Assembly (NCBI GenBank): GCA_963422265.1
Contig: OY729416.1
Span: 224,001-288,000 of the forward strand
DNA length: 64,000 nt
From: Thermodesulfobacteriota bacterium
Lineage (GTDB): Bacteria > Desulfobacterota_D > UBA1144 > Nemesobacterales > UBA2774
Direction of reading: 5' to 3'
Positions 1 to 64,000 of the stretch are shown one piece after another. Under the pieces are notes generated by a model that worked only from the letters and a program-made list of their open reading frames with translations, was not told the DNA's origin and searched no databases. The position numbers and the translations under genes were made by a program. Numbering within the stretch: the stretch's first letter is position 1; each line of letters starts with the position of its first letter.

Positions 1-901
1 GTTTTTTGTATTTATCTTGTGCCGAAAGACTTTGGACTGTTGAAATGACAATTTCCGCCTTTTTCCAGTCGTCGCGATTTTGCTTGTAGATAACGGAAGA
101 AAAATCATTCCTCAAATAGCGGTCAAAGTTTTTATGTGCTTGATTTTCTAATTCCAAGCGATCAACCAAAAATAAAATTCCTTTTGCGTTTCCCGTTCTT
201 AAGAATAGCTTGATAATTGCGGCGGAAATAAGCGTTTTTCCCGTTCCTGTCGCCATTTCAAAAAGAAAACGATCATTTCCTGCTTCGGCGGATTTTTGCA
301 AAGCGTGAATTGCTTTGAGCTGATAAGGGCGCAAAATTCGTAAATTTTCGTCCCAAAGATATTGTTCGCGTGTATCTTCTTTGAGATAGCGGGGGTCATC
401 TTTGAAATTTGGATTTTGCGTGAGGGCAATATAATCATCTTTGACTTCTTCGTCCGCTAAACGCTGGTTATCGGGTTTGAAATCCTGTCTGTGCTTCAAA
501 GATTCTTGCGTTGGAAATTCCGTAATAATTTCGGGATCGCCTCGTTCCAAATCCCAAAAATAATGAAGGTTGCCGTTTGAAAGAATTGCAAAACGAGCAT
601 TTTCGGTGTGGGCATATTTCCTCGCTTGTTCTTTTCCGTCTAACGGATTTTTATCTTCCTTTTTGGCTTCCAAAATAACAAGCGGGAAACCTTTTTCATC
701 AAGCAATAAAAAATCAATAAAGCCGTTTTTTGTAGATTCAAAATTTTCGCCAAAAGCGTCAATATCTTTTTGGGTAAGTTTTACATTTGGTTCAAGTTGA
801 ATGTTTGCCTGTCCTTTTTCATTATCAAAAAAATGCCAGCCCGCTTGTTCAAGCAGTTTGTTTATTTTTATTCGTGCTTTTGCTTCTTTAGAATTTGCCA
901 T
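1..901 (-). CDS. hsdR: Type I restriction enzyme R subunit (EcoEI/EcoAI-like), N-terminal part, runs off the left edge
   Basis: Not in the ORF track; translated by hand from ATG at 901: MANSKEAKARIKINKLLEQAGW...IDFLLLDEKGFPLVILEAKK (PD-ExK nuclease)...EQARKYA...LRPYQLKAI (Q motif)...FEMATGTGKT (Walker A)...ILFLVDR. Confidence 0.88.
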   Translation of the reverse strand, partial: MANSKEAKARIKINKLLEQAGWHFFDNEKGQANIQLEPNVKLTQKDIDAFGENFESTKNGFIDFLLLDEKGFPLVILEAKKEDKNPLDGKEQARKYAHTENARFAILSNGNLHYFWDLERGDPEIITEFPTQESLKHRQDFKPDNQRLADEEVKDDYIALTQNPNFKDDPRYLKEDTREQYLWDENLRILRPYQLKAIHALQKSAEAGNDRFLFEMATGTGKTLISAAIIKLFLRTGNAKGILFLVDRLELENQAHKNFDRYLRNDFSSVIYKQNRDDWKKAEIVISTVQSLSAQDKYKK

Positions 902-904
902 ATT

Positions 905-1120
905 TTATTTCATTAAATCATCAAGCGAAACGCCGAGAGCGTCCGCGATTTTTTTGACTGTATTAATTGTCGGGTTAGGGGTTGATCCCGCCTCAATTTT
1001 AGCAATCGTATGAAAAGCCAAATCTGCCTTTTTTGAAAGCACATCTTGAGAAATACCGAGCTTGTTTCTGTATTTCTTTATATTGTTCCCGATTGTGGAT
1101 TTTTCTTTTGACATATTCAT
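905..1120 (-). CDS. XRE-family helix-turn-helix regulator (controller-like), directly upstream of hsdR
   Basis: IGNNIKKYRNKLGISQDVLSKKADL...IAKIEAG...NPTINTVKKIADAL is a typical HTH_3 pattern; 3-bp gap to hsdR start. Confidence 0.9.
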   Translation of the reverse strand: MNMSKEKSTIGNNIKKYRNKLGISQDVLSKKADLAFHTIAKIEAGSTPNPTINTVKKIADALGVSLDDLMK

Positions 1121-1131
1121 ATAGTTTTACA

Positions 1132-1572
1132 CTGGGCGGCAATTTATCACAAGCTGAATATACCGCTAAAAAACACAAGCTCATTCTCGCAAAAAAGGAT
1201 TTGGAAGAAAAAATCACCGCTTTTGGGCGAAAGAGCAATAATCGGTTCGAACTTGCTATAAACTTCATAAAAGAAGCCAACCAAGCCGAAAAATGCGCTC
1301 AACAAGAAAATCCCGAAAGGATTCGGGGTTTTCTCAAAAAGATTGGTTCGAACTTCCGCATTGCCGACCGCACGCTGGCGTGCGACTTCAAAAATGCCTT
1401 TAAAATAGCGGAGAAATACCATGCCGAGGCGCTTTGCGCCGAGGCAACCTCTTACGATTTCGCAAAAAGTGAAAATTGGCGGAGGGAGTGGGATTCGAAC
1501 CCACGAGAGCCGTTTGACTCTACTGGTTTTCGAGACCAGCGCTTTCGTCCACTCAGCCATCCCTCCCACTAG
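1132..1572 (+). pseudogene. Probable C-terminal remnant of a large serine recombinase, frame running into the antisense of tRNA-Ser
   Basis: Coiled-coil-like LSQAEYTAKKHKLILAKKDLEEKI...FIKEANQAEK...FLKKIGSNFRI ending WRREWDSNPR (antisense tRNA). No catalytic N-terminus or credible start. Family assignment is from recalled resemblance. Confidence 0.55.
1477..1566 (-). tRNA. tRNA-Ser(CGA)
   Basis: Reverse complement GGAGGGATGGCTGAGTGG...CTGGT-CT-CGA-AA-ACCAG, long variable arm, GGTTCGAATCC, ends CCTCCGCCA; 90 nt. Confidence 0.96.
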
Positions 1573-1664
1573 GTAGAAAGATAAACTATCAAACCCTTTA
1601 TATTTAGCAACTAGTAATGCTGACGCCGTGCTAAACCATACTAGATAATGTAAACTTTTCCGTA

Positions 1665-3557
1665 ATGACAGATAGGGATTTTTTTACCGACGACGTCAGG
1701 GAGCAGATAAGGCAAGCCATCAGAGAAACTTTAGGAAACGAGGTTTTCTTTGTTGGTTCTCGTTCCCCATTCCCTAATGCGGCTCGCGAACAACCTTCAC
1801 AGCGACTGTCAGGGAAGCGTGTTGATTGGCTTGTTGAACATATAAAGGTTGTTGCTCGTGGTAACGATAGCTCTGCACCGGCCGTGATAGATTCGGCGCA
1901 ACCCGGAGATGTTGTAATACATAATCACCCTTCAGGGAATCTTAATCCTTCTAATCAGGACGTCCGAATGGCTTCACTGTTTGGCAATCAGGGTATTGGT
2001 TTTTTTATAGTGAATAACGAAGTGGATCGTGTTTACGTTGTGGTTGAACCTTTTTTAGAAAAGGAAAAAAAATCTCTTAATATAGATAAGATGAAGGTGC
2101 TTTTGCTTCCGCATGGCGAAATAGCGAACGTGATGAAGGAAGATTATGAGCAAAGGGAAGAGCAGTTAGATATGCTTGAGGCAGTTTCATCGGCGTTTAA
2201 TAATAGTAGAATTTCGCTTATAGAAGCGGGCACTGGCACAGGTAAGACTCTTGCTTATCTTATCCCTGCCTTATACTGGTCTCTTCAGAATGATGAAAGG
2301 GTCGTTATATCTACTAACACTATAAATCTCCAAGAACAGCTTATAGATAAAGATTTGCCCCTTTTAGCAAAAGCGCTGGACGAGGATTTTAGCTATTCTC
2401 TTGTTAAAGGAATGGGCAATTACCTTTGTCTTCTTAGAGCCGACACCATTGGTGACGGGCTTTTCGAAATGGCGGAAGAGGAAGAAGTAGATGCTCTTAC
2501 CGATGTCTTAGAATGGTCTAGAGTGACTGATGACGGATCGCTTTCGGATCTTAATTTTACTCCTCCCGATAGCGTATGGGACAAGGTTTCCGCAGATAGT
2601 GATAGTTGTCTCAGAGCCGGATGCCCATATTACTCCAAATGTTTCTTTTATAAATCAAGGCGCAAGAGCGCGTCCTCTCAGATTTTGGTAGTCAATCATC
2701 ATCTGCTCTTTGCTGACCTATCTATAAAAAGCGCCTCCGACAACAGCGAAGCTGGCGTCTTACCCCCTTTCAAGAGGGTGATTTTCGATGAGGCTCATCA
2801 CCTAGTAGATGCAGCAACGTCACATTTCGGTATGCGTGCGACTAAGTTTGGCATAATCAGGATATTAAGGCGACTCAAGAGAAAGAGCCGTAAGGGTGAG
2901 GCTAAAGGGCTTATCCTCTGGATGGTTTCGCTTGCTAGCAAGCTCATAAAGCATATAGGCGAGGGCATGCTCAACAAGGTGCTAGAAAAAGCGGATAAAA
3001 TCTTGTCTCCTAGTGTTGACGTGATTGAGAGCTACGTCACGGATGCCTTCGATTCTCTTTATAATGTTGCGCTCTGTGTGTCTCCTGATGCCTCTTCGTC
3101 CCTTCGGCGACCTAAGGACACCTCCTCCTCAGGCTCGCTACCCACCGGAGAGGTTAATTTAAGGGTTACTGAACATATTTACTTTAGAGAGGAGTGGGCA
3201 GGTATTGATGAGAAGTTCGTTGCTTTACGTATAAGGCTTAACGAGCTTCACAAAGAAATTAAATCATTCACTCATCTTCTAATTGATTATGAAGAGGAAG
3301 TAGAAGTAGCGAAGTTAATGGTTGAATTCAATGGGGTTGCGAACAAGCTCAATTATTACTCAGACGTTATAAGTGCTTTCTTAAGTAAGGAAAGAGACGG
3401 CTACGTCCGATGGATTGAAGGAAGACAAAGGAGAGGCAGTATAATTTCCGGCATTGGTTTGTCGCCTCTGGATATTTCGGGCTCTCTACAAGAAAGTCTG
3501 TATTCATGTTGTGATACCGTCATAATGACTTCAGCTACTATGGCAGTGGGGCAATAG
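1665..3557 (+). CDS. DinG/YoaA-family Fe-S helicase, N-terminal part, with N-terminal JAB/MPN-like domain (gene split at about 3550)
   Basis: HNHPSGNLNPSNQD (JAB); REEQLDM (Q motif); EAGTGTGKT; KGMGNYLC and C..C.C Fe-S ligands; VVNHHLLFAD; DEAHH; TSAT, then stop. Confidence 0.85.
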   Translation: MTDRDFFTDDVREQIRQAIRETLGNEVFFVGSRSPFPNAAREQPSQRLSGKRVDWLVEHIKVVARGNDSSAPAVIDSAQPGDVVIHNHPSGNLNPSNQDVRMASLFGNQGIGFFIVNNEVDRVYVVVEPFLEKEKKSLNIDKMKVLLLPHGEIANVMKEDYEQREEQLDMLEAVSSAFNNSRISLIEAGTGTGKTLAYLIPALYWSLQNDERVVISTNTINLQEQLIDKDLPLLAKALDEDFSYSLVKGMGNYLCLLRADTIGDGLFEMAEEEEVDALTDVLEWSRVTDDGSLSDLNFTPPDSVWDKVSADSDSCLRAGCPYYSKCFFYKSRRKSASSQILVVNHHLLFADLSIKSASDNSEAGVLPPFKRVIFDEAHHLVDAATSHFGMRATKFGIIRILRRLKRKSRKGEAKGLILWMVSLASKLIKHIGEGMLNKVLEKADKILSPSVDVIESYVTDAFDSLYNVALCVSPDASSSLRRPKDTSSSGSLPTGEVNLRVTEHIYFREEWAGIDEKFVALRIRLNELHKEIKSFTHLLIDYEEEVEVAKLMVEFNGVANKLNYYSDVISAFLSKERDGYVRWIEGRQRRGSIISGIGLSPLDISGSLQESLYSCCDTVIMTSATMAVGQ

Positions 3558-3565
3558 TTAAGACC

Positions 3566-4315
3566 ATGGGCAAGAGTTTTGAGTTCTTAAAGACTAGTCT
3601 TGGGTTGTCAGAACAGGATCGGGTGGATGAGTTGGTGCTGAACTCCCCTTTTAATTATAATGAGCAGCTCCTCCTGGCAATTCCTAATGACGTTCCGGAG
3701 CCTAATGCAAAGCGTCGTCCTGATCATGCCAAACGAAATTATGCCTCCTGTATCGTGTCTATTATTAAACAAGCGGTACAGGCTTCAAGGGGTAATGCCC
3801 TTATACTCTTTACCTCTTATTCCCTCCTCAATTCTGTATATGAGGATGTTCATGAGGAGCTAGAATCAAACGGAATAATGATTCTAAAACAAGGGCTACT
3901 TACAAGACGAAGGCTTTTGGATAAACTTAGAGTAGAACACGGTTCGGTTCTATTCGCAACAGATAGCTTTTGGGAAGGGGTTGACGTTCCTGGGGATTCT
4001 CTGAGACTAGTTGTAATAACGAGGCTTCCTTTCAGAGTTCCTACGGATCCTGTTATAGAGGCGCGTATAGAGGATATGGAGGCTCAGGGTATAAATTCGT
4101 TTTTGAATTATAGTGTTCCGGTAGCAGTTCTGAAGTTCAAGCAAGGTTTTGGGAGGCTTATAAGAACAAAGACTGACCGTGGCGCTGTGCTGGTTTTAGA
4201 CCGTAGGATAATAAGCAAGTTTTATGGAAAGTATTTTCTTGAGTCTCTCCCCGAATGTAGGAGCATTATAGGCAAATCCGACAATATAATAAAACAGCTT
4301 AGGGGCTTTTATTAG
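3566..4315 (+). CDS. DinG/YoaA helicase C-terminal RecA2 half (continuation in another frame)
   Basis: SPFNY, LFTSY, ATDSFWEGVDVPG, RLPF, KQGFGRLIR motifs IV-VI. Confidence 0.85.
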   Translation: MGKSFEFLKTSLGLSEQDRVDELVLNSPFNYNEQLLLAIPNDVPEPNAKRRPDHAKRNYASCIVSIIKQAVQASRGNALILFTSYSLLNSVYEDVHEELESNGIMILKQGLLTRRRLLDKLRVEHGSVLFATDSFWEGVDVPGDSLRLVVITRLPFRVPTDPVIEARIEDMEAQGINSFLNYSVPVAVLKFKQGFGRLIRTKTDRGAVLVLDRRIISKFYGKYFLESLPECRSIIGKSDNIIKQLRGFY

Positions 4316-4350
4316 TTTTAAGTATGAGGATAGAAGCTGTAAGCTAACAA

Positions 4351-5127
4351 CTATCTTGTGTTTAGAGCCTTTGCTATTTTTCTTACTAAGACGCGCGGCG
4401 TCAGTCTGTTTAGGAACGGCACGATCCCCGCTTTAAATCCAGGTATCACTATGGTCTTACCTTTTCTGAAGCCTTCATAGCCTGCTTTTACTACTGGCTC
4501 GACGTCAAGCAGACTGACCTTAAACAGGAGTGAGTCGTCAAGATGTGATTTTTCTCCAAACTCAGTCCTAACCGGACCCGGAGCTAAACACGAGATTTGA
4601 ATGTTAGGGTTTGTGATTTCCTCTGCCAATGCTTCCGTAAATGAAAGCACGTAAGCCTTTGTGGCGTAATAGACGGCTAGGTAAGGTCCCGGCTGAAAAC
4701 CCGCGAGCGACCCTACGTTCAATATGCCGCCGTAACCCCTTTCTATAAATCCTGGAAGAAAGAGTCTAGTAAGATTGGTAAGTGCCATCACGTTAACCCG
4801 TATCATGTCTAGCTGGTGTTCGGTGTCTAGCTCGGCAATTGCTCCTTTAGTGCCGAATCCGGCGTTATTTACCACTACGTCTATATCTATGCCCTCTTCG
4901 CTTAGACGGTTGAAAATTTCCACGGGCGCTGAACTTTCGGACAGGTCTTTTGCTAAAACGTGAACGTTAATTCCATGTTTAGTTTTGAGCTCTTCCGATA
5001 GTTGGTTAAGCCTGTCCTCCCTTCTAGCAACGAGCACCAGATCCGACCCGTCTTTGGCAAAAAGTTTAGCGAACTCCAATCCAATCCCCGATGACGCCCC
5101 TGTTATTAGAACAGTTTCTTTCGCCAT
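4351..5127 (-). CDS. Short-chain dehydrogenase/reductase
   Basis: TGASSGIG, NNAG, YYATK; ATG at 5127 preferred over the track start. Confidence 0.92.
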   Translation of the reverse strand: MAKETVLITGASSGIGLEFAKLFAKDGSDLVLVARREDRLNQLSEELKTKHGINVHVLAKDLSESSAPVEIFNRLSEEGIDIDVVVNNAGFGTKGAIAELDTEHQLDMIRVNVMALTNLTRLFLPGFIERGYGGILNVGSLAGFQPGPYLAVYYATKAYVLSFTEALAEEITNPNIQISCLAPGPVRTEFGEKSHLDDSLLFKVSLLDVEPVVKAGYEGFRKGKTIVIPGFKAGIVPFLNRLTPRVLVRKIAKALNTR

Positions 5128-5386
5128 TTGTCTCACCCCTTATCTGAAATGTAACCACCCATCTTACACCTAAGAGTTTATTATGTAAACACGTTTTGAT
5201 CAATCTGATCAATCTGTAAGGGGTGAATTGATTGACTCTCGCACCGATTTTATATAACCTTACCCTCTCTTGCTTGTTTCCCCTAATGCTCCCTGCTTGA
5301 TAAATGAGGGAACGTACTTTGTTGGGGATCATTCAGAATCTTACTTTTGCCAATATTTATAAACGGTTGGGAGGACGCTTTATATA

Positions 5387-7819
5387 ATGCCGACGCCATC
5401 TCAGATTTTACCAGTCAACATTGAAGACGAGATGAAGGATTCCTATCTTAGCTACTCGATGAGCGTTATTGTCGGGCGTGCTCTGCCTGACGTTAGAGAT
5501 GGGTTAAAACCCGTTCATAGGCGGATTCTCTACGGGATGGATAAGGTTGGTAACCAGTGGAACAGACCTTACAAAAAATCCGCGAGAATCGTAGGTGACG
5601 TTATGGGTAGATACCATCCCCACGGGGACGCCGCGATTTATGATACGCTCGTCCGCATGGCGCAGGATTTCTCGATGCGCTATACGCTGGTAGATGGACA
5701 AGGAAACTTTGGGTCTATTGACGGCGATCCTCCCGCGGCAATGAGATATACTGAGGTCAGGCTAGATAGAATCGCAAGCGAGATGCTTGATGACCTGGAC
5801 AAAGACACGGTTGACTTTGTGCCTAATTATGACGGTGGCGAGCAAGAGCCTGTAGTCCTTCCTTCTAAAATCCCAAATCTTTTATTGAATGGTTCATCCG
5901 GAATTGCAGTTGGCATGTCCACGAATATACCACCTCATAACCTGGCCGAATTGGTGGATGCCGTAGTTGCGCAGATAAAGAATCCGGATATATCGCTTGA
6001 TGAACTTATGACGCACCTGCCTGGACCTGATTTCCCTACGGGTGGCTTCATCACAGGGAGAAGTCCGATTAGGGATGCGTATGAAACAGGACGAGGCATA
6101 ATACGCGTTAGGGCTAGAGCTAAAATAGAGAAGCAGAAGAAGGGCGACAGAGAAATAATTATAGTAAGCGAAATACCATATCAGATAAACAAAGCAAAGC
6201 TGATAGAGCGTATCGCCGATTTGGTCAAAGAAGATAGGATAAAAGGTATTTCTGATATAAGGGATGAGTCGGATAGAGAAGGTATAAGGGTAGTAATAGA
6301 AATTAAGCGCGGGGAAGTTGCCGAGGTCGTATTGAACCAGTTATATAAGCATACTCCAATGGATACTTCTTATGGCGTTATTATGCTGGCGCTGGTAAGG
6401 AATCAGCCCCGTGTTCTTTCGCTAAGAGATACAATTAACCATTTTATAGTCCACCGAAAAGAGGTTGTTACGAGAAGGACCCAATATGAACTCAGAAAAG
6501 CGGAAGCAAGGCTTCATATCCTTGAAGGTTTAAAAATAGCACTTGATAGCATTGATGAAGTCATAGAGCTTATCAGAAAATCTGAGCGTCCCAGCGCGGC
6601 AAAAACCAAGCTTATGTCGAGACTCGGACTTACTGACGTTCAGGCTCAGGCGATTTTAGACATGCGTCTTCAGCGCCTCACTGCCATTGAAATGGACAAG
6701 ATTTTGGATGAAAGAAGGGAGCTTATCTCCACAGTGAAAAGATTGAATGAGGTTTTAGCGGACGAGAATCTAATACTTGGTATTGTTACGGAAGAATTAA
6801 CGGAAATCAAAGACCGTTATGGCGACGTAAGAAGAACTGAGATTTTAGATAGCACCGAAGAACTTTCATTAGAAGACCTAATAGCCGATGAGGATATGGT
6901 TGCAACCATAACTCACGAAGGTTATATCAAGACTACTTCGCTAAGCATCTATAGGGCGCAGAAGAGGGGTGGCAAGGGAAGGACCGGAATGACGACGAAG
7001 GATATGGACTTTGTCGAAACTTTATTTATCGCTTCTAAGCACAACTACGTATTATTCTTCTCGAATCTGGGTAAATGCTACTGGCTCAAGGTTCATGAGC
7101 TCCCCGAGGCCGGACCTACGGCTAGGGGTAAGGCTTTGGTAAATTTGCTTAGTCTCGCTTCACGAGAGAAGGTAGCAGCGGTGCTTCCGATTACCAATTT
7201 CGATGACAGCAAATACGTGCTTATGGCAACTAAGAATGGAATTGTCAAGAAAACGAGCCTCACGTCATATTCAAGGCCGCGAGCGGGTGGTATCATTGCC
7301 CTTAATATACGTGATGAGGACGAGTTAATAGCTGCTAAGCTCACAAGCGGTGGCGATGAAATACTGCTTACCTCGCATTTCGGGCAGGCAATTAGATTTA
7401 GGGAAGGTAAGGTGAGGGACATGGGAAGGGGCGCTACAGGGGTTATAGGTATAAAGCTTGCTTCTGGGGATGAAGTAGTAAGCTTGGAGGTTGTAGATAA
7501 TCCTGACGCCCAGGTTCTGACGGCAACGGAAATGGGCTATGGAAAACGGACCTTGGTATCTAGCTATAGGCTTACCAATAGGGGTGGTAAGGGGGTGATT
7601 GCCATAAAGACCACCGGCAAGAACGGCAGGGTCGTAAGCGCTTTTCAAGTAGCTAACAACACTCAAATCATGATGATAGCTACCCACGGTGGCAAGGTGA
7701 TACGTATGAACGTTTCTGGAATAAGAGAATGCGGAAGAAATACCCAGGGAGTCAAGCTTATAGATCTTGAGCCTGACGAGCGCGTCGCCGCCGTGGCAAA
7801 GGTAGTTGAAAGAGAGTGA
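5387..7819 (+). CDS. gyrA: DNA gyrase subunit A
   Basis: [22 protein letters not shown], GyrA-box QKRGGKG, C-terminal pinwheel repeats. Confidence 0.97.
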
Positions 7820-7822
7820 ACG

Positions 7823-8317
7823 TTGATTAGAGAGATAGAGAATATATTTCTTGATTTTAAGGGATATGGGTGTTTTGCTTGTGATCCGAGGAATGAACTT
7901 GGACTTCGCCTTAAATTCTACGCTAACGATGAAAAAGGGGAGGTCTTTACTAAATTTATACCTGAAAAGCACCTAGAGGGTTTTCCCGGTATTCTACACG
8001 GCGGAATTCAATGTGCCCTAGTGGACGAGGTAGCTTTTTGGGCTATGTTCGACAGACTACACAGGATAGCGCTTACCGCTAAGTTGAATATGGAGTTTCT
8101 AAGACCCGTGGATGCGTCCGCTGAATTAACAATAACGGGTAAGGTAGTTGAAGCTAAAGGGCGCAGGGTAAAGGTTAGGGTGGATATTTTTAATGGAGAG
8201 GAAAAGGTTTGCACAAAGAGCGAGGTTGATTACACTATATCAAGTAGGGAATTGGCTTATAAAATCATGGGTAAAGATAGGTTCACCGAACAATTTCAAA
8301 AGTATCTGGAAGATTGA
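7823..8317 (+). CDS. PaaI-family hotdog thioesterase
   Basis: CFAC..N..GL and GFPGILHGGIQCALVDE. Confidence 0.85.
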   Translation: MIREIENIFLDFKGYGCFACDPRNELGLRLKFYANDEKGEVFTKFIPEKHLEGFPGILHGGIQCALVDEVAFWAMFDRLHRIALTAKLNMEFLRPVDASAELTITGKVVEAKGRRVKVRVDIFNGEEKVCTKSEVDYTISSRELAYKIMGKDRFTEQFQKYLED

Positions 8318-8925
8318 AGATGTTAAAACTTTACGATCACCCGCTATCTGGAAACTCTTATAAATCAAGGCTAACATTGAGCCACCTGGGCGTGGAGTAT
8401 GAGAGAATCTGCGTTGACGTATTCAAAGGTGAACAGCACAGCGCCGAGTTCACCGCGTTAAATCCGAATAACAAGATACCTGTTCTGGTAGATGGTGGCT
8501 TTGTTATTTGGGAATCTAACGCAATCCCATTATATTTGGCTAAGAAATATGCACCGAACCCAATTTTTCCTGAGGACATTGAATGCTTTGGCTTAGTAGC
8601 TCAGTGGCTTCTCTTCGGTAAAACTACGATTGACCCTAATCTCGCTATGGCACGGGCTTTAACCCGCTTTGTCTCTCCCGAAGAACGCGATGACAAGGAG
8701 CTTGACAGGTTAAGGACGCAAGGCAGGTTAGCACTTAACGTTCTTGACGGTTATTTGAGAAACAACGATTTTCTTGCGAGATCTTATTCAATTGCGGATA
8801 TATGCTGCTACCCTTACGTTAATTTGGCTGAAGAGGGTGGGGTAAGTCTTTCAGGTTATCCGTCGGTGTTAGCTTGGTGCAAGCGAATACAGGAACAACC
8901 CGGATACGTTTCTATGGAAGATTAG
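8314..8925 (+). CDS. Glutathione S-transferase
   Basis: SGNSYK, LNPNNKIPVL, WESNAI, YSIADI. Confidence 0.92.
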   Translation: MKMLKLYDHPLSGNSYKSRLTLSHLGVEYERICVDVFKGEQHSAEFTALNPNNKIPVLVDGGFVIWESNAIPLYLAKKYAPNPIFPEDIECFGLVAQWLLFGKTTIDPNLAMARALTRFVSPEERDDKELDRLRTQGRLALNVLDGYLRNNDFLARSYSIADICCYPYVNLAEEGGVSLSGYPSVLAWCKRIQEQPGYVSMED

Positions 8926-8968
8926 CCTAAGGTGGCAAGCAAAGGCTTGTTTAGGAGTTGTGTTGTTG

Positions 8969-9042
8969 AGCGGGAAACGGGATTCGAACCCGCGACCTTC
9001 TCCTTGGCAAGGAGACGCTCTAGCCAACTGAGCTATTCCCGC
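8969..9042 (-). tRNA. tRNA-Gly(GCC), CCA not encoded
   Basis: Reverse complement GCGGGAATAGCTCAGTTGGCTAGAGCG-TCTCC-TT-GCC-AA-GGAGA-AGGTCGCGGGTTCGAATCCCGTTTCCCGCT, followed by CAA. Confidence 0.96.
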
Positions 9043-9056
9043 TTCTCAGAAACCTA

Positions 9057-9085
9057 AACATACAAAGACCAAGGCTGTTTGTCAA
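9057..9085 (-). promoter_or_regulatory. Sigma70-like promoter of tRNA-Gly
   Basis: TTGACA-N17-TATGTT on the minus strand just upstream of the tRNA. Confidence 0.6.
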
Positions 9086-9121
9086 GGATTCTAATCTTGC
9101 CCCTTTCATAATTTTGATACA

Positions 9122-10264
9122 ATGAATCGATTGGACAGAAAATCTATATTATCTAGGGTCAAAAGAGCTATTATCAAAATAGGGAGCAGCGTCTTGACCG
9201 ATGCCGAAGGCAGCTTATCCGTTGAAGTCTTTGATAAAGTAGCTTCACAGGTCTCACAAGCGCGCTCAAAGGGGATTGACGTTGTTCTCGTCTCTTCGGG
9301 CGCTATTGCTTCGGGCATGAAAAAGCTCAGACTTGATAAAAAGCCCGAAGAAACTTCTATGAAGCAGGCAATCGCCGCCTGTGGGCAGAGCGCTCTTATG
9401 TGGAATTATGAGAGAGCGTTCTCGGTCTATGGTCGTCACGTTGCTCAGATTCTCCTTACGCATGATGGACTAGCTGATAGAAAAAGATTCTTAAATGCGC
9501 GAAAGACGCTTTTAACTTTACTAGATATGGGGGCTATTCCGATTGTAAATGAGAATGATACAGTCGCCGTTGACGAGATTATACTAGGGGATAACGATAA
9601 CCTCGCAGCGCTTGTAACATCTTTGATAGAGGCTGATATTCTCATAATGTTGACCGACATAGAAGGTTTGTATAGCAAGGATCCCAGAAGTAACGATGAC
9701 GCGGAGCTTATATCACTTATAGATGAAATAGGTGAAGAGATTGAAAGCGTTGCCGGGGAGACCCTAGGAAGAACTACGACAGGTGGAATGAGAACTAAGA
9801 TACAAGCGGCGAGAAGCGCGGCTGCGCTCGGCGTGCCTACGGTTATTGCAAATGGCAAAAGGGAAGGCGTGCTTAAGGGGATATTTGACGCAAGGGACGT
9901 CGGTACCATATTTCTTCCTGCGGTGAAGAGCCTAAAGGGAAGGAAGCATTGGATAGCTTTCACACTTAAATCCGCGGGTGAGGTTGTAATTGACGGAGGG
10001 GCGAGCAAGGCTATTGTCTCTTTGGGCAAGAGCCTTCTTCCCTCGGGCATCATAGGGGTGCGAGGCGATTTTGGGGTTGGCGATTCGGTAACGTGCGTTG
10101 ATGAGAACGGCTCTAAAATTGCAAAGGGGCTAACTTCATATGGCTCCGACGATATTAGAAAGATCATGGGCTCTAAGACTTCAGAAATAGAGCGTATTCT
10201 AGGCTATAAATACGCGGAAGAGGTTATTCATAGGGACGATCTAGCTATAATAACTAATGGTTGA
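9122..10264 (+). CDS. proB: Glutamate 5-kinase
   Basis: IKIGSS, VSSGAIA, NENDTV, GDND, TGGMRTK, C-terminal PUA domain. Confidence 0.96.
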   Translation: MNRLDRKSILSRVKRAIIKIGSSVLTDAEGSLSVEVFDKVASQVSQARSKGIDVVLVSSGAIASGMKKLRLDKKPEETSMKQAIAACGQSALMWNYERAFSVYGRHVAQILLTHDGLADRKRFLNARKTLLTLLDMGAIPIVNENDTVAVDEIILGDNDNLAALVTSLIEADILIMLTDIEGLYSKDPRSNDDAELISLIDEIGEEIESVAGETLGRTTTGGMRTKIQAARSAAALGVPTVIANGKREGVLKGIFDARDVGTIFLPAVKSLKGRKHWIAFTLKSAGEVVIDGGASKAIVSLGKSLLPSGIIGVRGDFGVGDSVTCVDENGSKIAKGLTSYGSDDIRKIMGSKTSEIERILGYKYAEEVIHRDDLAIITNG

Positions 10265-11289
10265 TTAGGAAAAGTCAGTTCATGCTTAGTTTTGATTCAA
10301 AGAAGCTTTCCTTTGGTTTCATAACTCTAACTGTGTGTTTAGTCTCGGTGCTCGCGTATAGGGGCGTTACACGCTATATAAACGAAGTCAGCTTTATATC
10401 AAAAGATGCGATCTTCCTAATTACACGGGGGCAGGGGCTCAAAATCATATCTTATAGGCTCAAAGAAGAAGGTGTCATACAACATGATAGATTATTTATC
10501 CTTTACGTAGTTAGCAAGGGCTGGCAAAACGCTTTGAAGGCGGGTGAATATAGGTTTCAAAAGGGAGAAGCCTTGTCTCAGGTTGCAAGTAGGATAGTAA
10601 GGGGCGACGTAATTAGCTACAGCGTAACAATCCCTGAGGGGCTTAACGTATTAGAAGTTGCGGGGCTTCTTCATGATAAGAACGTAATTGATAGGGATGA
10701 TTTTCTTAGTTTGCTAAACAACGAGGAGTTACGCAAAGAGCTAATCGGCGATAATCCAATAGGTTACGAAGGTTACCTTTTTCCAGACACCTATTTCTAC
10801 AATAAGGGAGTTGTGCCGGAAGAGTTTATTAGGGGCATGATAAAAAGGTTCAATACCGTTTATGAAGGATTTGGAGAAGAAAGACGACGGGTTCATCTTA
10901 GCGATAATGAGATACTTACGCTCGCCTCCATAATTGAAAAGGAAACGGGGGATGATTCTGAACGCCCTCTTATCTCGGCGGTATTCCATAACCGCATGAA
11001 GAGGAGAATGAGGCTTGAGAGCGATCCGACTGTAATCTACGGCTTGGGGTCGAATTCCAAAGGGAATTTGACTAAGCGTGATTTAGCTACCTACACGGAG
11101 TATAATACCTATTTGATTAGGGGGCTTCCTCCTGGACCGATAGCTAACCCCGGAAAAGAGTCCATAGCTGCCGCGTTGAAACCAGCAAACGTCAAGTATC
11201 TCTACTTCGTTTCAAAGGGGGATGGGACGCACCAATTTTCTACTAACTACGAGTCTCACCGCAGGGCAGTCTATAAATACCAGAGATAA
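10261..11289 (+). CDS. mltG: Endolytic transglycosylase MltG
   Basis: N-terminal TM, TIPEG, EGYLFPDTY, LASIIEKE, LESDPTVIY, GLPPGPIANPG. Confidence 0.95.
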   Translation: MIRKSQFMLSFDSKKLSFGFITLTVCLVSVLAYRGVTRYINEVSFISKDAIFLITRGQGLKIISYRLKEEGVIQHDRLFILYVVSKGWQNALKAGEYRFQKGEALSQVASRIVRGDVISYSVTIPEGLNVLEVAGLLHDKNVIDRDDFLSLLNNEELRKELIGDNPIGYEGYLFPDTYFYNKGVVPEEFIRGMIKRFNTVYEGFGEERRRVHLSDNEILTLASIIEKETGDDSERPLISAVFHNRMKRRMRLESDPTVIYGLGSNSKGNLTKRDLATYTEYNTYLIRGLPPGPIANPGKESIAAALKPANVKYLYFVSKGDGTHQFSTNYESHRRAVYKYQR

Positions 11290-11298
11290 GAGATGATC

Positions 11299-12279
11299 TT
11301 ACACGAAGACTTGACTAAAGGGATCGGCGTGAGTCTTATCGCTGGCAAAGGGGTCAATCTTTTTCTTATCCGTTCTCTCTATTCTTATAACGCCGTTTTT
11401 CCTACTGGTCGCAATGAATTGGGATCCGCTGGTCTCACCTGAAATTTTTTGCAGTATTCGAGGATAATTTTTTGAACCAATAAATATAGAATGGATACAT
11501 ACCCCTAGCTTTTTGGCCCTTGTTCTTTCCGCTGTTACGCTACAGTCTCCAGACGTAGGTATGCCATCTGTAATTAAGAGTATGTGTTTGTTCCTAAGTC
11601 CTCTTCCTCTAAATTCGGAAAGCGCATCCTTGAGCGCGTCTTCATAGTTTGTGTTCCCAGAGCATTCGGTTTTGGAGGCTTCCTCTAGCATCCATTTATA
11701 ATCTCTGGTAAAGAACTTAGAATTTTTTCTATGTTTATAGGATCGGTGATTGAACTCAACGTATCCTACTCTCATTCTTTTAGATCTTGCTAGCTCTACA
11801 ACTCCCTTTACTACCGAAGAAGACCATTCGCTATACACTCCCATCATAGAGGTGCTTACGTCCCTTAGTATAGCGATCTCGCCTCCCATCGTTTCTTTCT
11901 CTCGCTTGTGAACTCTGGGAAGCGATGGAGTGGTATGCTCTGACCAGAAGGTCGCCTCAAACGGATCCACGTCCTCAATCTCATCAAAATGTCTCATTCG
12001 TTTCCAGGTTCTGGGCATACCGCCCGGGTGCGGTGCCCTTAACGCTATACTTTTCTGAAAGTTGCCCTCCAGGACTTTCATTATGATTTTTACATTATCG
12101 GCGGAGTCTAAATTCTTTCTCCCGCTTATCCAGTAGTCTTCTTCATCGCCTGGATCAGGAGACTTGCTTGCAAACACTTTGCTTGATTTAGGTGGTTCCC
12201 TATCGTCCTTCCTGCCAAGGTCATCGCTCAGTTGCCCAGTAGGATCAGAAGGAATATTCTGATCATCTGGAGGGGACAT
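11299..12279 (-). CDS. von Willebrand factor A domain protein (frame open upstream to the A10 tract at 12466-12475)
   Basis: MIDAS residues DVSTS, GNTNY, ITDG; acidic/Pro-rich N-terminal linker. Confidence 0.85.
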   Translation of the reverse strand: MSPPDDQNIPSDPTGQLSDDLGRKDDREPPKSSKVFASKSPDPGDEEDYWISGRKNLDSADNVKIIMKVLEGNFQKSIALRAPHPGGMPRTWKRMRHFDEIEDVDPFEATFWSEHTTPSLPRVHKREKETMGGEIAILRDVSTSMMGVYSEWSSSVVKGVVELARSKRMRVGYVEFNHRSYKHRKNSKFFTRDYKWMLEEASKTECSGNTNYEDALKDALSEFRGRGLRNKHILLITDGIPTSGDCSVTAERTRAKKLGVCIHSIFIGSKNYPRILQKISGETSGSQFIATSRKNGVIRIERTDKKKIDPFASDKTHADPFSQVFV

Positions 12280-12452
12280 GTCGCTTTCATTCTGTATATT
12301 TTCTTTAAGTTCTTTTAACGCCTGAAAGAAGGTCTTTCTGGCTTCAGAGAGTTGGTCTTGAGGGGATTCTGATTTTTTAGTTGCTTCGTCGTCGGGTATT
12401 TCTTGGGTTTCCTCGCCTGGTGTATCCTGCTCAAATTCTGACTGTGATTCTT

Positions 12453-13406
12453 CTAGGTTACGGTCTTTTTTTTTTGAGGGGAAGTGACGTCTTCAAGTAT
12501 TTTGTCCATTTGCATGAGCACCTCTTCGGGGATACGAAAGGCGGTCATATATTTAAGCGCTTTCAGATCCTCGGTTGTGCAGTGCTTCCTATTATGCAGT
12601 AGCGCGTGCGCCCTTATTATTTTAAGCGACTTAACAAAGAACGTTCTGTCAGATATAAGAGAGTTTGTCTCGTTGCATCCGTAGTTTTCTATTAGCGTCG
12701 TTACGAAATTGGCTAATCCCTCCTGCACCTCAAGGGGCATCTCTACGCTACCGAGCTTTTCATAATACTCATCAAAGACTTCTTTGCTTACCCTCGCAGG
12801 CACGTCATATTCACCAGATCTTTTGCTGTAGAGCTTTATTACCTCTTTCGCTTCCTCCCATTTCCTTCCGTAAGAGAGCCCCTGAGCATTTATTTGAATG
12901 ATAAATCTATCCAGATTCGCAGGATCTAAAGGCTCGTTATAGTATTCATCCGCAGTTGGGTTACTAGTAGCTATGGCTGTAAGCAAGGGTATGTTCTCGT
13001 CAAAAAACTTCCTTTCATTAAGAATTCTAAGCAGCACGTTAAGCGATTCGCCCGGCGCGCGGGAGATGTCGTCCAAGAGGCAAATTTCAGACGTTAGGAT
13101 GCCACCCTTGACTATTTTTTGCTTAATTACTTCTCCGTTATCCGTAGTCTCTTTAGAGATTACTAGGTCTCCTATTAGCTCCGAGAGTCTCGTGTCTCTG
13201 TGTAGTTGGTAGAAGAAGAAGCCAAGCCGAGCTGCCCCCGATATGATTTCCGCGAGCATGGTTTTAGCCGTGCCAGGAGGACCCTCAATGTATATGTGCT
13301 CTCTAGCTATTACACCTAAAAGAAGGGATATTTTTACTTCCTCGTGTCCTACTACTAGCTTGTCCATTTCTTCTTTTAGGGCTACGAATGGATTATCTGC
13401 ACTCAT
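12453..13406 (-). CDS. MoxR/RavA-like AAA+ ATPase
   Basis: GPPGTAKT, LLDDISRA, ATSN, LDPANLDRF; ends PQKKKTVT. Confidence 0.9.
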   Translation of the reverse strand: MSADNPFVALKEEMDKLVVGHEEVKISLLLGVIAREHIYIEGPPGTAKTMLAEIISGAARLGFFFYQLHRDTRLSELIGDLVISKETTDNGEVIKQKIVKGGILTSEICLLDDISRAPGESLNVLLRILNERKFFDENIPLLTAIATSNPTADEYYNEPLDPANLDRFIIQINAQGLSYGRKWEEAKEVIKLYSKRSGEYDVPARVSKEVFDEYYEKLGSVEMPLEVQEGLANFVTTLIENYGCNETNSLISDRTFFVKSLKIIRAHALLHNRKHCTTEDLKALKYMTAFRIPEEVLMQMDKILEDVTSPQKKKTVT

Positions 13407-13801
13407 TGTCTTACCTTGCCTCCATTTAGTTCTATTTCAATAAAAAGCAATTCTACATAAAGCTTTATTTTTTTGCAATTTTCTGCGATTATGGCATTAA
13501 GATTATAACTCCTTCTTCTTCACACAAGATATACATTATCCTTAGTAGAGGAAACGGGCAGAGGAAATGGTCTTGAGGCAGGTGCATTGGCAATGTTGAG
13601 GTTTCTTAATCCCGTTATTGCTTCGCCTTACAATGTTGAGACGGATAGGTTAGTTTGACATAATTATCACTTTAGTATTATTTATTAAAGCTAGAGTTAA
13701 AAGATATAAAGTAGGTAAAATTAAAGTGAGTAAATATAGCGAGTAAATCGAGTAAATATAGAGTAGGAAGACTTAGTAAAGCAACTTCAGTAGAGATAAC
13801 C

Positions 13802-14176
13802 ATGATATTAGTGATTTCTCTCTGTTATCCGACTCTATCCTATGGGGAATCTACAATCGGGGATGAGAAGAGTTTAGAAACAAGAGTAGGAATTATAGAA
13901 ACTAAAATTGTAGATATAGAACAAAGGCTAGATAATATATAAGTGAGTATGGGGGGAATAAGGAGTGATGTGTCTGATCTTAAAGTAGGACAAGCAGAGA
14001 TAAAGACGACGATGAAGATGTTGTTGACAATTCTAAGCGTTGTTGGCGGTGCGATAGTAGCTGGAATAGCTGGGTGGTTGATAAAGCAATTGCCTAGCAA
14101 TGCGAAGGTTCAAGCTTCTTATGCAGTAGACAAAGAAGATGCTAGATCAGTATCTTCTTTTGCTTCCCATCTTTAA
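13802..14176 (+). pseudogene. Coiled-coil plus C-terminal TM protein with in-frame TAA at 13940-13942
   Basis: MILVISLCYPTLSYG...LETRVGIIETKIVDIEQRLDNI*VSMGGIRSDVSDLKVGQAEIKTTMKMLLTILSVVGGAIVAGIAGW reads as one protein across the stop. Confidence 0.5.
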
Positions 14177-14256
14177 GGGCAATCTATATTAAGTTCAATA
14201 CGTTGTGAGAGTGCTGTAAAAAAAACAGAGACGATAGTTTCTAGGTGTAGGCAGAA

Positions 14257-15612
14257 ATGCAAGAGCAAATCACCAACCTCCTTTCTCTAGCTAGCGGTTT
14301 CGTTTGGGGCGCTCCTCTAATAGTTCTACTTCTCGGCACCGGTATATACCTTACTATAGTATTGAGAGGCATACAGTTTCGCGCTTTGGTGCCTGCGCTG
14401 TATCTCGCTTTAATAAGGAGAAAAGAGAGAGGAGAGGCTCAGGGCGATATCTCACAGTTTCAAGCTCTGATGACTGCGCTTTCGGCGACCGTGGGGGTTG
14501 GCAATATAGCAGGGGTTGCTACCGCAATTGCCGTAGGTGGTCCGGGGGCGCTGTTCTGGATGTGGGTTACCGGGCTTTTGGGGATGGCGACTAAGTATTC
14601 AGAGGCTGTCCTAGCCGTTAAGTACAGAGAGGTTGATAGTCTCGGTGCTATGAGCGGTGGCCCTATGCACTACATATCTAAAGGGCTTGGATTCAAGTGG
14701 CTAGGCATGCTTTTCGCTGTATTTGCGTCAATTGCGGCTTTGGGTATCGGCAACATGGTCCAGTCAAACTCGGTCGCCGACGCTCTCGGGGCGGCGTTTG
14801 GGATTCCTTTCTGGTTTACTGGCGTTCTATTATCCATTACTACGGGGCTTGTGATAATCGGTGGCATAAAGAGGATAGCTAGGGTTACAAGCGCGATAGT
14901 ACCCATAATGATAGTTTTTTATTTGATAGGTGCGATACTAACCCTAATTGCTTACCATGAGAACGTTCCGAATGCGTTCTATTTAATTTTCCACCACGCT
15001 TTTTCTCCTACCGCTGCCGCGGGTGGATTCATCGGTGCTACTATTAGTCAGACCTTACGTATGGGGGTAGCGCGCGGTATATTTTCAAATGAATCTGGGC
15101 TTGGAAGTTCCCCTATTGCGGCTGCCGCCGCCAAGACGAATAACCCAGTTGGACAGGCTCTCGTGTCCATGGTACAGACTTTTATTGATACAATCTTCGT
15201 CTGCACCTTTACGGGGCTTGTTATTATATCAAGCGGGGCGTGGACGACTGGCGAGACGGGAGCGGCGCTTTCAGCGCTAGCTTTTGAAGGTGGGATGCCT
15301 ATGCGGTTGGGGGCTGACGTTGTAGCTATTAGTCTCGCTTTCTTCGCGTATTCTACAGTGCTCGGATGGAGTTATTATGGTGAGAAGTGTATAGAGTATA
15401 TCTTCAGAGAGCGTGCCGTGGTGCCTTATAGAGTCATATTTACAGTTGTGCTGTTTGTCGGAGCAGTCATAAAACTCAACCTGGTCTGGGCCTTCGCCGA
15501 CGTGATGAACGGACTCATGGCCTTTCCTAATCTGGTGGGACTTTTAGGTCTTTCGGGGGTCGTGGTGGAAGAGACGAAGAAGTATTTAAGCCTAGAAATC
15601 TCGAGAGCTTGA
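14257..15612 (+). CDS. Alanine/glycine:cation symporter (AGCS family)
   Basis: [42 protein letters not shown]. Confidence 0.95.
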
Positions 15613-15616
15613 CCTT

Positions 15617-15668
15617 CACCTGAATCTAAGAGAGCTGTCTGGCACCTGAATCTAAGAGAGCTGTCTGG
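15617..15668 (+). repeat. Perfect 26-bp tandem duplication
   Basis: CACCTGAATCTAAGAGAGCTGTCTGG x2. Confidence 0.95.
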
Positions 15669-15687
15669 GATCAAAAACAAATAGGAA

Positions 15688-17928
15688 TTGTGCATGATTC
15701 AGCGTCTGAACGTTACGGATATGAGCTGTGCTAGTTGTGTTGAAACGGTTGATAAAGCTCTTAGATCAGTTCAAGGGGTTTTAGAAGTGCGCGTCAATTT
15801 TGTTGACGGCACGGCGACCGTTGAAGGTTCAGTATCATATGAACGTCTTATTAGGGCTGTTAGGGATGCTGGATATAAAGCTTCATTAATACCCGATAGC
15901 GCATACGATTACGATACGGAAAGGACCAAAAGCGAGAATTACAGATGTGACCTAAAGCGGACTATAATATCCGGAGCCATAAGTCTTTTAGTGCTAATAG
16001 TGAGCGTATTTGGCTTACTGCCGAGTACAGAGTCTATATCAGGGAGGGTGTCCTGGGGAATAGTTTCATTGTTGACCTTATTTGTGTTGACTTACGGCGG
16101 CGGCCGCTTTTTTAGTGGAGCCTATAGGGCATTTAGGAATCACAATGCTAATATGGATACCCTGGTTGCGATTGCGACAGGGGTCGCATGGGTCTATTCG
16201 AGTTTCGTCATTCTGTTTCCAAATGCGTTTCCCGAATTAGAGCGACATTTACCCGATCGCAGTCGGGGGTATATTTATTTTGATACGGCTGCTTTAATAA
16301 TAGCTTTTGTTAACTTAGGTTCGGTGCTTGAGACGCGAGCAAAACAGAAGGCATCTCAGTTAATTAAGCACCTTATCGGTCTTCGGCCCAAGACGGCAAG
16401 GGTTCTAAGAAATGGTGAAGAGAAGGATATACCAATAGAGCAATTAAAGTTGGGAGAAGTTGTGCGCGTTCGACCTGGAGAGAAGCTGCCAATTGACGGT
16501 GAAATAATTGAGGGCGCTTCTTACGTGGATGAATCTATAGTTACAGGGGAGCCGATGCTGATTGAAAAGGGTGTAGGAGATGAGGTGGTCAGCGGCGCGA
16601 TCAACAAGTCGGGCAGCTTTTTATTCAGGGTTACCCGTGTGGGAAAAGAGACGACCCTTGCGCGGATTGTAGATATGGTAAGGAGGGCTCAGAATGCAAA
16701 GCCCCCTATAGGAAAGCTTGCGGATAGAGTCTCGTCAGTATTTGTTCCTTCCGTATTGGTAATTGCCGTTATCACTCTTATCGCTTGGTTTATTTACGGT
16801 CCTGAGCCCCGCGTTACCTTTATGCTGATAACTTCAACGTCTGTTTTAATAATAGCCTGTCCCTGCGCTCTGGGGCTAGCGACCCCTATCTCAATTATGG
16901 TTGGGGTTGGCAAAGCCGCTGAATATGGAGTTCTCATACGCCGCGGCGACGCCCTCCAACAGATGGGAGAATTGACTACGGTGGTTATAGATAAAACCGG
17001 GACGATAACTGAGGGTAAGCCCCAGCTTACGGTTGTAGAAACGGCGTTAAACTGGTCTCAGGATGATTTATTAAAAGTAGCTGCAAGCGTAGAGCGTAGT
17101 TCAGAGCATCCTCTTGCCGAGGCGATTGTAGGCGCTGCCAAGGAGAGAAATTTTGAACTAAGAAGTCCGGAATCGTTTGAGTCCCTTTCCGGCCATGGAG
17201 TTATTGCTAAGCTTAACGGGCGGGACGTTTTAATCGGTAATGAAAGGCTAATGGATAGTTATGGCGTCGATTTGACAGGGCTAACTCAAAAGTCGCAAGT
17301 CTTATCTAAGGTTGGACAAATCATTGTATTCGTAGCCGTAAATAATAACCTGGTGGGGATATTGGGTATATCCGATCTTGTAAAGGCTGACTCATACGAG
17401 GCAATCAATAGACTTAGGGAAGCTGGGATTAAGGTGGTTATGCTAACGGGAGATAGTTATGCGACTGCAAAAGCCATAGCTGCACGGGTTGGCGTAAATG
17501 ACTTTATTGCCGAGGCGTTACCTGAAGATAAGGCTTATGAAATTTCTAGGCTACGCTCAAAGGGCGAAAGGGTCGCCATGGTCGGTGATGGTATAAACGA
17601 TGCGCCTGCACTTGCCGAAGCTGACGTAGGCTTTTCAATGGGGGTAGGGGCAGACGTTGCGATCGAGAGCGCTGGTGTAACGCTTACTGGGTCATCCCTA
17701 CATGGCGTTGCTGATGCAATGAGCATATCAAAGGCGACTTTAAGAAATATTAAACAGAACCTTATCGGTGCGTTCGCTTATAACTCCTTCGCTATACCCA
17801 TAGCCGCAGGCGTACTATTTCCATTTGCGGGGTTACTATTGAATCCTGCCATAGCGGGCGCCGCTATGGCTTTGTCATCCGTAACGGTAGCAATGAATGC
17901 CAATCGTTTGAGGCGGTTTCAACCCTAG
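15688..17928 (+). CDS. copA: Copper-translocating P1B-type ATPase
   Basis: MSCASC metal-binding domain, TGE, CPC, DKTGT, SEHPL, GDGINDAP, YN and MALSS. Confidence 0.93.
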   Translation: MCMIQRLNVTDMSCASCVETVDKALRSVQGVLEVRVNFVDGTATVEGSVSYERLIRAVRDAGYKASLIPDSAYDYDTERTKSENYRCDLKRTIISGAISLLVLIVSVFGLLPSTESISGRVSWGIVSLLTLFVLTYGGGRFFSGAYRAFRNHNANMDTLVAIATGVAWVYSSFVILFPNAFPELERHLPDRSRGYIYFDTAALIIAFVNLGSVLETRAKQKASQLIKHLIGLRPKTARVLRNGEEKDIPIEQLKLGEVVRVRPGEKLPIDGEIIEGASYVDESIVTGEPMLIEKGVGDEVVSGAINKSGSFLFRVTRVGKETTLARIVDMVRRAQNAKPPIGKLADRVSSVFVPSVLVIAVITLIAWFIYGPEPRVTFMLITSTSVLIIACPCALGLATPISIMVGVGKAAEYGVLIRRGDALQQMGELTTVVIDKTGTITEGKPQLTVVETALNWSQDDLLKVAASVERSSEHPLAEAIVGAAKERNFELRSPESFESLSGHGVIAKLNGRDVLIGNERLMDSYGVDLTGLTQKSQVLSKVGQIIVFVAVNNNLVGILGISDLVKADSYEAINRLREAGIKVVMLTGDSYATAKAIAARVGVNDFIAEALPEDKAYEISRLRSKGERVAMVGDGINDAPALAEADVGFSMGVGADVAIESAGVTLTGSSLHGVADAMSISKATLRNIKQNLIGAFAYNSFAIPIAAGVLFPFAGLLLNPAIAGAAMALSSVTVAMNANRLRRFQP

Positions 17929-18064
17929 TTTACGGGCATGATAAGTGCCAATGCACAACAATTCTGTAGGCATTAGCTCTTATCAATGCGCTGGCTTTGA
18001 AACGAGAGAAAAGCTTGTCCAGAATTATTCTTGAGAACTTCTAAGGAAGGAGTTCTACAAATAT

Positions 18065-18268
18065 TTACTGAGCAACCTTATTAACTTTACTTGCCTGGAG
18101 TCCCTTTGGACCCTCGACTACTTCAAACTCTACTTCATCGCCTTCGGCTAAGGTTCTAAAACCGTCGCCTTCAATAGAACTGTAGTGGACGAATACGTCC
18201 TTACCACTATCCTGCTCAATGAATCCGAATCCCTTGGACTCGTTAAACCATTTTACTTTACCTTTCAA
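18065..18268 (-). CDS. Cold-shock protein (TTG start)
   Basis: [16 protein letters not shown]...DVFVHYS; RBS GGAGG before TTG at 18268. Confidence 0.95.
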
Positions 18269-18298
18269 CCTAATTCCTCCAAAAAAGTATTTTAGTAA

Positions 18299-18327
18299 AT
18301 AATACATGCTATTTTTTGCTTAGTCAA
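18299..18327 (-). promoter_or_regulatory. Sigma70-like promoter of the cold-shock gene
   Basis: TTGACT-N17-TATTAT on the minus strand. Confidence 0.6.
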
Positions 18328-18413
18328 TATAAAATGTAATTATTGATAAAATGTAATTATTGAGATTTTATCTAAAATTCATTTAAGTCAGAACGTTAGA
18401 GAATTACGACTAT

Positions 18414-18442
18414 TTGACATTGAGTATAGCCTAGGATTTAAT
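18414..18442 (+). promoter_or_regulatory. Sigma70-like promoter of tpx
   Basis: TTGACA-N17-TTTAAT. Confidence 0.55.
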
Positions 18443-18493
18443 GATAGTCTATTAAGTCTATAAAGTTAAGAAAGTTAAGGAGGTATTAAAAGC

Positions 18494-19012
18494 ATGGCTG
18501 AAGAAAGATCGGGAATAGTAAAACTTAAGGGGAATCCGTTGACCCTTGTAGGTCCAGAGATAAAGGTTGGGGATGCTGCCCCTGATTTTTCAGCTTTGGA
18601 ATCTCTAGGCTCACCCGTAAGCCTGAGCGACTTAGAAGGGAGAGTCAAAATCTTTAACGTGGTAGTTTCCGTGGATACGCCGGTTTGCGCTGTTCAAACA
18701 AAGAAGTTTAACCAGGAAGCTGCGAGTCTAGGTGAGGGAGTCGAAATTCTTACGATGAGTATGGATCTGCCTTTTGCGATGAGCCGCTATTGCGCCGCCG
18801 AAGGAATTGACAGGGTGAGAAACCTGTCGGACTATAAAGAAGCGTCCTTTGGTGAGGCGTATGGTGTCCTTATTAAAGAGCATCGTCTATTAGCGAGGGC
18901 AGTATTCATAGTTGATAAACACAACGTTGTAAAGCACGTAGAATACGTAAGCGAGGTAGCTCAAGAACCCGATTACGAGGCGGCTATGGAAGCTGTGAGA
19001 GCCTCTCTTTAG
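18494..19012 (+). CDS. tpx: Thiol peroxidase
   Basis: VGDAAPDF, SVDTPVC, SMDLPFA..RYC, LARAVF, EPDY. Confidence 0.95.
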   Translation: MAEERSGIVKLKGNPLTLVGPEIKVGDAAPDFSALESLGSPVSLSDLEGRVKIFNVVVSVDTPVCAVQTKKFNQEAASLGEGVEILTMSMDLPFAMSRYCAAEGIDRVRNLSDYKEASFGEAYGVLIKEHRLLARAVFIVDKHNVVKHVEYVSEVAQEPDYEAAMEAVRASL

Positions 19013-19184
19013 ACGAGACGCATCTACGTAAGAAACGGTTATCCCTGTAAAGTTACTCTTAACGGTTACGAAACGGCTAAGATAGAGAGAATGAGAAAGT
19101 ATTTGCCTGTTGTGTGGAAGGGAGCAAAGTGGAGTCAGTGGGATAACGCAGTAGAAAACATGGAGACTTTGAGGAGACTTTGAC

Positions 19185-19664
19185 ATGAGGATAGGAAGCA
19201 TGATCAACAAACTATTGAATAAAGAGGGCGAGGTTGAAACAAATGAGGTTGAAACAAATAGTGAACCTAGCTCCATCGGTAAGGCTACAGTAGATAGTAG
19301 TTCTCTAACCCCCCGAGGTGGAGTGATGAGTCAGAATTTTGATAATGCGGAAGCCTCAGTAGTGAAGGTTACGGAGGAGCAGGTGCTTGAAGTTTTAAGT
19401 GAAGTGTACGACCCCGAGATTCCCATAGACATAGTTAGCCTGGGGCTGATCTACGGCGTTGAGATTAAAGGTGGAAACGTGCTGATTAAAATGACTATGA
19501 CCGCGCCCGGTTGTCCTGCTTCCACTCAGATAGCAGGCGAATCGAAACTACTCTTAGAGAATCTTCCAGGAGTAGAATCGGCGGAGATAGAGATCGTATG
19601 GGACCCGCCGTGGGATCCTAGCAAGATGAGCGAAGAAGCACGGAGCAGTATGGGCATATTCTAG
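19185..19664 (+). CDS. DUF59/SufT-like Fe-S assembly protein (true start may lie downstream)
   Basis: VYDPEIPIDIVSLGLIY, MTMTAPGCP, VWDPPW..KMSEEA. Confidence 0.9.
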   Translation: MRIGSMINKLLNKEGEVETNEVETNSEPSSIGKATVDSSSLTPRGGVMSQNFDNAEASVVKVTEEQVLEVLSEVYDPEIPIDIVSLGLIYGVEIKGGNVLIKMTMTAPGCPASTQIAGESKLLLENLPGVESAEIEIVWDPPWDPSKMSEEARSSMGIF

Positions 19665-20480
<816 letters not shown>

Positions 20481-20743
20481 GGGTTGGCTAGTCTAATTTA
20501 AGTGTTTATTACTTTAGGCATCTACAATGTTGGGGCAATATTTGTTGTAGATAAGCTTGACAGATTTCTTTGACGTGATATAAATAGTGAGGTCTTTAGA
20601 AAGTTTAAACCTAAACTTTCTAGACAGCGGCGCATCTGCTGAGTGCGCTTCAGGAGTCGTGCTAGACTTGTAGCGCTAGACTTAACGTTAGAAAGCGCCT
20701 TCGGCTCTTTAGGACAGGAAATAAGACGGAAAAAGATAAAGTA

Positions 20744-21310
20744 ATGAAAAAACGTATCAGGCTTCTCTCGGCAGTGGTATTGGTTCTGTCTATTATTTTA
20801 GGTTCTTATTTTTATAATGCCGAAAGCAGCGATAAGGGTCCAGTTCAACCCATAAGGTTTAGTCATAAAATACATGCTCAGGAGGACCAAATCCCCTGCG
20901 AGTACTGCCACAGTTTTGTGGACGTCTCTCCTAATCCCGGGATACCTTCATTAAAGAAGTGTATGGGGTGTCATCAACATATAGTAGGGCGGGATGTTGA
21001 GTATGATTTTGACGGCGCAAAAATAAACATTAGGCAAGAGATAAGTAAAGTAAGACAACACTGGGATAAAAAAGAGCCTATTCCTTGGATCAAGGTTAAC
21101 TCCATGCCGGATTACGTTCATTTTACTCATAAACGTCATATAAAACGAGGTATAGAGTGCTCACAGTGTCACGGGGACGTTGCCAGCATGGATCAGGTGC
21201 ATAAAGTTCACAGACTCAATATGGGTTTCTGTATTCAATGTCATACTAAGAATGCGAAGGACGAGGAAGAGCTTGCCCGCCTAAAGGATTGCCTGACCTG
21301 TCATTATTAA
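20744..21310 (+). CDS. actA: Alternative complex III pentaheme cytochrome c
   Basis: N-terminal TM, QPIRFSHKIH, five CxxCH motifs. Confidence 0.9.
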   Translation: MKKRIRLLSAVVLVLSIILGSYFYNAESSDKGPVQPIRFSHKIHAQEDQIPCEYCHSFVDVSPNPGIPSLKKCMGCHQHIVGRDVEYDFDGAKINIRQEISKVRQHWDKKEPIPWIKVNSMPDYVHFTHKRHIKRGIECSQCHGDVASMDQVHKVHRLNMGFCIQCHTKNAKDEEELARLKDCLTCHY

Positions 21311-21322
21311 TCGGAGGATAGA

Positions 21323-24280
21323 ATGCCTGAAGATAAAAGGGCTGAGCGAAGAGATAAAGAGAGTGGTATTAAGAGAAGAGACTTTCTTAAGATAATAGGC
21401 GTCGCTGGAGGAACCGCCGCCGTAACGGGTGCGTGTTCTGAGCCTGTGGAGCAAATAATTCCGTATGTAATTCCACCTGAAGGCGTCGTACCTGGGGTTC
21501 CCAACTGGTATGCTAGCACGTGCAGAGAGTGTCCAGCAGGCTGTGGAATAGTCGTAAAGAATCGTGAAGGGCGGGCGATTAAAATTGAGGGGAATACGGA
21601 AAACCCAATAAACGAAGGTTCGAGTTGCGCCCGCGGTCAGGCTTCACTTCAAGGTCTTTATAATCCCGATCGTATAAGTTCACCCCTCAGTAAAAATGAT
21701 AAGGGCAAGTATGAGCCTATCGGGTGGGAAAATGCTGAGAAAATTTTAGCCCAAAAAATAGCGGAGATAAGAGAGAAAAGATCAGGTGGTAAGGCTGTAT
21801 TTTTGACTAGTCATGTAGCAGGCACTTTTGGCAATTTGGTTGATGAATGGATGGACGCCTTGGATGGCGAGCGTATTTCTTATGAAGCTTTTTCTTACGA
21901 ACCGCTTAAAGAAGCTAATAGATTAGCTTTTGGCATAGACAAGATACCAACTTACAAGATAGATAAAGCCGATTATCTTCTTTCATTCAGTTCAGATTTT
22001 ATTGAGACGTGGCTTTCTCCCGTTGAGCACTCTAAGAAGTTTAGTCAGATGCACGGCGTTAAGGGTAAGTCTATAGGCAAGTTTATTTACGTTTCCCCAA
22101 GGGCTTCACTTACTGGCACGAACGCTGACGAATGGGTTTCTATAAAGCCTGGCACGGAAGGGTTTCTCGCTTTGGGACTGGCGAACGTAATAGTGAACGA
22201 AGGTTTATCCTCACGCTCTATAGACGGATTAAAAGGGATTTTGGCTAACTATCCACCTGACAAAGTGTCTTCCGTTACGGACATTCCCGTAGATGCGATT
22301 AGGCGGATAGCAAAAGATTTTGCTGGTATGGGCAGCAGTCTGGCAATAGGGGGCGGGGTAGCTAACTCGTCAACTAATGCGACGGAAACGCTTATCGCCA
22401 TAAATATTCTCAATTACGTAGCTGGTAATATAGGGGATACGGTTGATTTTGGTGATACTTTGAGCATTTCAGACGTAAATACGTTTCAAGACGTATCTTC
22501 GCTAGTCAGTTCTATGGATGATGGGAAGGTAGAGCTACTATTCATACATGATGTGAATCCAGCTTTTACGTTGCCCAAATCACTTAAATTTGAAGAGGCG
22601 ATCAAGAACGTTCCTTACGTCGTCAGCTTTTCGAGCTTTCCTGATGAAACGACCGAATTGGCTGATCTAGTTCTTCCGGACAGCACGTTTCTTGAGAGTT
22701 GGGGCGATTATGCTCCCAGAGAGAGCGTGCTGGGTTTGACTCAGCCAACTATGAAGCCGGTGTTTAATACTAAATCTACAGGTGACGTGATTTTATCGGT
22801 AAGCGGACGAGTTGAGGAAATCAAGGACAGATTTAAGAGGAAAACCTATTATGATTATCTAAGGGATTCATGGCGGAAGGTCTGGAGTGAGAATTCGGTA
22901 GGGGTTAGTTTTGATACGTTCTGGAATGATTCGCTTAAGAGAGGCGGATATTACAAGAAAGTAACACCTGTTCAGTTGTCACTTTCAAGTTCTGTCAATA
23001 GCTTCAAATTCTCAGGAGCGGAAATAGAAGGGCAGGGTGACTATTACTTTTTAACATATCCATCTTATAGGTACTACGATGGGAGGGGGGCGAACAAGCC
23101 CTGGCTTCAGGAACTTCCCGAGGCTATATCTACGGGAACTTGGGACTCATGGGTTGAAATCCATCCTGATACCGCCAAGAAGATGGGGATCCAGCTTGGG
23201 GACTTCGTAGCGATAGAATCCACTCACGGAATGATCCAAACTCAGGCTTACGTTTATCAGGGAATAAGACCTGATACGCTTGCAGTTATGATAGGCCAAG
23301 GGCATACAAGCTATGGAAGGTACGCGAAGGGGAGAGGTGTTAATCCTGTAGATATACTTCCTGTAACCACCGACAAGCTGTCGGGTGGATTCGCATGGCT
23401 ATCTACAAAGGTGAAAGCGTCAGGGGTGGGTAAGCGTGCACAGTTCGTCCAGACTCAATATACTACTACGCAGCACGACAGGATAGTTGCCAAGACCATC
23501 TCGCTCAACGAGCTTAAAAACGGAATACAACACGAGGAGCACCACGAGCCCGATTTTTATCCCCCTCGTAAATATGCAAATTACCGTTGGGGCATGGCTA
23601 TTGATCTGCAAAAGTGCTCTGGCTGCGGCGCTTGCGTAACGGCTTGCTACGCTGAGAATAATATTCCTTTTGTGGGGAAGGAACTCGTAGCTAAAAGGCG
23701 GGATATGGCATGGATAAGAATAGAGAGGTATTTTGAAAAGGCTGATAACGCCGCCGGATTCAAAACTCAGTATCTCCCAATGACCTGCCAGCAATGTGGA
23801 AATGCCCCATGCGAGCCTGTATGTCCGGTTTATGCTACGTATCACAACCCCGAGGGGTTGAACGGCATGGTATATAACCGCTGCGTAGGAACAAGGTATT
23901 GCTCTAATAACTGCACGTATAAGGTTAGAAAGTTTAACTGGTTCAACTACAAATTGCCTGAGCCTCTAAATTGGCAGTTGAACCCTGACGTCACAGTCAG
24001 AAGTAAGGGCGTGATGGAAAAATGCACGTTCTGCGTTCAGAGGATTAACTATGGAAAAGATATTGCTAAGGATAAGGGTAGGGACGTTAGAGACGGTGAG
24101 ATAAAGGTAGCCTGCGAGCAGGCTTGTCCTTCAGATGCGATAGTTTTTGGGAATTTACAGGAAGAAGGCAGTAAGGTATCGGAGCTTTCCCATGATAAAA
24201 GGGGCTACAAGGTGCTTGAGGTAATAAATACGCAACCTGCGATTACTTATCTAAAAAAAGTGACATGGGATAAGGCATAA
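21323..24280 (+). CDS. actB: Alternative complex III subunit B (molybdopterin-oxidoreductase fold plus Fe-S domain)
   Basis: Tat signal KRRDFLK with GAC, N-terminal CRECPAGC, C-terminal polyferredoxin cysteine motifs, RSKGVMEKCTFC. Confidence 0.92.
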   Translation: MPEDKRAERRDKESGIKRRDFLKIIGVAGGTAAVTGACSEPVEQIIPYVIPPEGVVPGVPNWYASTCRECPAGCGIVVKNREGRAIKIEGNTENPINEGSSCARGQASLQGLYNPDRISSPLSKNDKGKYEPIGWENAEKILAQKIAEIREKRSGGKAVFLTSHVAGTFGNLVDEWMDALDGERISYEAFSYEPLKEANRLAFGIDKIPTYKIDKADYLLSFSSDFIETWLSPVEHSKKFSQMHGVKGKSIGKFIYVSPRASLTGTNADEWVSIKPGTEGFLALGLANVIVNEGLSSRSIDGLKGILANYPPDKVSSVTDIPVDAIRRIAKDFAGMGSSLAIGGGVANSSTNATETLIAINILNYVAGNIGDTVDFGDTLSISDVNTFQDVSSLVSSMDDGKVELLFIHDVNPAFTLPKSLKFEEAIKNVPYVVSFSSFPDETTELADLVLPDSTFLESWGDYAPRESVLGLTQPTMKPVFNTKSTGDVILSVSGRVEEIKDRFKRKTYYDYLRDSWRKVWSENSVGVSFDTFWNDSLKRGGYYKKVTPVQLSLSSSVNSFKFSGAEIEGQGDYYFLTYPSYRYYDGRGANKPWLQELPEAISTGTWDSWVEIHPDTAKKMGIQLGDFVAIESTHGMIQTQAYVYQGIRPDTLAVMIGQGHTSYGRYAKGRGVNPVDILPVTTDKLSGGFAWLSTKVKASGVGKRAQFVQTQYTTTQHDRIVAKTISLNELKNGIQHEEHHEPDFYPPRKYANYRWGMAIDLQKCSGCGACVTACYAENNIPFVGKELVAKRRDMAWIRIERYFEKADNAAGFKTQYLPMTCQQCGNAPCEPVCPVYATYHNPEGLNGMVYNRCVGTRYCSNNCTYKVRKFNWFNYKLPEPLNWQLNPDVTVRSKGVMEKCTFCVQRINYGKDIAKDKGRDVRDGEIKVACEQACPSDAIVFGNLQEEGSKVSELSHDKRGYKVLEVINTQPAITYLKKVTWDKA

Positions 24281-25614
24281 TGAGCGAGACGAACACTTTA
24301 ACTTACGCAAAAGTAAATGAAGACGTAATACGTATGCTGGATAAGCCTACGTTTAAGTGGTGGGCTCTTTTCCTGCCTACGTTAGCTTTTGTGGGATTCG
24401 GCGTATTCTGTTTTCTCTATCAAACTTACACAGGCTTAGGCGTAGCGGGTTACAGGCACCCAGTGTTCTGGGGCGTTTATATTACGGATTTCGTGTTCTG
24501 GGTTGGTATAGCCCATTCAGGGACGTTAATTTCCGCCATACTTTTCTTGTTTAGGGCGAATTTCAGGATGTCTATCTACAGAATCGCCGAGGGTATGACG
24601 GTATTCGCCGTTCTTACGGCGGGGCTTTTTCCTATTATACACTTGGGCAGACCATGGAACTTCTACTGGTTATTTCCTTACCCAAACCAAAGGGAACTGT
24701 GGATAAACTTTAAGTCTCCTCTAGTTTGGGACGTTTTTGCGGTAAGCACTTATCTTACGGTTAGCTCCTTGTTTTTCTTCGTTGGTATGATTCCTGACCT
24801 CGCAGCTATTAGAGACAGAGTTAAAGAAGCGCCTAGAAAGCTCATTTATTCCATACTTTCCTTGGGTTGGAAGGGAAGCAACTGGGAGTGGCTTCACTAT
24901 ACTAGGGCGTATCTATTTTTTGCAGCCTTTGCGACCCCTCTTGTGCTTTCGGTGCACAGCGTGGTTTCCTGGGACTTTGCCATGTCTAATCTGCCGGGGT
25001 GGCACACCACGATCTTCGCCCCTTATTTCGTCGCCGGTGCTATTTTTTCAGGCTTGGGAATGGTTATTACACTTACCGTGCCAATAAGAACAATATTTCG
25101 CTTAGAAGAATATATTACCCTTGATAACTACGATGGCATGGCAAAGCTCATAATTTTTACTTCTCTTATAGTTGGTTACGCCTATGGCGTTGAGTTCTTT
25201 ATGGCTTGGTACAGTGGAAGTCCTTATGAATGGGGGCAATTTTATTACAGAGCCACTGGCGAATACGCCCTGTTTTACTGGATTATGGTAGTTTGTAACG
25301 TTCTGATTCCCATTCCCCTTTGGTTCAAATCGGTGCGTAGAAACATAAAGGTTCTCTTCATTATATCCATATTTATAAATATAGGCATGTGGTTTGAAAG
25401 GTTTAATATTATCGTAATTTCTCTATCACAGGGGTTTGATCCGGGAGCATGGGGTATCTACAAGCCTTCCTGGGTTGAAATAGGCATAACAGTCGGAAGC
25501 TTTGCTTGGTTCTTTATGTTCTTTCTGTTATTTATCAAAACCCTTCCTTCGGTTTCAATTGCAGAGATGAAGGAGATATTGCCAGTTCCACGTAGGGAGG
25601 CAAAGACGCAATGA
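24280..25614 (+). CDS. actC: Alternative complex III quinol-oxidising membrane subunit (NrfD family)
   Basis: WVGIAHSGTLISA, HLGRPW, SPLVWD, SVHSVVSWDFA, GWHTTIF. Confidence 0.93.
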   Translation: MSETNTLTYAKVNEDVIRMLDKPTFKWWALFLPTLAFVGFGVFCFLYQTYTGLGVAGYRHPVFWGVYITDFVFWVGIAHSGTLISAILFLFRANFRMSIYRIAEGMTVFAVLTAGLFPIIHLGRPWNFYWLFPYPNQRELWINFKSPLVWDVFAVSTYLTVSSLFFFVGMIPDLAAIRDRVKEAPRKLIYSILSLGWKGSNWEWLHYTRAYLFFAAFATPLVLSVHSVVSWDFAMSNLPGWHTTIFAPYFVAGAIFSGLGMVITLTVPIRTIFRLEEYITLDNYDGMAKLIIFTSLIVGYAYGVEFFMAWYSGSPYEWGQFYYRATGEYALFYWIMVVCNVLIPIPLWFKSVRRNIKVLFIISIFINIGMWFERFNIIVISLSQGFDPGAWGIYKPSWVEIGITVGSFAWFFMFFLLFIKTLPSVSIAEMKEILPVPRREAKTQ

Positions 25615-26123
25615 AAAAAGATCAGTACGTTCAGGGAATTTTTTCCTACGTTGATGACGTTGTAGAGACTGTAAAAAGACTAAAGGAATCTGGATTTAAA
25701 AATTTACGCGTTTTTTCTCCTGTCCCGAATCATGAGATTGAAGAGGTAATGGATGAGCCTGAAAGTATAGTGCGCTTCTTTACTTTAGGCGGGGCTATGC
25801 TTGGTGCCGCGTGCGGAGTAGGCTTTACCGTTCTCACTTCTACGGCTTACCCCATAGCGGTGAGTGCAAAACCAATAGTATCTCTTCCCCCTTACATGGT
25901 AATTATTTTTGAGCTTACTATCTTAATAGGGGCTCTTTCTACTCTTTTAGGCTTGCTTATCAACTCGAGGTTAAGGAGAAACGCCCCAAGGGCTATGTAT
26001 GATCCAAGGTTTTCTGAAGACAAATTTGGAGTTATGGTGACCTGCTCCAAAGACGGCGTGGAGCAAGTCAATGAGATTCTCAACTCTCAAGGGGCTGAGG
26101 AAGTTAGGTTTGATGGAGTCTGA
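25611..26123 (+). CDS. actD: Alternative complex III subunit D (DUF3341)
   Basis: FSPVPNH, two TMs, IFELTIL, DPRFSEDKF; operon position. Confidence 0.9.
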   Translation: MKKDQYVQGIFSYVDDVVETVKRLKESGFKNLRVFSPVPNHEIEEVMDEPESIVRFFTLGGAMLGAACGVGFTVLTSTAYPIAVSAKPIVSLPPYMVIIFELTILIGALSTLLGLLINSRLRRNAPRAMYDPRFSEDKFGVMVTCSKDGVEQVNEILNSQGAEEVRFDGV

Positions 26124-26149
26124 TAGAAGTATGGGAGGTTAGGACGATA

Positions 26150-26695
26150 TTGTTTGTTAAGCACAAGAGATACTATCTGCTTTTATTGCCAGTCTTGGGT
26201 TTATTCATGGGGGCAAAGGCTTTTGGTTTTCCATGGAACTTTGATATGTGGCTTCAGCCCTCTATCCTTCCTTATGAAGAGCCAATTGCGTATCCTGAGC
26301 TTTCCGTGTCGCGAGAGGGACTGATGCTAAAACCCTTGCCTAGAGAGGATTTTGAGGCTATTGCCGAGTCTCCGGTATTCCCTACTGAAGCATCATTGGT
26401 TAATGGGCAAAAGTTATATAATAGGCATTGTTACACTTGTCACGGCGAGAAGGGAATGGGTGATGGTCCTGTAATTAAAAGGGGTTTTTACCCGCTTAAC
26501 CTTACTTCTCCCGGTGTAGTGGGTAGGACTGATGGTTATATCTATGCTTATATAAGATATGGTGGAAAGGTGATGATGCCTAGCTATCGTGAGAACTTAT
26601 CTTCCACGATGGCTTGGGATATAGTGAACTATGTCCGAAGGCTCCAGGAGGATCAGCAGAAAGGGATTAATACCGCGGAGGGGAATGCCGAGTAA
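26150..26695 (+). CDS. actE: Alternative complex III monoheme cytochrome c
   Basis: DMWLQP, CYTCHG, MMPSY, WDIVNYVR. Confidence 0.88.
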   Translation: MFVKHKRYYLLLLPVLGLFMGAKAFGFPWNFDMWLQPSILPYEEPIAYPELSVSREGLMLKPLPREDFEAIAESPVFPTEASLVNGQKLYNRHCYTCHGEKGMGDGPVIKRGFYPLNLTSPGVVGRTDGYIYAYIRYGGKVMMPSYRENLSSTMAWDIVNYVRRLQEDQQKGINTAEGNAE

Positions 26696-26696
26696 G

Positions 26697-27941
26697 ATGG
26701 ATGAGCAAATCAGAGACGACGTACTTGTTAAGAGAGCCCATATACCCAGCTTAGCCATATATGTTCTTTTGGCAGTTGCTGTTGTGGGATTCGGCGCATT
26801 CACGTTGCGGGTTATGGGAGCGAATCCTGACGAGGCGTGGCAAATATTCTTAGTGAATTTTCTGTTCTGGACGGGTATCGCTCAGGCGGGCATAGTCTTT
26901 TCCTGTATTCTGCGTATTACAAACGCTAGATGGGCAAGGCCGCTTCTCCGGATGAGCGAGGGGTTGGGGGCATTTCTTCCTGTCTCTTTAGTCCTTTTGT
27001 TGATTATATTTGTCGGCAGAGAGTATTTGCTTCCTTACGCAACTGAGCATTACCATCACCCGAAAGACGTCTGGCTTGATACAAGATTCGTATTCGCTAG
27101 GAACGTATTAGGATTTACTGTCCTGTTTCTGTTGAGCTACTACTATCTTTACAACTCTCTCAGGCAAGATCTCGGTGGTGCTGGCGAGCGGTTGAGCGGT
27201 TTGGCTTTCTGGGTAGCTTCCGGATGGACAGGTGAAGAAGAGAGAGGAAAAGTCTGGAAAAGATTAGGCGTCCTGGCGCCAGCGATATTGATTTTCTATG
27301 CGATTGTTTTTAGTTTTTTCGCATGGGACTTTATGATGTCTTTAAACCCGCATTGGTTCAGCACCCTCTTTGGTCCTTATTATTTTATGGCTAGTTTTAT
27401 TGCTTCTCTTGGGGTTACGATCATTCTGTCCGTGATGCTCAGAAAGAGGCTCGGTTTAGAGGAATACTTGGTAGATAATCAGTATCACGATATAGGTAAA
27501 ATGCTTCAGGGGTTCTCATTGTTTTGGGTTTATCTCTTCTTCTCGCAGTTGCTTCCAATATGGTATGCGAATATGCCAGAGGAGACCGGCTTTGTAATTA
27601 CCCGCGTCAAGGACGAGCCGTTCAGGTCTTTGTCCTGGGTAGTTTTGAGCTGCTGCTTCATTATTCCTTTCGCTTCACTTATGCCTAGAACAAATAAAAT
27701 CGTAAAGCCTATCTTGGTATTCATTGCGTCAATTTCAGTGACGGGATTCTTTATAGAAAAATACGTTCTCGTAGTTCCGTCATTATCTGACACGATTACT
27801 TTCGGGATAATTCACATACTAATTACTCTTGGTTTCTTAGCGGCTTTCGTGCTTATGTTTCTGTTGTTTATGAGGGCTTTTCCCTCAATACCCATAGGAG
27901 ATCCCTTCTTTGGCGGCAAAGCTAGTAAAGGAGAGCATTGA
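26697..27941 (+). CDS. actF: Alternative complex III subunit F
   Basis: About 10 TMs, WDFMMSLNPHWFSTLFG, HDIGK, IWYANMPEE; ATG at 26697 directly after actE. Confidence 0.9.
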   Translation: MDEQIRDDVLVKRAHIPSLAIYVLLAVAVVGFGAFTLRVMGANPDEAWQIFLVNFLFWTGIAQAGIVFSCILRITNARWARPLLRMSEGLGAFLPVSLVLLLIIFVGREYLLPYATEHYHHPKDVWLDTRFVFARNVLGFTVLFLLSYYYLYNSLRQDLGGAGERLSGLAFWVASGWTGEEERGKVWKRLGVLAPAILIFYAIVFSFFAWDFMMSLNPHWFSTLFGPYYFMASFIASLGVTIILSVMLRKRLGLEEYLVDNQYHDIGKMLQGFSLFWVYLFFSQLLPIWYANMPEETGFVITRVKDEPFRSLSWVVLSCCFIIPFASLMPRTNKIVKPILVFIASISVTGFFIEKYVLVVPSLSDTITFGIIHILITLGFLAAFVLMFLLFMRAFPSIPIGDPFFGGKASKGEH

Positions 27942-28084
27942 TGGACGAACGACATCTAGAAATTATTATTCAGGGCGTCGTAGCAGTTGTATGTTGTGGA
28001 ATAGGTGGTTTTATAGCTTTAATCGCGTCAGTCGCCTTTTTTGGTCCTCTGCTTGCCCCGCTTATGAATAAACTCCCGTGGTAA
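27941..28084 (+). CDS. 47-aa single-TM protein translationally coupled to actF
   Basis: TGATG overlap; MDERHLEIIIQGVVAVVCCGIGGFIALIASVAFFGPLLAPLMNKLPW; below the ORF-track cutoff. Confidence 0.6.
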   Translation: MDERHLEIIIQGVVAVVCCGIGGFIALIASVAFFGPLLAPLMNKLPW

Positions 28085-28605
28085 ATAGTTCTGCTGTCTT
28101 CTCCACAACCCACTTTTCTTTGTTCTGTAGCTTGGACGATTTTGCTCGATGAAACGTACTATAAATACTGGGCGTTCGCAACCGAAAAAGGTGTGAAAAA
28201 AGGGAGAAATAGCGCTATTAATTGGGGTTTTGAAAACTTTATAAAACTTATACTTTTTGGCGATTTTCTTTACCTTGGGAAAGTGGATTATATCCATAAT
28301 TAGGCTTTTTAGGCAATAAATGTAATGATTGCAGGGTGTTATGCGTGGTTAATTTTAATAGGTTTTTTTGCCGTTTTTCCTAATAATGCAATAATGACAA
28401 TGGGTTAGAATACCGCTAGGTGAAAGTTTTTAATTTGTTCATCCCCGATCCTAAAGCGAGTTCAGGACAGACATCTGCGGATATATTTGCAATCCCTTGC
28501 CGTTCTTCCTATAAAACGTGAAAATGTGTTATCTTGTAAAAGGGTTGGACGTTATGGCTACAGAGAGGCGTCCGCGATTACAAATTTCTAATCTAGGGAT
28601 TACTA

Positions 28606-28947
28606 ATGTCAAAAGAAGCCGAGATTAAATTTCTTATTAAACTAGACGATAGCGACGCGCCAGAGCAGATATACTGGGACGCGACCGAATCCAAAGGCGA
28701 GGGGTTCAAGCCATGCGATTCTCTTATGGTTTCAATGTGGGACAGGCAAGAGAAGAATACTATGAGCATAGACCTTTGGACGAACGATATGGAAGTGGGA
28801 GAAATGAATTCTCACTATTATTTTACTTTGATGAAGATGGCGGATACCTACGAGAAGGCTACGAGGAACAAAACTCTTTCTCAAATGATAAGAGATTTTG
28901 CCGGAGAGTTTGCGGAGAAAGTGGATAAACTAACTAAGAGAGGATGA
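28606..28947 (+). CDS. gldC: GldC-family protein
   Basis: EIKF.IKLD...PEQIYWDA, SMWD, IDLWTNDM.V.EM, MADTYEKAT match the recalled GldC pattern. Confidence 0.75.
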   Translation: MSKEAEIKFLIKLDDSDAPEQIYWDATESKGEGFKPCDSLMVSMWDRQEKNTMSIDLWTNDMEVGEMNSHYYFTLMKMADTYEKATRNKTLSQMIRDFAGEFAEKVDKLTKRG

Positions 28948-29212
28948 GATTCGCAGATGTGCTCCACATGTTTTCATACATAAGCGCTTAACAAGCATTA
29001 AGAATTATCTAAATTTGTTTTATAGTTAAGTTCATAGTTGGGGAGTTTTTCCCCTCCCCAAAAGTTTAAGTATTGCAGCAGGTCATATAATTGGATATCC
29101 TAAGCTAGAAGGGGATCTAGCGGTTTTCAGTCTTAGGGTGATGGTCACTACCTGCCTTAATTCCGCTCCAACCTTGATTAGTTGTGAAGAACTGAGCTTT
29201 AGGCTTTGAAGC

Positions 29213-30346
29213 ATGGTTAAGAAAGAGGGTCGTAAAAACCGGATATTGCTCATCGCTCCTCTGGGATCTGGTAAGTCCGCCACCAACATCGTTGGGGGAA
29301 ACAGATTGATGGCTGCTGAGTCGATTCATGAGTTGACTCCGCGTGGTTTTGAGGTAGATGTCCTCGACACCTCAGGAAGCGTAACCAATCTATCTCCGTG
29401 GAAAATCCTATTTATTCGCCTGACGAGATTTTTTTTGGTGTTATGGAGCGTAGTGAAAAATATCCGACGCTTCGACGTGGTTTTTCTGCTTATCGCCCCC
29501 TATTCGGCGCTCGTCTTGGCAACGTCAATCTGGGTTATCTGTAAAATCGCGCGCAGACCCATGGTGCTGCGATTATCGGGGTCCAGCTTTGGCGAGGTAT
29601 ACAGCTCATACGGCGCGGTGGCTCGCTGGCTTGCCGATCGTACCTACATGCGCTGTGCGCTGATATATGTCGAAACTCTGCAAACGTCTCAGGAATTCAG
29701 CAATCTGGCGAATGTTCATTGGTTCCCAAATACGCGGAATGTCGAGTCGCCAGCCGTGGTCAGGCGTGACAGAGTGAGTAAACTGATCTTTGCTGGTCGT
29801 TTGGAGCGTAAAAAAGGGCTGGCTGAGGCACTAGAGGCATGCCGTCACCTTCCTGAACATTGTCATCTTCAGGTTTTTGGACCTCCGATGTCTAACACGG
29901 ATTTTTCCCTGTTCGAGGGACATCCCCGGGCGACCTATGGCGGCGTGTTGGAGCCGGCAGAGGTGCCTCGGGTGCTAAGCGAACACGACTTACTTTTATT
30001 CCCCAGTTATTTCAGCACCGAGGGCTATCCGGGCATTATTCTCGAAGCCTTCCAGTGCGGCGTGCCGGTTGTCGCCGCTAGGTGTGGGGGCGTTCCTGAG
30101 GTCGTCGAGCACGAACGCAGCGGGCTGCTGGTGGAACAACGATCCCCGTCGGCGTTGCAGTCGGCTATCGATCGGTTGCTAGACAACCCCGCCTTGTATC
30201 AGCGGTTGCGCCATGGCGCCCAACGCCGAGGGGAATATTTTCGCAGCCCAAACTGGTATGGCCAGATGGCTTCCGACCTAAGCGGCTTGTGTCGTAAAAC
30301 AAATTCCACGTGGAGATCTAACCCATACTCCTCCCGGCCTGTATAG
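29213..30346 (+). CDS. GT4-family glycosyltransferase
   Basis: FAGRLERKKG, LFPSY..EGYPGIILEAFQCGVPVVA. Confidence 0.92.
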   Translation: MVKKEGRKNRILLIAPLGSGKSATNIVGGNRLMAAESIHELTPRGFEVDVLDTSGSVTNLSPWKILFIRLTRFFLVLWSVVKNIRRFDVVFLLIAPYSALVLATSIWVICKIARRPMVLRLSGSSFGEVYSSYGAVARWLADRTYMRCALIYVETLQTSQEFSNLANVHWFPNTRNVESPAVVRRDRVSKLIFAGRLERKKGLAEALEACRHLPEHCHLQVFGPPMSNTDFSLFEGHPRATYGGVLEPAEVPRVLSEHDLLLFPSYFSTEGYPGIILEAFQCGVPVVAARCGGVPEVVEHERSGLLVEQRSPSALQSAIDRLLDNPALYQRLRHGAQRRGEYFRSPNWYGQMASDLSGLCRKTNSTWRSNPYSSRPV

Positions 30347-30349
30347 GAG

Positions 30350-32175
30350 ATGAAAAGCATGATTCCACTTATTAAATTACCCAAATGGCAATTCGAGTTT
30401 GTTAGAGGTCGGCTTATCAGTTTCGCGTTTTGGGCGCTAGCCGTCATGGTTTTGGTCAATATACATTGGCTACATCTTTGGGGATTGCCCATGGTGCGAC
30501 CTGTTGGCTATGTGGTGATACTCATTGCTTGTCTGCTTCTGCTGGCATTGGTTGGCTTTAGAAGGTGGAAGTCTCCAGGAATGCCCGCCTTGTTGGTCTT
30601 CACCACAATAGCGTCTTATCTACTCATCGGCAGTGGCGTCTCATTTGTTACTGGTGCTGAATGGCAACAGGGAGTGGGTAAAAATATACTGCGTCAAGCC
30701 TTCTTTTTCATCATCCTGCTGGCGGTCACGCTCGGCAGCAGGATGATGCTGGAGCGAATCGGAATCGAGCAATTATTAAAAGGGGTACTTGTGATCCTAA
30801 TAGCGAGTTGCCTCATCGTTCTGGTCTCCCCGATCCTGCGTGATCTCGGCGTGCTGCCACTCTACAGATTGCCCTTTCGCTTTACTGGTGCCTTCACCGA
30901 TCCAAATGACGCCGGCTTCATTGGCTGCATGGCGATAGTTCTGGCGCTGGCATTTATATGCCACGGCGTCCAACGCAAACTCGCGTATCTAAGCCTGACG
31001 CTAGGTTACGGCGCGATACTGGTGTCGTTCTCAAAGTCGGCATCGTTACTTCTTTGCGTGTTATCGATTTTTGTTCTGCTGACGAACGGTTTTGGCAAAC
31101 GAAATCACATTCTCCGCTATCTGCCTATTCTGGGCTTGGGCGCTATCGTCATTCACCTGGACTTAGGTGGGCACCTAAACAAAGTCAACATATATCCTGA
31201 CTATAGCCGTAACACCTTCTGTTCCACGGTGTCCTCTAGTAACCCCGGCTTACGCAGCGATTGCAGCATTCTGCTAGCCGCGCGGGACCCCCTGTCTGGC
31301 GGTGTCGCACTGAACTGGAGCGATTCGGTTCCCATCCCCCTTTGGCAGGGAGTAATGCTTCAAGGGCGTGTTGTGGGGCTGGATTTATCGCACATGAATC
31401 TGAGTGGGCGTATTCCGCCGGAGCTTGGTGGATTAGACCAACTCGTCTTGCTGCGTCTTAACCACAATCGGCTCACTGGACCCATCCCGCTGGAATTGGG
31501 GAAGCTGTCAAACCTCATGGAGTTGAAAATCTCTGGACCCGTCCCGCTGGAATTGGGGAAGCTGATGAAAATGAACTCACTGAAAATGAACTCACTGGAC
31601 CCGTCCCGCTGGAGTTGGGGAAGCTGTCAAACCTCATGGAGTTAAATCTCGATGAAAATGAACTCACTGGCAGTGCCCCGGCAGAGTTCTTGGGTATGAA
31701 ATTTGGTCGTGATACCAGTTTGACCGTCGGTGGTGAGAAGCTTAAATACGGATTTTCAGGACGGCGAATCCACATGTGGCGATCCAGTCTCGATAAAATA
31801 TGGGAGTCGCCCATCCTCGGGAGCGGCATAGGCATCTTCCGGTCTCTTGATAGCGGCGCCCTCAACCATGAGGGCGAACCGGTGGGCATCCACAATACCT
31901 ACCTACGATTGATCGGTGAAGCAGGCATTGTCCCGTTGTTACTATACTGTCTTTTCCTCTTCTCATTGATGTGGTTACAGTGGGCTACTCCACGGTCACT
32001 GGCCAGAAGTGTAATCGTCGGTTGCACAATTGCCATTTCCTTATACTGCGTAGCCTTCCAGCATTTACTCACCATGGGGACGTGCATATTTTTTTCCGGT
32101 TTAAGTTGCGCGCTGGCAGCTACAATTATGGGTTCCCGGCTTCCTTCCAATTCAGCTAGCTACCGTCCGCGGTGA
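30350..32175 (+). pseudogene. O-antigen ligase/polymerase-like membrane protein with inserted LRR module, frameshifted within the LRRs (about 31520-31600)
   Basis: First frame: TMs, RFTGAFTDPND, SFSKSA, LRR cap and LRRs. Second frame: LRR end, SGRRIHMW...ESPILGSGIG...IHNTYLRLIGEAGI, TMs. Confidence 0.75.
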
Positions 32176-32219
32176 GTATATAGTGTATTATATCTGGCGT
32201 GGCGATTTAACACATATCT

Positions 32220-32432
32220 TTAAGAGAGAAGTTTCGTGTCATTTTTAAGAGCGTTAGATAATGTTCCACCTAGTGGTGGAGATAGCGTGTAGCGGGGTTT
32301 TGTCCTCACGCCCAATGCCTCTAGTTGCTTTGCCAGTTCTTTATACTGAGCAACAACTAATTTGGAAACATTCTGATTGCGCTCCAGTAATTTTTCCTGA
32401 AACAAGTCTGTTTTTCGGGTTTTATCGGGCAT
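32220..32432 (-). CDS. Small hypothetical protein, opposite strand to the island, preceded by a degraded ORF region
   Basis: 70-aa ORF with plausible helical composition; no motif recognised. Confidence 0.4.
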   Translation of the reverse strand: MPDKTRKTDLFQEKLLERNQNVSKLVVAQYKELAKQLEALGVRTKPRYTLSPPLGGTLSNALKNDTKLLS

Positions 32433-32873
32433 AATTAAAGGAGGTATTCATTTGTATGAATGAAAGAGTGTAATTTCTCTCGGAGCAAGTAGTCACTCAA
32501 ATAAGAACTGTATAAGTTCGAAACTAGTTTACAATGTACATACTTTAGTGCGGATAGGCAATGCCGGATGATATAAGTCGCAGCCTCCTCGCATATCTCA
32601 GATACAACTCGGCGGTGGATCAATAACTACTAAAAAGCCTTGAACTTGGAAAGCTTAAGACTTTCTGCTTTCTGTGCCACCATTTCTGCCTCTAGGCGGG
32701 AAACTATCCAGATTACTCCACGAGATGCCTTGTCAAGCACGGCATGACAGAAATGTTCATTACCGCCCCCTTGATTTTAGTGTGACTTATATTTACACTA
32801 GCAATTTATGATTTTTTGGAATTTTATCTAATGAAAATACTAGATGTTAAGAACGGAAGGAGTAGAGATAGAA

Positions 32874-34058
<1,185 letters not shown>

Positions 34059-34266
34059 TGCAAGATCGCCCATTTGGATTATCTGCTGGAGAATACGGCA
34101 TCATGGGTGGGCACAGTATAGAGCCAGCTGCGGTAATGTAATGGGTTAAGAGGTCACCCGAGCGCTCCTTGCCGTCGATGCCATATACGCCTGATCGAAT
34201 GCTGTAGTTGACAGTTATGCCGAGGTTATTGGATGGTTACAATAAACTTATGAACGTCTGACTAGA

Positions 34267-35403
34267 TTGCCTATCATGACGATTAGATTGCTTTGTATTC
34301 TGCCGATCGGTACGGATGCCAGGATTGCCAAGCGTATTGACATGTTGCGCCGGACGGGCTTTGAGGTCGAGGCTTCAGGTTTCGAACGCAAGCACTATCT
34401 CGGCCGCCGGCCGGAGTGTTCTTTCGAATCGTTGGGCAACCTTTCAAATGGGCGTTACGGCGTCCGAATGAGAAAGTTGTTGTCGGTAATTCCTAAAGTT
34501 CGGGCTGCGATGCAGCGCAATGACGTCGTCTATGCGTTCAATGTTGACATGGCATTTCTGGCTCTGATCTCGGGAACCGGATTGAGGGTGCCGGTCATTG
34601 TGGAGGTAGCAGATATAAGAGAGATTCAACTCTCTAGCCGTCCGATCGGCCGCGTGGTTCGGTGGGTTGACAAACTGACGACGCGCGCCTGTCGGCTTCT
34701 GGTGCTGTCAACCGATGGCTATTCCCATTACTACCGTAATCGGCTGGGAGTGCGCACGCCGATGGTAATCGTTGAAAACAAGATAGATAGATCGTTTGCT
34801 GCTAGTGTTCGCGCCAGGGGCGCGCATTTCCTGAGTGGCCGTCCGCTGTTGGACCGTCCGATGCGCATCGGTTGGTTCGGCTATCTGAGAGATGAATGGT
34901 CGCTGAGAGTTGTCGAGTCATTGATGCGGTCGACCGATCGGTTCCAAGTTGTTTTCGCGGGCTCGCAATCGGAACCTTTGCGGAAACTCATGGAGACACT
35001 GGGAGAAATGCCCAACAGCGAGGTTTTGGGGCCATTTGACCATCCGACAGATTTACCGATGCTTTACGAGCGCATCGATATGAGCCTGATCTGCTACCCG
35101 CCGGATGCGCCTCACGGCTGGTCTCAATCAAACAGATACTATGATGCTTGCTTGTTTCAGAAGCCAGTCATCGTCCGGGCTGGTTGTGGTGATGCCGATC
35201 GGGTGTCTCTGCACGACATTGGACTAGTTATCACTTCGTCCGAGTTTGAAGATGCGGAGGAGGAGATTCGCGGCATCTCGGCTGCGAAGTGGGAGCGCTG
35301 GCGGGCCAATATGGCGGCTTTGCCGCCCGAGGATTACACGATGAGGAATGAGGATGTCGTCCTGCGGGATGCAATCAAAGACATCGTGAGGGGATCGGCG
35401 TGA
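34267..35403 (+). CDS. GT-B fold glycosyltransferase (ExoL-like)
   Basis: EVADIREI, VENKI, IGWFGYLR, SNRYYDA...KPVIV. Confidence 0.75.
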   Translation: MPIMTIRLLCILPIGTDARIAKRIDMLRRTGFEVEASGFERKHYLGRRPECSFESLGNLSNGRYGVRMRKLLSVIPKVRAAMQRNDVVYAFNVDMAFLALISGTGLRVPVIVEVADIREIQLSSRPIGRVVRWVDKLTTRACRLLVLSTDGYSHYYRNRLGVRTPMVIVENKIDRSFAASVRARGAHFLSGRPLLDRPMRIGWFGYLRDEWSLRVVESLMRSTDRFQVVFAGSQSEPLRKLMETLGEMPNSEVLGPFDHPTDLPMLYERIDMSLICYPPDAPHGWSQSNRYYDACLFQKPVIVRAGCGDADRVSLHDIGLVITSSEFEDAEEEIRGISAAKWERWRANMAALPPEDYTMRNEDVVLRDAIKDIVRGSA

Positions 35404-38400
35404 ATTGGACTGGTGTTGCGAACATCGTCCACCGGCTTGCTGGACATCGTTACGCCGGCCGAGTTCGACATGCGTTAGTTGATGGTGCATCCGGACTCGG
35501 CGCGGTCGCCCGGCGCCTGTCGTTTCCCGGCGACAGTTTCATTCTGCTGGCTTTGCTGCTAGCGGCGAATTTCCTGCGCATCTACGTTCCCAGCATGGTT
35601 GCCGACGGGCTCTTCGGCGTGACGGTGCTGTTCCTCGCTCTCTCGCTGTTTCGGGGGCGGTTGCACGACGGCGCAAAGACGCCCCTCCTCTGCTTCGCGG
35701 CCTTGCTGGTGGTCTACGGCGTCGGCCTTGTCTTCTATTTCAGCGCACAGGGCGCGAGCAATTTTGCCGCGATTCTGTTCGCCGGCGTCATCTATGCGTT
35801 CTGCTACCAGAATGCCCCAACGCTGATTCGAGCAAAGTACGCCATTCCCCTCTTTCTGGTAGCGGCTCTGGCACTGTTTCCGCTGTACCTGCTACCGGCC
35901 GGACTCAACGCAAATAGCTTTAGCAGCATCTTCGGATACTTGTTGCTGACCGTCGGGCTTATCCTGATAGCCCGCTCTGAGTGCCGAAGAAAACGGCATT
36001 TATGGGCACACGTCTTGTTCTTGCTGGTTATGGCGATTGGCATCATTTTCGGAACCCGGATACTTGTACTTCTCGCGCTATTGGCTTACCCGCTGTACTG
36101 GAGCGGGTACTTTTTCCTGCGAAACCGATTGGGTGCCGGCGCGTGGGTGGTGACCGCGGGATTGCTGATCTGCTTTCCGATCGTGTTTTTGGGAACGCCT
36201 CACTTCAGTGAAGTCATAATGACACTCGAGAGCTTCAGTCGAAAGTATACGGGGAGCGGCATACAAACTGGACGTGAGACATTTTGGCGGCACTCGCTGG
36301 CCGCCATCTCTGAGTCCCCTTGGCTTGGCAGAGGTCCCGGCACAGGTCCCGGCACAGGTGTTTCAGGTCTGACGAACGGTGACTCGTCTTCCTCTGCGCG
36401 CCGACTGGACCTTCCTCCTTCCTGTTTGGACGCGTCGAACCAAGGCTTGATAGCCGACTGCGAGATTCTGCTCGGCGTGCGAAACACCCTGACCGGCGAT
36501 TCCGAACTTCACTACACATGGGTCCCGTCCCGCTCTCTGGATTCCTGGCAGGGCGTGACGGTAGGCGGCGCACCCGCTCGTGTGGTCGCGGTGAATTTGC
36601 CGAAGCAGGGATTGCGCGGCGCCGTTCCGCCCGAACTGGGGGGGCTGGATAAGCTAGAGTTTCTGAGGCTCAGCAAGAACTTCCTGACTGGACCCATTCC
36701 GCCGGAGTTGGGGCGGCTGGGCAACCTGCGGGTGCTGGCACTCGACGACAATGCGTTAAGCGGCCCTATTCCACCGGGGCTCGGGGCGCTCGAAAACCTC
36801 GAGGAACTGCGGCTGCGCGGCAACAGGCTGAGTGGCGAGGTGCCGCCGGAGCTGGAGGCGCTGGCCAACCTGTCGCTGCTACACCTCGCCGGCAACGACT
36901 TCACCGGCACCGTGCCGCCGGGGCTACGCGATGCGGCGGACCATGATCTCGACCGGGACCTGCTCTGCCTATCGGAGTCAGGTATAAAAGAGGGGCTGCT
37001 TGCTGACTGTGAGATTCTACTGGTAGCGCGGGACATACTGGCCGGCGACGCTGTTCTCAACTGGAAGCGCTCTAGACCCATCTCCATATGGCAAGGCGTA
37101 GCTATAGACGATACGGTGGAGGGATCGCGTGAGGGATTGCGTGTAGTTGCGCTGGACTTGACGGGGGTTGGACTGAGCGGAAGTATTCCATCCCAATTTG
37201 GCGAACTGGATCAACTTATCTCGATGCGTCTCGACGACAACAGGCTCACTGGCTCCATCCCGCTGGCATTGGGAAAGCTAATGTATCTGAAAGAGTTGCG
37301 CTTGGCAAACAATAAGTTGAGCGGCACGATCCCATCAGAGTTGGGATTGCTGTTCAGCCTGTCGGTTCTGCGTCTTGCCGGAAATGAGTTCGTGGGTGGT
37401 TTGCCATCGACGCTCGATCATGTTGTCAATCATGATCTCGGCATGGGACTATTCTGCATTCCCTCACCTCAAATCAGCTATGGCATGCTCAAGGATTGCA
37501 CGACTTTGTTGGAAGTGCGTGACGTTCTGGCGGGGGACGCCGACAACGATATGGTGCCTGATGTTGCTCTCGATTGGAAGCGCTCCAGACCCATCTCCAA
37601 GTGGCGGGGTGTGAAGTTAGGCGGTGCACCAGTGCGCGTGGTTGAGTTGAATTTGCAGAAGGCGAAGTTGGGCGGCATTATTCCACCGGAGTTGGGGCGG
37701 CTGGACCGGTTGGAAGTGCTGAGGCTCTTAGATAATCACCTGACCGGCCCGGTCCCGCCTGAGCTCGGGCGGCTGACCAATCTACGGATACTGGTGCTCG
37801 CCTACAACGCATTGACTGGTTCCGTCCCGGCCGAATTGGGTAAGCTTGAAAACCTAGAGGAGCTATGGCTGGCTGGTAACCGTCTCAGCGGCGTGGTGCC
37901 GCTGCAATTAGCGGCACTTAATAATTTATCTCTGCTGCGCCTTGCCGGCAACGAATTTTCCGGTGTCCTGCCGCGAAGGTTTTACGACGTGTTAAGCCAC
38001 GACATTGACTGGGAGGTACTCTGCATGCCATCACCGCATATTGGCGAAGGGTTACTTGCCGACTGCGAGACCCTGTTAGCGGCGCGGGATGATCTGGCGG
38101 GGGACGCTGTTTTAGACTGGAAGCGCTCCAGACCTATCTCCGCGTGGCAGGGCGTGGCTATAGATGATACAGTGGGTGGCGCACGGGTGGTCGCTCTGGA
38201 CTTGATGGGGGTTGGGCTGAGCGGGCGTATTCCATCCCAGCTCGGCAAACTGAAACAGCTTATTTCGATGCGTCTTGCTGACAACCGCTTGACTGGTTCC
38301 ATCCCGAAGTCACTTGGGTCTCTCAAGAACCTTGAGGAACTGTGGCTGCGCGGTAACCGGCTAAGTGATTCGGTGCCGTCTCAACTAACGAGGTTGAACA

Positions 38401-41400
38401 AACTGTCCGTGCTGCGTCTGGCTGGTAATAAATTCGCGGGCGACCTGCCGCCGGGGATGCGCGACGTGGCGAGCCATGATCTCGACCGGGAACTGCACTG
38501 TCCGGCCGCTCCTCGCAGCAACACCGGACTGGTCAATGATTGCGTCGTATTGTTGGAATTGCGAGACAGGCTGGCTGGGGACGCCACGCTCAACTGGAGC
38601 GCTGCGGTTCCCATAGATTTCTGGCAAGGCGTGACGGTGGTAGGGACGCCGGCCCGGGTGACGGAGCTAGACTTAGCAGGGACGGGTCTCAGCGGCATCG
38701 TCCCGCTGGAACTCTCGGAGCTTGACAGTCTGGAAGCGCTGAGGCTAAGCCAGAATGCCCTAACTGGACCCATTCCACCTGAGTTGGGGCAACTTACCAA
38801 CTTGCGCGAACTTCTACTTGGCGACAATGTCCTGAGCGGTGACATTCCGCCGGAACTGGGAGACCTGGAACAGCTACGATTGCTGCATCTGTACCAGAAC
38901 CGTCTCAGCGGTTCCATCCCACCTGAGCTGGGCGAGCTGCGCAATCTGCGCGGACTGAGTTTGGCTCTCAATCGTCTGACCGGGGCGATTCCAGCGGAGT
39001 TGGGCAGATTGAAGAACCTCCGATGGTTGAATCTCTGGCGCAACCGTCTATCCGGCCACATTCCATCGGTGCTAAAAAGGCTAGAGCAACTGGAGTTTGT
39101 CAGACTCTCGCACAATGAATTTGTTGGTGTGGTGCTAGAAGACTTTGGGAATGACGGTGCAGAACTGAAGCCTGCCACACCTGATCTGATACGCCCCGGT
39201 ACCAGCCCCGAACTGCTTGCTGATCGTGCCGTGCTGTTGGCGGTGCGCGATGTTCTTGCTGGTGATGGTGATGTGTCCTTGAACTGGAACGACTCGACCC
39301 CCATGGAGTATTGGGAGGGTGTCGTGCTGGGTGGTGCACCGGCGCGGGTGACAGCGCTGAATTTGCCGGAGAGGAGGCTGAGCGGTCACATTCCCCCGGA
39401 GTTGGGGAAACTAGACCGACTTGTGTCCCTCCGCCTCCATCGCAACCGCCTAACTGGGACTATTCCTCCCGAGCTAGGGAGGCTGTCCGAGTTGCGTGAG
39501 CTGGCGCTCGGCTCCAACACACTGAACGGCGAAATCCCCAAGCAGTTGGGAGACCTTGAGCAGTTGACCATGCTGCACCTGCGCCGGAATCAACTCTCCG
39601 GACAGATTCCAATGGATCTCGCTCGACTGATGGAGCTGCGAACCTTGTTGCTAGACTTCAATATCTTGAGTGGTAAGGTGCCGTCTGAACTCGCAAAACT
39701 CCCTAATTTGGAGGAACTGCGGCTTGCCGGTAATCAGGTGGATATCCCACCGGAGCTGGCGTCCATCGCCCCGTTGCTTCGAGGCGACATTGAGCCTGCA
39801 TCCTCGGACTCAGATGGTGTTCCCGTTGCCAATGAGACTGCGCGTCGCGCGGGTATGGATCTGTTCTGTCCGAACGCGGCAGCGAAGGGTGATGGCTTGG
39901 CTAGCGATTGCGCCGCACTGCTGGCCGCAAGGGATGCTCTGGCCGGGGAGCGTACATTGAACTGGAATCGCGCGCTGCCCATCGGCGCATGGCAGGGTGT
40001 CTCTGTCGGCGGACAGCCGCCGCGTGTGTTCGCGGTGAACCTGTCGCGAGTTGGGTTGTCCGGATACATTCCGTCGGAGCTGGGACAGTTGGAGAAACTT
40101 ATATGGTTGGATCTTAATGAGAATGCCTTGACCGGTGCAATTCCGCCAGAACTGGGGATGCTGTCCAGATTGCGCAGACTATCCTTTGCAGGCAACAAAC
40201 TGAGCGGTTCCATCCCGTCAGAATTGGGCAATCTGTCGACTCTGGAAGAGCTGCGGTTATCTGGTAATCGACTGACTGGACCTATCCCGGCGGAACTTGG
40301 GGCGCTGGGTGGCCTTTCAATGATGCAACTTGGCGGAAACGAATTCTCCGGTTGCCTCCCGTCGGAGCTGCGAGGTATGGCCGACCGCGAACTGGAGCTC
40401 GATCTACTCTGCGATTCTTCGATGGAGAGTGAACGGAGATTGCGCGAAGATGCCATTGCCCTTATGGAGCTGCGGGATATCCTAGCCGGTGGCGCTAGTC
40501 TGAACTGGAGCTATGAAAATCCCATCTCTTCCTGGGAGGGCGTTACCGTAGGACCGGTAAGCCCCGCTGGTCGAGAAGCGCAGGATAAAGGCGTGATGCA
40601 GGAAACCGAGCGTGTGATCGGGTTAGACTTGTCGGGGATGGATCTCGATGGCCGTCTGCCACCGGCGCTCGGACGCCTGGAAAAACTCATCTGGCTACGC
40701 CTCAACGACAACCGCCTGACCGGGCAGATTCCGCCGGAGCTAGGGCAGCTTGCCGACTTGCGTGAGCTCGGGCTTGAGTCTAATGCCCTGACTGGTTCCG
40801 TCCCGCCGGAGCTCGGACAGCTCGCGCATCTCTCGGAGTTGTGGCTCGGCGGCAATGGCTTGACCGGACCCATTCCGCCGGAGCTGACGTCGCTCGCTGC
40901 GCTGAGGGTTCTGCAGCTCGGCGGCAACGAATTGTCCGGCTGCATTCCGCAGTTCGGCAGTAGCGATGTGATGCGCTCGCTCTGGGCCTTGCTTGAGCTT
41001 CCATCTTGCGGGAGCGAAGCGACAGACAAGAGATTCTTCACCCTCGGCGAAGCCATCAGGAGCCTGAACAAGGCCGTGGATCCCTCGACTCCCGGCGGAA
41101 TCCCCCGATCTGCCCATAATCTGTTCTTGCAGGTGGGTCTGCAAACGGGGATTTTTGGTCTCAGCGCCCTCGGCCTTCTTTGCACGTCCCTGATTTTCAA
41201 CCTGCGAGCGCGAAGCGGAAGAAGGGTCACGCCGGTGCAGTGTTTTGCCGCAACCTGTACCACTGTTATCCTCATCCACAATACGTTTGAGGTCTTCCTG
41301 CTGCAAAACGCATTCACCGTGGGATGCGTCGCATGGATACTGATCGGCCTCGGCGCGGGGGTGGTCAATCACATCGGGCGTGTCCCCGAAAACCCGCTTG

Positions 41401-41459
41401 ATGCCGGCCCGCGAAACCATGAGCGATATACTATAACAACGAAAGTCCACGTGCCATGA
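35400..41459 (+). CDS. O-antigen ligase/polymerase (Wzy_C/WaaL-like) with 8 capped plant-type LRR modules inserted in its large loop (2019 aa)
   Basis: Multi-TM N-terminus with GTR, TGRETFW...ESPWLGRGPG, about 41 24-aa LRRs (LxGxIPxELGxLxxLxxLxLxxNxL), then SAHNLFLQVGLQTGIFGL and final TMs. Confidence 0.88.
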   Translation: MNWTGVANIVHRLAGHRYAGRVRHALVDGASGLGAVARRLSFPGDSFILLALLLAANFLRIYVPSMVADGLFGVTVLFLALSLFRGRLHDGAKTPLLCFAALLVVYGVGLVFYFSAQGASNFAAILFAGVIYAFCYQNAPTLIRAKYAIPLFLVAALALFPLYLLPAGLNANSFSSIFGYLLLTVGLILIARSECRRKRHLWAHVLFLLVMAIGIIFGTRILVLLALLAYPLYWSGYFFLRNRLGAGAWVVTAGLLICFPIVFLGTPHFSEVIMTLESFSRKYTGSGIQTGRETFWRHSLAAISESPWLGRGPGTGPGTGVSGLTNGDSSSSARRLDLPPSCLDASNQGLIADCEILLGVRNTLTGDSELHYTWVPSRSLDSWQGVTVGGAPARVVAVNLPKQGLRGAVPPELGGLDKLEFLRLSKNFLTGPIPPELGRLGNLRVLALDDNALSGPIPPGLGALENLEELRLRGNRLSGEVPPELEALANLSLLHLAGNDFTGTVPPGLRDAADHDLDRDLLCLSESGIKEGLLADCEILLVARDILAGDAVLNWKRSRPISIWQGVAIDDTVEGSREGLRVVALDLTGVGLSGSIPSQFGELDQLISMRLDDNRLTGSIPLALGKLMYLKELRLANNKLSGTIPSELGLLFSLSVLRLAGNEFVGGLPSTLDHVVNHDLGMGLFCIPSPQISYGMLKDCTTLLEVRDVLAGDADNDMVPDVALDWKRSRPISKWRGVKLGGAPVRVVELNLQKAKLGGIIPPELGRLDRLEVLRLLDNHLTGPVPPELGRLTNLRILVLAYNALTGSVPAELGKLENLEELWLAGNRLSGVVPLQLAALNNLSLLRLAGNEFSGVLPRRFYDVLSHDIDWEVLCMPSPHIGEGLLADCETLLAARDDLAGDAVLDWKRSRPISAWQGVAIDDTVGGARVVALDLMGVGLSGRIPSQLGKLKQLISMRLADNRLTGSIPKSLGSLKNLEELWLRGNRLSDSVPSQLTRLNKLSVLRLAGNKFAGDLPPGMRDVASHDLDRELHCPAAPRSNTGLVNDCVVLLELRDRLAGDATLNWSAAVPIDFWQGVTVVGTPARVTELDLAGTGLSGIVPLELSELDSLEALRLSQNALTGPIPPELGQLTNLRELLLGDNVLSGDIPPELGDLEQLRLLHLYQNRLSGSIPPELGELRNLRGLSLALNRLTGAIPAELGRLKNLRWLNLWRNRLSGHIPSVLKRLEQLEFVRLSHNEFVGVVLEDFGNDGAELKPATPDLIRPGTSPELLADRAVLLAVRDVLAGDGDVSLNWNDSTPMEYWEGVVLGGAPARVTALNLPERRLSGHIPPELGKLDRLVSLRLHRNRLTGTIPPELGRLSELRELALGSNTLNGEIPKQLGDLEQLTMLHLRRNQLSGQIPMDLARLMELRTLLLDFNILSGKVPSELAKLPNLEELRLAGNQVDIPPELASIAPLLRGDIEPASSDSDGVPVANETARRAGMDLFCPNAAAKGDGLASDCAALLAARDALAGERTLNWNRALPIGAWQGVSVGGQPPRVFAVNLSRVGLSGYIPSELGQLEKLIWLDLNENALTGAIPPELGMLSRLRRLSFAGNKLSGSIPSELGNLSTLEELRLSGNRLTGPIPAELGALGGLSMMQLGGNEFSGCLPSELRGMADRELELDLLCDSSMESERRLREDAIALMELRDILAGGASLNWSYENPISSWEGVTVGPVSPAGREAQDKGVMQETERVIGLDLSGMDLDGRLPPALGRLEKLIWLRLNDNRLTGQIPPELGQLADLRELGLESNALTGSVPPELGQLAHLSELWLGGNGLTGPIPPELTSLAALRVLQLGGNELSGCIPQFGSSDVMRSLWALLELPSCGSEATDKRFFTLGEAIRSLNKAVDPSTPGGIPRSAHNLFLQVGLQTGIFGLSALGLLCTSLIFNLRARSGRRVTPVQCFAATCTTVILIHNTFEVFLLQNAFTVGCVAWILIGLGAGVVNHIGRVPENPLDAGPRNHERYTITTKVHVP

Positions 41460-42622
41460 AATTACACGATTTCGTCGAATATCTGTGTTGTCCCGTGACC
41501 GGAAGTGCACTCTATCTCACCCCCTCTTCCCCGATGGAGCGAGAACAACTTGTCCCGATACCGCGTAAAGGTCAGAATGCGCAGCCATTCGGAGTAAGTG
41601 AACAGGTGCTGACTCTCAAGCACGATCCATCCATCCATTATCCGGTGGTGGACGGGATTCCTGTCCTGCTCGGACCCGAAAGACTTGTGCCCACCGACAG
41701 CCCGCTGTCCCGGTGCCCGGTTGTAGATCTTCATGACCCGATGTATAGAGAAGCCTATGAAGAGAGTGAGGTCTACAACGCAGTCGTCAAAGCGAAAATG
41801 CTCGAACTTGCGCACGATTGCACGGATGACGTGGACTACATGGAAGGGCTAGCAGGACAAAAGGATATCGCTTCTGTTGCTCTGAGCTTTCCCGAACCCG
41901 CCGATATCTGGCTCGAAGTCGGATACGAGCCGGGAGGTCTGTTCGAGGCGTACCGATATCTGGCACCGGTCGACGGCAAGACGGTTATGCAAGTCGGAGG
42001 TACGGGCGCGCACGCGGTCAAGCTGCTGCTGGCAGGCGCGAGGAGCGGGTTCCTGTTAACGCCGATGCTGGATGAGGCGCGATATGCAATGCGCCTGGCG
42101 GAGGTTTTTGGCGTCCGCGACCGGTTCGCCTCCGTTGTCGGAGTCGGTGAGCAGATTCCGTTCAGAGGCGACTTATTCAATTTGGTCTGTTCTTTCAGTT
42201 GTCTCCATCATATGCGCCTTGAACATGTGGCGGGTGAATTGCACCGGGTGCTCAAAGAAGGTGGGAAGTTCGCGAGCGTCGATCCATGGAAGACGCTCCT
42301 GCACACCATCGGCACGGCGGCGCTCGGCAAGCAGGATTCATCGGTATATTGTCGGCCCATCACGGCAAAACGGATGGCGGAGATGAGAGAATGGTTCCCG
42401 GATATAACTGTCGGCCGGCACGGACCGTTGCTTCGGTATCTGTGTCTGGGATTGGAAAAGTTGAGCGGAGGTAGATTTTTTCCACGGAGCAACAGAAAAT
42501 ACCAGAAGATGCTGATGCGCATTATGCGCGCCGACGATGCCCTGGGTCGGTTCATCGGCTTGAAAGGCGGCATTATTGTCATGATGGGCACAAAATCAGC
42601 GCTGTCACCGAATCACTCCTGA
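41456..42622 (+). CDS. Class I SAM methyltransferase with Trm112-like N-terminus
   Basis: LCCPVTG...YPVVDGIPVLL; MQVGGTG, GEQIPF...FNLV...LHH, HRVLKEGG. Confidence 0.8.
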   Translation: MKLHDFVEYLCCPVTGSALYLTPSSPMEREQLVPIPRKGQNAQPFGVSEQVLTLKHDPSIHYPVVDGIPVLLGPERLVPTDSPLSRCPVVDLHDPMYREAYEESEVYNAVVKAKMLELAHDCTDDVDYMEGLAGQKDIASVALSFPEPADIWLEVGYEPGGLFEAYRYLAPVDGKTVMQVGGTGAHAVKLLLAGARSGFLLTPMLDEARYAMRLAEVFGVRDRFASVVGVGEQIPFRGDLFNLVCSFSCLHHMRLEHVAGELHRVLKEGGKFASVDPWKTLLHTIGTAALGKQDSSVYCRPITAKRMAEMREWFPDITVGRHGPLLRYLCLGLEKLSGGRFFPRSNRKYQKMLMRIMRADDALGRFIGLKGGIIVMMGTKSALSPNHS

Positions 42623-42833
42623 TCCGGAACACTAATGCTCCGAGTCTCTGAAAATATGGTAGAAAACGAAAGCAGGAAGCCAGGGATGGGTGGTCCCTTA
42701 TAGCTACATATTTGGGATGTATCTGTGGATTCTTTTGAATTAGACCTGTGGAGCAGTTCATATTGTTCTCTTTGACTTTAATTAACTTGTGTTTTAAACT
42801 ACCCTAATACTATGAGCCGTAGTGTGAAGCACC

Positions 42834-43208
42834 ATGAAGTTTGTTGATTACTTCTACTTGGTTCTGATGCCTCTTCTATTGTCCGCCGGGCAGGTTCTGT
42901 TCAAGAGTACATCTGGTGTCTTAGATGCTCATTCGTCATACCGATTTTTCGTCTCGCTGCTTGGCAGTCCACATTTCTGGGCTGCCCTGTGTGTTTATGG
43001 AGCGGCTACGTTGCTGTGGGTGTTTATCTTGTCCCGCGTGCCTCTGAGCAGGGCAATGCCTTTCGTTGCCCTGACTTTTATTATCGTTCCTATTATCAGT
43101 GCAGTGTTTTTCGGCGAACGGTTGAACCTCATGTATTGGTTCGGCGTCTTCGTGATCGTGGTCGGCGTGTATATTACGGTCGCCGCGCAAGGCAAGGTTA
43201 CTGTATAG
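42834..43208 (+). CDS. Small DMT/EamA-type transporter (ArnE/F-like, possible lipid-carrier flippase)
   Basis: Four TMs, GQVLFK, LSRVPLSRAMP, FFGE. Confidence 0.8.
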   Translation: MKFVDYFYLVLMPLLLSAGQVLFKSTSGVLDAHSSYRFFVSLLGSPHFWAALCVYGAATLLWVFILSRVPLSRAMPFVALTFIIVPIISAVFFGERLNLMYWFGVFVIVVGVYITVAAQGKVTV

Positions 43209-43384
43209 GAGGCTTTAGTAATAATAGAGACTAATAGTGTAAGATGTTTCAATATAGATCGGTTCACGGAGTTGTTGGCGCTACGGGGCAAGCTTTCTCT
43301 TCTGCGCCTTGCCAGCAACAACTTCTCTAACAACATGGCGCCGAGAGCCAGGTTGCCTATGTTGTTCCGCATGAGCTGCGGCGT

Positions 43385-44839
43385 GTGCAAAGCACTATTT
43401 GGGCGCGAAGTTCTGGAGCCGGTGGCTTGAGCGCAAAGATTAACCCCACTGGGGCAGGCTCCGCTCCACCGAACCAGCGCTCCAGCGTAACTTCACCCGA
43501 AGCACGATTACTCGGCAACAAGTCCGAACCTGCGGCTCGCGAGGTCGCCCTGGTGTTTGGGACCCGCGTCGGCGTTTACACAATAGCACTTCTCAGTCAG
43601 AGCTTACTTGCCTACCTTCTCTTGCCTGCCGGTCGCGGCGAATATGCAGTATGCGTTGCATTCGCTAGTATGCTCGGAGTGGTCTTCGCAGTCAGCACTG
43701 CTAATGGCGCCCAGTATTTCGCAGTGGCTGGACGGATCAGCCTGTCGAAATGTTTGTGTGGGGCGTTCGGCGTCTGCCTTGTCGGAAGCATCGTTGCGAC
43801 GGCCGTGGCGCTGCCACTAATCCATAGCGATGTGACTTTCTTTCAGAAGGCGGAGACTGGCTCGTTCCAGCTTGCGTTGTTGCTGGTGCCACTCATCTGC
43901 GTTTCTTATGCCGCCGAGCTCCAGATCGCCGGGCTTAGACGCTTCGCTCTGCTGGCGCGATTTCTGTTGCTTCAGTCCTTCACTTTGGTGGTGGGAGTCG
44001 TGGTGTTAGTCTGGGTATTCGACCAGGGGGTGAATGGTGCTATTCTCGCTCTGATTGCAAGCTACATCGTCAAGCTGGCGTGCTGTGTCTGGGATCTATG
44101 CAGAGCCTGCGGACTGAAGTTTGAGATGCCATCCGTTTCCGAGCTTCGCCACGTTGTTGGATACGGTATCCGGTATCACATCGCTCAGGTCGGAAACGAA
44201 ATCGAACCACGCATCGGAGTGTTTGTACTGGGCTTGTTGGCTGGCCGGGTGGACATCGGGCTGTTCGCCGCCGCTAGCACAATCATGCTTCGCTTGGGAT
44301 TCCTGCCCAGTTCGGTCGCGCCGGTGTTGTTTCCGCGCGTGGCAAAGGACCCGGCTAAGTCAATGGAGGCGCTCGGGTATTCCCTGCGTCTGGTTTGCCT
44401 GCCCACCGCAATGGTGGTTGTGGTATTTCTGGCTATTAGTGAGCCCGTGATCCGCATACTACTCTCCGAGGCATTCGTCCCTGTGGTTCCGTTGCTGTGG
44501 ATAATGTCGCCGGGCATTGTCGCCTATGCTGCGTCTAACATATTCATAGCCTATTTCACCGGTAACGACCGGCCGGGCGTTTGCTCCTCAGCTTTGTGGC
44601 TGAGCTTAGTCGTCAATGTAGCGACCTGTTTTGCGCTGTATCCAACCCTAGGCATCCGCAGCATTGCCTGGGCGATGACCATCGGGTTGATTGCTCGGTT
44701 CGTGTTTGTCGCCATAGTGTTCCACCGCGCCACCGGCTTGTCCCTCTGCTCTCTCTGGCTGCCCCGCCGTGGCGACCTAGTTTATCTTAAGAACTCTCTC
44801 TTTGTCGCCGTCTCTGGTATAAGATGGCTGAAGAAGTGA
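43385..44839 (+). CDS. Wzx-type oligosaccharide flippase (true start probably downstream)
   Basis: About 12 TMs, LLPAGRGEYA, IGLFAAA, VLFPRVA. Confidence 0.85.
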   Translation: MQSTIWARSSGAGGLSAKINPTGAGSAPPNQRSSVTSPEARLLGNKSEPAAREVALVFGTRVGVYTIALLSQSLLAYLLLPAGRGEYAVCVAFASMLGVVFAVSTANGAQYFAVAGRISLSKCLCGAFGVCLVGSIVATAVALPLIHSDVTFFQKAETGSFQLALLLVPLICVSYAAELQIAGLRRFALLARFLLLQSFTLVVGVVVLVWVFDQGVNGAILALIASYIVKLACCVWDLCRACGLKFEMPSVSELRHVVGYGIRYHIAQVGNEIEPRIGVFVLGLLAGRVDIGLFAAASTIMLRLGFLPSSVAPVLFPRVAKDPAKSMEALGYSLRLVCLPTAMVVVVFLAISEPVIRILLSEAFVPVVPLLWIMSPGIVAYAASNIFIAYFTGNDRPGVCSSALWLSLVVNVATCFALYPTLGIRSIAWAMTIGLIARFVFVAIVFHRATGLSLCSLWLPRRGDLVYLKNSLFVAVSGIRWLKK

Positions 44840-45014
44840 TACCGTAGTGATTATATAGACAATCATGGTTGGGGGTATATTAAGACAATTGTTTCTTGTT
44901 TCTCCACGATGTTTAATACACTCTGCGACAGTTCCCACAGGAATGATAGCATCTGTGATTCTGGTTCTAATAAGTCTATTACCTTTTTAAGCAGTTATGT
45001 GACTGAACTCTCGC

Positions 45015-45240
45015 GTCATTCCCACATTGATCGGGAATCTAGCATCTTAGGTGTATGGGACGAGAAGTTCCTTCTGCCACTCTGACCTATATTCTGAGTG
45101 GATGCGAGGGAGGGATAAAGCAGGGAGATCACACCCCCTGTCATTCCGAGTGGAGCGGAGTGGCATCCCAAGCTTGCCGAGGTGAGGATAGTGGGAGTGA
45201 GTTGCGTTCTGAGTTTGAGAGGGAATGACGGCGGCGGGAA
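45015..45240. repeat. Degenerate REP-like palindromes
   Basis: GTCATTCCCACATTGATCGGGAATCT, GTCATTCCGAG, GGGAATGAC; related motifs recur at about 59790-60140. Confidence 0.55.
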
Positions 45241-45282
45241 CTTCGTTTTAAGTTTTAGGGCTGAATCTCGCGTCTCTCGCAG

Positions 45283-46212
45283 CTAGAATTCCGAAGCTAC
45301 CTCTTTGGCAAAGAGCCTAAGCGTATCGTGATTCATGGGGTCGGAGAAGAAAATCGTGTATTTTCTAATGCCCTTCTTTTCATTCTCTAGTATCTTCTCT
45401 ATGCATTGATCAGGGGTGCCGACAATCCCAAAGCTTGCTATATCTCCAAAGAATCCATAGCGTCTTTGTCCCTTTTCCAACTTTGTTTTCAGTTCAGCTC
45501 CATCCCTTGCGATTACGCATACAGTCTGCTGCGATGTGGCAACATCGTTAATATCTCTGCCCACTTCGCTACAGTGATTTTCAAGAACCTTGAGTTTGTG
45601 GTCATATTCCTGCGCATGATTGGCAGGGCAGTTCCACCCATCCGCAAGCTCGGCTACTAGCCTTAGTAAATGTTTCTCTCCCGCTCCCCCGATTGTGATA
45701 GGCGGATGTGGTTTCTGAATCGGCTTTGGATTACAGTATGCTTCCTTAATTTTGTAATGCTTGCCTTCAAAACTGGGTTTCTCCTCCGTCCACATTGCCC
45801 TTATGATTTTTACAGTTTCAGCGAGTTGATCTATCCTCGTCGGCGTGTTGGGGAATTCATATCCGTAGGCGGCGTATTCTGGCTCAAACCATCCCGCTCC
45901 TATTGCGAACTCTAGCCTTCCCCCACTTATCACGTCAAGGGTTGCCCCCATCTTAGCGAGCAAGGGAGGGGGTCTGAAGGAATTGCAAAGAACCATAGAG
46001 CCGATTCTTACGTTTGACGTCACCGTTGATAGAGCCGACATCAGCGTCCATGCTTCATAAATGTCCAGATCAATCCCACCCATGCCGAGTATATGGTCGT
46101 AGAACCATATGGAATGGTAACCAAGCTCATCACATAACCCTGCGGTTTTTTTTATATCTTCAAAATCGATTTTCTGCTGACGGAGCATTACCCCAAATTC
46201 AATTCTGCTCAT
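45283..46212 (-). CDS. LLM-class (luciferase-like, probably F420-dependent) oxidoreductase
   Basis: WFYDH, EAWTLMSAL, LAKMGATLDVISGGRLE..IGAGW, PIQKPHPPITIGG. Confidence 0.9.
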   Translation of the reverse strand: MSRIEFGVMLRQQKIDFEDIKKTAGLCDELGYHSIWFYDHILGMGGIDLDIYEAWTLMSALSTVTSNVRIGSMVLCNSFRPPPLLAKMGATLDVISGGRLEFAIGAGWFEPEYAAYGYEFPNTPTRIDQLAETVKIIRAMWTEEKPSFEGKHYKIKEAYCNPKPIQKPHPPITIGGAGEKHLLRLVAELADGWNCPANHAQEYDHKLKVLENHCSEVGRDINDVATSQQTVCVIARDGAELKTKLEKGQRRYGFFGDIASFGIVGTPDQCIEKILENEKKGIRKYTIFFSDPMNHDTLRLFAKEVASEF

Positions 46213-46253
46213 TTTTCTCCTTCCCTTTCTTCTTAACCACCTCTTTTCGGCAA

Positions 46254-47078
46254 CTAAGCACTATCCGTGTCTTTCCCAGATATAATGAGATGATTAGATG
46301 CTTTCCCTTCCTCAACCAACCTTAAATAAGTATCAAAGTATTCAATATGATAATGAGTATTCTCTTCACCTTGCTCCTTGGCGATCTCGTCTGAATGCTC
46401 TTTATAGGCGTCTCCCCATCTTTTAACCTGGACCCGAAAGTCGGCTACGTATTCTGTTATCTCTTCAATCTTAAAGCCTGCGGACTCAAGCATCTTTTTA
46501 TAGCTCCCAAGCGAATCATAGTATTGAGGGATAAGATATCCCCTTGCCATTCTGTGTTTTATCTCGTCGTTATTAGGCATCTCAAATGTCCCGCTAAGAA
46601 ACACCCACCGTCCCGAGGGTTTCAGCGTCCTATAGACCTCTTTGAAGAGTCCGATTTTATCCTTGAACACGTTCATTACGTTGAGGCTTATGGCAAGATC
46701 GAACGTATCATTCTCAAAAGGCATGTTCATAGCGTCGCCTAGATAGAATTCCACTCTCTCTTGCATATTGGATTTATTGGCAAGCTTCTTTGACACCTCT
46801 ACTCCTACCTCGTTAATCTCTATACCGCTAATCATGCATCCGGACCTACTCGCTATGTATATGGCTGGTCCGCCTGCCCCGCTTCCTACGTCAAGCACGT
46901 GAGTGCCCTCTTTGATGCCGAGTCTGGGGATCAGCTCATCAAGGTATCGTGGCGTAATAAACGACTGCTGCCCTATATCTTCGTCCTTACCCCAGATTGA
47001 TTCTCTTATGAGTCTATTAGCTGGGCTGTCGAGCTGGTGAAGCTCTGAATAATCCACTCCTATCTGTTTTTCACTCAT
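46254..47078 (-). CDS. Class I SAM-dependent methyltransferase
   Basis: VLDVGSGAGG, GDAMNMPFENDTFD, RTLKPSG. Confidence 0.9.
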   Translation of the reverse strand: MSEKQIGVDYSELHQLDSPANRLIRESIWGKDEDIGQQSFITPRYLDELIPRLGIKEGTHVLDVGSGAGGPAIYIASRSGCMISGIEINEVGVEVSKKLANKSNMQERVEFYLGDAMNMPFENDTFDLAISLNVMNVFKDKIGLFKEVYRTLKPSGRWVFLSGTFEMPNNDEIKHRMARGYLIPQYYDSLGSYKKMLESAGFKIEEITEYVADFRVQVKRWGDAYKEHSDEIAKEQGEENTHYHIEYFDTYLRLVEEGKASNHLIISGKDTDSA

Positions 47079-47287
47079 ATATTGTTAACTCCATTATGGT
47101 TTTCTAAACGTCACCTTATTCTACCGTAGAAATATGGCGTCCTGCAATGGGTTTGTCCGTTTTATCTCTCCTTAATGGGAGTATAGTCCTATGGGAAGAG
47201 CTATATTAGCTTTATTTATTGAATTCTACTTAGGTCTATGTCTCATCTTTTCCAGTTGGTGTTGCGGTTTTTGTTGAGAGTTTGCTC

Positions 47288-48441
47288 CAAGCCCCTCGGG
47301 AGAGGGAATGGGTGAGGGCTTCTCTTCACGTATTACCTCCCCCCCTTGGACACAGGGTCAGGGCACTTCCTTATCTTCTCCCCCTTTAGAGACAGGGACT
47401 AGGGCGCTTCCTTATCTTCTCCCCCTTTAGAGAAGGGGGATACAGGGGGATTTGATAGGGCATCGGGGAACGAACCCCTTCCTTATTATAGTTTGAAAGA
47501 TGGTTTGGCACGATTGGAAAGGGGCGATAGCTCCTGTCTGAGTTGGCTCTTCAGGGTGGTATCCTGAGCGGTCAGCGAGCTGGTTGCACTGTCCCGAGCG
47601 GTTGGTGAACCTGCCGAACCATGTAGAAGCGGGTGAGCTTGTCCAATCCATCTGAACTGTTCAGCTCCCCAGCTCCCCTGAAAACCTTACAAACTTATAC
47701 CTTTTAGCGATTTTCTGGATATTGGAAAGATGGTTTGGCACGGAGTTAAGCCTTTTAAAAACAGAAAACATAATTATTACAGGCTCTTCTTTATCATTTT
47801 CGCCCAATACAAACAAAATCCCCACCAACCACAAAGATTCCCCCGACCACCCATCAGGGCGACCATCCTTCGACAGGCTTAGGACATCGCTTACCAACTA
47901 GAGGCACCCCTACAACCACATCCGTCCTCACTTCGTTTTTCTGAATCCTCTACTCATCCCCCCAAGCATTGCCTCTATTCTTGCCTGCCCCTCCTGCAGC
48001 CCAGACAATCTGGCATCCATAGCCTTTGTCAGTCTTAATCTCCCTAACGTCTTCTCTATATGATCTATCTTCACTCTCAATACGTCTTGCTCAGTCATCC
48101 CCCACCTCCTTTATACCTCATCGTTACCCTGAATTTTCTGTCAAGCTTTTTAAAAAAACTTTATACCTCATTATACCCCAATCATAGCCCATCATTCAAT
48201 CCTAAAAATCCTAGTTCAGACCTCCTTTCCCTCTGAGAGAGGAATACAAGGTGAGGCGCTTCCTTACATACTCCCCCTTTAGAAAAGGGGGATTTAGGGG
48301 GATTTGATCTTTATCCTTCCAATCACAGCTCATCATTCAATCATTCAAATCACAGTTCAGACATCCTTCCTCCCCCTGGGAGAGGGTCAGGGTGAGGGCG
48401 CTTCCTTATCTTCTCCCCCTTTGGAAAAGGGGGATACAGGG
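47288..48441. repeat. Mosaic of REP-like palindromic repeats
   Basis: Several copies of CTTCCTTATCTTCTCCCCCTTTAGAGAAGGGGGATACAGGGGGATT-like, GGGAGAGGGnnnGGGTGAGGG, CCTTCGACAGGCTTAGGAC and AATC...AGTTCAGAC units. Confidence 0.8.
47928..48098 (-). pseudogene. Degraded coiled-coil ORF (56 aa) between REP clusters
   Basis: RBS GAGGTG; MTEQDVLRVKIDHIEKTL...LSGLQEGQARIEAML; weak resemblance to 13802-14176. Confidence 0.35.
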
Positions 48442-48565
48442 AAGCTGTGCTACCCTCTTGATCTCTTCAGTTGTGGATAGCGGGCAGGCTTCAGTCAGTT
48501 ACAATTATTCGGCGGGTCATACACGAGTTCTATCTCGGGATCATGACACACAGAAGGAGGTTCGT

Positions 48566-48724
48566 ATGGCAATAATATTTGCAATAATAGTAACCGTGTT
48601 ATTGATATTCGCATGTATCAGCATCATTCACCTATCTATAGCGTTACTTAATCACGTTATATGTACAGGTACTGATAGGTTATTTAGCAATCGCCGTAGA
48701 GGACGGCAAGGATGGAAACCATAA
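48566..48724 (+). CDS. 52-aa hydrophobic protein with basic tail, encoded inside the CRISPR array
   Basis: AAGGAGGT RBS; MAIIFAIIVTVLLIFACISIIHLSIALLNHVICTGTDRLFSNRRRGRQGWKP. Confidence 0.65.
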   Translation: MAIIFAIIVTVLLIFACISIIHLSIALLNHVICTGTDRLFSNRRRGRQGWKP

Positions 48725-48739
48725 ACTAAGGAGGTTCCA

Positions 48740-48883
48740 ATGAAAGAATATACACTGCAAGAATTTTTAGATGTCTCCATGACAAGACGAGATGGTGACA
48801 TACTCTTCACCTCGGCGACGGGCGAGGATATCCGTATCAGGTTGTGGATAGCGGGCAGGCTTCAGTCAGTTACAATATCATAA
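48740..48883 (+). CDS. 47-aa ORF starting in the long interval and reading through repeat 2
   Basis: AAGGAGGT RBS; MKEYTLQEFLDVSMTRRDGDILFTSATGEDIRIRLWIAGRLQSVTIS. Confidence 0.45.
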   Translation: MKEYTLQEFLDVSMTRRDGDILFTSATGEDIRIRLWIAGRLQSVTIS

Positions 48884-49190
48884 TATGTTGCCGTCCCCCC
48901 CCGCGTGTTGTGGATAGCGGGCAGGCTTCAGTCAGTTACAATATATTCCAATTACGGTTTTGCAACGGGTCGGTTGTGGATAGCGGGCAGGCTTCAGTCA
49001 GTTACAATCAAGTCCCTGACGGGCCAATAGAGCCAAGCGTTGTGGATAGCGGGCAGGCTTCAGTCAGTTACAATCAAGTCCCTGACGGGCCAATAGAGCC
49101 AAGTGTTGTGGATAGCGGGCAGGCTTCAGTCAGTTACAATTGCTTGCTCTCGACTGCCTTGCTGGTAAGGGTTTTAAGCCCCTCAACAAA

Positions 49191-49535
49191 TTAAAAAAGA
49201 GAGATTTGTTGAGGGGCTCCTTCCAATTTCTTCCGTTTTTTTCCATAGAAAACCTGCATTCGTCCAAACTGTTTATCCGTGATAGTAATAATTCTGACCT
49301 CTCCTCTGGGTGGCAATTCATCTCTGACACGCCCCGAGTGGACATAAGCGTTTTCTTCACTTGCGCAATGTCTGGCATATACTGAAAATTGTAACATTAT
49401 AAAACCGTCTTGTATTAGCGACTTTCTGAATTTTCCATAAGAACGCCGATCCTGTTTGGTATCAGTAGGCAGGTCAAACATTACTAATATCCACACTGTT
49501 CTATATCCTCCGAAAGCCACTGTTCTATACCTCAA
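49191..49535 (-). CDS. cas2: CRISPR-associated Cas2 (type II)
   Basis: WILVMFDLPT, FRKSLIQDGFIMLQFSVYAR, ITDKQF. Confidence 0.96.
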   Translation of the reverse strand: MRYRTVAFGGYRTVWILVMFDLPTDTKQDRRSYGKFRKSLIQDGFIMLQFSVYARHCASEENAYVHSGRVRDELPPRGEVRIITITDKQFGRMQVFYGKKRKKLEGAPQQISLF

Positions 49536-50433
49536 GTCTCATCTGTTTATTATCAAGAAGTTGTGGGATCATCAGGGAATCCACGCCATCGGAGAAGGCT
49601 TTTTTCAAACTAGAAGCCGTATGCTGGGTTGCGACCATAAGGGGCAGTTTTCTGGTTTCAAGCAGAACGTCTTCTGATAAGATAGAAAGTAGAGGCATTT
49701 TTGTTCTCTTGTTTAGCTCGGACTTTCCGGCTTCTACCAATTCATAGACTCGTCTGTCAACAAGGGGGCGCAATGGCTCCATAACGTCATCGGCAAGACA
49801 CATAGGATTGTATTGGTTGTGGTGATGGATTCCGAGGGCAGGATGAAGTCCAGTTCCGCATAAAGCCCGCGCTACCGATGCTCTTACTATGCTATATCCA
49901 TAGTTGAGTAGGGAGTTTATTCCTTCCTCTTTATAATTCCTGGTAAAACTTTTGCCAAACAGCGTTATCCAATATACTCTCGCCGCCTGTGATTCTATAT
50001 TTTCAGTATCTCCACTATTAACCCTTTTTTTCATTGGGGGCAGGGAAGTTGGGTCTTTATTAAAGAAAAGCAGGGTTCGGATTTGAGATTCTATTTTAGC
50101 GACAATTATTTTCTGCCAAAGCCTTTTCTTCAAGGGTTTTTTAACTCCTGTTTGTATATTAAGCACTCTACTGTGAACTGAGTTGCCCGAAAGGGGTAGC
50201 AGGACCGAAACCGGAAGATGTTTGTTGTCGCAGAATACTACTATGCAATTGTTGTGCTGACACGAGGCGATAAGGCTTTGGGAAATGGTAATGAAGGGGT
50301 TGGCAAGTATAAGAATTCCCATATCTTCTACGGGAACGCTTTCGTCTTTTTCACCCTCCCTTTTCACAATCATTTGACGGTTTTTCAAGTGAAGATACGC
50401 CGGATTGCTTACTTCAATGATTCGCTTGATCAT
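49525..50433 (-). CDS. cas1: CRISPR-associated Cas1 (type II)
   Basis: SGDTENIESQAARVYW, INSLLNYGYSIVR, LGIHH, LADDVMEP. Confidence 0.97.
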   Translation of the reverse strand: MIKRIIEVSNPAYLHLKNRQMIVKREGEKDESVPVEDMGILILANPFITISQSLIASCQHNNCIVVFCDNKHLPVSVLLPLSGNSVHSRVLNIQTGVKKPLKKRLWQKIIVAKIESQIRTLLFFNKDPTSLPPMKKRVNSGDTENIESQAARVYWITLFGKSFTRNYKEEGINSLLNYGYSIVRASVARALCGTGLHPALGIHHHNQYNPMCLADDVMEPLRPLVDRRVYELVEAGKSELNKRTKMPLLSILSEDVLLETRKLPLMVATQHTASSLKKAFSDGVDSLMIPQLLDNKQMRLEV

Positions 50434-53400
50434 TGTTTGCTAGTCGGTGGTGTCCTGAGTTTGCCGAAGGGAGGATGGGAGTGAGACGACGTCCGAGAGC
50501 GTTTATAGTCTCTTTTTTGATTTTGAAGTCGGTCATCAGTTTAGAAGGTGCGACTGCTAATTCCAATTCTTTCTTTTCATTAAGAGGAAGTTTGTTGAAT
50601 TCTTTGTCAGATGTTGAGTCTGTATGTATTCGTAATGGCAGTTTTATACAATTGTTCTTTGAATCCCTATCAATCTTTCTAACCTTATAGAACTTTCTTT
50701 CGCCATTTTCTCTGATACTCACTGTGTCTCCCACACATAAGCTCATAACAAACTCCCAATCTTCCCCGTGATTGGTCTTCACAATCGGTTCTTTCAGAAT
50801 CCTTGCTCTTTCTGTAGCTTCCATAGTAGTTACAACAGTCCCTTTGTATTTTCCATTATTTCGGTTTTTCAAAATTTCCACATGATGGTTGTTTCCATAG
50901 GTAAAAACGCCAATGGTTTTCTCATCCTCATTTTTTTTGTAAAAGTGAAGATTTTCATTGGTCTTGTCAGATTGCCAAACCCGAGCGCGTCTGACAACAT
51001 CCCCCGTTTTTGGATGCTTGAAAGATTCTTCTTTCAATCTCTTTTGAGCGGTTTCTAGTCCACCATTCATATTGACATGTTGTTCAAAGCCTTCCTTGAT
51101 TACAGGACACACTATGTTTTTAAGGTCCTTGTCCGACATAGCAGTTAGATTTTTACGCACAACAATCCCTTTTCTGCCATTCTCTTCTCTTATTCCATAA
51201 GCTGTATCTTTGTGGAAAGCCCCAGTCAGCTTTCTATTCGTAGAATGAGATACAATCATTCGATTTGCTGCTTCGGTCAGGCTATCTCTCAGATTATTCA
51301 GAATAGAAGGCACTTCCATTCCATGTTCGGGAGAGACGTTGTCGTCATTCGCATACGATGCCAAGCGAACTATTTTCTGGTAGAGGCTGCGGTTTGTGAG
51401 GGCTATGACGGTTGCGTCAATAGCATGGTGGCGATGGTCGGCGCGGTTCTTTTCCCCGGTTTCTCCGAGGATGTTGTTCAGTCCCCATTGGTGACGAAGC
51501 CAGCTTGTGGCGCCCCCTTTTGTAAAAGAAACGTCACAGCCAAGCGTCTTCATGTATTTACCCGTTTCTCTTGCTATGTAGCGTGTGTCGCTTAACTGAT
51601 TGTTGATGAAATCATCTATATTATCCATTTCTTTTGTCATTACCCGTTTGCGTTTTGGATCCGGATAATCTTTTATGGTGTTTTCAATGATCTCCCATTG
51701 TTCGGTATTGCCAAAAGCCTCCCAAGGGCTTTTGTTGCCTTTCTTCTGATTTTCTTGAGCAAAACATACGACTTTATTCATATAAGAGTTGTCAAGGCTT
51801 CTGCTATACGGCAGTATGTGGTCTATCTCAACGTCTGCCGACCAAAGGTCAGTCAGAGAGATTGTTTCTCCGCTGTAGGAACATTGCTGCTTGCTTTCTG
51901 TCCAGAGCCTGTATTTCAGCTTGTCTTGATGGCTTATGTGTGTCCTCAATTGTAGATGGGGGTTCGCATTACGAATTTCATTGTATTTTTCTTCTGCTTC
52001 CTCATTCGCCTTCGTGTTAGCCTCCTGAATTTTTTTATTTCTTTGATACCTTTTGGTATTCATTTCCAAATCACGAGCCATTTCTATGCGTATTGATGCT
52101 GGCTTTCCATACTCTTTGATTATTGCATTTACAACACGACGGACCTCATAAAGCGCCTTTGTAACAATGGGGTTTGGTATAAATGGTATTTCTCCAAGAG
52201 TGTCGTCATTTCCGTCTGGTTGCTTGATAATCTCTTTATAGCCGGCTGCTTGAACAGCGCCCAATTCTTCTTTCCTGTCGCTTTCCCTGCTGTAAATTCT
52301 GCCTTCTTTAAGGTGGGGAAGAATGTTGTTTATTGCCTTTAATGAGAGATTGCCATATCCCTCTTCCAATTCCAGTACCGCAAGTTTTACGGCTTTTTCC
52401 AAATCAAACTTCCAGTAGTTTTGAAGCCGTTTTTTCAGTCCCTTCTTGGATTCGTAGGAAATCAAGTCTTCAACAAGTTGTTTCTGTATCTTCTCATCCC
52501 ACGAGTCCCACACATCCCCGATAATTTCCCTGACTTCATAGGCTGTTCGGTTTCCCTGAATTCCCTTTCTGTTTTTTCCTTCAACCTTTTCCAGATTGAA
52601 TTTCGTTTTTTTATTCAGATTGAGAAGGTCTTTCTTTTTGAGAGCCGTCCATGTTAGATTTCTTGTTTTTTCGAGTGTTTCAGCTATAAGGCTTTTCTGT
52701 TCTAATGTGGGTTTTGCATCTACTTCTCCAGTTTCAAGGTCATACCAACTCAAATTATTTATATCCTGCCAGTAGCGGAATTGTTGAGACTCGAGTCGTC
52801 CATGCTCTATTCTTCTTTTGTTCGGTTCTAGCGAGCAGTTACCTATCGTTTTCTTATCCCATCTTACGGGTCGTTGAAAAAATATGATTTCTTCAATTGT
52901 TTCTTTTACTTCTTTTGTATAGAGCTCGGGGTTTAGTGCAGACTGTTTTTGAAAGATTATTTCGAGCTCCTCCTGATACATTTTTCTATCAGTTCTTCGG
53001 TCGTGATGTTCCCCCCTGTTACGCGTGCGATCTTGGTTTTTGAGATATTCTCCCAAAGTCCTCATTCCGCTTTCTTTTATTTCTCCGCAAAGTTTTTTAA
53101 TATCCTTTTTGAAAGCGCCTTCATCTTTATCAGATTTTGTTGTTTCATCTTCAATCTTAAGAATCTCCTGCGATTCCGGGTCCTCGCGCAGATCTCCAAA
53201 TCCTGTTTTGCGATTACTGAGGAATCCCCTCCGCGTTCCTAAATGCAGGACTGCACGTCCGAATTCGTGAGGATTAAGCTCCTTATCTAGCGCTTTTGCT
53301 CTTAGTTCGTAAGGGTCTCCGAGTTTGTTGAGTTCAACTTCAGGGTTGGGGTTGTTCTTCAGGGTTTCTGGTAAAAATCCCTTGCTTATAAGATAGTTTC

Positions 53401-53638
53401 TCAATCGCGCCTTGCGTCTGTGGCGGCGTTCTATAACTCGCCTTGAAAGGCGCGCTCTCCTGCGATCCTGATTTTTAGGTTTAGGAGTTTTATCTTCAAC
53501 AGAACGGATAAAGATACGGCTTCCACAACCAATAAATCTTATGGGTTCTCCGTTGTTTTCCTCAACTATACTCCAGCCAATAGAGTTCGTTCCTACATCA
53601 AGACCCAGAGCGTATTCAGAGAGTTTTGGTTTTTTCAT
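50414..53638 (-). CDS. cas9: Type II-C Cas9 (1074 aa)
   Basis: RuvC-I GLDVGTNSIGW, Arg-rich bridge helix, RuvC-II IEMARD, HNH EIDHILPYSRSLDNSYMNKV, RuvC-III HHAIDA; no csn2 or cas4 in the locus. Confidence 0.97.
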   Translation of the reverse strand: MKKPKLSEYALGLDVGTNSIGWSIVEENNGEPIRFIGCGSRIFIRSVEDKTPKPKNQDRRRARLSRRVIERRHRRKARLRNYLISKGFLPETLKNNPNPEVELNKLGDPYELRAKALDKELNPHEFGRAVLHLGTRRGFLSNRKTGFGDLREDPESQEILKIEDETTKSDKDEGAFKKDIKKLCGEIKESGMRTLGEYLKNQDRTRNRGEHHDRRTDRKMYQEELEIIFQKQSALNPELYTKEVKETIEEIIFFQRPVRWDKKTIGNCSLEPNKRRIEHGRLESQQFRYWQDINNLSWYDLETGEVDAKPTLEQKSLIAETLEKTRNLTWTALKKKDLLNLNKKTKFNLEKVEGKNRKGIQGNRTAYEVREIIGDVWDSWDEKIQKQLVEDLISYESKKGLKKRLQNYWKFDLEKAVKLAVLELEEGYGNLSLKAINNILPHLKEGRIYSRESDRKEELGAVQAAGYKEIIKQPDGNDDTLGEIPFIPNPIVTKALYEVRRVVNAIIKEYGKPASIRIEMARDLEMNTKRYQRNKKIQEANTKANEEAEEKYNEIRNANPHLQLRTHISHQDKLKYRLWTESKQQCSYSGETISLTDLWSADVEIDHILPYSRSLDNSYMNKVVCFAQENQKKGNKSPWEAFGNTEQWEIIENTIKDYPDPKRKRVMTKEMDNIDDFINNQLSDTRYIARETGKYMKTLGCDVSFTKGGATSWLRHQWGLNNILGETGEKNRADHRHHAIDATVIALTNRSLYQKIVRLASYANDDNVSPEHGMEVPSILNNLRDSLTEAANRMIVSHSTNRKLTGAFHKDTAYGIREENGRKGIVVRKNLTAMSDKDLKNIVCPVIKEGFEQHVNMNGGLETAQKRLKEESFKHPKTGDVVRRARVWQSDKTNENLHFYKKNEDEKTIGVFTYGNNHHVEILKNRNNGKYKGTVVTTMEATERARILKEPIVKTNHGEDWEFVMSLCVGDTVSIRENGERKFYKVRKIDRDSKNNCIKLPLRIHTDSTSDKEFNKLPLNEKKELELAVAPSKLMTDFKIKKETINALGRRLTPILPSANSGHHRLANNDQANH

Positions 53639-53666
53639 TTATTATCCCCTTTGTTAGTGCAAACTC

Positions 53667-53695
53667 TTGACGCCTTCTAGTTCTTTCTGTACCAT
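53667..53695 (+). promoter_or_regulatory. Putative tracrRNA promoter
   Basis: TTGACG-N17-TACCAT, 11 nt before the anti-repeat. Confidence 0.6.
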
Positions 53696-53701
53696 CTATA
53701 C

Positions 53702-53829
53702 TAGTGATTGTAACTGACTGAAGCCTGCCAAACAATTTCTGTTTTGCTATTCATAACAAGAAGCAAATGTTTCGCAGGATAGCCTTTCAAGGTAAACCTA
53801 AGCGCCTCCCAGCGGGGCGCTTTTTTTTT
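53702..53829 (+). ncRNA. tracrRNA
   Basis: 53707-53729 is the exact complement of the repeat's last 23 nt; 53746-53757 GCTATTCATAAC pairs with the first 12 nt (two G-U); followed by AAG and an intrinsic terminator. 5' end estimated. Confidence 0.9.
53800..53829 (+). terminator. Intrinsic terminator of tracrRNA
   Basis: AAGCGCCTC-ccagc-GGGGCGCTT followed by a T run. Confidence 0.85.
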
Positions 53830-53974
53830 ATAATGTGGTGGTTTTGCCCTTTGAAAATGGTGAGGTGGCGCTATTTAGCTAGAAACGGTGAGAGGGGGGG
53901 TGTAGACAGGGTAGGGATGTATAAAGGTAGCCGTCATCCTTTTCCTATGGAATAAGTACCCGTAGCAAACCAGG

Positions 53975-55237
53975 TCAACTTTTATACTTAACAGCCGACT
54001 TACAAATTTCCTCAATATCAACCTCTTCTTCAGAGCTTTTTCTCATATCTCGGACGGTTAGCTTGCCACGACTGAGTTCGTCTTCTCCTATAATAAAAGC
54101 GTATTTAGCCCCTGATTTATCTGCTCGCCTAAGCTGGCTTTTGAGGCTTTTAGCGCCATAATCCATTTCTGTATGAACCCCAATTCGCCTAAGTTCGTAT
54201 GCCAATGAGAAGGATTTCTTCAGCGCTTCTTTGCCTAAGTGCGCGATGAATAAGTCAACCTCTTTTTCAAATCCGCTGGGGGCGGTGAGCTTATGAAGGA
54301 GAATTATTCTATCAATACCCATAGCGAAGCCGACGGCTGGGGTCTTCGGTCCACCAAGCTCCTTTACAAGTCCGTCGTATCTTCCACCTGCGGCTACTGC
54401 GTTTTGCGCGCCTAGTCTATCCGTTGTGATCTCAAAAACCGTTCTATTGTAATAATCAAGACCCCTTACTATTCTGGGGTTAATAGTGAATTGAACGCCT
54501 ACCACGTTTAAGTTCTCCTTAACTGCTTCAAAGTGGTTTTTACATTCATCGCAAAGATTCTCTAGCATTGAAGGGGAATTCCTAGCCATTGCCTCGCAAC
54601 TGGGGTTTTTGCAGTCAAGTATTCTTAATGGGTTCGTCTTGAGCCTTCTTTGGCAGTCTTCGCATAAATCCCCTTTCAGTGGCGTGAAGTATTCTATTAT
54701 CTTCTCTTTATGGCGGGGTTTGCAATTCTCATCTCCTAAAGAATTCAACTCAAGCGTAACGTATTGAGAGAGCCCTGTCGCTTCAAAAAAGCTCATTAGC
54801 ATTGTGATTATCTCGGCGTCAGCGGTGGGATAGATTGATCCGAAAAGCTCAGCACCTATCTGATAGAATCCACGATACCGTCCCTTCTGGGGGCGTTCGT
54901 GCCTGAACATCATGCCTGAGTAGTAGAGCTTGGTTATGGACGACTTGGCGTGCATAGAGTGCTCTACGTAAGCTCTTACTACTCCAGCGGTGCCTTCTGG
55001 GCGGAGGGTTATGGATGAATTGTCCCTGTCTGTAAAAGTGTACATCTCCTTTTCCACGACGTCGGTTGAGGTGCCTAGGCTTCGGACGAAAACTTCAGTA
55101 AACTCAACTATGGGAATCCTTATTTCAGAAAATCCGTAAGGTTCAAATGTAGCCTTTGCCTTTTCCTCTACATAGCACCATCTAGTGGTATCCTCAGGCA
55201 GTATGTCGTTGAACCCTCTGATTGATTTTGCTTTCAT
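53975..55237 (-). CDS. hisS: Histidine--tRNA ligase
   Basis: RGFNDILP, LRPEGTA, FRHERPQKGRYR, VRGLDYY, AGGRYDGL. Confidence 0.97.
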   Translation of the reverse strand: MKAKSIRGFNDILPEDTTRWCYVEEKAKATFEPYGFSEIRIPIVEFTEVFVRSLGTSTDVVEKEMYTFTDRDNSSITLRPEGTAGVVRAYVEHSMHAKSSITKLYYSGMMFRHERPQKGRYRGFYQIGAELFGSIYPTADAEIITMLMSFFEATGLSQYVTLELNSLGDENCKPRHKEKIIEYFTPLKGDLCEDCQRRLKTNPLRILDCKNPSCEAMARNSPSMLENLCDECKNHFEAVKENLNVVGVQFTINPRIVRGLDYYNRTVFEITTDRLGAQNAVAAGGRYDGLVKELGGPKTPAVGFAMGIDRIILLHKLTAPSGFEKEVDLFIAHLGKEALKKSFSLAYELRRIGVHTEMDYGAKSLKSQLRRADKSGAKYAFIIGEDELSRGKLTVRDMRKSSEEEVDIEEICKSAVKYKS

Positions 55238-55439
55238 AAAGTTTGCTCGCTTATCGTAAATTCAATATGTTTGCTTGTGGAAGGCTGGAGTCTTGAAAAC
55301 TCCACATGGATAAACACTTATCATATCTTACAATATAGCCGATTTCTATTCTACGGGAGAGTTTAGAGTGTGTGGTCGCCGCTCTATAAGGTTGCTTTGC
55401 CGTCGCGGAGTCTTTACTTTAGCATAATCCACGTGTATT

Positions 55440-57011
55440 TTGTCTCACCTTAAATTCCTCCTGATTTTACTTAGCGCTTCTATTATGAAAAGAGAAATAA
55501 TCAAGAGAGTTTTAACTCTGAGCCTAGTTCTATTGCTCCTGACGGCTTTCACTAAGCAGTCATTTGGTGATGACAAACTGGAGTTTCAGGATGTACCCAT
55601 ACAAATTGATGGAGATGGTATTCATAGTCGAAATGGGCAGACGTTTCTTGATGATGACAATAGCCGGAGATGGAACGGTGCCCCTGGTCTAGGAGTGAAG
55701 GAGTTTGCTAGAGATACCGGAATAGCCTACGCCTCGGTATGGACGGCGAGGTGGTTCTACGTGAGAAACAAGAACAGTAGAATGTTTGATACCTCTCTTT
55801 CCGACTGGTGGAATAATATCTCACAGTTGCCAGAGGAGGATGACGGCGATGAGTTTTTCACAAACTTCATAGTTCATCCAGTTGTAGGTTCTCAATACTA
55901 CCTTTACTACCGTGCTATGGGTCATAGTTTTTGGGCATCGGCATTAGGGTCGTTCATTCAGAGCACGCTATTTGAATATACAGTTGAGGGTCTTGTGGAG
56001 ACCCCGTCTCTTCCTGACCTGGTCATTACCCCTCTTTTAGGGGTTCCACTAGGTTTCGGATTAGAAGAGACGTCTGACTTTCTTATAGAAACCGATTTTG
56101 TTCCTGCCAAAGTCCTCGCGCACGTGCTAAACCCTATGAGAAATTTAATCCATGACAGGCAGATAGGGGTTTATAACCCTTTTACAAAACAATTTATGTC
56201 CGTAGGGGGTCCCCTTACCTTTAACGCGAGTAGCGACGAATCTATAAAGCTCGCTTATCCGTTTTTTATTGAGTCTCCACTTCCTATTGGGAGGTTTATG
56301 ACGAGTATTGAATTTGTAAGTTTAGAGAAAAATCTGGGTGGCGAGTTTATCTTCTACTCTGCGAGGGTTGACATTCCATCAAGAAATGATATCTGGGAAG
56401 TTTACGTGCAGATTGCTCAGTCGGGCGTTAACGAGGTGGTCGTAAATGGAACCGATGTGAGTGATGGATTTGAGTTTGCCAATCTGTTAGTCGGCGGAAA
56501 ACACCTGCTTTTCAGGTCTAGTAATTCTGCACTTTCTGCTGGACTCGATTTGCACCTCCCTACATCGTATAAAGATAATGTTAAGAGGCTTAGAACTTTG
56601 TTGCTTTATAGAAAACATTTTCCTATGAACCTTCAGAGAGCCTGGACGGTTACGCCTTATCTAACGGGCGCATACTGGCAAGGAGTTTTTAGCATTCAGG
56701 CAATGGCTGGAACCGATTGGGTATTGAACGCTGGCAGGCTAGAGGGGAACAGCGTTGAGTTCATGCTGAACTACGCTGCATCCTTGGGGGCAAATATACC
56801 GACAACAATCTCCCCTGTCCTATTTGCGGAATTTAATGGTTACTCACTATTAACGGCTGATAATTATGAGAAGACGGACTTATTTGCGTCAACGGGAGTC
56901 AGGTTTGGTAGAAAGTTTAGTCCAGGTTTTGCAATGCAGTTCCCTCTCAGCGGTAGTGGTAAAGACGTGGCTAAATTGAGTTTCTTAATTGATTTTCAGG
57001 TTAGGCTTTAA
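55440..57011 (+). CDS. Secreted/outer-membrane protein, DUF3943-like domain plus possible beta-barrel
   Basis: Signal peptide, DGDEFFTNFIVHPVVGSQYY...FEY.VE...PS..DL..TP, beta-strand-rich C-terminus. Confidence 0.6.
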   Translation: MSHLKFLLILLSASIMKREIIKRVLTLSLVLLLLTAFTKQSFGDDKLEFQDVPIQIDGDGIHSRNGQTFLDDDNSRRWNGAPGLGVKEFARDTGIAYASVWTARWFYVRNKNSRMFDTSLSDWWNNISQLPEEDDGDEFFTNFIVHPVVGSQYYLYYRAMGHSFWASALGSFIQSTLFEYTVEGLVETPSLPDLVITPLLGVPLGFGLEETSDFLIETDFVPAKVLAHVLNPMRNLIHDRQIGVYNPFTKQFMSVGGPLTFNASSDESIKLAYPFFIESPLPIGRFMTSIEFVSLEKNLGGEFIFYSARVDIPSRNDIWEVYVQIAQSGVNEVVVNGTDVSDGFEFANLLVGGKHLLFRSSNSALSAGLDLHLPTSYKDNVKRLRTLLLYRKHFPMNLQRAWTVTPYLTGAYWQGVFSIQAMAGTDWVLNAGRLEGNSVEFMLNYAASLGANIPTTISPVLFAEFNGYSLLTADNYEKTDLFASTGVRFGRKFSPGFAMQFPLSGSGKDVAKLSFLIDFQVRL

Positions 57012-57037
57012 GCTTCTCGCGTTTTAATATGACAAAA

Positions 57038-57337
57038 TCACTTCTTCAAGCCTTTCTTGAGATTCTTCTCAAATTCGTCAATGGGTATTGCAGCGAGGGT
57101 TGTCAGATGAACAGTTCCCCTGGCGCCTAGCTCGGTGGATACCTTTGTAATAGTTTCATTATCTGGGGCTTCCACTATGTTTATGAAGTCGTAGGGTCCA
57201 AGAACGGCGTATTGGGTTATTACCTTTACTCCCATTTTCTCCATTTCTTTGTTGACTTCAACAATCCTCTCGGGTCTCATCTTAACCGTTTTTCTTCCTT
57301 CATCCGTTAGCACGCTCATCATTATATAAATTCCCAT
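57038..57337 (-). CDS. GYD-domain protein
   Basis: LTDEGRKT, YAVLGPYDF..IVEAPD. Confidence 0.88.
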   Translation of the reverse strand: MGIYIMMSVLTDEGRKTVKMRPERIVEVNKEMEKMGVKVITQYAVLGPYDFINIVEAPDNETITKVSTELGARGTVHLTTLAAIPIDEFEKNLKKGLKK

Positions 57338-57411
57338 GAGGTTCCTCCCGGTGTTTTAATAGAGAAGGTATAGTTTTTTGAATTAAGCATACTTTTATAG
57401 TCCCGACTTGC

Positions 57412-57750
57412 TCATTTAGTCTGAAGGGTAGCGTATTCTTCCACGTCGGCAGCGTATTTATCCTTTTCCCTCTGGCATCTGGATTCATCTCCTGAGTTGT
57501 CTGTTAAGCAATTATCTAGTTCTCTTCTTGATTTCTGAACTGCCTGTCTCGCCTCGTTAAGGGATAGCTTTTTTCTTGATACCCCTATAGGATTTTCGAT
57601 TCCAACGTCCTTTCCACTTTCAATGAATTCTTTTCCCGTTCTGCTTATTGTGCTGCACCCTACAACGGGATAAGCCATCAGCAGAGTGGCTAGGATTAAT
57701 AGACACCGCATTAGATACACCCTCCTAGTTAATTTAGGCATGTTACCCAT
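57412..57750 (-). CDS. Small putative lipoprotein
   Basis: Hydrophobic stretch ending VVGC; helical C-terminus with a Cys pair. Confidence 0.6.
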   Translation of the reverse strand: MGNMPKLTRRVYLMRCLLILATLLMAYPVVGCSTISRTGKEFIESGKDVGIENPIGVSRKKLSLNEARQAVQKSRRELDNCLTDNSGDESRCQREKDKYAADVEEYATLQTK

Positions 57751-57841
57751 GGGTTAAGAAATAACGATAATTATCATACCTAAACGATTGGAAAGCTAAA
57801 CACAAAAAGAGGGATTGACTCTACAACTTTTTATAAATTTC

Positions 57842-57887
57842 TTGACTAGAAAACGACGGTTGCTTATAGTTGGAACTGAGAGTCAAG
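57842..57887 (+). promoter_or_regulatory. Promoter with flanking inverted repeat upstream of the RHH gene
   Basis: TTGACT-N17-TATAGT; CTTGACT...AGTCAAG. Confidence 0.45.
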
Positions 57888-57947
57888 TATTATTATAATA
57901 TTTATTTAGGTATAGGACAATTTGGGTTTTCCTAAGGAGATTAGAGA

Positions 57948-58154
57948 ATGCCTGACTATTCAATATATCTACCAGAGAAAATAAATGATCGTCTTGCGGC
58001 AATTGCTGACCAAGAACAGATCAGTAAATCGGATGCGCTAGCGAGGGCTTTCGCATTGCTTGACATTGTATATGAGGCAAAACGAGGAGGCCACGTCATT
58101 GTCAAAATTGTAAACGATAATGATGATGTAATTTCACGTATAACTGATATATAA
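57948..58154 (+). CDS. Ribbon-helix-helix (CopG-like) protein
   Basis: YSIYLPEKINDRLAAIADQEQISKSDALARA; RBS AAGGAG. Confidence 0.8.
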   Translation: MPDYSIYLPEKINDRLAAIADQEQISKSDALARAFALLDIVYEAKRGGHVIVKIVNDNDDVISRITDI

Positions 58155-58473
58155 TGAAGCAGATAACAGAATCTGATAAACGTATCCGTGATTATTATAG
58201 CGATATTGACGAATCAATTGCCCTAGATAATGAAGCTAAAAGACAAAAACAAAGTTTACGCAAGGACTGGACTACGCAAGTTGGGCAAAATGGGTAGTTA
58301 CCTTGTGGCTGATATTTATAGCGGTATATCTTGTAGTTATCACTGCATTGAAATTCTGTTATTCCGATAAAACAGTTGTTTCTGACAAGGTTTTAATGAC
58401 GCTTTTAGCAACGACCACCGTCAATGTCATTGCACTGACCTTGGTTATTATAAAAGGACTTTTTAAGTCATAG
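58154..58473 (+). pseudogene. Two-TM membrane protein frameshifted by a 5-bp duplication
   Basis: TAATG coupling to RHH; removing one GGACT (58264-58273) gives 104 aa ...LRKDYASWAKWVVTLWLIFI...SDKVLMTLLATTTVNVIALTLVIIKGLF. Confidence 0.7.
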
Positions 58474-58952
58474 ACTAAAGCTTTTCATATTGCAATACGT
58501 CAACACCGCTAAACAACTTCTCCCCTTAAACCCCGATTAAACCAAATTTAACGACGCCATATTCATCATTCAAGAGAACCTAAATTACAACGACAAATTT
58601 CTCCCCATTCCTCAGTCTGGCTAGGGACATGCTTTCCACGTTAAAGAAAAGTGATAAAATGTATAGAAAAGTAAGGAGAAATGACAGAAAAGTGCCGAAA
58701 ACGTGCTGGAAAAGTGATAGAAAAGAGATGGCAAATGAAAGAGAATGGCTAGTTTTAGCAGTTTTCAACGTAACGCACTGTTAGTAGTGTCTCCCAATAT
58801 TAGGAGGGCACCTCGCTTCATCTCACTGACGTAATAAGCAGATTTCAAGTAGCTAGCTCAATCTTTGGAACTAGTCAGGATAGGCCTTAAAGCCGGGGAG
58901 GAGACGCTTTCCCCTCCCAGTTCTACTTTGTTTTTCTCGTATCTTAAAGGGC

Positions 58953-59387
58953 TTAGTTTACCTTAAAAAGGTCTAGGTAATCACCGAAAAGACCAAAAGT
59001 TTTTTCAACGTTCCCATGGGTGACTGTATGAGCGTCTTTGGTCAATTTTTCAGATATGCTCCGCGTAGATTTGATTTGCTCTTTTTGGATGTCGATATAT
59101 TTATTGAATTGACCCGCTACTTTTTTTGTGTTTCCATTTGCGAGTGGAATGTCTTTATAGAACTCGCTTACATTAGTTACACACTCCTTTTCGAGGTCAA
59201 ACATCTTATCTACTTGTGTATTAAAGACCTTCATCCCCTGTTCTAAAATAGAGAAAGAAAAGTCCACGCCATTTAAGTAATTTTCTTTAATTACACCTGA
59301 AAATTTCTTTGCAGGCTCTGTATATTCTTGATGTTCCTTACCTTTGGATGTGCTTTTTACCGCTGGGGTCGTTGTTGCTGCAGACAT
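58953..59387 (-). CDS. Helical protein, phasin-like
   Basis: RBS GGAGG before MSAATTT; amphipathic helical pattern; function is a guess. Confidence 0.5.
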   Translation of the reverse strand: MSAATTTPAVKSTSKGKEHQEYTEPAKKFSGVIKENYLNGVDFSFSILEQGMKVFNTQVDKMFDLEKECVTNVSEFYKDIPLANGNTKKVAGQFNKYIDIQKEQIKSTRSISEKLTKDAHTVTHGNVEKTFGLFGDYLDLFKVN

Positions 59388-59699
59388 TTTAATTTCCTCC
59401 TGTCTAATTTTTTCTTGCTCATAATATAAACTTCTTTGAGGTATTGTCAAGGGTTTTTGTTCGCATCTGCACAATTCAATTGTATAATAATTTAAGTAAG
59501 TTATGAGATTTTATCAATTTTTCTAAATGCGTATGCTGATTAAAGGGATATCGGCTATAGAAATCCTTGATAAACATTCCGACTATATATTCACTCAACC
59601 GTAACTAGAAGATTAGAATCTGAAACAAGTTTAGAATGATGTAAGAGCTCAAATAGATATGAGACTGTGTGTGGTAGATGTCCTGCTGAGTGGTCAGTG

Positions 59700-60290
59700 A
59701 GTTATCCTGAGTTTGCTGAAGCGAGCGCAACCGACAAATCCCATCCTTTTCCTCTCTCCCTCTAGGAGAGGGTTGGGGTGAGGGTGCTTTTCCGTCATTC
59801 TCGCCTCCGCCTGTCCCCGCAGTCTTTTGAGCGGGGAACTGGGAATCCAGGAATGGTTCGGCAGGCTCACCAACCAGGGGGACGGGGAACGTGAACTCCT
59901 TCCTCACATAATCCCCCTTTAGAGAAAAGGGGGATACAGGGGGATTTGTTCCTTATCCTTTTAATCATGGCTCATCATTTAATCCCAAGAATCACAGTTC
60001 AGACATCTCTCCCCATCTAGATTCCTGCTTTCGCAGGAATGACAACTGCCACGCATCACTCCATCTTTTCTCCCTCTCCCTCTGGGAAAGAGCAGGGGTG
60101 AGGGTATTTTCGTCATTCCCGCCTCCGAGCGGGAATCCAGGAAGAGGGTTGGGGACATGCGTGGTTACCCTTGCCTTTGTCTTAGGGGGACTACCCTTCA
60201 AAAGGTTCAGGGCGTCGCTAGGGCTGTCCCTACAGGTAAAAAGAAAATCCATACTAACCCTCCTTTAGGAAAGGAGAGAAAAAGCTAAAA
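59700..60290. repeat. Second mosaic of REP-like repeats
   Basis: Same unit types as 47288-48441, plus GTCATTCCCGC...GCGGGAATCC and GATTCCTGCTTTCGCAGGAATGAC. Confidence 0.8.
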
Positions 60291-60373
60291 AAGGTCGGAG
60301 AGTAGAAGAAGGGGGATCCTACTCCACGTTTCCATAAGTATGTCGGCAAATGACCCTCCAATCTAGCCAATTA

Positions 60374-61780
60374 TTAGCTTTTTATTCCGGGCTCGGTCAT
60401 TGACCATGGGTCAAGGAGTTCATTTAATTTTGAAGCGGGTAGGACGTTTTTCTCAAGAGCGACTTCTCTTACGGTCTTTCCCGTAGCATAGGCTTCCTTG
60501 GCGATCTTCGCCGCGTTGTCGTAACCGATAACTGGGGCGAGGCTCGTGCACATAGCTAGGCTTTTCTCAATCATTTCCTCACAGCGCTTTTTATCCGCTT
60601 TTATCCCTTTTATACATTTGTCCGCGAATACGTCAGAAGCCCTTGCTAGAAGCCCAATTGACTGGAGGAGGTTATGACCTTTGACGGGCATCATTACGTT
60701 CAGCTCAAAGTTTCCGAATTGTCCGCCAATTGTAATAGTAAGATCGTTTCCCATGACTTGCGCCGCCACTTGGCACACAGCTTCTGGAATAACGGGATTT
60801 ACTTTGCCGGGCATAATAGATGATCCGGGCTGAACGGGGGGTATGTGTATTTCTCCTATACCGCAGCGCGGGCCACTGCCGAGCCATCTTATATCGTTAG
60901 CTATTTTCATTAGGCTCACGGCAAGAGTTTTAAGAGCACCGCTCGCTTCAACTACTGCGTCCTTGGATCCTTGCGCTTCAAAGTGATTGTCTGCTTCTCT
61001 GAGTTTAGCCCTTGTCATCTTACTCAATCGTCTGGCTACTAGCTTTGCAAATCTCGGATGGGTGTTTATACCAGTTCCCACTGCGGTTCCGCCGATAGCA
61101 AGCTCGCATAGCTCTTCTTTTACGCGCTGCACCCTTCCTGCTCCGTGATCAATCATGCTTGCGTAACCACCAAATTCCTGACCTAGCCTTATAGGCGTCG
61201 CGTCTTGCAAGTGAGTGCGTCCAATTTTTACTATTTTATCGAACTGGCGCGCTTTTGAGGCAAGGGCTTTTTGCAATTTCTTAAGCGATGGTATTAGGTG
61301 CTTATCTATTGCTAGGATGGCTGATACGTGTATGGCAGTTGGATAAACGTCGTTACTTGATTGTCCCATGTTGACGTGGTCATTCGGGTGCACGCTAGAT
61401 TTATCACCTCTTTTAGCTCCAAGTATTTCGTTAGCCCTGTTTGCAATTACTTCATTCGTATTCATGTTTGTCGACGTGCCTGAGCCCGTCTGAAATACGT
61501 CAAGAACAAAGTGACCGTCAAGGTTTCCATCTACTACCTCCTGAGAGGCTTTTACAATTGCCTTGCCGAGTTTTTCGTTCAGTAGTCCGAGTTCCATATT
61601 AGACTCAGCCGCTGACTGTTTAATCATTCCCAAAGCCTTCACTAAGAGGCTATGCTTACGGATTCCACTTATAGGAAAATTTTCTATCGCCCTGGCCGTT
61701 TGGGCTCCATAGTAAGCGTCAGCAGGGACAGTCATTTCCCCCATTGAATCGCTTTCAACTCTAAAATCTTTGCCGTCCAT
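60374..61780 (-). CDS. fumC: Class II fumarate hydratase
   Basis: QTGSGTSTNMN, HPNDHVN, GRTHLQDA, GSSIMPGKVNP. Confidence 0.95.
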   Translation of the reverse strand: MDGKDFRVESDSMGEMTVPADAYYGAQTARAIENFPISGIRKHSLLVKALGMIKQSAAESNMELGLLNEKLGKAIVKASQEVVDGNLDGHFVLDVFQTGSGTSTNMNTNEVIANRANEILGAKRGDKSSVHPNDHVNMGQSSNDVYPTAIHVSAILAIDKHLIPSLKKLQKALASKARQFDKIVKIGRTHLQDATPIRLGQEFGGYASMIDHGAGRVQRVKEELCELAIGGTAVGTGINTHPRFAKLVARRLSKMTRAKLREADNHFEAQGSKDAVVEASGALKTLAVSLMKIANDIRWLGSGPRCGIGEIHIPPVQPGSSIMPGKVNPVIPEAVCQVAAQVMGNDLTITIGGQFGNFELNVMMPVKGHNLLQSIGLLARASDVFADKCIKGIKADKKRCEEMIEKSLAMCTSLAPVIGYDNAAKIAKEAYATGKTVREVALEKNVLPASKLNELLDPWSMTEPGIKS

Positions 61781-61927
61781 AATTGTGTTACACCTCGCTT
61801 GCAATTGAATTTAGAAGTTTTAATTATGCCACAGGGAAGATTTTTTTCTATTTTGTGCTAATATATAATAGCTGTCCAAGAGTATTGGTTTCTCCAGACC
61901 TTAAAGTCTTATAAGAGGATCATTTTA

Positions 61928-62152
61928 ATGGTTGTTGGCGCTGCGGCAGGGACCTTCCCGTTCGGGTGGATAAGGGGTTTTAGGGAGGACAATTGGCAAA
62001 TTATCTGGGATCCTAGCAGTAAAGCAGTTTTTGCAAAAGCTGCTGTCTCAAAAGAGGTTGTTCCATTGGGCGAGTGCTCGACTTGGCAAGAGGCAAAGGT
62101 TTTTGCCGATTCTGCCATAGATGATATTAACGTATTAATAAAAGCTATTTAA
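61928..62152 (+). CDS. Hypothetical protein
   Basis: 74-aa ORF with RBS GAGGA; no motif recognised. Confidence 0.55.
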   Translation: MVVGAAAGTFPFGWIRGFREDNWQIIWDPSSKAVFAKAAVSKEVVPLGECSTWQEAKVFADSAIDDINVLIKAI

Positions 62153-62258
62153 TCTCCTTGTTGTAGCTTTGAAATCTGTCGCGGCTTGCCTTTGAGTCTT
62201 ATGCTTCTCTTTGTAGTTCAATTGTAAAATTTCTATATCAAGTTAGCTTTATCTGCTC

Positions 62259-63191
62259 GTGATGCCTAACCTGAGTCAGGATGTAACTATGAGTTACATG
62301 GAGCAGGAATTAGTATCTATTTCGTTCGGGAAAAGCAAGATAGACGGGCTTTATTATAATAGCACTGTTGGATGTGGTGAAGCGCCCAAGAGTAGAACTA
62401 TCGTAATTCACGTCCATGGATTTTTGGGCAATTTTCTTGACGGTAGCCAACGTTTTCTTCCCCCTATTCTTGCAGGAAGCGGTTACTCTTCACTCGCGGT
62501 TAATACGCGTATGGCCAACTTCGGTCTCTTTTTTGGATACGGCATCTTGAACGATACGATTCCCCAAATGGACCGCGTGATGGAATACGCTTATGAGCTA
62601 GGATACGAGAATATAGTATTATCAGGCTACAGTCTCGGCTCGAGCATCGTCTTGAGGTACGCTTCTTTGAGAAATGATCTGAGAAAAAATTCGCGCTTAA
62701 AAGGGGTGGTAACTTTAGCCTCCCCCTACTCTATGCCTGATTCCATACGCAGAAGATGGGACTATTTTCAGAGTGAGCCTAGCTATGAAGAGGTTTATGA
62801 AGAAGCTAAGGAGATCATAAAACCCGGCAAAGAGGGGACTGGGCAGGATCGGACGGTTCTCATACACAAAGCGCGGGGCAATTCTTATCGCCCTGAGCAT
62901 ACGGAGATATATACGTATAGGACGTGGTGGCACCTTGCTGGTCCAGAGGCAAAGTATGCGATGGGTTATAAGAAGATCGGCAAGATAAATGTTCCTATTC
63001 TTCTGATTCAGGGTTGGCATGACGAAGTAGTTAAACCCGAAGAAGCGCATGGTTTGGCACAGATTGCAATCAAAGCAGGCAACCAAGACGTCTCGGCAAT
63101 TTACGTTAACGCTGGGCACGCCTTTAAGGGAAAAGAGGAAGAGCTTGGGGATATCATTGCAGGGTGGCTCGATAGAAGGTTCAAGGGCTAA
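62259..63191 (+). CDS. Alpha/beta hydrolase
   Basis: HVHG, GYSLG nucleophile elbow, LIQGWHDEVV, AGH. Confidence 0.88.
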   Translation: MMPNLSQDVTMSYMEQELVSISFGKSKIDGLYYNSTVGCGEAPKSRTIVIHVHGFLGNFLDGSQRFLPPILAGSGYSSLAVNTRMANFGLFFGYGILNDTIPQMDRVMEYAYELGYENIVLSGYSLGSSIVLRYASLRNDLRKNSRLKGVVTLASPYSMPDSIRRRWDYFQSEPSYEEVYEEAKEIIKPGKEGTGQDRTVLIHKARGNSYRPEHTEIYTYRTWWHLAGPEAKYAMGYKKIGKINVPILLIQGWHDEVVKPEEAHGLAQIAIKAGNQDVSAIYVNAGHAFKGKEEELGDIIAGWLDRRFKG

Positions 63192-63199
63192 AGACGTAA

Positions 63200-64000
63200 A
63201 TGGTTTCCAGACAGAGAAGACTTTTAACGTTTCCCGCAGAGGATGGATTCTCTATAAACGGTCTGCTGGTTTGCGGAGAATTTGAGAAGGCAAGAGATTT
63301 ATACGACGCTCCAATAGTGCTTCTTATACATGGAGTGCTTGGGCACTTTCTTGCAAGGGGAACCCCCAGGCTGCTGCCCAACGCGCTTGTAGAGAGGGGT
63401 TTCAACTCGCTATCAATAAATACAAGAATGGCGTTTACGGGTCAGATTTTCGGTGGTGGCATACTAGACGAAGCGGTAATGGACGTAGATGCGGCGGTTA
63501 AAGAGCTGATTAAAGAGGGATTTAATAAAATCATAATTCTGGGTTGGAGCCTGGGTGCCAATCTCTCGATTTATTACTCCGTTGATAGGATTCACCCTAA
63601 CGTCAAGGGCTTTATACTAGAAGGGTGCTCATATTCCCTTCCTGAATCAAATAGGAAGAGACTTGAAAAATGGGACAGCATTCCCTCTTACGATCATGTT
63701 TACGATGTAGCGAAAAAAGTTCTTCATCCCGATCCTCGCGATCCTAAGAATGATAGAATATTCATAGTCTATAGGGCTTGGGGACCTACATTTGAGCCTT
63801 CTGACGCTGAGCTCTTTACTTATAGGACTTGGTGGTTTATGAGGGGTCCCGAAGCTCATAACGCTAAGACGAACGAAATTATTAAAGGGGTGAAAGCACC
63901 TGTTCTCTTTATACACGGCGAGGAAGATTACATTGTTGGTGCTGAAGAGCCTAGGGGACTAATCTCAATCTTAAATGAGTCGGGGAATGATAACGTGGAT
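63200..64000 (+). CDS. Alpha/beta hydrolase paralogue, truncated by the window edge
   Basis: Hand-translated from ATG 63200: LIHG, INTRMA, GWSLG, FTYRTWW..GPEA, FIHGEED. Confidence 0.85.
   Translation, partial: MVSRQRRLLTFPAEDGFSINGLLVCGEFEKARDLYDAPIVLLIHGVLGHFLARGTPRLLPNALVERGFNSLSINTRMAFTGQIFGGGILDEAVMDVDAAVKELIKEGFNKIIILGWSLGANLSIYYSVDRIHPNVKGFILEGCSYSLPESNRKRLEKWDSIPSYDHVYDVAKKVLHPDPRDPKNDRIFIVYRAWGPTFEPSDAELFTYRTWWFMRGPEAHNAKTNEIIKGVKAPVLFIHGEEDYIVGAEEPRGLISILNESGNDNVD

What the first reader, a model, noticed from the sequence alone, without database searches (positions are those of the whole stretch)
35400..41459. O-antigen ligase/polymerase with about 1500 aa of plant-type LRRs inserted between its conserved loop motifs
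Seen: the R-x3-W...P-x-x-G-x-G motif (TGRETFW...ESPWLGRGPG, about 36270-36340) and the HN motif (SAHNLFLQ, about 41110) are separated by 8 tandem modules. Each module has a cap (most with two Cys; G-L-x-x-D-C-x-x-LL-x-x-RD-x-LAG...LNW...W-x-GV) and 4-7 24-residue LRRs, about 41 LRRs by my count. Established: in WaaL, Wzy_C and O-oligosaccharyltransferase proteins these motifs lie close together in one periplasmic loop and the His is functionally important; this LRR type resembles plant receptor-like kinases. Inference: a glycan-transfer enzyme with a large protein-recognition scaffold that could select protein acceptors, control chain length or sense a host or phage ligand. I do not know of a characterised protein with this architecture.
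Basis: partly seen in the sequence, partly recalled or inferred. Interest (0 to 1): 0.9.

Follow-up and report, generated by a model that had tools for sequence, protein, structure and literature searches.

The report
Sugar-ligase membrane enzyme carrying plant-type LRRs
One intact bacterial gene encodes an O-antigen-ligase-type membrane enzyme whose outward-facing catalytic loop is interrupted by eight plant-receptor-like protein-binding modules, a design that has spread between unrelated bacteria but has never been studied.

Summary
Window 35400-41459 (+) is one intact 2019-aa ORF. It has a WaaL-type (Pfam Wzy_C) core with the conserved Arg220, Arg292 and His1906. About 1550 aa are inserted between the GxG motif and the His: eight capped modules holding 41 plant-type 24-residue LRRs. 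Each module resembles a SERK/BAK1 ectodomain.

It is not an artefact. A 5.2-kb contig from a public run bridges both junctions. About 30 related protein clusters share the insertion point, with 0 to at least 14 modules.

The gene travels with a GT4-like transferase and a Wzx-like flippase as a GC-rich cassette. That cassette occurs in MAGs labelled Gammaproteobacteria, Nitrospirales, Arenicellales and Pseudomonadales, but not in 100 close relatives of three hosts.

New here:
- A second, unrelated Wzy_C lineage carries the same LRR module at a different point of the same loop. Its copy in the window (30350-32175) is broken.
- This host and 30 relatives show no lipid A genes, so the classical WaaL acceptor is missing.

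Best reading: an undecaprenyl-PP-glycan transferase whose periplasmic LRR array docks a non-lipid-A acceptor or partner, probably protein. The function is untested. This scan reported the same family twice before, on other genomes.

The parts
35400..41459 (+). Whole gene: WaaL-type (Wzy_C) membrane glycosyltransferase with LRR array, 2019 aa, GTG start overlapping the stop of the upstream gene by 4 nt
35400..36392 (+). N-terminal core: about nine transmembrane helices, invariant Arg220, periplasmic helix with Arg292/Trp296 (TGRETFW 36267-36287) and the ESPWLGRGPG motif (36312-36341)
   Evidence: Wzy_C profile 2-105 at 36018-36344
36393..36941 (+). LRR module 1 (cap with Cys342/Cys354, 5 LRRs)
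   Evidence: phmmer against PDB, best GSO1 at E 1.5e-124
36942..37430 (+). LRR module 2 (4 LRRs)
37431..37997 (+). LRR module 3 (5 LRRs)
37998..38474 (+). LRR module 4 (4 LRRs)
38475..39158 (+). LRR module 5 (7 LRRs)
39159..39842 (+). LRR module 6 (6 LRRs, cap without Cys, Pro/Ser/Ala-rich linkers on both sides)
39843..40385 (+). LRR module 7 (5 LRRs)
40386..41036 (+). LRR module 8 (5 LRRs; weak LRRNT_2 match at aa 1683-1716)
41037..41459 (+). C-terminal core: conserved amphipathic helix, SAHNLFLQ with invariant His1906 (41109-41132), three further transmembrane helices, cytoplasmic tail
34267..35403 (+). GT4-like glycosyltransferase (378 aa), translationally coupled. It lies directly upstream of the LRR gene in all 4 related loci.
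41456..42622 (+). SAM methyltransferase (388 aa); its start overlaps the stop of the LRR gene
43385..44839 (+). Multi-pass membrane protein (484 aa), Wzx/Polysacc_synt-like by language-model features only. Conserved with the cassette in L010, L011 and L012.
   Evidence: no Pfam or NCBIfam hit
30350..32175 (+). Second Wzy_C gene of an unrelated lineage. It carries the same kind of capped LRR module upstream of its R-x3-W motif and is broken here into two frames (30350-31645 and 31462-32175).
29213..30346 (+). GT1-family glycosyltransferase at the start of the GC-rich island
32844..34058 (+). GT2-family glycosyltransferase with an (AAGC)n tract at its 5' end

Best explanation
Shown: the gene encodes an intact inner-membrane enzyme of the WaaL/PglL type (Pfam Wzy_C, GT-C fold). 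It keeps the two phosphate-binding arginines and the acceptor-activating histidine of that family. Eight SERK/BAK1-like LRR ectodomains (41 repeats, about 1550 aa) are inserted into its periplasmic catalytic loop, between the GxG motif and the histidine. It belongs to a horizontally spread cassette with a GT4-like glycosyltransferase and a Wzx-like flippase. Inferred: the GT4-like enzyme finishes an undecaprenyl-PP-linked glycan in the cytoplasm, the flippase turns it to the periplasmic face, and the WaaL-like core transfers it to an acceptor. The disulfide-stabilised LRR array, tethered by flexible linkers beside the active site, acts as a docking platform. It recruits the acceptor or an envelope partner, most likely one or more proteins, which would make the enzyme an O-oligosaccharyltransferase-like protein glycosylase with built-in substrate-binding modules. 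In this host the acceptor cannot be lipid A-core, because the lipid A pathway was not found.
For: - Core identity: Wzy_C is split at profile positions 105/119. An LRR-less relative, P0041, is 35% identical to the N-core and folds with pLDDT 79.6 and pTM 0.82. It matches WaaL 7tpg_B at Foldseek E 8e-6 and VIA Z 21.5 over 332 residues; the next matches are SEDS proteins at Z about 11.
- Catalytic residues: R220, R292, W296 and H365 (P0041 numbering) are invariant in 16 LRR-less relatives, matching P0001 R220, R292 and H1906. In passages I read, these correspond to E. coli WaaL R215/R288/H338 and PglL R224/R298/H349 (PMC3643930). The His activates the acceptor in O-antigen ligases, while a GT126 polymerase has Glu there (PMC10920833).
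- Solved relatives by sequence: the only PDB match of the family profile is an 'Oligosaccharyltransferase', 9rmk_A, E 9.6e-7.
- Periplasmic location: the positive-inside pattern of the loops, WaaL homology, and 16 Cys in the array.
- LRR type: best PDB sequence matches are plant receptor ectodomains. The one-module relative P0020 gives a confident LRR domain (pLDDT above 90) flanked by low-confidence linkers. That domain matches whole SERK1/BAK1/BIR ectodomains at TMt 0.75-0.81 and 32-35% identity.
- A binding surface is maintained: between 7 orthologues the concave-face positions are 62% identical and the convex non-scaffold positions 49.5%, yet the repeats within the protein are only 17.8% identical at concave positions. 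Modules are collinear across orthologues at 60-73% identity.
- The same capped module was captured independently by a second Wzy_C lineage at another point of the same loop.
- No lipid A acceptor: no match to LpxC, LpxB, LpxK, Kdo transferase or LptD in the 99.4% complete single-contig genome, and LpxC in 0 of 31 genomes (G000 plus 30 relatives). Two Omp85 genes are present.
- An initiating phosphoglycosyltransferase (Bac_transf) exists in the genome.
Against: - No acceptor was identified, and no candidate acceptor gene is conserved beside the cassette.
- The PglL-specific Pfam model PglL_A (PF15864) was not reported for this protein or for any of 16 LRR-less relatives.
- The same cassette sits in four hosts that do have LpxC, so ligation to lipid A-core remains possible there.
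- LRRs can also bind glycans or lipids, so a protein ligand is an assumption.
- The structures were predicted for relatives (P0041, P0020), not for the window protein. The orientation of the LRR domain relative to the core is undefined (pTM 0.66, linkers below pLDDT 50).
- The flippase assignment rests on language-model similarity only.
Confidence: 0.45

Rival explanations
1. It is a Wzy-type repeat-unit polymerase. The LRR array is a periplasmic scaffold or ruler that sets chain length or couples to export, replacing a Wzz-like co-polymerase.
For: The gene lies among GT1, GT2 and GT4-like glycosyltransferases and a Wzx-like protein. No Wzz match was found in the genome. Module number varies from 1 to at least 14 in the family, as an adjustable ruler might. 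A polymerase needs no host-specific acceptor, which would fit a cassette working in hosts with and without lipid A genes.
Against: The invariant His matches the ligase/O-OTase catalytic pattern, whereas the GT126 polymerase compared in PMC10920833 has Glu there. A passive ruler would not need repeat-specific concave faces kept between orthologues. The Gammaproteobacteria MAG carries an ordinary Wzy_C gene and a weak Wzz-like gene (20.1 bits, below the 25.5 cut-off) right beside the cassette. The best fold match is WaaL.
Confidence: 0.2
2. The LRR array is the payload: a eukaryote-like binding protein for host or neighbour interaction. It would be held in, or released from, the envelope by proteolysis or vesicles, and the Wzy_C core would serve mainly as a membrane anchor.
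For: The modules are plant-receptor-like. The cassette is shared at 60-82% protein identity by MAGs of different phyla and was not found in 100 relatives, as expected of a niche-adaptive gene. In this genome the module type occurs only in the two Wzy_C genes.
Against: The catalytic Arg/Arg/His and the whole 12-helix core are conserved: N-core 60-71% and C-core 68-78% identity between orthologues. Both ends of the array return to the catalytic loop, and the array lies under an outer membrane. No cleavage or secretion signal was identified.
Confidence: 0.1
3. It is a ligand-gated enzyme. Because the array separates Arg292 from His1906, binding of a periplasmic ligand to the LRRs would open or close the active site and so regulate glycan transfer.
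For: The insertion point lies between the catalytic motifs. The tethers are flexible. The concave faces are conserved.
Against: The second family places the same module upstream of both motifs, where it would not separate them. There is no direct evidence of allostery.
Confidence: 0.1
4. It is an assembly chimera or a decaying pseudogene.
For: Repetitive genes are prone to misassembly. The neighbouring paralogue is frameshifted. The closest orthologue, in L010, is split into 448 and 1501 aa.
Against: The frame is intact for 2019 aa. A 5212-nt contig of run X1 matches 36098-41309 with 0 differences and bridges both junctions, and contigs of X2 and X5 (two studies) bridge the C-terminal junction; X1 may be the source sample. 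Intact orthologues of 2051, 2427 and 1350 aa occur in other MAGs. DNA identity between repeats is only 60-79%.
Confidence: 0.02

Closest known systems
WaaL O-antigen ligase (Cupriavidus metallidurans, PDB 7TPG; CAZy GT121)
   Same: 12-helix GT-C fold (Z 21.5 for the LRR-less relative P0041). Two conserved Arg and one His in the periplasmic loop. Pfam Wzy_C.
   Different: About 1550 aa of LRR modules sit inside the catalytic loop. Sequence identity is only 13-14%. The host shows no lipid A pathway genes, so the WaaL acceptor is missing. A family profile did not find WaaL by sequence in the PDB.
PglL-type protein O-oligosaccharyltransferases (Neisseria PglL; PDB 9rmk 'Oligosaccharyltransferase')
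   Same: Wzy_C core with the same Arg/Arg/His. 9rmk_A is the only solved structure found by the family profile (E 9.6e-7). They transfer undecaprenyl-PP-glycans to proteins, which is the role proposed here.
   Different: The PglL_A motif (PF15864) was not detected. Known O-OTases have no LRR or other dedicated substrate-binding repeats (recalled, and not seen in the passages read).
WadA (bimodular GT121 ligase fused to a GT25 domain)
   Same: A precedent for an O-antigen-ligase-family enzyme fused to another functional module (PMC10920833, passages).
   Different: WadA is an end-to-end fusion with a second catalytic domain. Here a non-catalytic binding array is inserted inside the catalytic loop.
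Plant SERK/BAK1/BIR co-receptor ectodomains and LRR receptor kinases (GSO1, FLS2, MIK2)
   Same: 24-residue LxxLxxLxLxxNxLxGxIPxxLGx repeats and an N-terminal cap helix followed by W-x-GV. A single module aligns to whole SERK ectodomains at TMt 0.75-0.81 and 32-35% identity.
   Different: The modules are bacterial and periplasmic, strung eight in a row, each with its own cap. The cap Cys pattern (C-x11-13-C before the helix) differs, and Pfam LRRNT_2 scores below its cut-off (18.9 against 20.7 bits). There is no kinase.
Wzy polymerases and Wzz chain-length regulators of Wzx/Wzy-dependent pathways
   Same: The gene context includes glycosyltransferases and a Wzx-like flippase. Wzy proteins also match Wzy_C and belong to the same GT-C clan.
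   Different: His rather than Glu at the acceptor-activating position. There is no similarity to Wzz, and no Wzz was found in the genome.

Membership tests
Wzy_C / O-antigen-ligase family (Pfam PF04932, CAZy GT121-like) | Match to the Wzy_C profile | tested here: met
   The two halves score 38.4 bits (profile 2-105, over the cut-off) and 20.6 bits (profile 119-147) in one frame. On the whole protein hmmscan gives 31.3 bits against a cut-off of 31.7. 16 of 16 LRR-less relatives match Wzy_C.
Wzy_C / O-antigen-ligase family (Pfam PF04932, CAZy GT121-like) | WaaL-like 12-helix GT-C fold | tested here: met
   Tested on relative P0041, not on the window protein: 7tpg_B at Z 21.5, rmsd 5.4, 332 residues aligned, with the next matches at Z 11.5. 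The hydropathy and positive-inside pattern of the window protein agrees.
Wzy_C / O-antigen-ligase family (Pfam PF04932, CAZy GT121-like) | Two conserved Arg and one His in the periplasmic loops (E. coli WaaL R215, R288, H338) | tested here: met
   P0001 R220, R292 and H1906 fall in invariant columns of the 16-sequence alignment. The residue roles come from passages of PMC3643930 and PMC10920833.
Wzy_C / O-antigen-ligase family (Pfam PF04932, CAZy GT121-like) | Ligation of O-antigen to lipid A-core | tested here: not met
   The acceptor pathway was not found in this host: no LpxC, LpxB, LpxK, Kdo transferase or LptD match in a 99.4% complete genome, and LpxC in 0 of 31 genomes of the group. Enzyme activity itself cannot be tested with these tools.
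PglL-type O-oligosaccharyltransferases | PglL_A motif (Pfam PF15864) | tested here: not met
   Not reported at E up to 0.1 for the protein, nor at E up to 0.01 for 16 relatives.
PglL-type O-oligosaccharyltransferases | Transfer of lipid-linked glycan to Ser/Thr of proteins | not testable with these tools
   The only hint is that 9rmk_A 'Oligosaccharyltransferase' is the sole PDB sequence match.
Wzy / BP-Pol polymerases (GT-C1 clan) | Acidic residue (Glu) at the position of the ligase His | tested here: inconclusive
   His is invariant here. The Glu rule was read for one polymerase family only, GT126.
Plant-specific class of LRRs | 24-residue consensus LxxLxxLxLxxNxL(T/S)GxIPxxLGx | tested here: met
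   Among the 33 regular repeats: L1 33, L4 33, N12 33, G16 31, P19 31, T/S15 28. The top PDB sequence matches are plant receptor kinases.
Plant-specific class of LRRs | LRRNT_2 N-terminal cap | tested here: inconclusive
   Pfam LRRNT_2 scores 18.9 bits against a cut-off of 20.7, for module 8 only. The fold of a relative's module covers whole SERK ectodomains including the cap.

The most novel reading that the evidence does not exclude
A mobile three-gene 'receptor-enzyme' cassette (GT4-like transferase, Wzx-like flippase, WaaL-type transferase with an LRR array) gives unrelated bacteria a new kind of protein-directed glycosylation. Each conserved LRR module would dock a different periplasmic or outer-membrane protein at the ligase active site, so one enzyme would glycosylate a defined set of envelope proteins, even in hosts that show no lipid A pathway genes. 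Two Wzy_C lineages would have arrived at this solution independently.
Probability: 0.25. Interest if true: 0.85.

Novelty: new variant of a known kind. Interest (0 to 1): 0.74.

Why it matters
How WaaL/PglL-type enzymes choose their acceptors is an open question, and it limits their use in making glycoconjugates. Here evolution has placed arrays of recognisable protein-binding modules inside the acceptor-side loop, twice and independently. That makes the question directly testable by module deletion, module swaps and pull-downs.

The family also shows plant-receptor-type LRR ectodomains working in a bacterial periplasm. It shows a surface-glycan cassette moving between phyla. And it shows 'O-antigen ligase' homologues operating in an outer-membrane bacterium where no lipid A pathway genes were found.

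Tried and rejected
- The search for related loci with alignment A1 failed because no stretch was conserved enough. I repeated it with the single N-core protein.
- NCBIfam gave only LRR-driven hits, all far below their cut-offs (XopAC, XopAE, XopL, internalins, a Leptospira fibronectin-binding protein). It gave no family for the N-core or for P0041.
- Pfam and NCBIfam gave nothing for the 484-aa membrane protein. Only the language-model atlas pointed to Polysacc_synt/Wzx.
- The family profile did not find WaaL in the PDB by sequence. Only the fold search did.
- No RNA holder was listed among the sequencing runs, so expression is unaddressed.
- No direct repeats were seen framing the island: 21 families were found and the 20 largest listed, and apart from one chance-like 24-nt pair those lie inside the LRR genes, in the AAGC tract or at 47-48 kb. 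I looked for no integrase.
- I did not fold the window protein. It exceeds the 1200-aa limit, and an LRR-deleted core would be a joined sequence, so relatives were folded instead.
- Complex prediction was not used, because there is no candidate partner.
- My cap regex undercounts modules in some orthologues (for example module 6 of P0004), so module numbers are lower bounds.
- Only 39 of the 57 proteins examined had both motifs located by my regex. The other 18 (fragments or regex misses) were not measured, and the P0015 value is mis-anchored.
- Paper supplements were not seen. The supplementary trees and lists of PMC10920833 could contain LRR-bearing GT121 members.
Full report
**The observation.** Window 35400-41459 (+) is a single open frame of 2019 aa with a GTG start. 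Its start overlaps the stop of the upstream gene by 4 nt, and its stop overlaps the start of the downstream gene.

Pfam finds strong LRR families (LRR_1 271 bits, LRR_8 186 bits) and Wzy_C at 31.3 bits, against a cut-off of 31.7, in two stretches. A six-frame search of the genome places the two halves at window 36018-36344 (profile 2-105, 38.4 bits) and 41082-41168 (profile 119-147, 20.6 bits) within one frame.

Between them I count eight modules with 5, 4, 5, 4, 7, 6, 5 and 5 LRRs, 41 in all. Each module starts with a cap of the form C...GL..DC..LL..RD.LAG...LNW....W.GV. The insertion holds 16 Cys.

**Is it real?** DNA identity between repeats is only 60-79%, so collapse or chimerism is unlikely.
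- A 5212-nt contig of public run X1 matches 36098-41309 without a difference and bridges both junctions between core and array.
- Contigs of X2 and X5, from two studies, bridge the C-terminal junction. X1 may be the source sample, so the stronger argument is comparative.
- A word-indexed search with the N-core (aa 1-330), restricted to proteins of 1110-3534 aa, found 14 other proteins of 1122-2427 aa. By precomputed Pfam all 14 carry LRR families and 11 of the 14 also carry Wzy_C.
- An exhaustive HMMER search of 1.84 billion representatives gave 46 hits. Of these, 32 lie at E up to 2.7e-28, followed by a gap to 1.1e-7. Of the 32, 26 are 593-3250 aa long, four are LRR-less full-length proteins of 401-464 aa, and two are fragments.
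- I could locate both motifs by regex in 39 of the 57 proteins examined. The distance from the GxG motif to the His is 13-16 aa in 8 distant LRR-less proteins and 35-73 aa in 3 close LRR-less ones. It is 206-2760 aa in 28 others, which hold up to 14 caps. The P0015 value is mis-anchored.

The insertion point is therefore fixed and the module number varies.

**The core.** P0041 is an LRR-less relative, 35% identical to the window's N-core. Folded with a 16-sequence alignment it gave pLDDT 79.6 and pTM 0.82.

Its best structural match is the WaaL O-antigen ligase 7tpg_B, at Foldseek E 8.2e-6 and VIA-align Z 21.5 over 332 residues. SEDS polymerases follow at Z about 11.

The invariant columns of the alignment are R220, G291, R292, W296, G310, S363 and H365. 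In the window protein these are R220, R292, W296 and H1906.

Passages of PMC3643930 equate E. coli WaaL R215/R288/H338 with PglL R224/R298/H349. Passages of PMC10920833 say that the two Arg bind the diphosphate and the His activates the acceptor, and that a GT126 polymerase has Glu at that position.

By sequence, the family profile finds only one solved structure, 9rmk_A 'Oligosaccharyltransferase' (E 9.6e-7). The PglL_A model was not detected. So the core is of the ligase/O-OTase type, and its sub-type is not settled.

The hydropathy and the distribution of Lys and Arg put the N-terminus, the loops at aa 85-95 and 192-204, and the segment after the first C-terminal helix in the cytoplasm. The interrupted loop is in the periplasm.

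**The LRR modules.** All 33 regular repeats keep L1, L4 and N12, 31 keep G16 and P19, and 28 have T or S at position 15. This is the 24-residue plant-specific consensus.
- Module 1 matches 274 PDB sequences at E up to 0.001, led by the plant receptors GSO1, FLS2 and MIK2.
- The one-module relative P0020 (637 aa) folds with pLDDT 81.4. Its LRR domain is confident, and its linkers at 288-301 and 490-541 fall below pLDDT 50. The domain superposes on whole SERK1, BAK1 and BIR ectodomains at TMt 0.75-0.81 and 32-35% identity.
- Modules within the protein are 44-68% identical to each other. They are collinear with the modules of orthologues at 60-73%, with duplications and losses in some orthologues.
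- Across 7 orthologues, scaffold positions are 91% identical, concave-face positions 62% and convex non-scaffold positions 49.5%. Among the protein's own repeats the concave positions are only 17.8% identical.

I read this as repeat-specific binding surfaces under purifying selection, not as a passive spacer or an arms-race surface. That reading is an inference.

**Context and spread.** The gene lies in a GC-rich island (0.55-0.61, against 0.39-0.47 in the flanks). The island sits between alternative-complex-III genes and a Cas9/Cas1 locus. It contains:
- a GT1 gene;
- a broken second Wzy_C-LRR gene;
- a GT2 gene;
- a GT4-like gene;
- the LRR gene;
- a methyltransferase;
- a 484-aa membrane protein that resembles Wzx/Polysacc_synt flippases by language-model features only.

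Close relatives of the N-core occur in four MAG records: Gammaproteobacteria (82% identity; the gene is split into 448 and 1501 aa), Nitrospirales (65%; 2051 aa), Arenicellales (67%; 2427 aa) and Pseudomonadales (60%; 1350 aa).

In all four the GT4-like gene lies directly upstream, and in three the Wzx-like gene is adjacent. In the Nitrospirales and Arenicellales loci the island has GC 0.6-0.67 against flanks of 0.49-0.50. In the Arenicellales MAG the island is essentially just these three genes, lying between comEC-like and folate genes.

The gene was not found in 40 relatives of this genome. Two of those gave only weak LRR matches. The N-core was also not found in 30 relatives of the Nitrospirales MAG or in 30 relatives of the Arenicellales MAG. 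This patchy, cross-phylum pattern indicates horizontal transfer of a three-gene cassette.

**A second family.** Window 30350-32175 encodes another Wzy_C protein whose core is unrelated at the sequence level to the first; only its LRRs match, at 52% identity. It carries the same kind of capped module, but upstream of its R-x3-W motif.

Here it is broken. Its LRR copies are spaced 57 and 62 nt apart instead of 72, which shifts the frame.

Intact relatives of 562-638 aa that carry LRR families form 14 clusters; 9 of them also carry Wzy_C by precomputed Pfam. Thirteen further relatives carry no LRR family, and some have other inserts at that position. The Arenicellales and Pseudomonadales MAGs carry intact members with one module (657 aa) and four modules (1092 aa).

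So two lineages of this enzyme family acquired the same module in the same periplasmic loop. That argues for a functional link between the module and the active site.

**No lipid A.** The genome is a single contig, 99.4% complete. It gives no match to LpxC, LpxB, LpxK, Kdo transferase or LptD, but it has two Omp85 genes. LpxC was found in 0 of 31 genomes (this one plus 30 relatives), yet in 4 of 4 of the other cassette hosts.

So in this host the classical WaaL acceptor was not found, and the enzyme must serve another acceptor. The genome has one Bac_transf initiating transferase, which lies beside an ordinary Wzy_C gene, so undecaprenyl-PP-linked donors can be made. No Wzz was found.

**Interpretation.** My best reading (about 0.45) is a WaaL/PglL-type transferase whose periplasmic LRR array docks a non-lipid-A acceptor or partner, most likely protein, at the active site. 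The rivals are:
- a polymerase with an LRR ruler (0.2);
- an LRR payload merely anchored by the enzyme (0.1);
- ligand gating of the enzyme (0.1);
- an artefact (0.02).

Both ends of the array return to one loop, and the array lies beneath an outer membrane. Direct contact with a host or a phage is therefore unlikely; this follows from topology and general knowledge of envelope dimensions.

**Novelty.** Four full-text searches listed no paper describing a Wzy_C or WaaL protein with LRRs. The only domain fusion I read of is WadA, which joins GT121 to GT25.

This scan reported the same family twice before on other genomes (e1-1435601 and e1-4578625). My independent tests agree with those notes. 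They add the intact copy, the second family, the cassette and its transfer, the surface-conservation analysis and the missing lipid A pathway.

Noticed in passing
window 30350-32175: A second Wzy_C gene with one capped LRR module inserted before its R-x3-W motif, broken into two frames by LRR copies spaced 57 and 62 nt instead of 72. Intact relatives (562-1092 aa, 1-4 modules) exist elsewhere, including L014 677-2650 and L015 913-4191.
   Followed up: yes
window 32882-33060: About 45 tandem AAGC units at the 5' end of the GT2 glycosyltransferase ORF (32844-34058), read there as (QASK)n. A tetranucleotide tract of this kind is a classic slipped-strand on/off switch, so this surface-glycan gene may be phase-variable.
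   Followed up: no
window about 29200-45000: A GC-rich island (0.55-0.61 against 0.39-0.47) of glycan genes between alternative-complex-III genes (20.7-28 kb) and a luciferase-like monooxygenase and methyltransferase pair. No flanking direct repeats were seen.
   Followed up: partly
G000 whole genome: No matches to LpxC, LpxB, LpxK, Kdo transferase, LptD or Wzz, but two Omp85 genes. LpxC was also not found in 30 relatives. This appears to be an outer-membrane lineage without lipid A.
   Followed up: partly
G000:C1:896217-899811: A small Bac_transf initiating phosphoglycosyltransferase (218-aa frame) lies about 2.6 kb from an ordinary Wzy_C gene (482-aa frame, 73.9 bits). This is probably the housekeeping glycan or glycosylation locus.
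   Followed up: no
window 36327-36359: A 12-nt tandem repeat GGCACAGGTCCC (2.8 copies) encodes GPGTGPGTG exactly at the junction between core and array. The 83%-identical protein P0018 has a shorter version.
   Followed up: no
window 36940-37964: Run X6 holds a 95-99% identical variant with a 12-nt deletion at 37127 and a contig that joins 37964 back to 36940. This hints at a different module arrangement in another strain.
   Followed up: no
window 41520: Contigs of runs X2 and X5 lack one base here relative to the window, inside the downstream methyltransferase gene (41456-42622). This is either a strain difference or an assembly error.
   Followed up: no
window 47360-53640: A type II CRISPR-Cas locus (Cas9 at 50414-53638, Cas1 at 49525-50433, minus strand), and short G+C-rich palindromic repeat elements at 47362-48450.
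   Followed up: no
L010 17736-20555: In the Gammaproteobacteria MAG the cassette is followed by an ordinary Wzy_C gene (469 aa) and a weak Wzz-like gene (20.1 bits, below the cut-off).
   Followed up: partly

What the first reader, a model, noticed from the sequence alone, without database searches (positions are those of the whole stretch)
48506..48840. 335-bp gene-bearing interval between two perfect CRISPR repeats
Seen: both flanking repeats are identical to the others, the interval is about 11 times a normal spacer, and I see no degenerate repeat, IS end or target duplication in it. It holds AAGGAGGT plus a complete 52-aa ORF (about 30 hydrophobic residues, then RRRGR), co-oriented with the array and about 60 nt downstream of the repeat's TACAAT. 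Established: Neisseria type II-C repeats carry -10 promoter elements; type I toxins and small phage membrane proteins have this hydrophobic-plus-basic shape; CreTA shows CRISPR loci can be guarded by toxins. Inference: either an oversized Cas1-Cas2 capture of phage DNA that became an expressed gene, or a toxin/effector cassette whose mRNA is controlled by tracrRNA, RNase III and Cas9.
Basis: partly seen in the sequence, partly recalled or inferred. Interest (0 to 1): 0.85.

Follow-up and report, generated by a model that had tools for sequence, protein, structure and literature searches.

The report
Oversized gene-fragment spacer in CRISPR array
One "spacer" of a small CRISPR-Cas9 array in an uncultured bacterium is 334-335 bases long instead of 30 and carries a tiny membrane-peptide gene plus the cut-off start of a second gene; it looks like a stray piece of unknown mobile DNA lodged at the old end of the array, which makes it a curiosity and not a new defence system.

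Summary
Six identical 36-nt type II-C repeats lie beside cas2-cas1-cas9 and a tracrRNA. The first interval is 335 bp; the other four are 30 bp. Contigs from three public runs in two studies span it, but all three give 334 bp.

The interval holds two perfect AAGGAGGT+ATG starts, a complete 52-codon membrane-peptide ORF, and a second ORF cut by the next repeat. It has no degenerate repeat, no inverted ends and no unusual RNA structure.

Nothing similar turned up in the rest of the genome, in 119 genomes of the phylum, or in the phage, plasmid, viral, metagenome and protein collections searched. Three normal spacers also matched nothing in the viral collection, so this host's mobile elements are unsampled.

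The conserved leader lies on the cas2 side, so the long unit is the oldest, trailer-end unit. Of 227 intervals in 13 related arrays, 223 are 28-34 nt. Two gaps hold insertion sequences, one holds SIR2-HerA genes and one holds a decayed repeat.

Best reading (0.45): a passenger fragment of foreign DNA, most likely integrated untrimmed by Cas1-Cas2. A non-Cas insertion scar is nearly as likely. A Cas9-controlled toxin cassette has no support.

Earlier notes of this scan report kilobase spacers in other bacteria; I did not test them.

The parts
48470..48505 (+). Repeat 1, the trailer-end (cas-distal) terminal repeat. It is identical to the other five and ends in the -10-like TACAAT.
   Evidence: trailer assignment
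48506..48840 (+). Oversized interval: 335 nt in the window, 334 nt in the contigs of three runs, which lack the base at 48840. It is unique in the genome.
48507..48575 (+). Possible 3' tail of an upstream gene: an open frame from the first bases of the interval to a TAA that overlaps the ORF1 start. It is not statistically distinguishable from chance.
   Evidence: ORF 48471-48575; reading
48554..48561 (+). Shine-Dalgarno AAGGAGGT, 4 nt before the ORF1 ATG
48566..48724 (+). ORF1, complete, 52 aa (P0001): an uncharged hydrophobic N-terminal 36 residues and a basic tail. It has no detectable relative (an ORFan).
48728..48735 (+). Second Shine-Dalgarno AAGGAGGT, 4 nt before the ORF2 ATG
   Evidence: direct repeat D3
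48740..48840 (+). Head of ORF2 (33 codons), with no stop before repeat 2, so the gene is cut by the repeat
48841..49140 (+). Repeats 2-6 with four 30-nt spacers. Spacers 4 and 5 differ only in their last base.
49141..49210 (+). Leader: the cas2-proximal flank, conserved across nine loci. It includes the hairpin shared with the end of cas2.
49191..49535 (-). cas2
   Evidence: PF09827, E 5.8e-18
49525..50433 (-). cas1
   Evidence: PF01867, E 5.1e-31
50414..53638 (-). cas9 (1074 aa)
   Evidence: TIGR01865, E 3.5e-199
53707..53829 (+). tracrRNA: a 23-nt perfect anti-repeat, then a 16-nt insert, then a G-U-tolerant match to the start of the repeat, then a hairpin and a run of T. It fixes the + strand as the crRNA sense.
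   Evidence: read by eye

Best explanation
The interval is one contiguous 334-335-bp piece of foreign, gene-dense DNA. It holds possibly the tail of one gene, a whole 52-codon membrane-peptide gene, and the head of a third gene cut by the repeat. It sits as the oldest, trailer-end 'spacer' of a small, otherwise normal type II-C array.

Most likely the locus's own Cas1-Cas2 integrase inserted an untrimmed fragment at the then leader-proximal repeat. That event duplicates the repeat exactly. Four normal 30-nt spacers were added later on the cas2 side. This route is inferred, not shown.

The genes are passengers, not a dedicated cassette. If the repeat's TACAAT acts as a promoter, as in Neisseria, repeat 1 would start an RNA about 5 nt into the interval. 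That RNA would be an over-long pre-crRNA whose last ~24 nt can still guide Cas9. It would also, by accident, be an mRNA with a strong ribosome-binding site for the peptide. Both of these points are inferences.
For: Both flanking repeats are complete and identical, as full-site integration would leave them.

The content is contiguous and co-directional. Two near-identical start regions match in 13 of 15 bases, and ORF2 runs into the repeat without a stop.

Its signals are unlike the host's:
- Only 9 of 1033 crude long ORFs carry AAGGAGGT upstream.
- 2 of the genome's 26 AAGGAGGT+ATG sites lie in the interval.
- The CAI of ORF1+ORF2 is 0.74, against a host mean of 0.81 (sd 0.025). That is the 3rd percentile of 3000 host 85-codon chunks.

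It is unique in the genome. No significant match was found in 40 relatives by DNA or in 119 other phylum genomes by protein.

There are no IS features or decayed repeats, and no Ku gene, so classical end-joining capture is less likely (with a positive control in B. subtilis).

The leader is on the cas2 side. That 70-nt flank aligns gap-free in 9 loci with 23 invariant columns and mean identity 0.69. The distal flank has 0 invariant columns of 143. Decayed terminal repeats lie on the distal side in G075, G086, G074 and G029. This matches passages of PMC12477760 on Neisseria.

The interval is real in nature: it is present in contigs of 3 runs from 2 studies.
Against: The integrase of this clade measures well. 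223 of 227 intervals in 13 related arrays are 28-34 nt, and none is in the hundreds of bases.

No protospacer was found, so the PAM could not be tested.

The unit is the trailer-most one. If any of the five units were equally likely to be the aberrant one, that position has a prior of 1 in 5. Other interruptions in relatives also sit near the trailer (G088, G086), which hints at end-specific, non-Cas processes.

In the short-read version, the same three bases (TCA) precede both repeat 1 and repeat 2. That is a 1-in-64 coincidence and could mark a homology-based event.

Foreign origin rests on composition from 85 codons and on absence of matches. No source was identified.
Confidence: 0.45

Rival explanations
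1. Insertion scar made without Cas1-Cas2. Foreign DNA entered an old spacer or a repeat by illegitimate or homologous recombination, or through a repeat-targeting element (prophage, transposon) that was later mostly deleted, leaving 334-335 bp between two repeats.
For: Arrays of this clade are interrupted by other routes. IS21 (IstA/IstB) sits in a spacer in G086, a transposase-like gene with inverted ends and a probable target duplication sits in G075, and a SIR2-HerA pair lies between a lone trailer repeat and the array in G088.

Prophages that integrate into type II-A repeats are described (passages of bioRxiv 10.1101/2020.10.09.333658). Tn7-like elements that target CRISPR repeats are also described (PMC11837452, listing and abstract only).

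The trailer flank is packed with a dispersed repeat family that gave 161 BLAST hits in the genome.

The same TCA precedes both repeats in the short-read version.
Against: The interval has no inverted ends, no target duplication, and no transposase or integrase remnant.

The three reading frames abut each other as in an undisturbed operon, so no internal deletion junction is visible.

No Ku gene is present.

Remnants of a split spacer cannot be recognised without a sister allele.
Confidence: 0.27
2. Native inter-array DNA. The interval is old chromosomal sequence that once separated two arrays or an array and its flank. The distal array has since collapsed to one repeat by repeat-repeat recombination.
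For: Lone repeats exist. This genome has an orphan copy with 2 mismatches 610 kb away. G088 has a lone trailer repeat 4.2 kb from its array. Array collapse to a single repeat is described for Neisseria (passages of PMC12477760).
Against: Repeat 1 is identical to the others, whereas old terminal repeats in relatives are decayed.

The ribosome-binding sites and codon usage are unlike the host's.

ORF2 is cut by the repeat.

No homologue was found in 119 other phylum genomes.
Confidence: 0.1
3. Functional cassette. A repeat-promoter-driven small membrane toxin or effector is kept in the array, for example as an addiction module or abortive-infection effector. Its mRNA ends at the tracrRNA/RNase III site in repeat 2.
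For: ORF1 is intact, with a perfect ribosome-binding site, and is co-oriented 60 nt after the repeat's TACAAT.

It is intact in the contigs of all three runs, with one amino-acid change (T36I) in X5.

Its hydrophobic-plus-basic shape resembles type I toxins and holins (from recall, not tested).

All 14 arrays read keep TAnnnT at the repeat's end. Type II-C repeat promoters are shown in Neisseria.
Against: The peptide has no relative:
- 0 hits among 1.84 billion representative proteins;
- 0 in the 5.8-billion-cluster word search;
- nothing in Pfam, PHROGs, PADLOC or NCBIfam.

None of 13 related arrays has a comparable unit.

There is no degenerate repeat or partial-match guide of the CreA kind.

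The RNA folds no better than shuffles (z -0.16 and -0.69), and there is no Rfam match.

The neighbouring ORF is truncated, as expected of a random fragment.
Confidence: 0.08
4. Assembly artefact: a chimeric join or collapsed repeats created the interval.
For: The assembly has small indel differences from all four runs nearby, at 47951, 48026, 48053 and 48254, and one at 48840 against three runs.
Against: Contigs of 369-400 letters from X1, X2 and X5 (two studies) run from repeat 1 through the whole interval into repeat 2, with 0-3 substitutions.
Confidence: 0.02

Closest known systems
Canonical type II-C CRISPR-Cas9 arrays (Neisseria meningitidis; PMC12477760, passages read)
   Same: The locus has cas9-cas1-cas2 only, a tracrRNA, and 36-nt repeats ending in a -10-like hexamer. 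The array is read towards cas2, the leader is on the cas2 side, and four of its spacers are 30 nt.
   Different: One unit is 334-335 nt, about 11 times the ruler length, and carries translation signals and ORFs. Promoter activity of the repeats is not shown for this organism.
Prophage integration into CRISPR repeats (PhiAP1.1 in Streptococcus pyogenes type II-A; bioRxiv 10.1101/2020.10.09.333658, passages read)
   Same: Foreign DNA ends up flanked by CRISPR repeats, often at the terminal repeat.
   Different: That case is a whole prophage with an integrase and an attP core. Here only 334-335 bp are present, with no integrase, and the fragment does not look like two joined prophage ends.
IS and transposon interruptions of arrays (IS21 in G086 and a transposase-like element in G075 of this study; Tn7-like elements targeting CRISPR repeats, PMC11837452, listing and abstract only)
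   Same: Non-spacer DNA lies between perfect repeats of the same repeat family.
   Different: Those inserts are 2.7-3 kb, with transposase genes, terminal repeats and spacer remnants. The interval here has none of these.
CreTA, CRISPR-regulated toxin-antitoxin (PMC9458426 and PMC8501985, abstracts only)
   Same: A potentially toxic small gene sits physically inside a CRISPR locus.
   Different: CreT is an RNA toxin repressed by a crRNA-like CreA, which is made from degenerate ectopic repeats and acts with type I Cascade. Here the system is type II, no degenerate repeat was found, no guide match of 13 nt or more was found (only the 9-nt complement to spacer 2), and the ORF encodes a peptide.
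Arrays with kilobase-long spacers next to cas1-cas2 in Patescibacteria
   Same: Identical repeats bound long pieces of foreign DNA whose genes are cut at the repeat edges.
   Different: In those arrays all spacers are long and no effector is nearby. Here a single long unit sits in a complete Cas9 system with otherwise exact 30-nt spacers.
Type I toxins and small holins (from recall; no family matched)
   Same: The product is about 50 aa, with one long hydrophobic segment followed by a basic tail.
   Different: There is no sequence relative, no antisense RNA or structured leader, and no lysis-gene context.

Membership tests
Type II-C CRISPR-Cas locus | cas9, cas1 and cas2 with no csn2 or cas4 | tested here: met
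   Pfam and NCBIfam hits. In one search, no other ORF of gene-like size lies between the hisS-like gene and the array.
Type II-C CRISPR-Cas locus | tracrRNA with an anti-repeat and a terminator | tested here: met
   A 23-nt perfect anti-repeat at 53707-53729 (+), with a hairpin and a run of 9 T ending at 53829 (read by eye).
Type II-C CRISPR-Cas locus | Repeat-embedded promoter, so each unit is transcribed on its own | not testable with these tools
   TACAAT ends the repeat, and TAnnnT is kept in all 14 arrays read. No RNA run is listed. The sigma-70 scan needs a -35 element and found none at the repeats.
Canonical Cas1-Cas2 spacer | Flanked by two complete repeats | tested here: met
Canonical Cas1-Cas2 spacer | Length set by the integrase ruler (28-34 nt in this clade) | tested here: not met
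   334-335 nt, against 223 of 227 related intervals at 28-34 nt.
Canonical Cas1-Cas2 spacer | Matches a protospacer with a PAM in a mobile element | tested here: inconclusive
   No match was found anywhere. Normal spacers 2, 3 and 4 also gave 0 matches in viral contigs.
IS / MITE insertion | Terminal inverted repeats, target-site duplication, transposase | tested here: not met
   The best end-to-end inverted match scores 14, against 94 for the IS21 in G086. No transposase domain was found.
Prophage or element integrated at a repeat | Integrase and element genes between attL and attR repeats | tested here: not met
   Only 334-335 bp are present, and the ORFs have no PHROG or Pfam match.
CreTA-like CRISPR-guarding toxin-antitoxin | A crRNA-like antitoxin made from degenerate repeat(s), with a partial match to the toxin's promoter | tested here: not met
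   No degenerate repeat lies in the interval or in its flanks (1.2 kb upstream of repeat 1, 120 nt after repeat 6). No spacer matches the interval over 13 nt or more; there is only a 9-nt complement to spacer 2.
Type I toxin-antitoxin | A small hydrophobic peptide plus an antisense or structured regulatory RNA, and membership of a known toxin family | tested here: inconclusive
   The peptide has the right shape. There is no family hit, folding z-scores are -0.16 and -0.69, and there is no Rfam match.

The most novel reading that the evidence does not exclude
A canonical type II-C Cas1-Cas2 integrated an unprocessed 334-bp fragment, and the resulting unit was kept because it works twice. Its 3' end serves as a Cas9 guide. 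Its body serves as a repeat-promoter-driven gene for a small membrane peptide that acts as an abortive-infection effector or as an addiction toxin for the CRISPR locus. In short, a spacer turned into an expressed gene. The co-oriented solitary repeats upstream of a lysA-like gene in this genome and of a SIR2-HerA operon in G088 would then be further cases of type II-C repeats used as portable promoters.
Probability: 0.07. Interest if true: 0.8.

Novelty: new variant of a known kind. Interest (0 to 1): 0.4.

Why it matters
If the Cas1-Cas2 route is right, this is a natural record that an ordinary Cas9-system integrase can occasionally insert a fragment ten times the ruler length. It would also show that such a unit persists in wild populations. 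That would link normal arrays to the kilobase-spacer arrays noted earlier in this scan.

It also shows how type II-C repeats, which carry their own promoters in Neisseria, could switch on whatever lands behind them. That gives a simple path from captured DNA to an expressed gene.

If it is only a recombination scar, it is a minor curiosity of array decay at the trailer end.

Tried and rejected
Source hunt, all negative:
- blastn of the interval against phages and plasmids;
- tblastn of ORF1 and of the ORF2 head against phages and plasmids; the best E-values were 5, 8 and 0.5, all read as chance;
- back-translated pattern scans with ORF1 in viral, metagenome and genome contigs; 99, 599 and 600 pattern hits, none confirmed;
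- the last 19 nt of the interval in viral contigs;
- the word-index protein search with ORF1, and with ORF2 against longer proteins;
- phmmer against 1.84 billion representatives;
- ESM Atlas: best score 0.82, below the level at which a hit is more than a lead.

The repeat, with two positions left free, gave 0 matches in metagenome and genome contigs.

Expression: no RNA holder is listed among the runs, so expression is untested.

Run X6 (a third study) carries the same cas2-cas1 and the last repeat, with 3 differences in 590 nt. It has no cover of the interval. It shows one joint from 48505 to 48972 with only 31 letters on the shorter side. Both sides of that joint lie in identical repeats, so I do not read it as an allele without the interval.

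Runs X2 and X5 have no cover of spacers 2 and 4. I did not interpret this.

Self-targeting: no spacer matches elsewhere in the genome.

The idea that the interval is a row of decayed repeat-spacer units fails. 371 is not a multiple of 66, and there is no repeat-like stretch inside.

The single 21-nt DNA match in relative G024 covers the ribosome-binding-site region and was taken as chance.

Literature: searches for 'unusually long spacer' and five similar phrases together with CRISPR found 0 papers. That covers only the held library and only those wordings. Supplements were not seen.

Structure and complex prediction were not used. An ORFan of 52 residues without an alignment would give an uninformative helix.

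Full report
THE LOCUS

The window holds a complete type II-C CRISPR-Cas locus. On the minus strand lie cas2 (49191-49535), cas1 (49525-50433) and cas9 (50414-53638, 1074 aa). All three have clear Pfam and NCBIfam hits. No csn2 or cas4 is present among the ORFs.

Upstream of cas9, on the plus strand, a 23-nt perfect anti-repeat (53707-53729) is followed by a hairpin and nine T. This is the tracrRNA, and it fixes the plus strand as the crRNA sense. The array is therefore read towards cas2.

The locus lies between a hisS-like gene and two housekeeping-type genes. The genome is one contig of 1.78 Mb with 44% G+C. Earlier notes of this scan call it an uncultured, Dadabacteria-like bacterium; I did not check that label.

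THE OBSERVATION

Six identical 36-nt repeats start at 48470, 48841, 48907, 48973, 49039 and 49105. The intervals between them are 335, 30, 30, 30 and 30 nt. The long interval is real in nature. Logan contigs of runs X1 (study P1) and of X2 and X5 (study P2) run from repeat 1 through the interval into repeat 2, with 0-3 substitutions. One of these runs may be the source of the assembly, so at least one study is independent.

All three runs lack one base at 48840, which gives 334 nt. Other small indels against all four runs lie just upstream, so the assembly probably has indel errors here. X5 carries C>T at 48672, which by my reading changes Thr36 of ORF1 to Ile.

WHAT IS INSIDE

AAGGAGGT (48554) sits 4 nt before the ATG of a complete 52-codon ORF (48566-48724; P0001). 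Its first 36 residues carry no charge, and its last 16 have six K/R and one D.

Fifteen bases after its stop, a second AAGGAGGT (48728) and an ATG (48740) open an ORF of 33 codons. This ORF has no stop before repeat 2. The two start regions match in 13 of 15 bases.

The first 69 nt of the interval are open in a frame that ends at a TAA overlapping the ORF1 start. This could be the tail of a third gene, but an open stretch of that length is not unusual by chance.

The start signals themselves are not chance. The whole genome has 26 AAGGAGGT+ATG sites on both strands, and two of them are here.

The interval lacks several things that would point to a specific origin:
- It has no repeat-like stretch: the best match is 17 of 36, against a shuffle mean of 17.4.
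- It has no inverted ends.
- It folds no better than shuffles on either strand, with z-scores of -0.16 and -0.69.
- It has no Rfam match.

ORIGIN

The interval occurs once in the genome. It has no significant match in 40 relatives by DNA or in 119 other genomes of the phylum by protein.

It also has no match in the following searches:
- the phage and plasmid collections;
- viral, metagenome and genome contigs;
- the 5.8-billion-cluster protein index;
- 1.84 billion representative proteins searched with phmmer;
- Pfam, PHROGs, PADLOC and NCBIfam.

This silence says little about origin. Normal spacers 2, 3 and 4 also found nothing in the viral collection, so the mobile elements of this host are simply unsampled.

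What does point to a foreign source is composition. Only 9 of 1033 crude long host ORFs have the 8-base ribosome-binding site. The codon adaptation of the two ORFs is 0.74, which lies at the 3rd percentile of host chunks of equal length. This is suggestive, not proof: only 85 codons are involved, and the host start codons were crudely assigned.

WHICH END OF THE ARRAY

I fetched the arrays beside cas9 orthologues (58-72% identity) in 13 genomes of other families of the same order. None of the 32 genomes of the same family has cas9.

For nine loci (this window and eight of those relatives), the 70 nt between the last repeat and cas2 align without gaps. They have 23 invariant columns and a mean identity of 0.69. 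The far flank does not align at all, with 0 invariant columns of 143. Decayed terminal repeats lie on the far side in G075, G086, G074 and G029.

Passages of PMC12477760 say three things about Neisseria meningitidis: the leader-adjacent repeat is the last one in the transcription order, the repeats carry internal promoters, and crRNAs start at the 6th nt of each spacer.

The leader is therefore on the cas2 side, and the long unit is the trailer-most, oldest unit.

HOW UNUSUAL IT IS IN THE CLADE

Of 227 intervals in the 13 related arrays, 223 are 28-34 nt. The four exceptions are:
- a 100-nt gap that contains a decayed repeat (G080);
- 3000 bp of IS21, with IstA and IstB, inserted in a spacer before the last two trailer repeats (G086);
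- 2754 bp with a transposase-like gene and inverted ends (G075; the MULE hit is below Pfam's cut-off);
- 4235 bp carrying an intact SIR2-HerA defence pair between a lone trailer repeat with one mismatch and the array (G088).

Nothing in the hundreds of bases was seen, and nothing resembles ORF1. Arrays here do get interrupted, often near the trailer. The window's unit differs from those cases in being small, free of mobility signatures and cut through a gene.

MECHANISM

Shown:
- exact repeats on both sides;
- a contiguous fragment with real start signals;
- trailer position;
- presence in wild populations.

Inferred:
(a) The fragment is foreign.
(b) It entered by full-site integration of an untrimmed fragment by Cas1-Cas2, which explains the exact repeat duplication. 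Four normal acquisitions followed at the leader.
(c) If the repeat's TACAAT is a promoter, repeat 1 drives an RNA from about 48511. All 14 arrays read keep TAnnnT at that place, but the same bases also pair with the tracrRNA. That RNA would be both a long pre-crRNA and an mRNA for ORF1. Because a type II guide is the repeat-proximal end of the spacer, the last ~24 nt could still guide Cas9.

Against (b):
- The clade's ruler is precise.
- The unit sits at the trailer.
- In the short-read version, the same TCA precedes both repeats.

The absence of Ku makes classical end-joining capture less likely.

I put (a)+(b) at 0.45, a non-Cas insertion scar at 0.27, native inter-array DNA at 0.10, a functional cassette at 0.08 and an artefact at 0.02.

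COMPARISON WITH WHAT IS KNOWN

The locus is a member of type II-C. The unit fails the length criterion of a canonical spacer.

It is not an IS or MITE, because it has no ends and no transposase. It is not an integrated prophage of the PhiAP1.1 kind. It is not CreTA-like: that module is defined by degenerate ectopic repeats that make a Cascade-guiding antitoxin RNA (abstracts of PMC9458426 and PMC8501985), and none is present here.

Earlier notes of this scan describe arrays in Patescibacteria in which all spacers are kilobases long and genes are cut at the repeats. They make the Cas1-Cas2 route more plausible, but I did not test them.

I found no paper describing a spacer of hundreds of bases with the wordings tried. 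This covers the held library only, and supplements were not seen.

VERDICT

This is a one-off variant inside an ordinary system. It is of moderate interest as a natural record of a mis-measured or non-canonical insertion, and as a possible example of a repeat promoter switching on captured DNA.

Noticed in passing
own genome G000:C1:882423-882458 (-), outside the window; locus L008: An orphan copy of the CRISPR repeat with 2 mismatches lies 610 kb from the array. It sits between a DsbA-like gene and a gene that looks like lysA by eye (no family search was run). It is co-oriented with that gene, and its TACAAT ends 43 nt before the ATG, so a repeat-borne promoter could drive it. Ten related genomes showed no repeat copy outside their CRISPR loci.
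   Followed up: partly
window 49009-49038 and 49075-49104: Spacers 4 and 5, the two nearest the leader, are identical except for their last base (C versus T). That base is the one next to the repeat, which is the PAM-proximal seed end in type II. This is either a duplicated unit with one mutation or a re-acquisition of the same protospacer from an escape variant.
   Followed up: no
L036 (G088) 238-4508: A lone trailer repeat with 1 mismatch is followed after 7 nt by a 69-aa ORF and an intact SIR2-HerA defence pair, all co-oriented with the crRNA sense. The 25-repeat array follows. No mobility gene was seen in the 4.2 kb.
   Followed up: partly
L038 (G086) 8015-11014 and G086:C1:175103-175138; L034 (G075) 6699-9452: An IS21 (IstA/IstB, with triple terminal repeats) sits inside a spacer near the trailer of G086, and a further decayed repeat lies 3 kb beyond. 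A transposase-like 606-aa gene with inverted ends and a probable target duplication sits mid-array in G075.
   Followed up: partly
window 47250-48450: The 1.2 kb on the trailer side of the array is non-coding and built from a dispersed ~54-nt element with a C/G-rich hairpin. That element gave 161 BLAST hits in the genome (103 of 40 nt or more) and very high contig depth in all four runs.
   Followed up: partly
window 47951, 48026, 48053, 48254: The contigs of all four runs carry 1-2 extra bases at these places compared with the window. The assembly therefore probably has small indel errors here. ORF calls in 47900-48260, including the 56-aa ORF at 47928-48098 (-), are unreliable.
   Followed up: no
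window 53730-53761: The tracrRNA anti-repeat is split. After 23 perfect bases comes a 16-nt insert that can form a small hairpin. A 12-nt stretch then pairs with the start of the repeat through two G-U pairs (read by eye).
   Followed up: no
window 48701-48709 and 48888-48896: Nine bases at the end of ORF1 are perfectly complementary to the middle of spacer 2. About 0.06 such matches are expected by my rough count. The match lies outside the seed, so I took it as chance.
   Followed up: no
window 50414-53638 and phylum-wide: cas9 of this type is found in 17 of 119 other genomes of the phylum, all in three other families. It is found in 0 of 32 genomes of the window's own family, so the locus has a patchy distribution and may have been transferred.
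   Followed up: no
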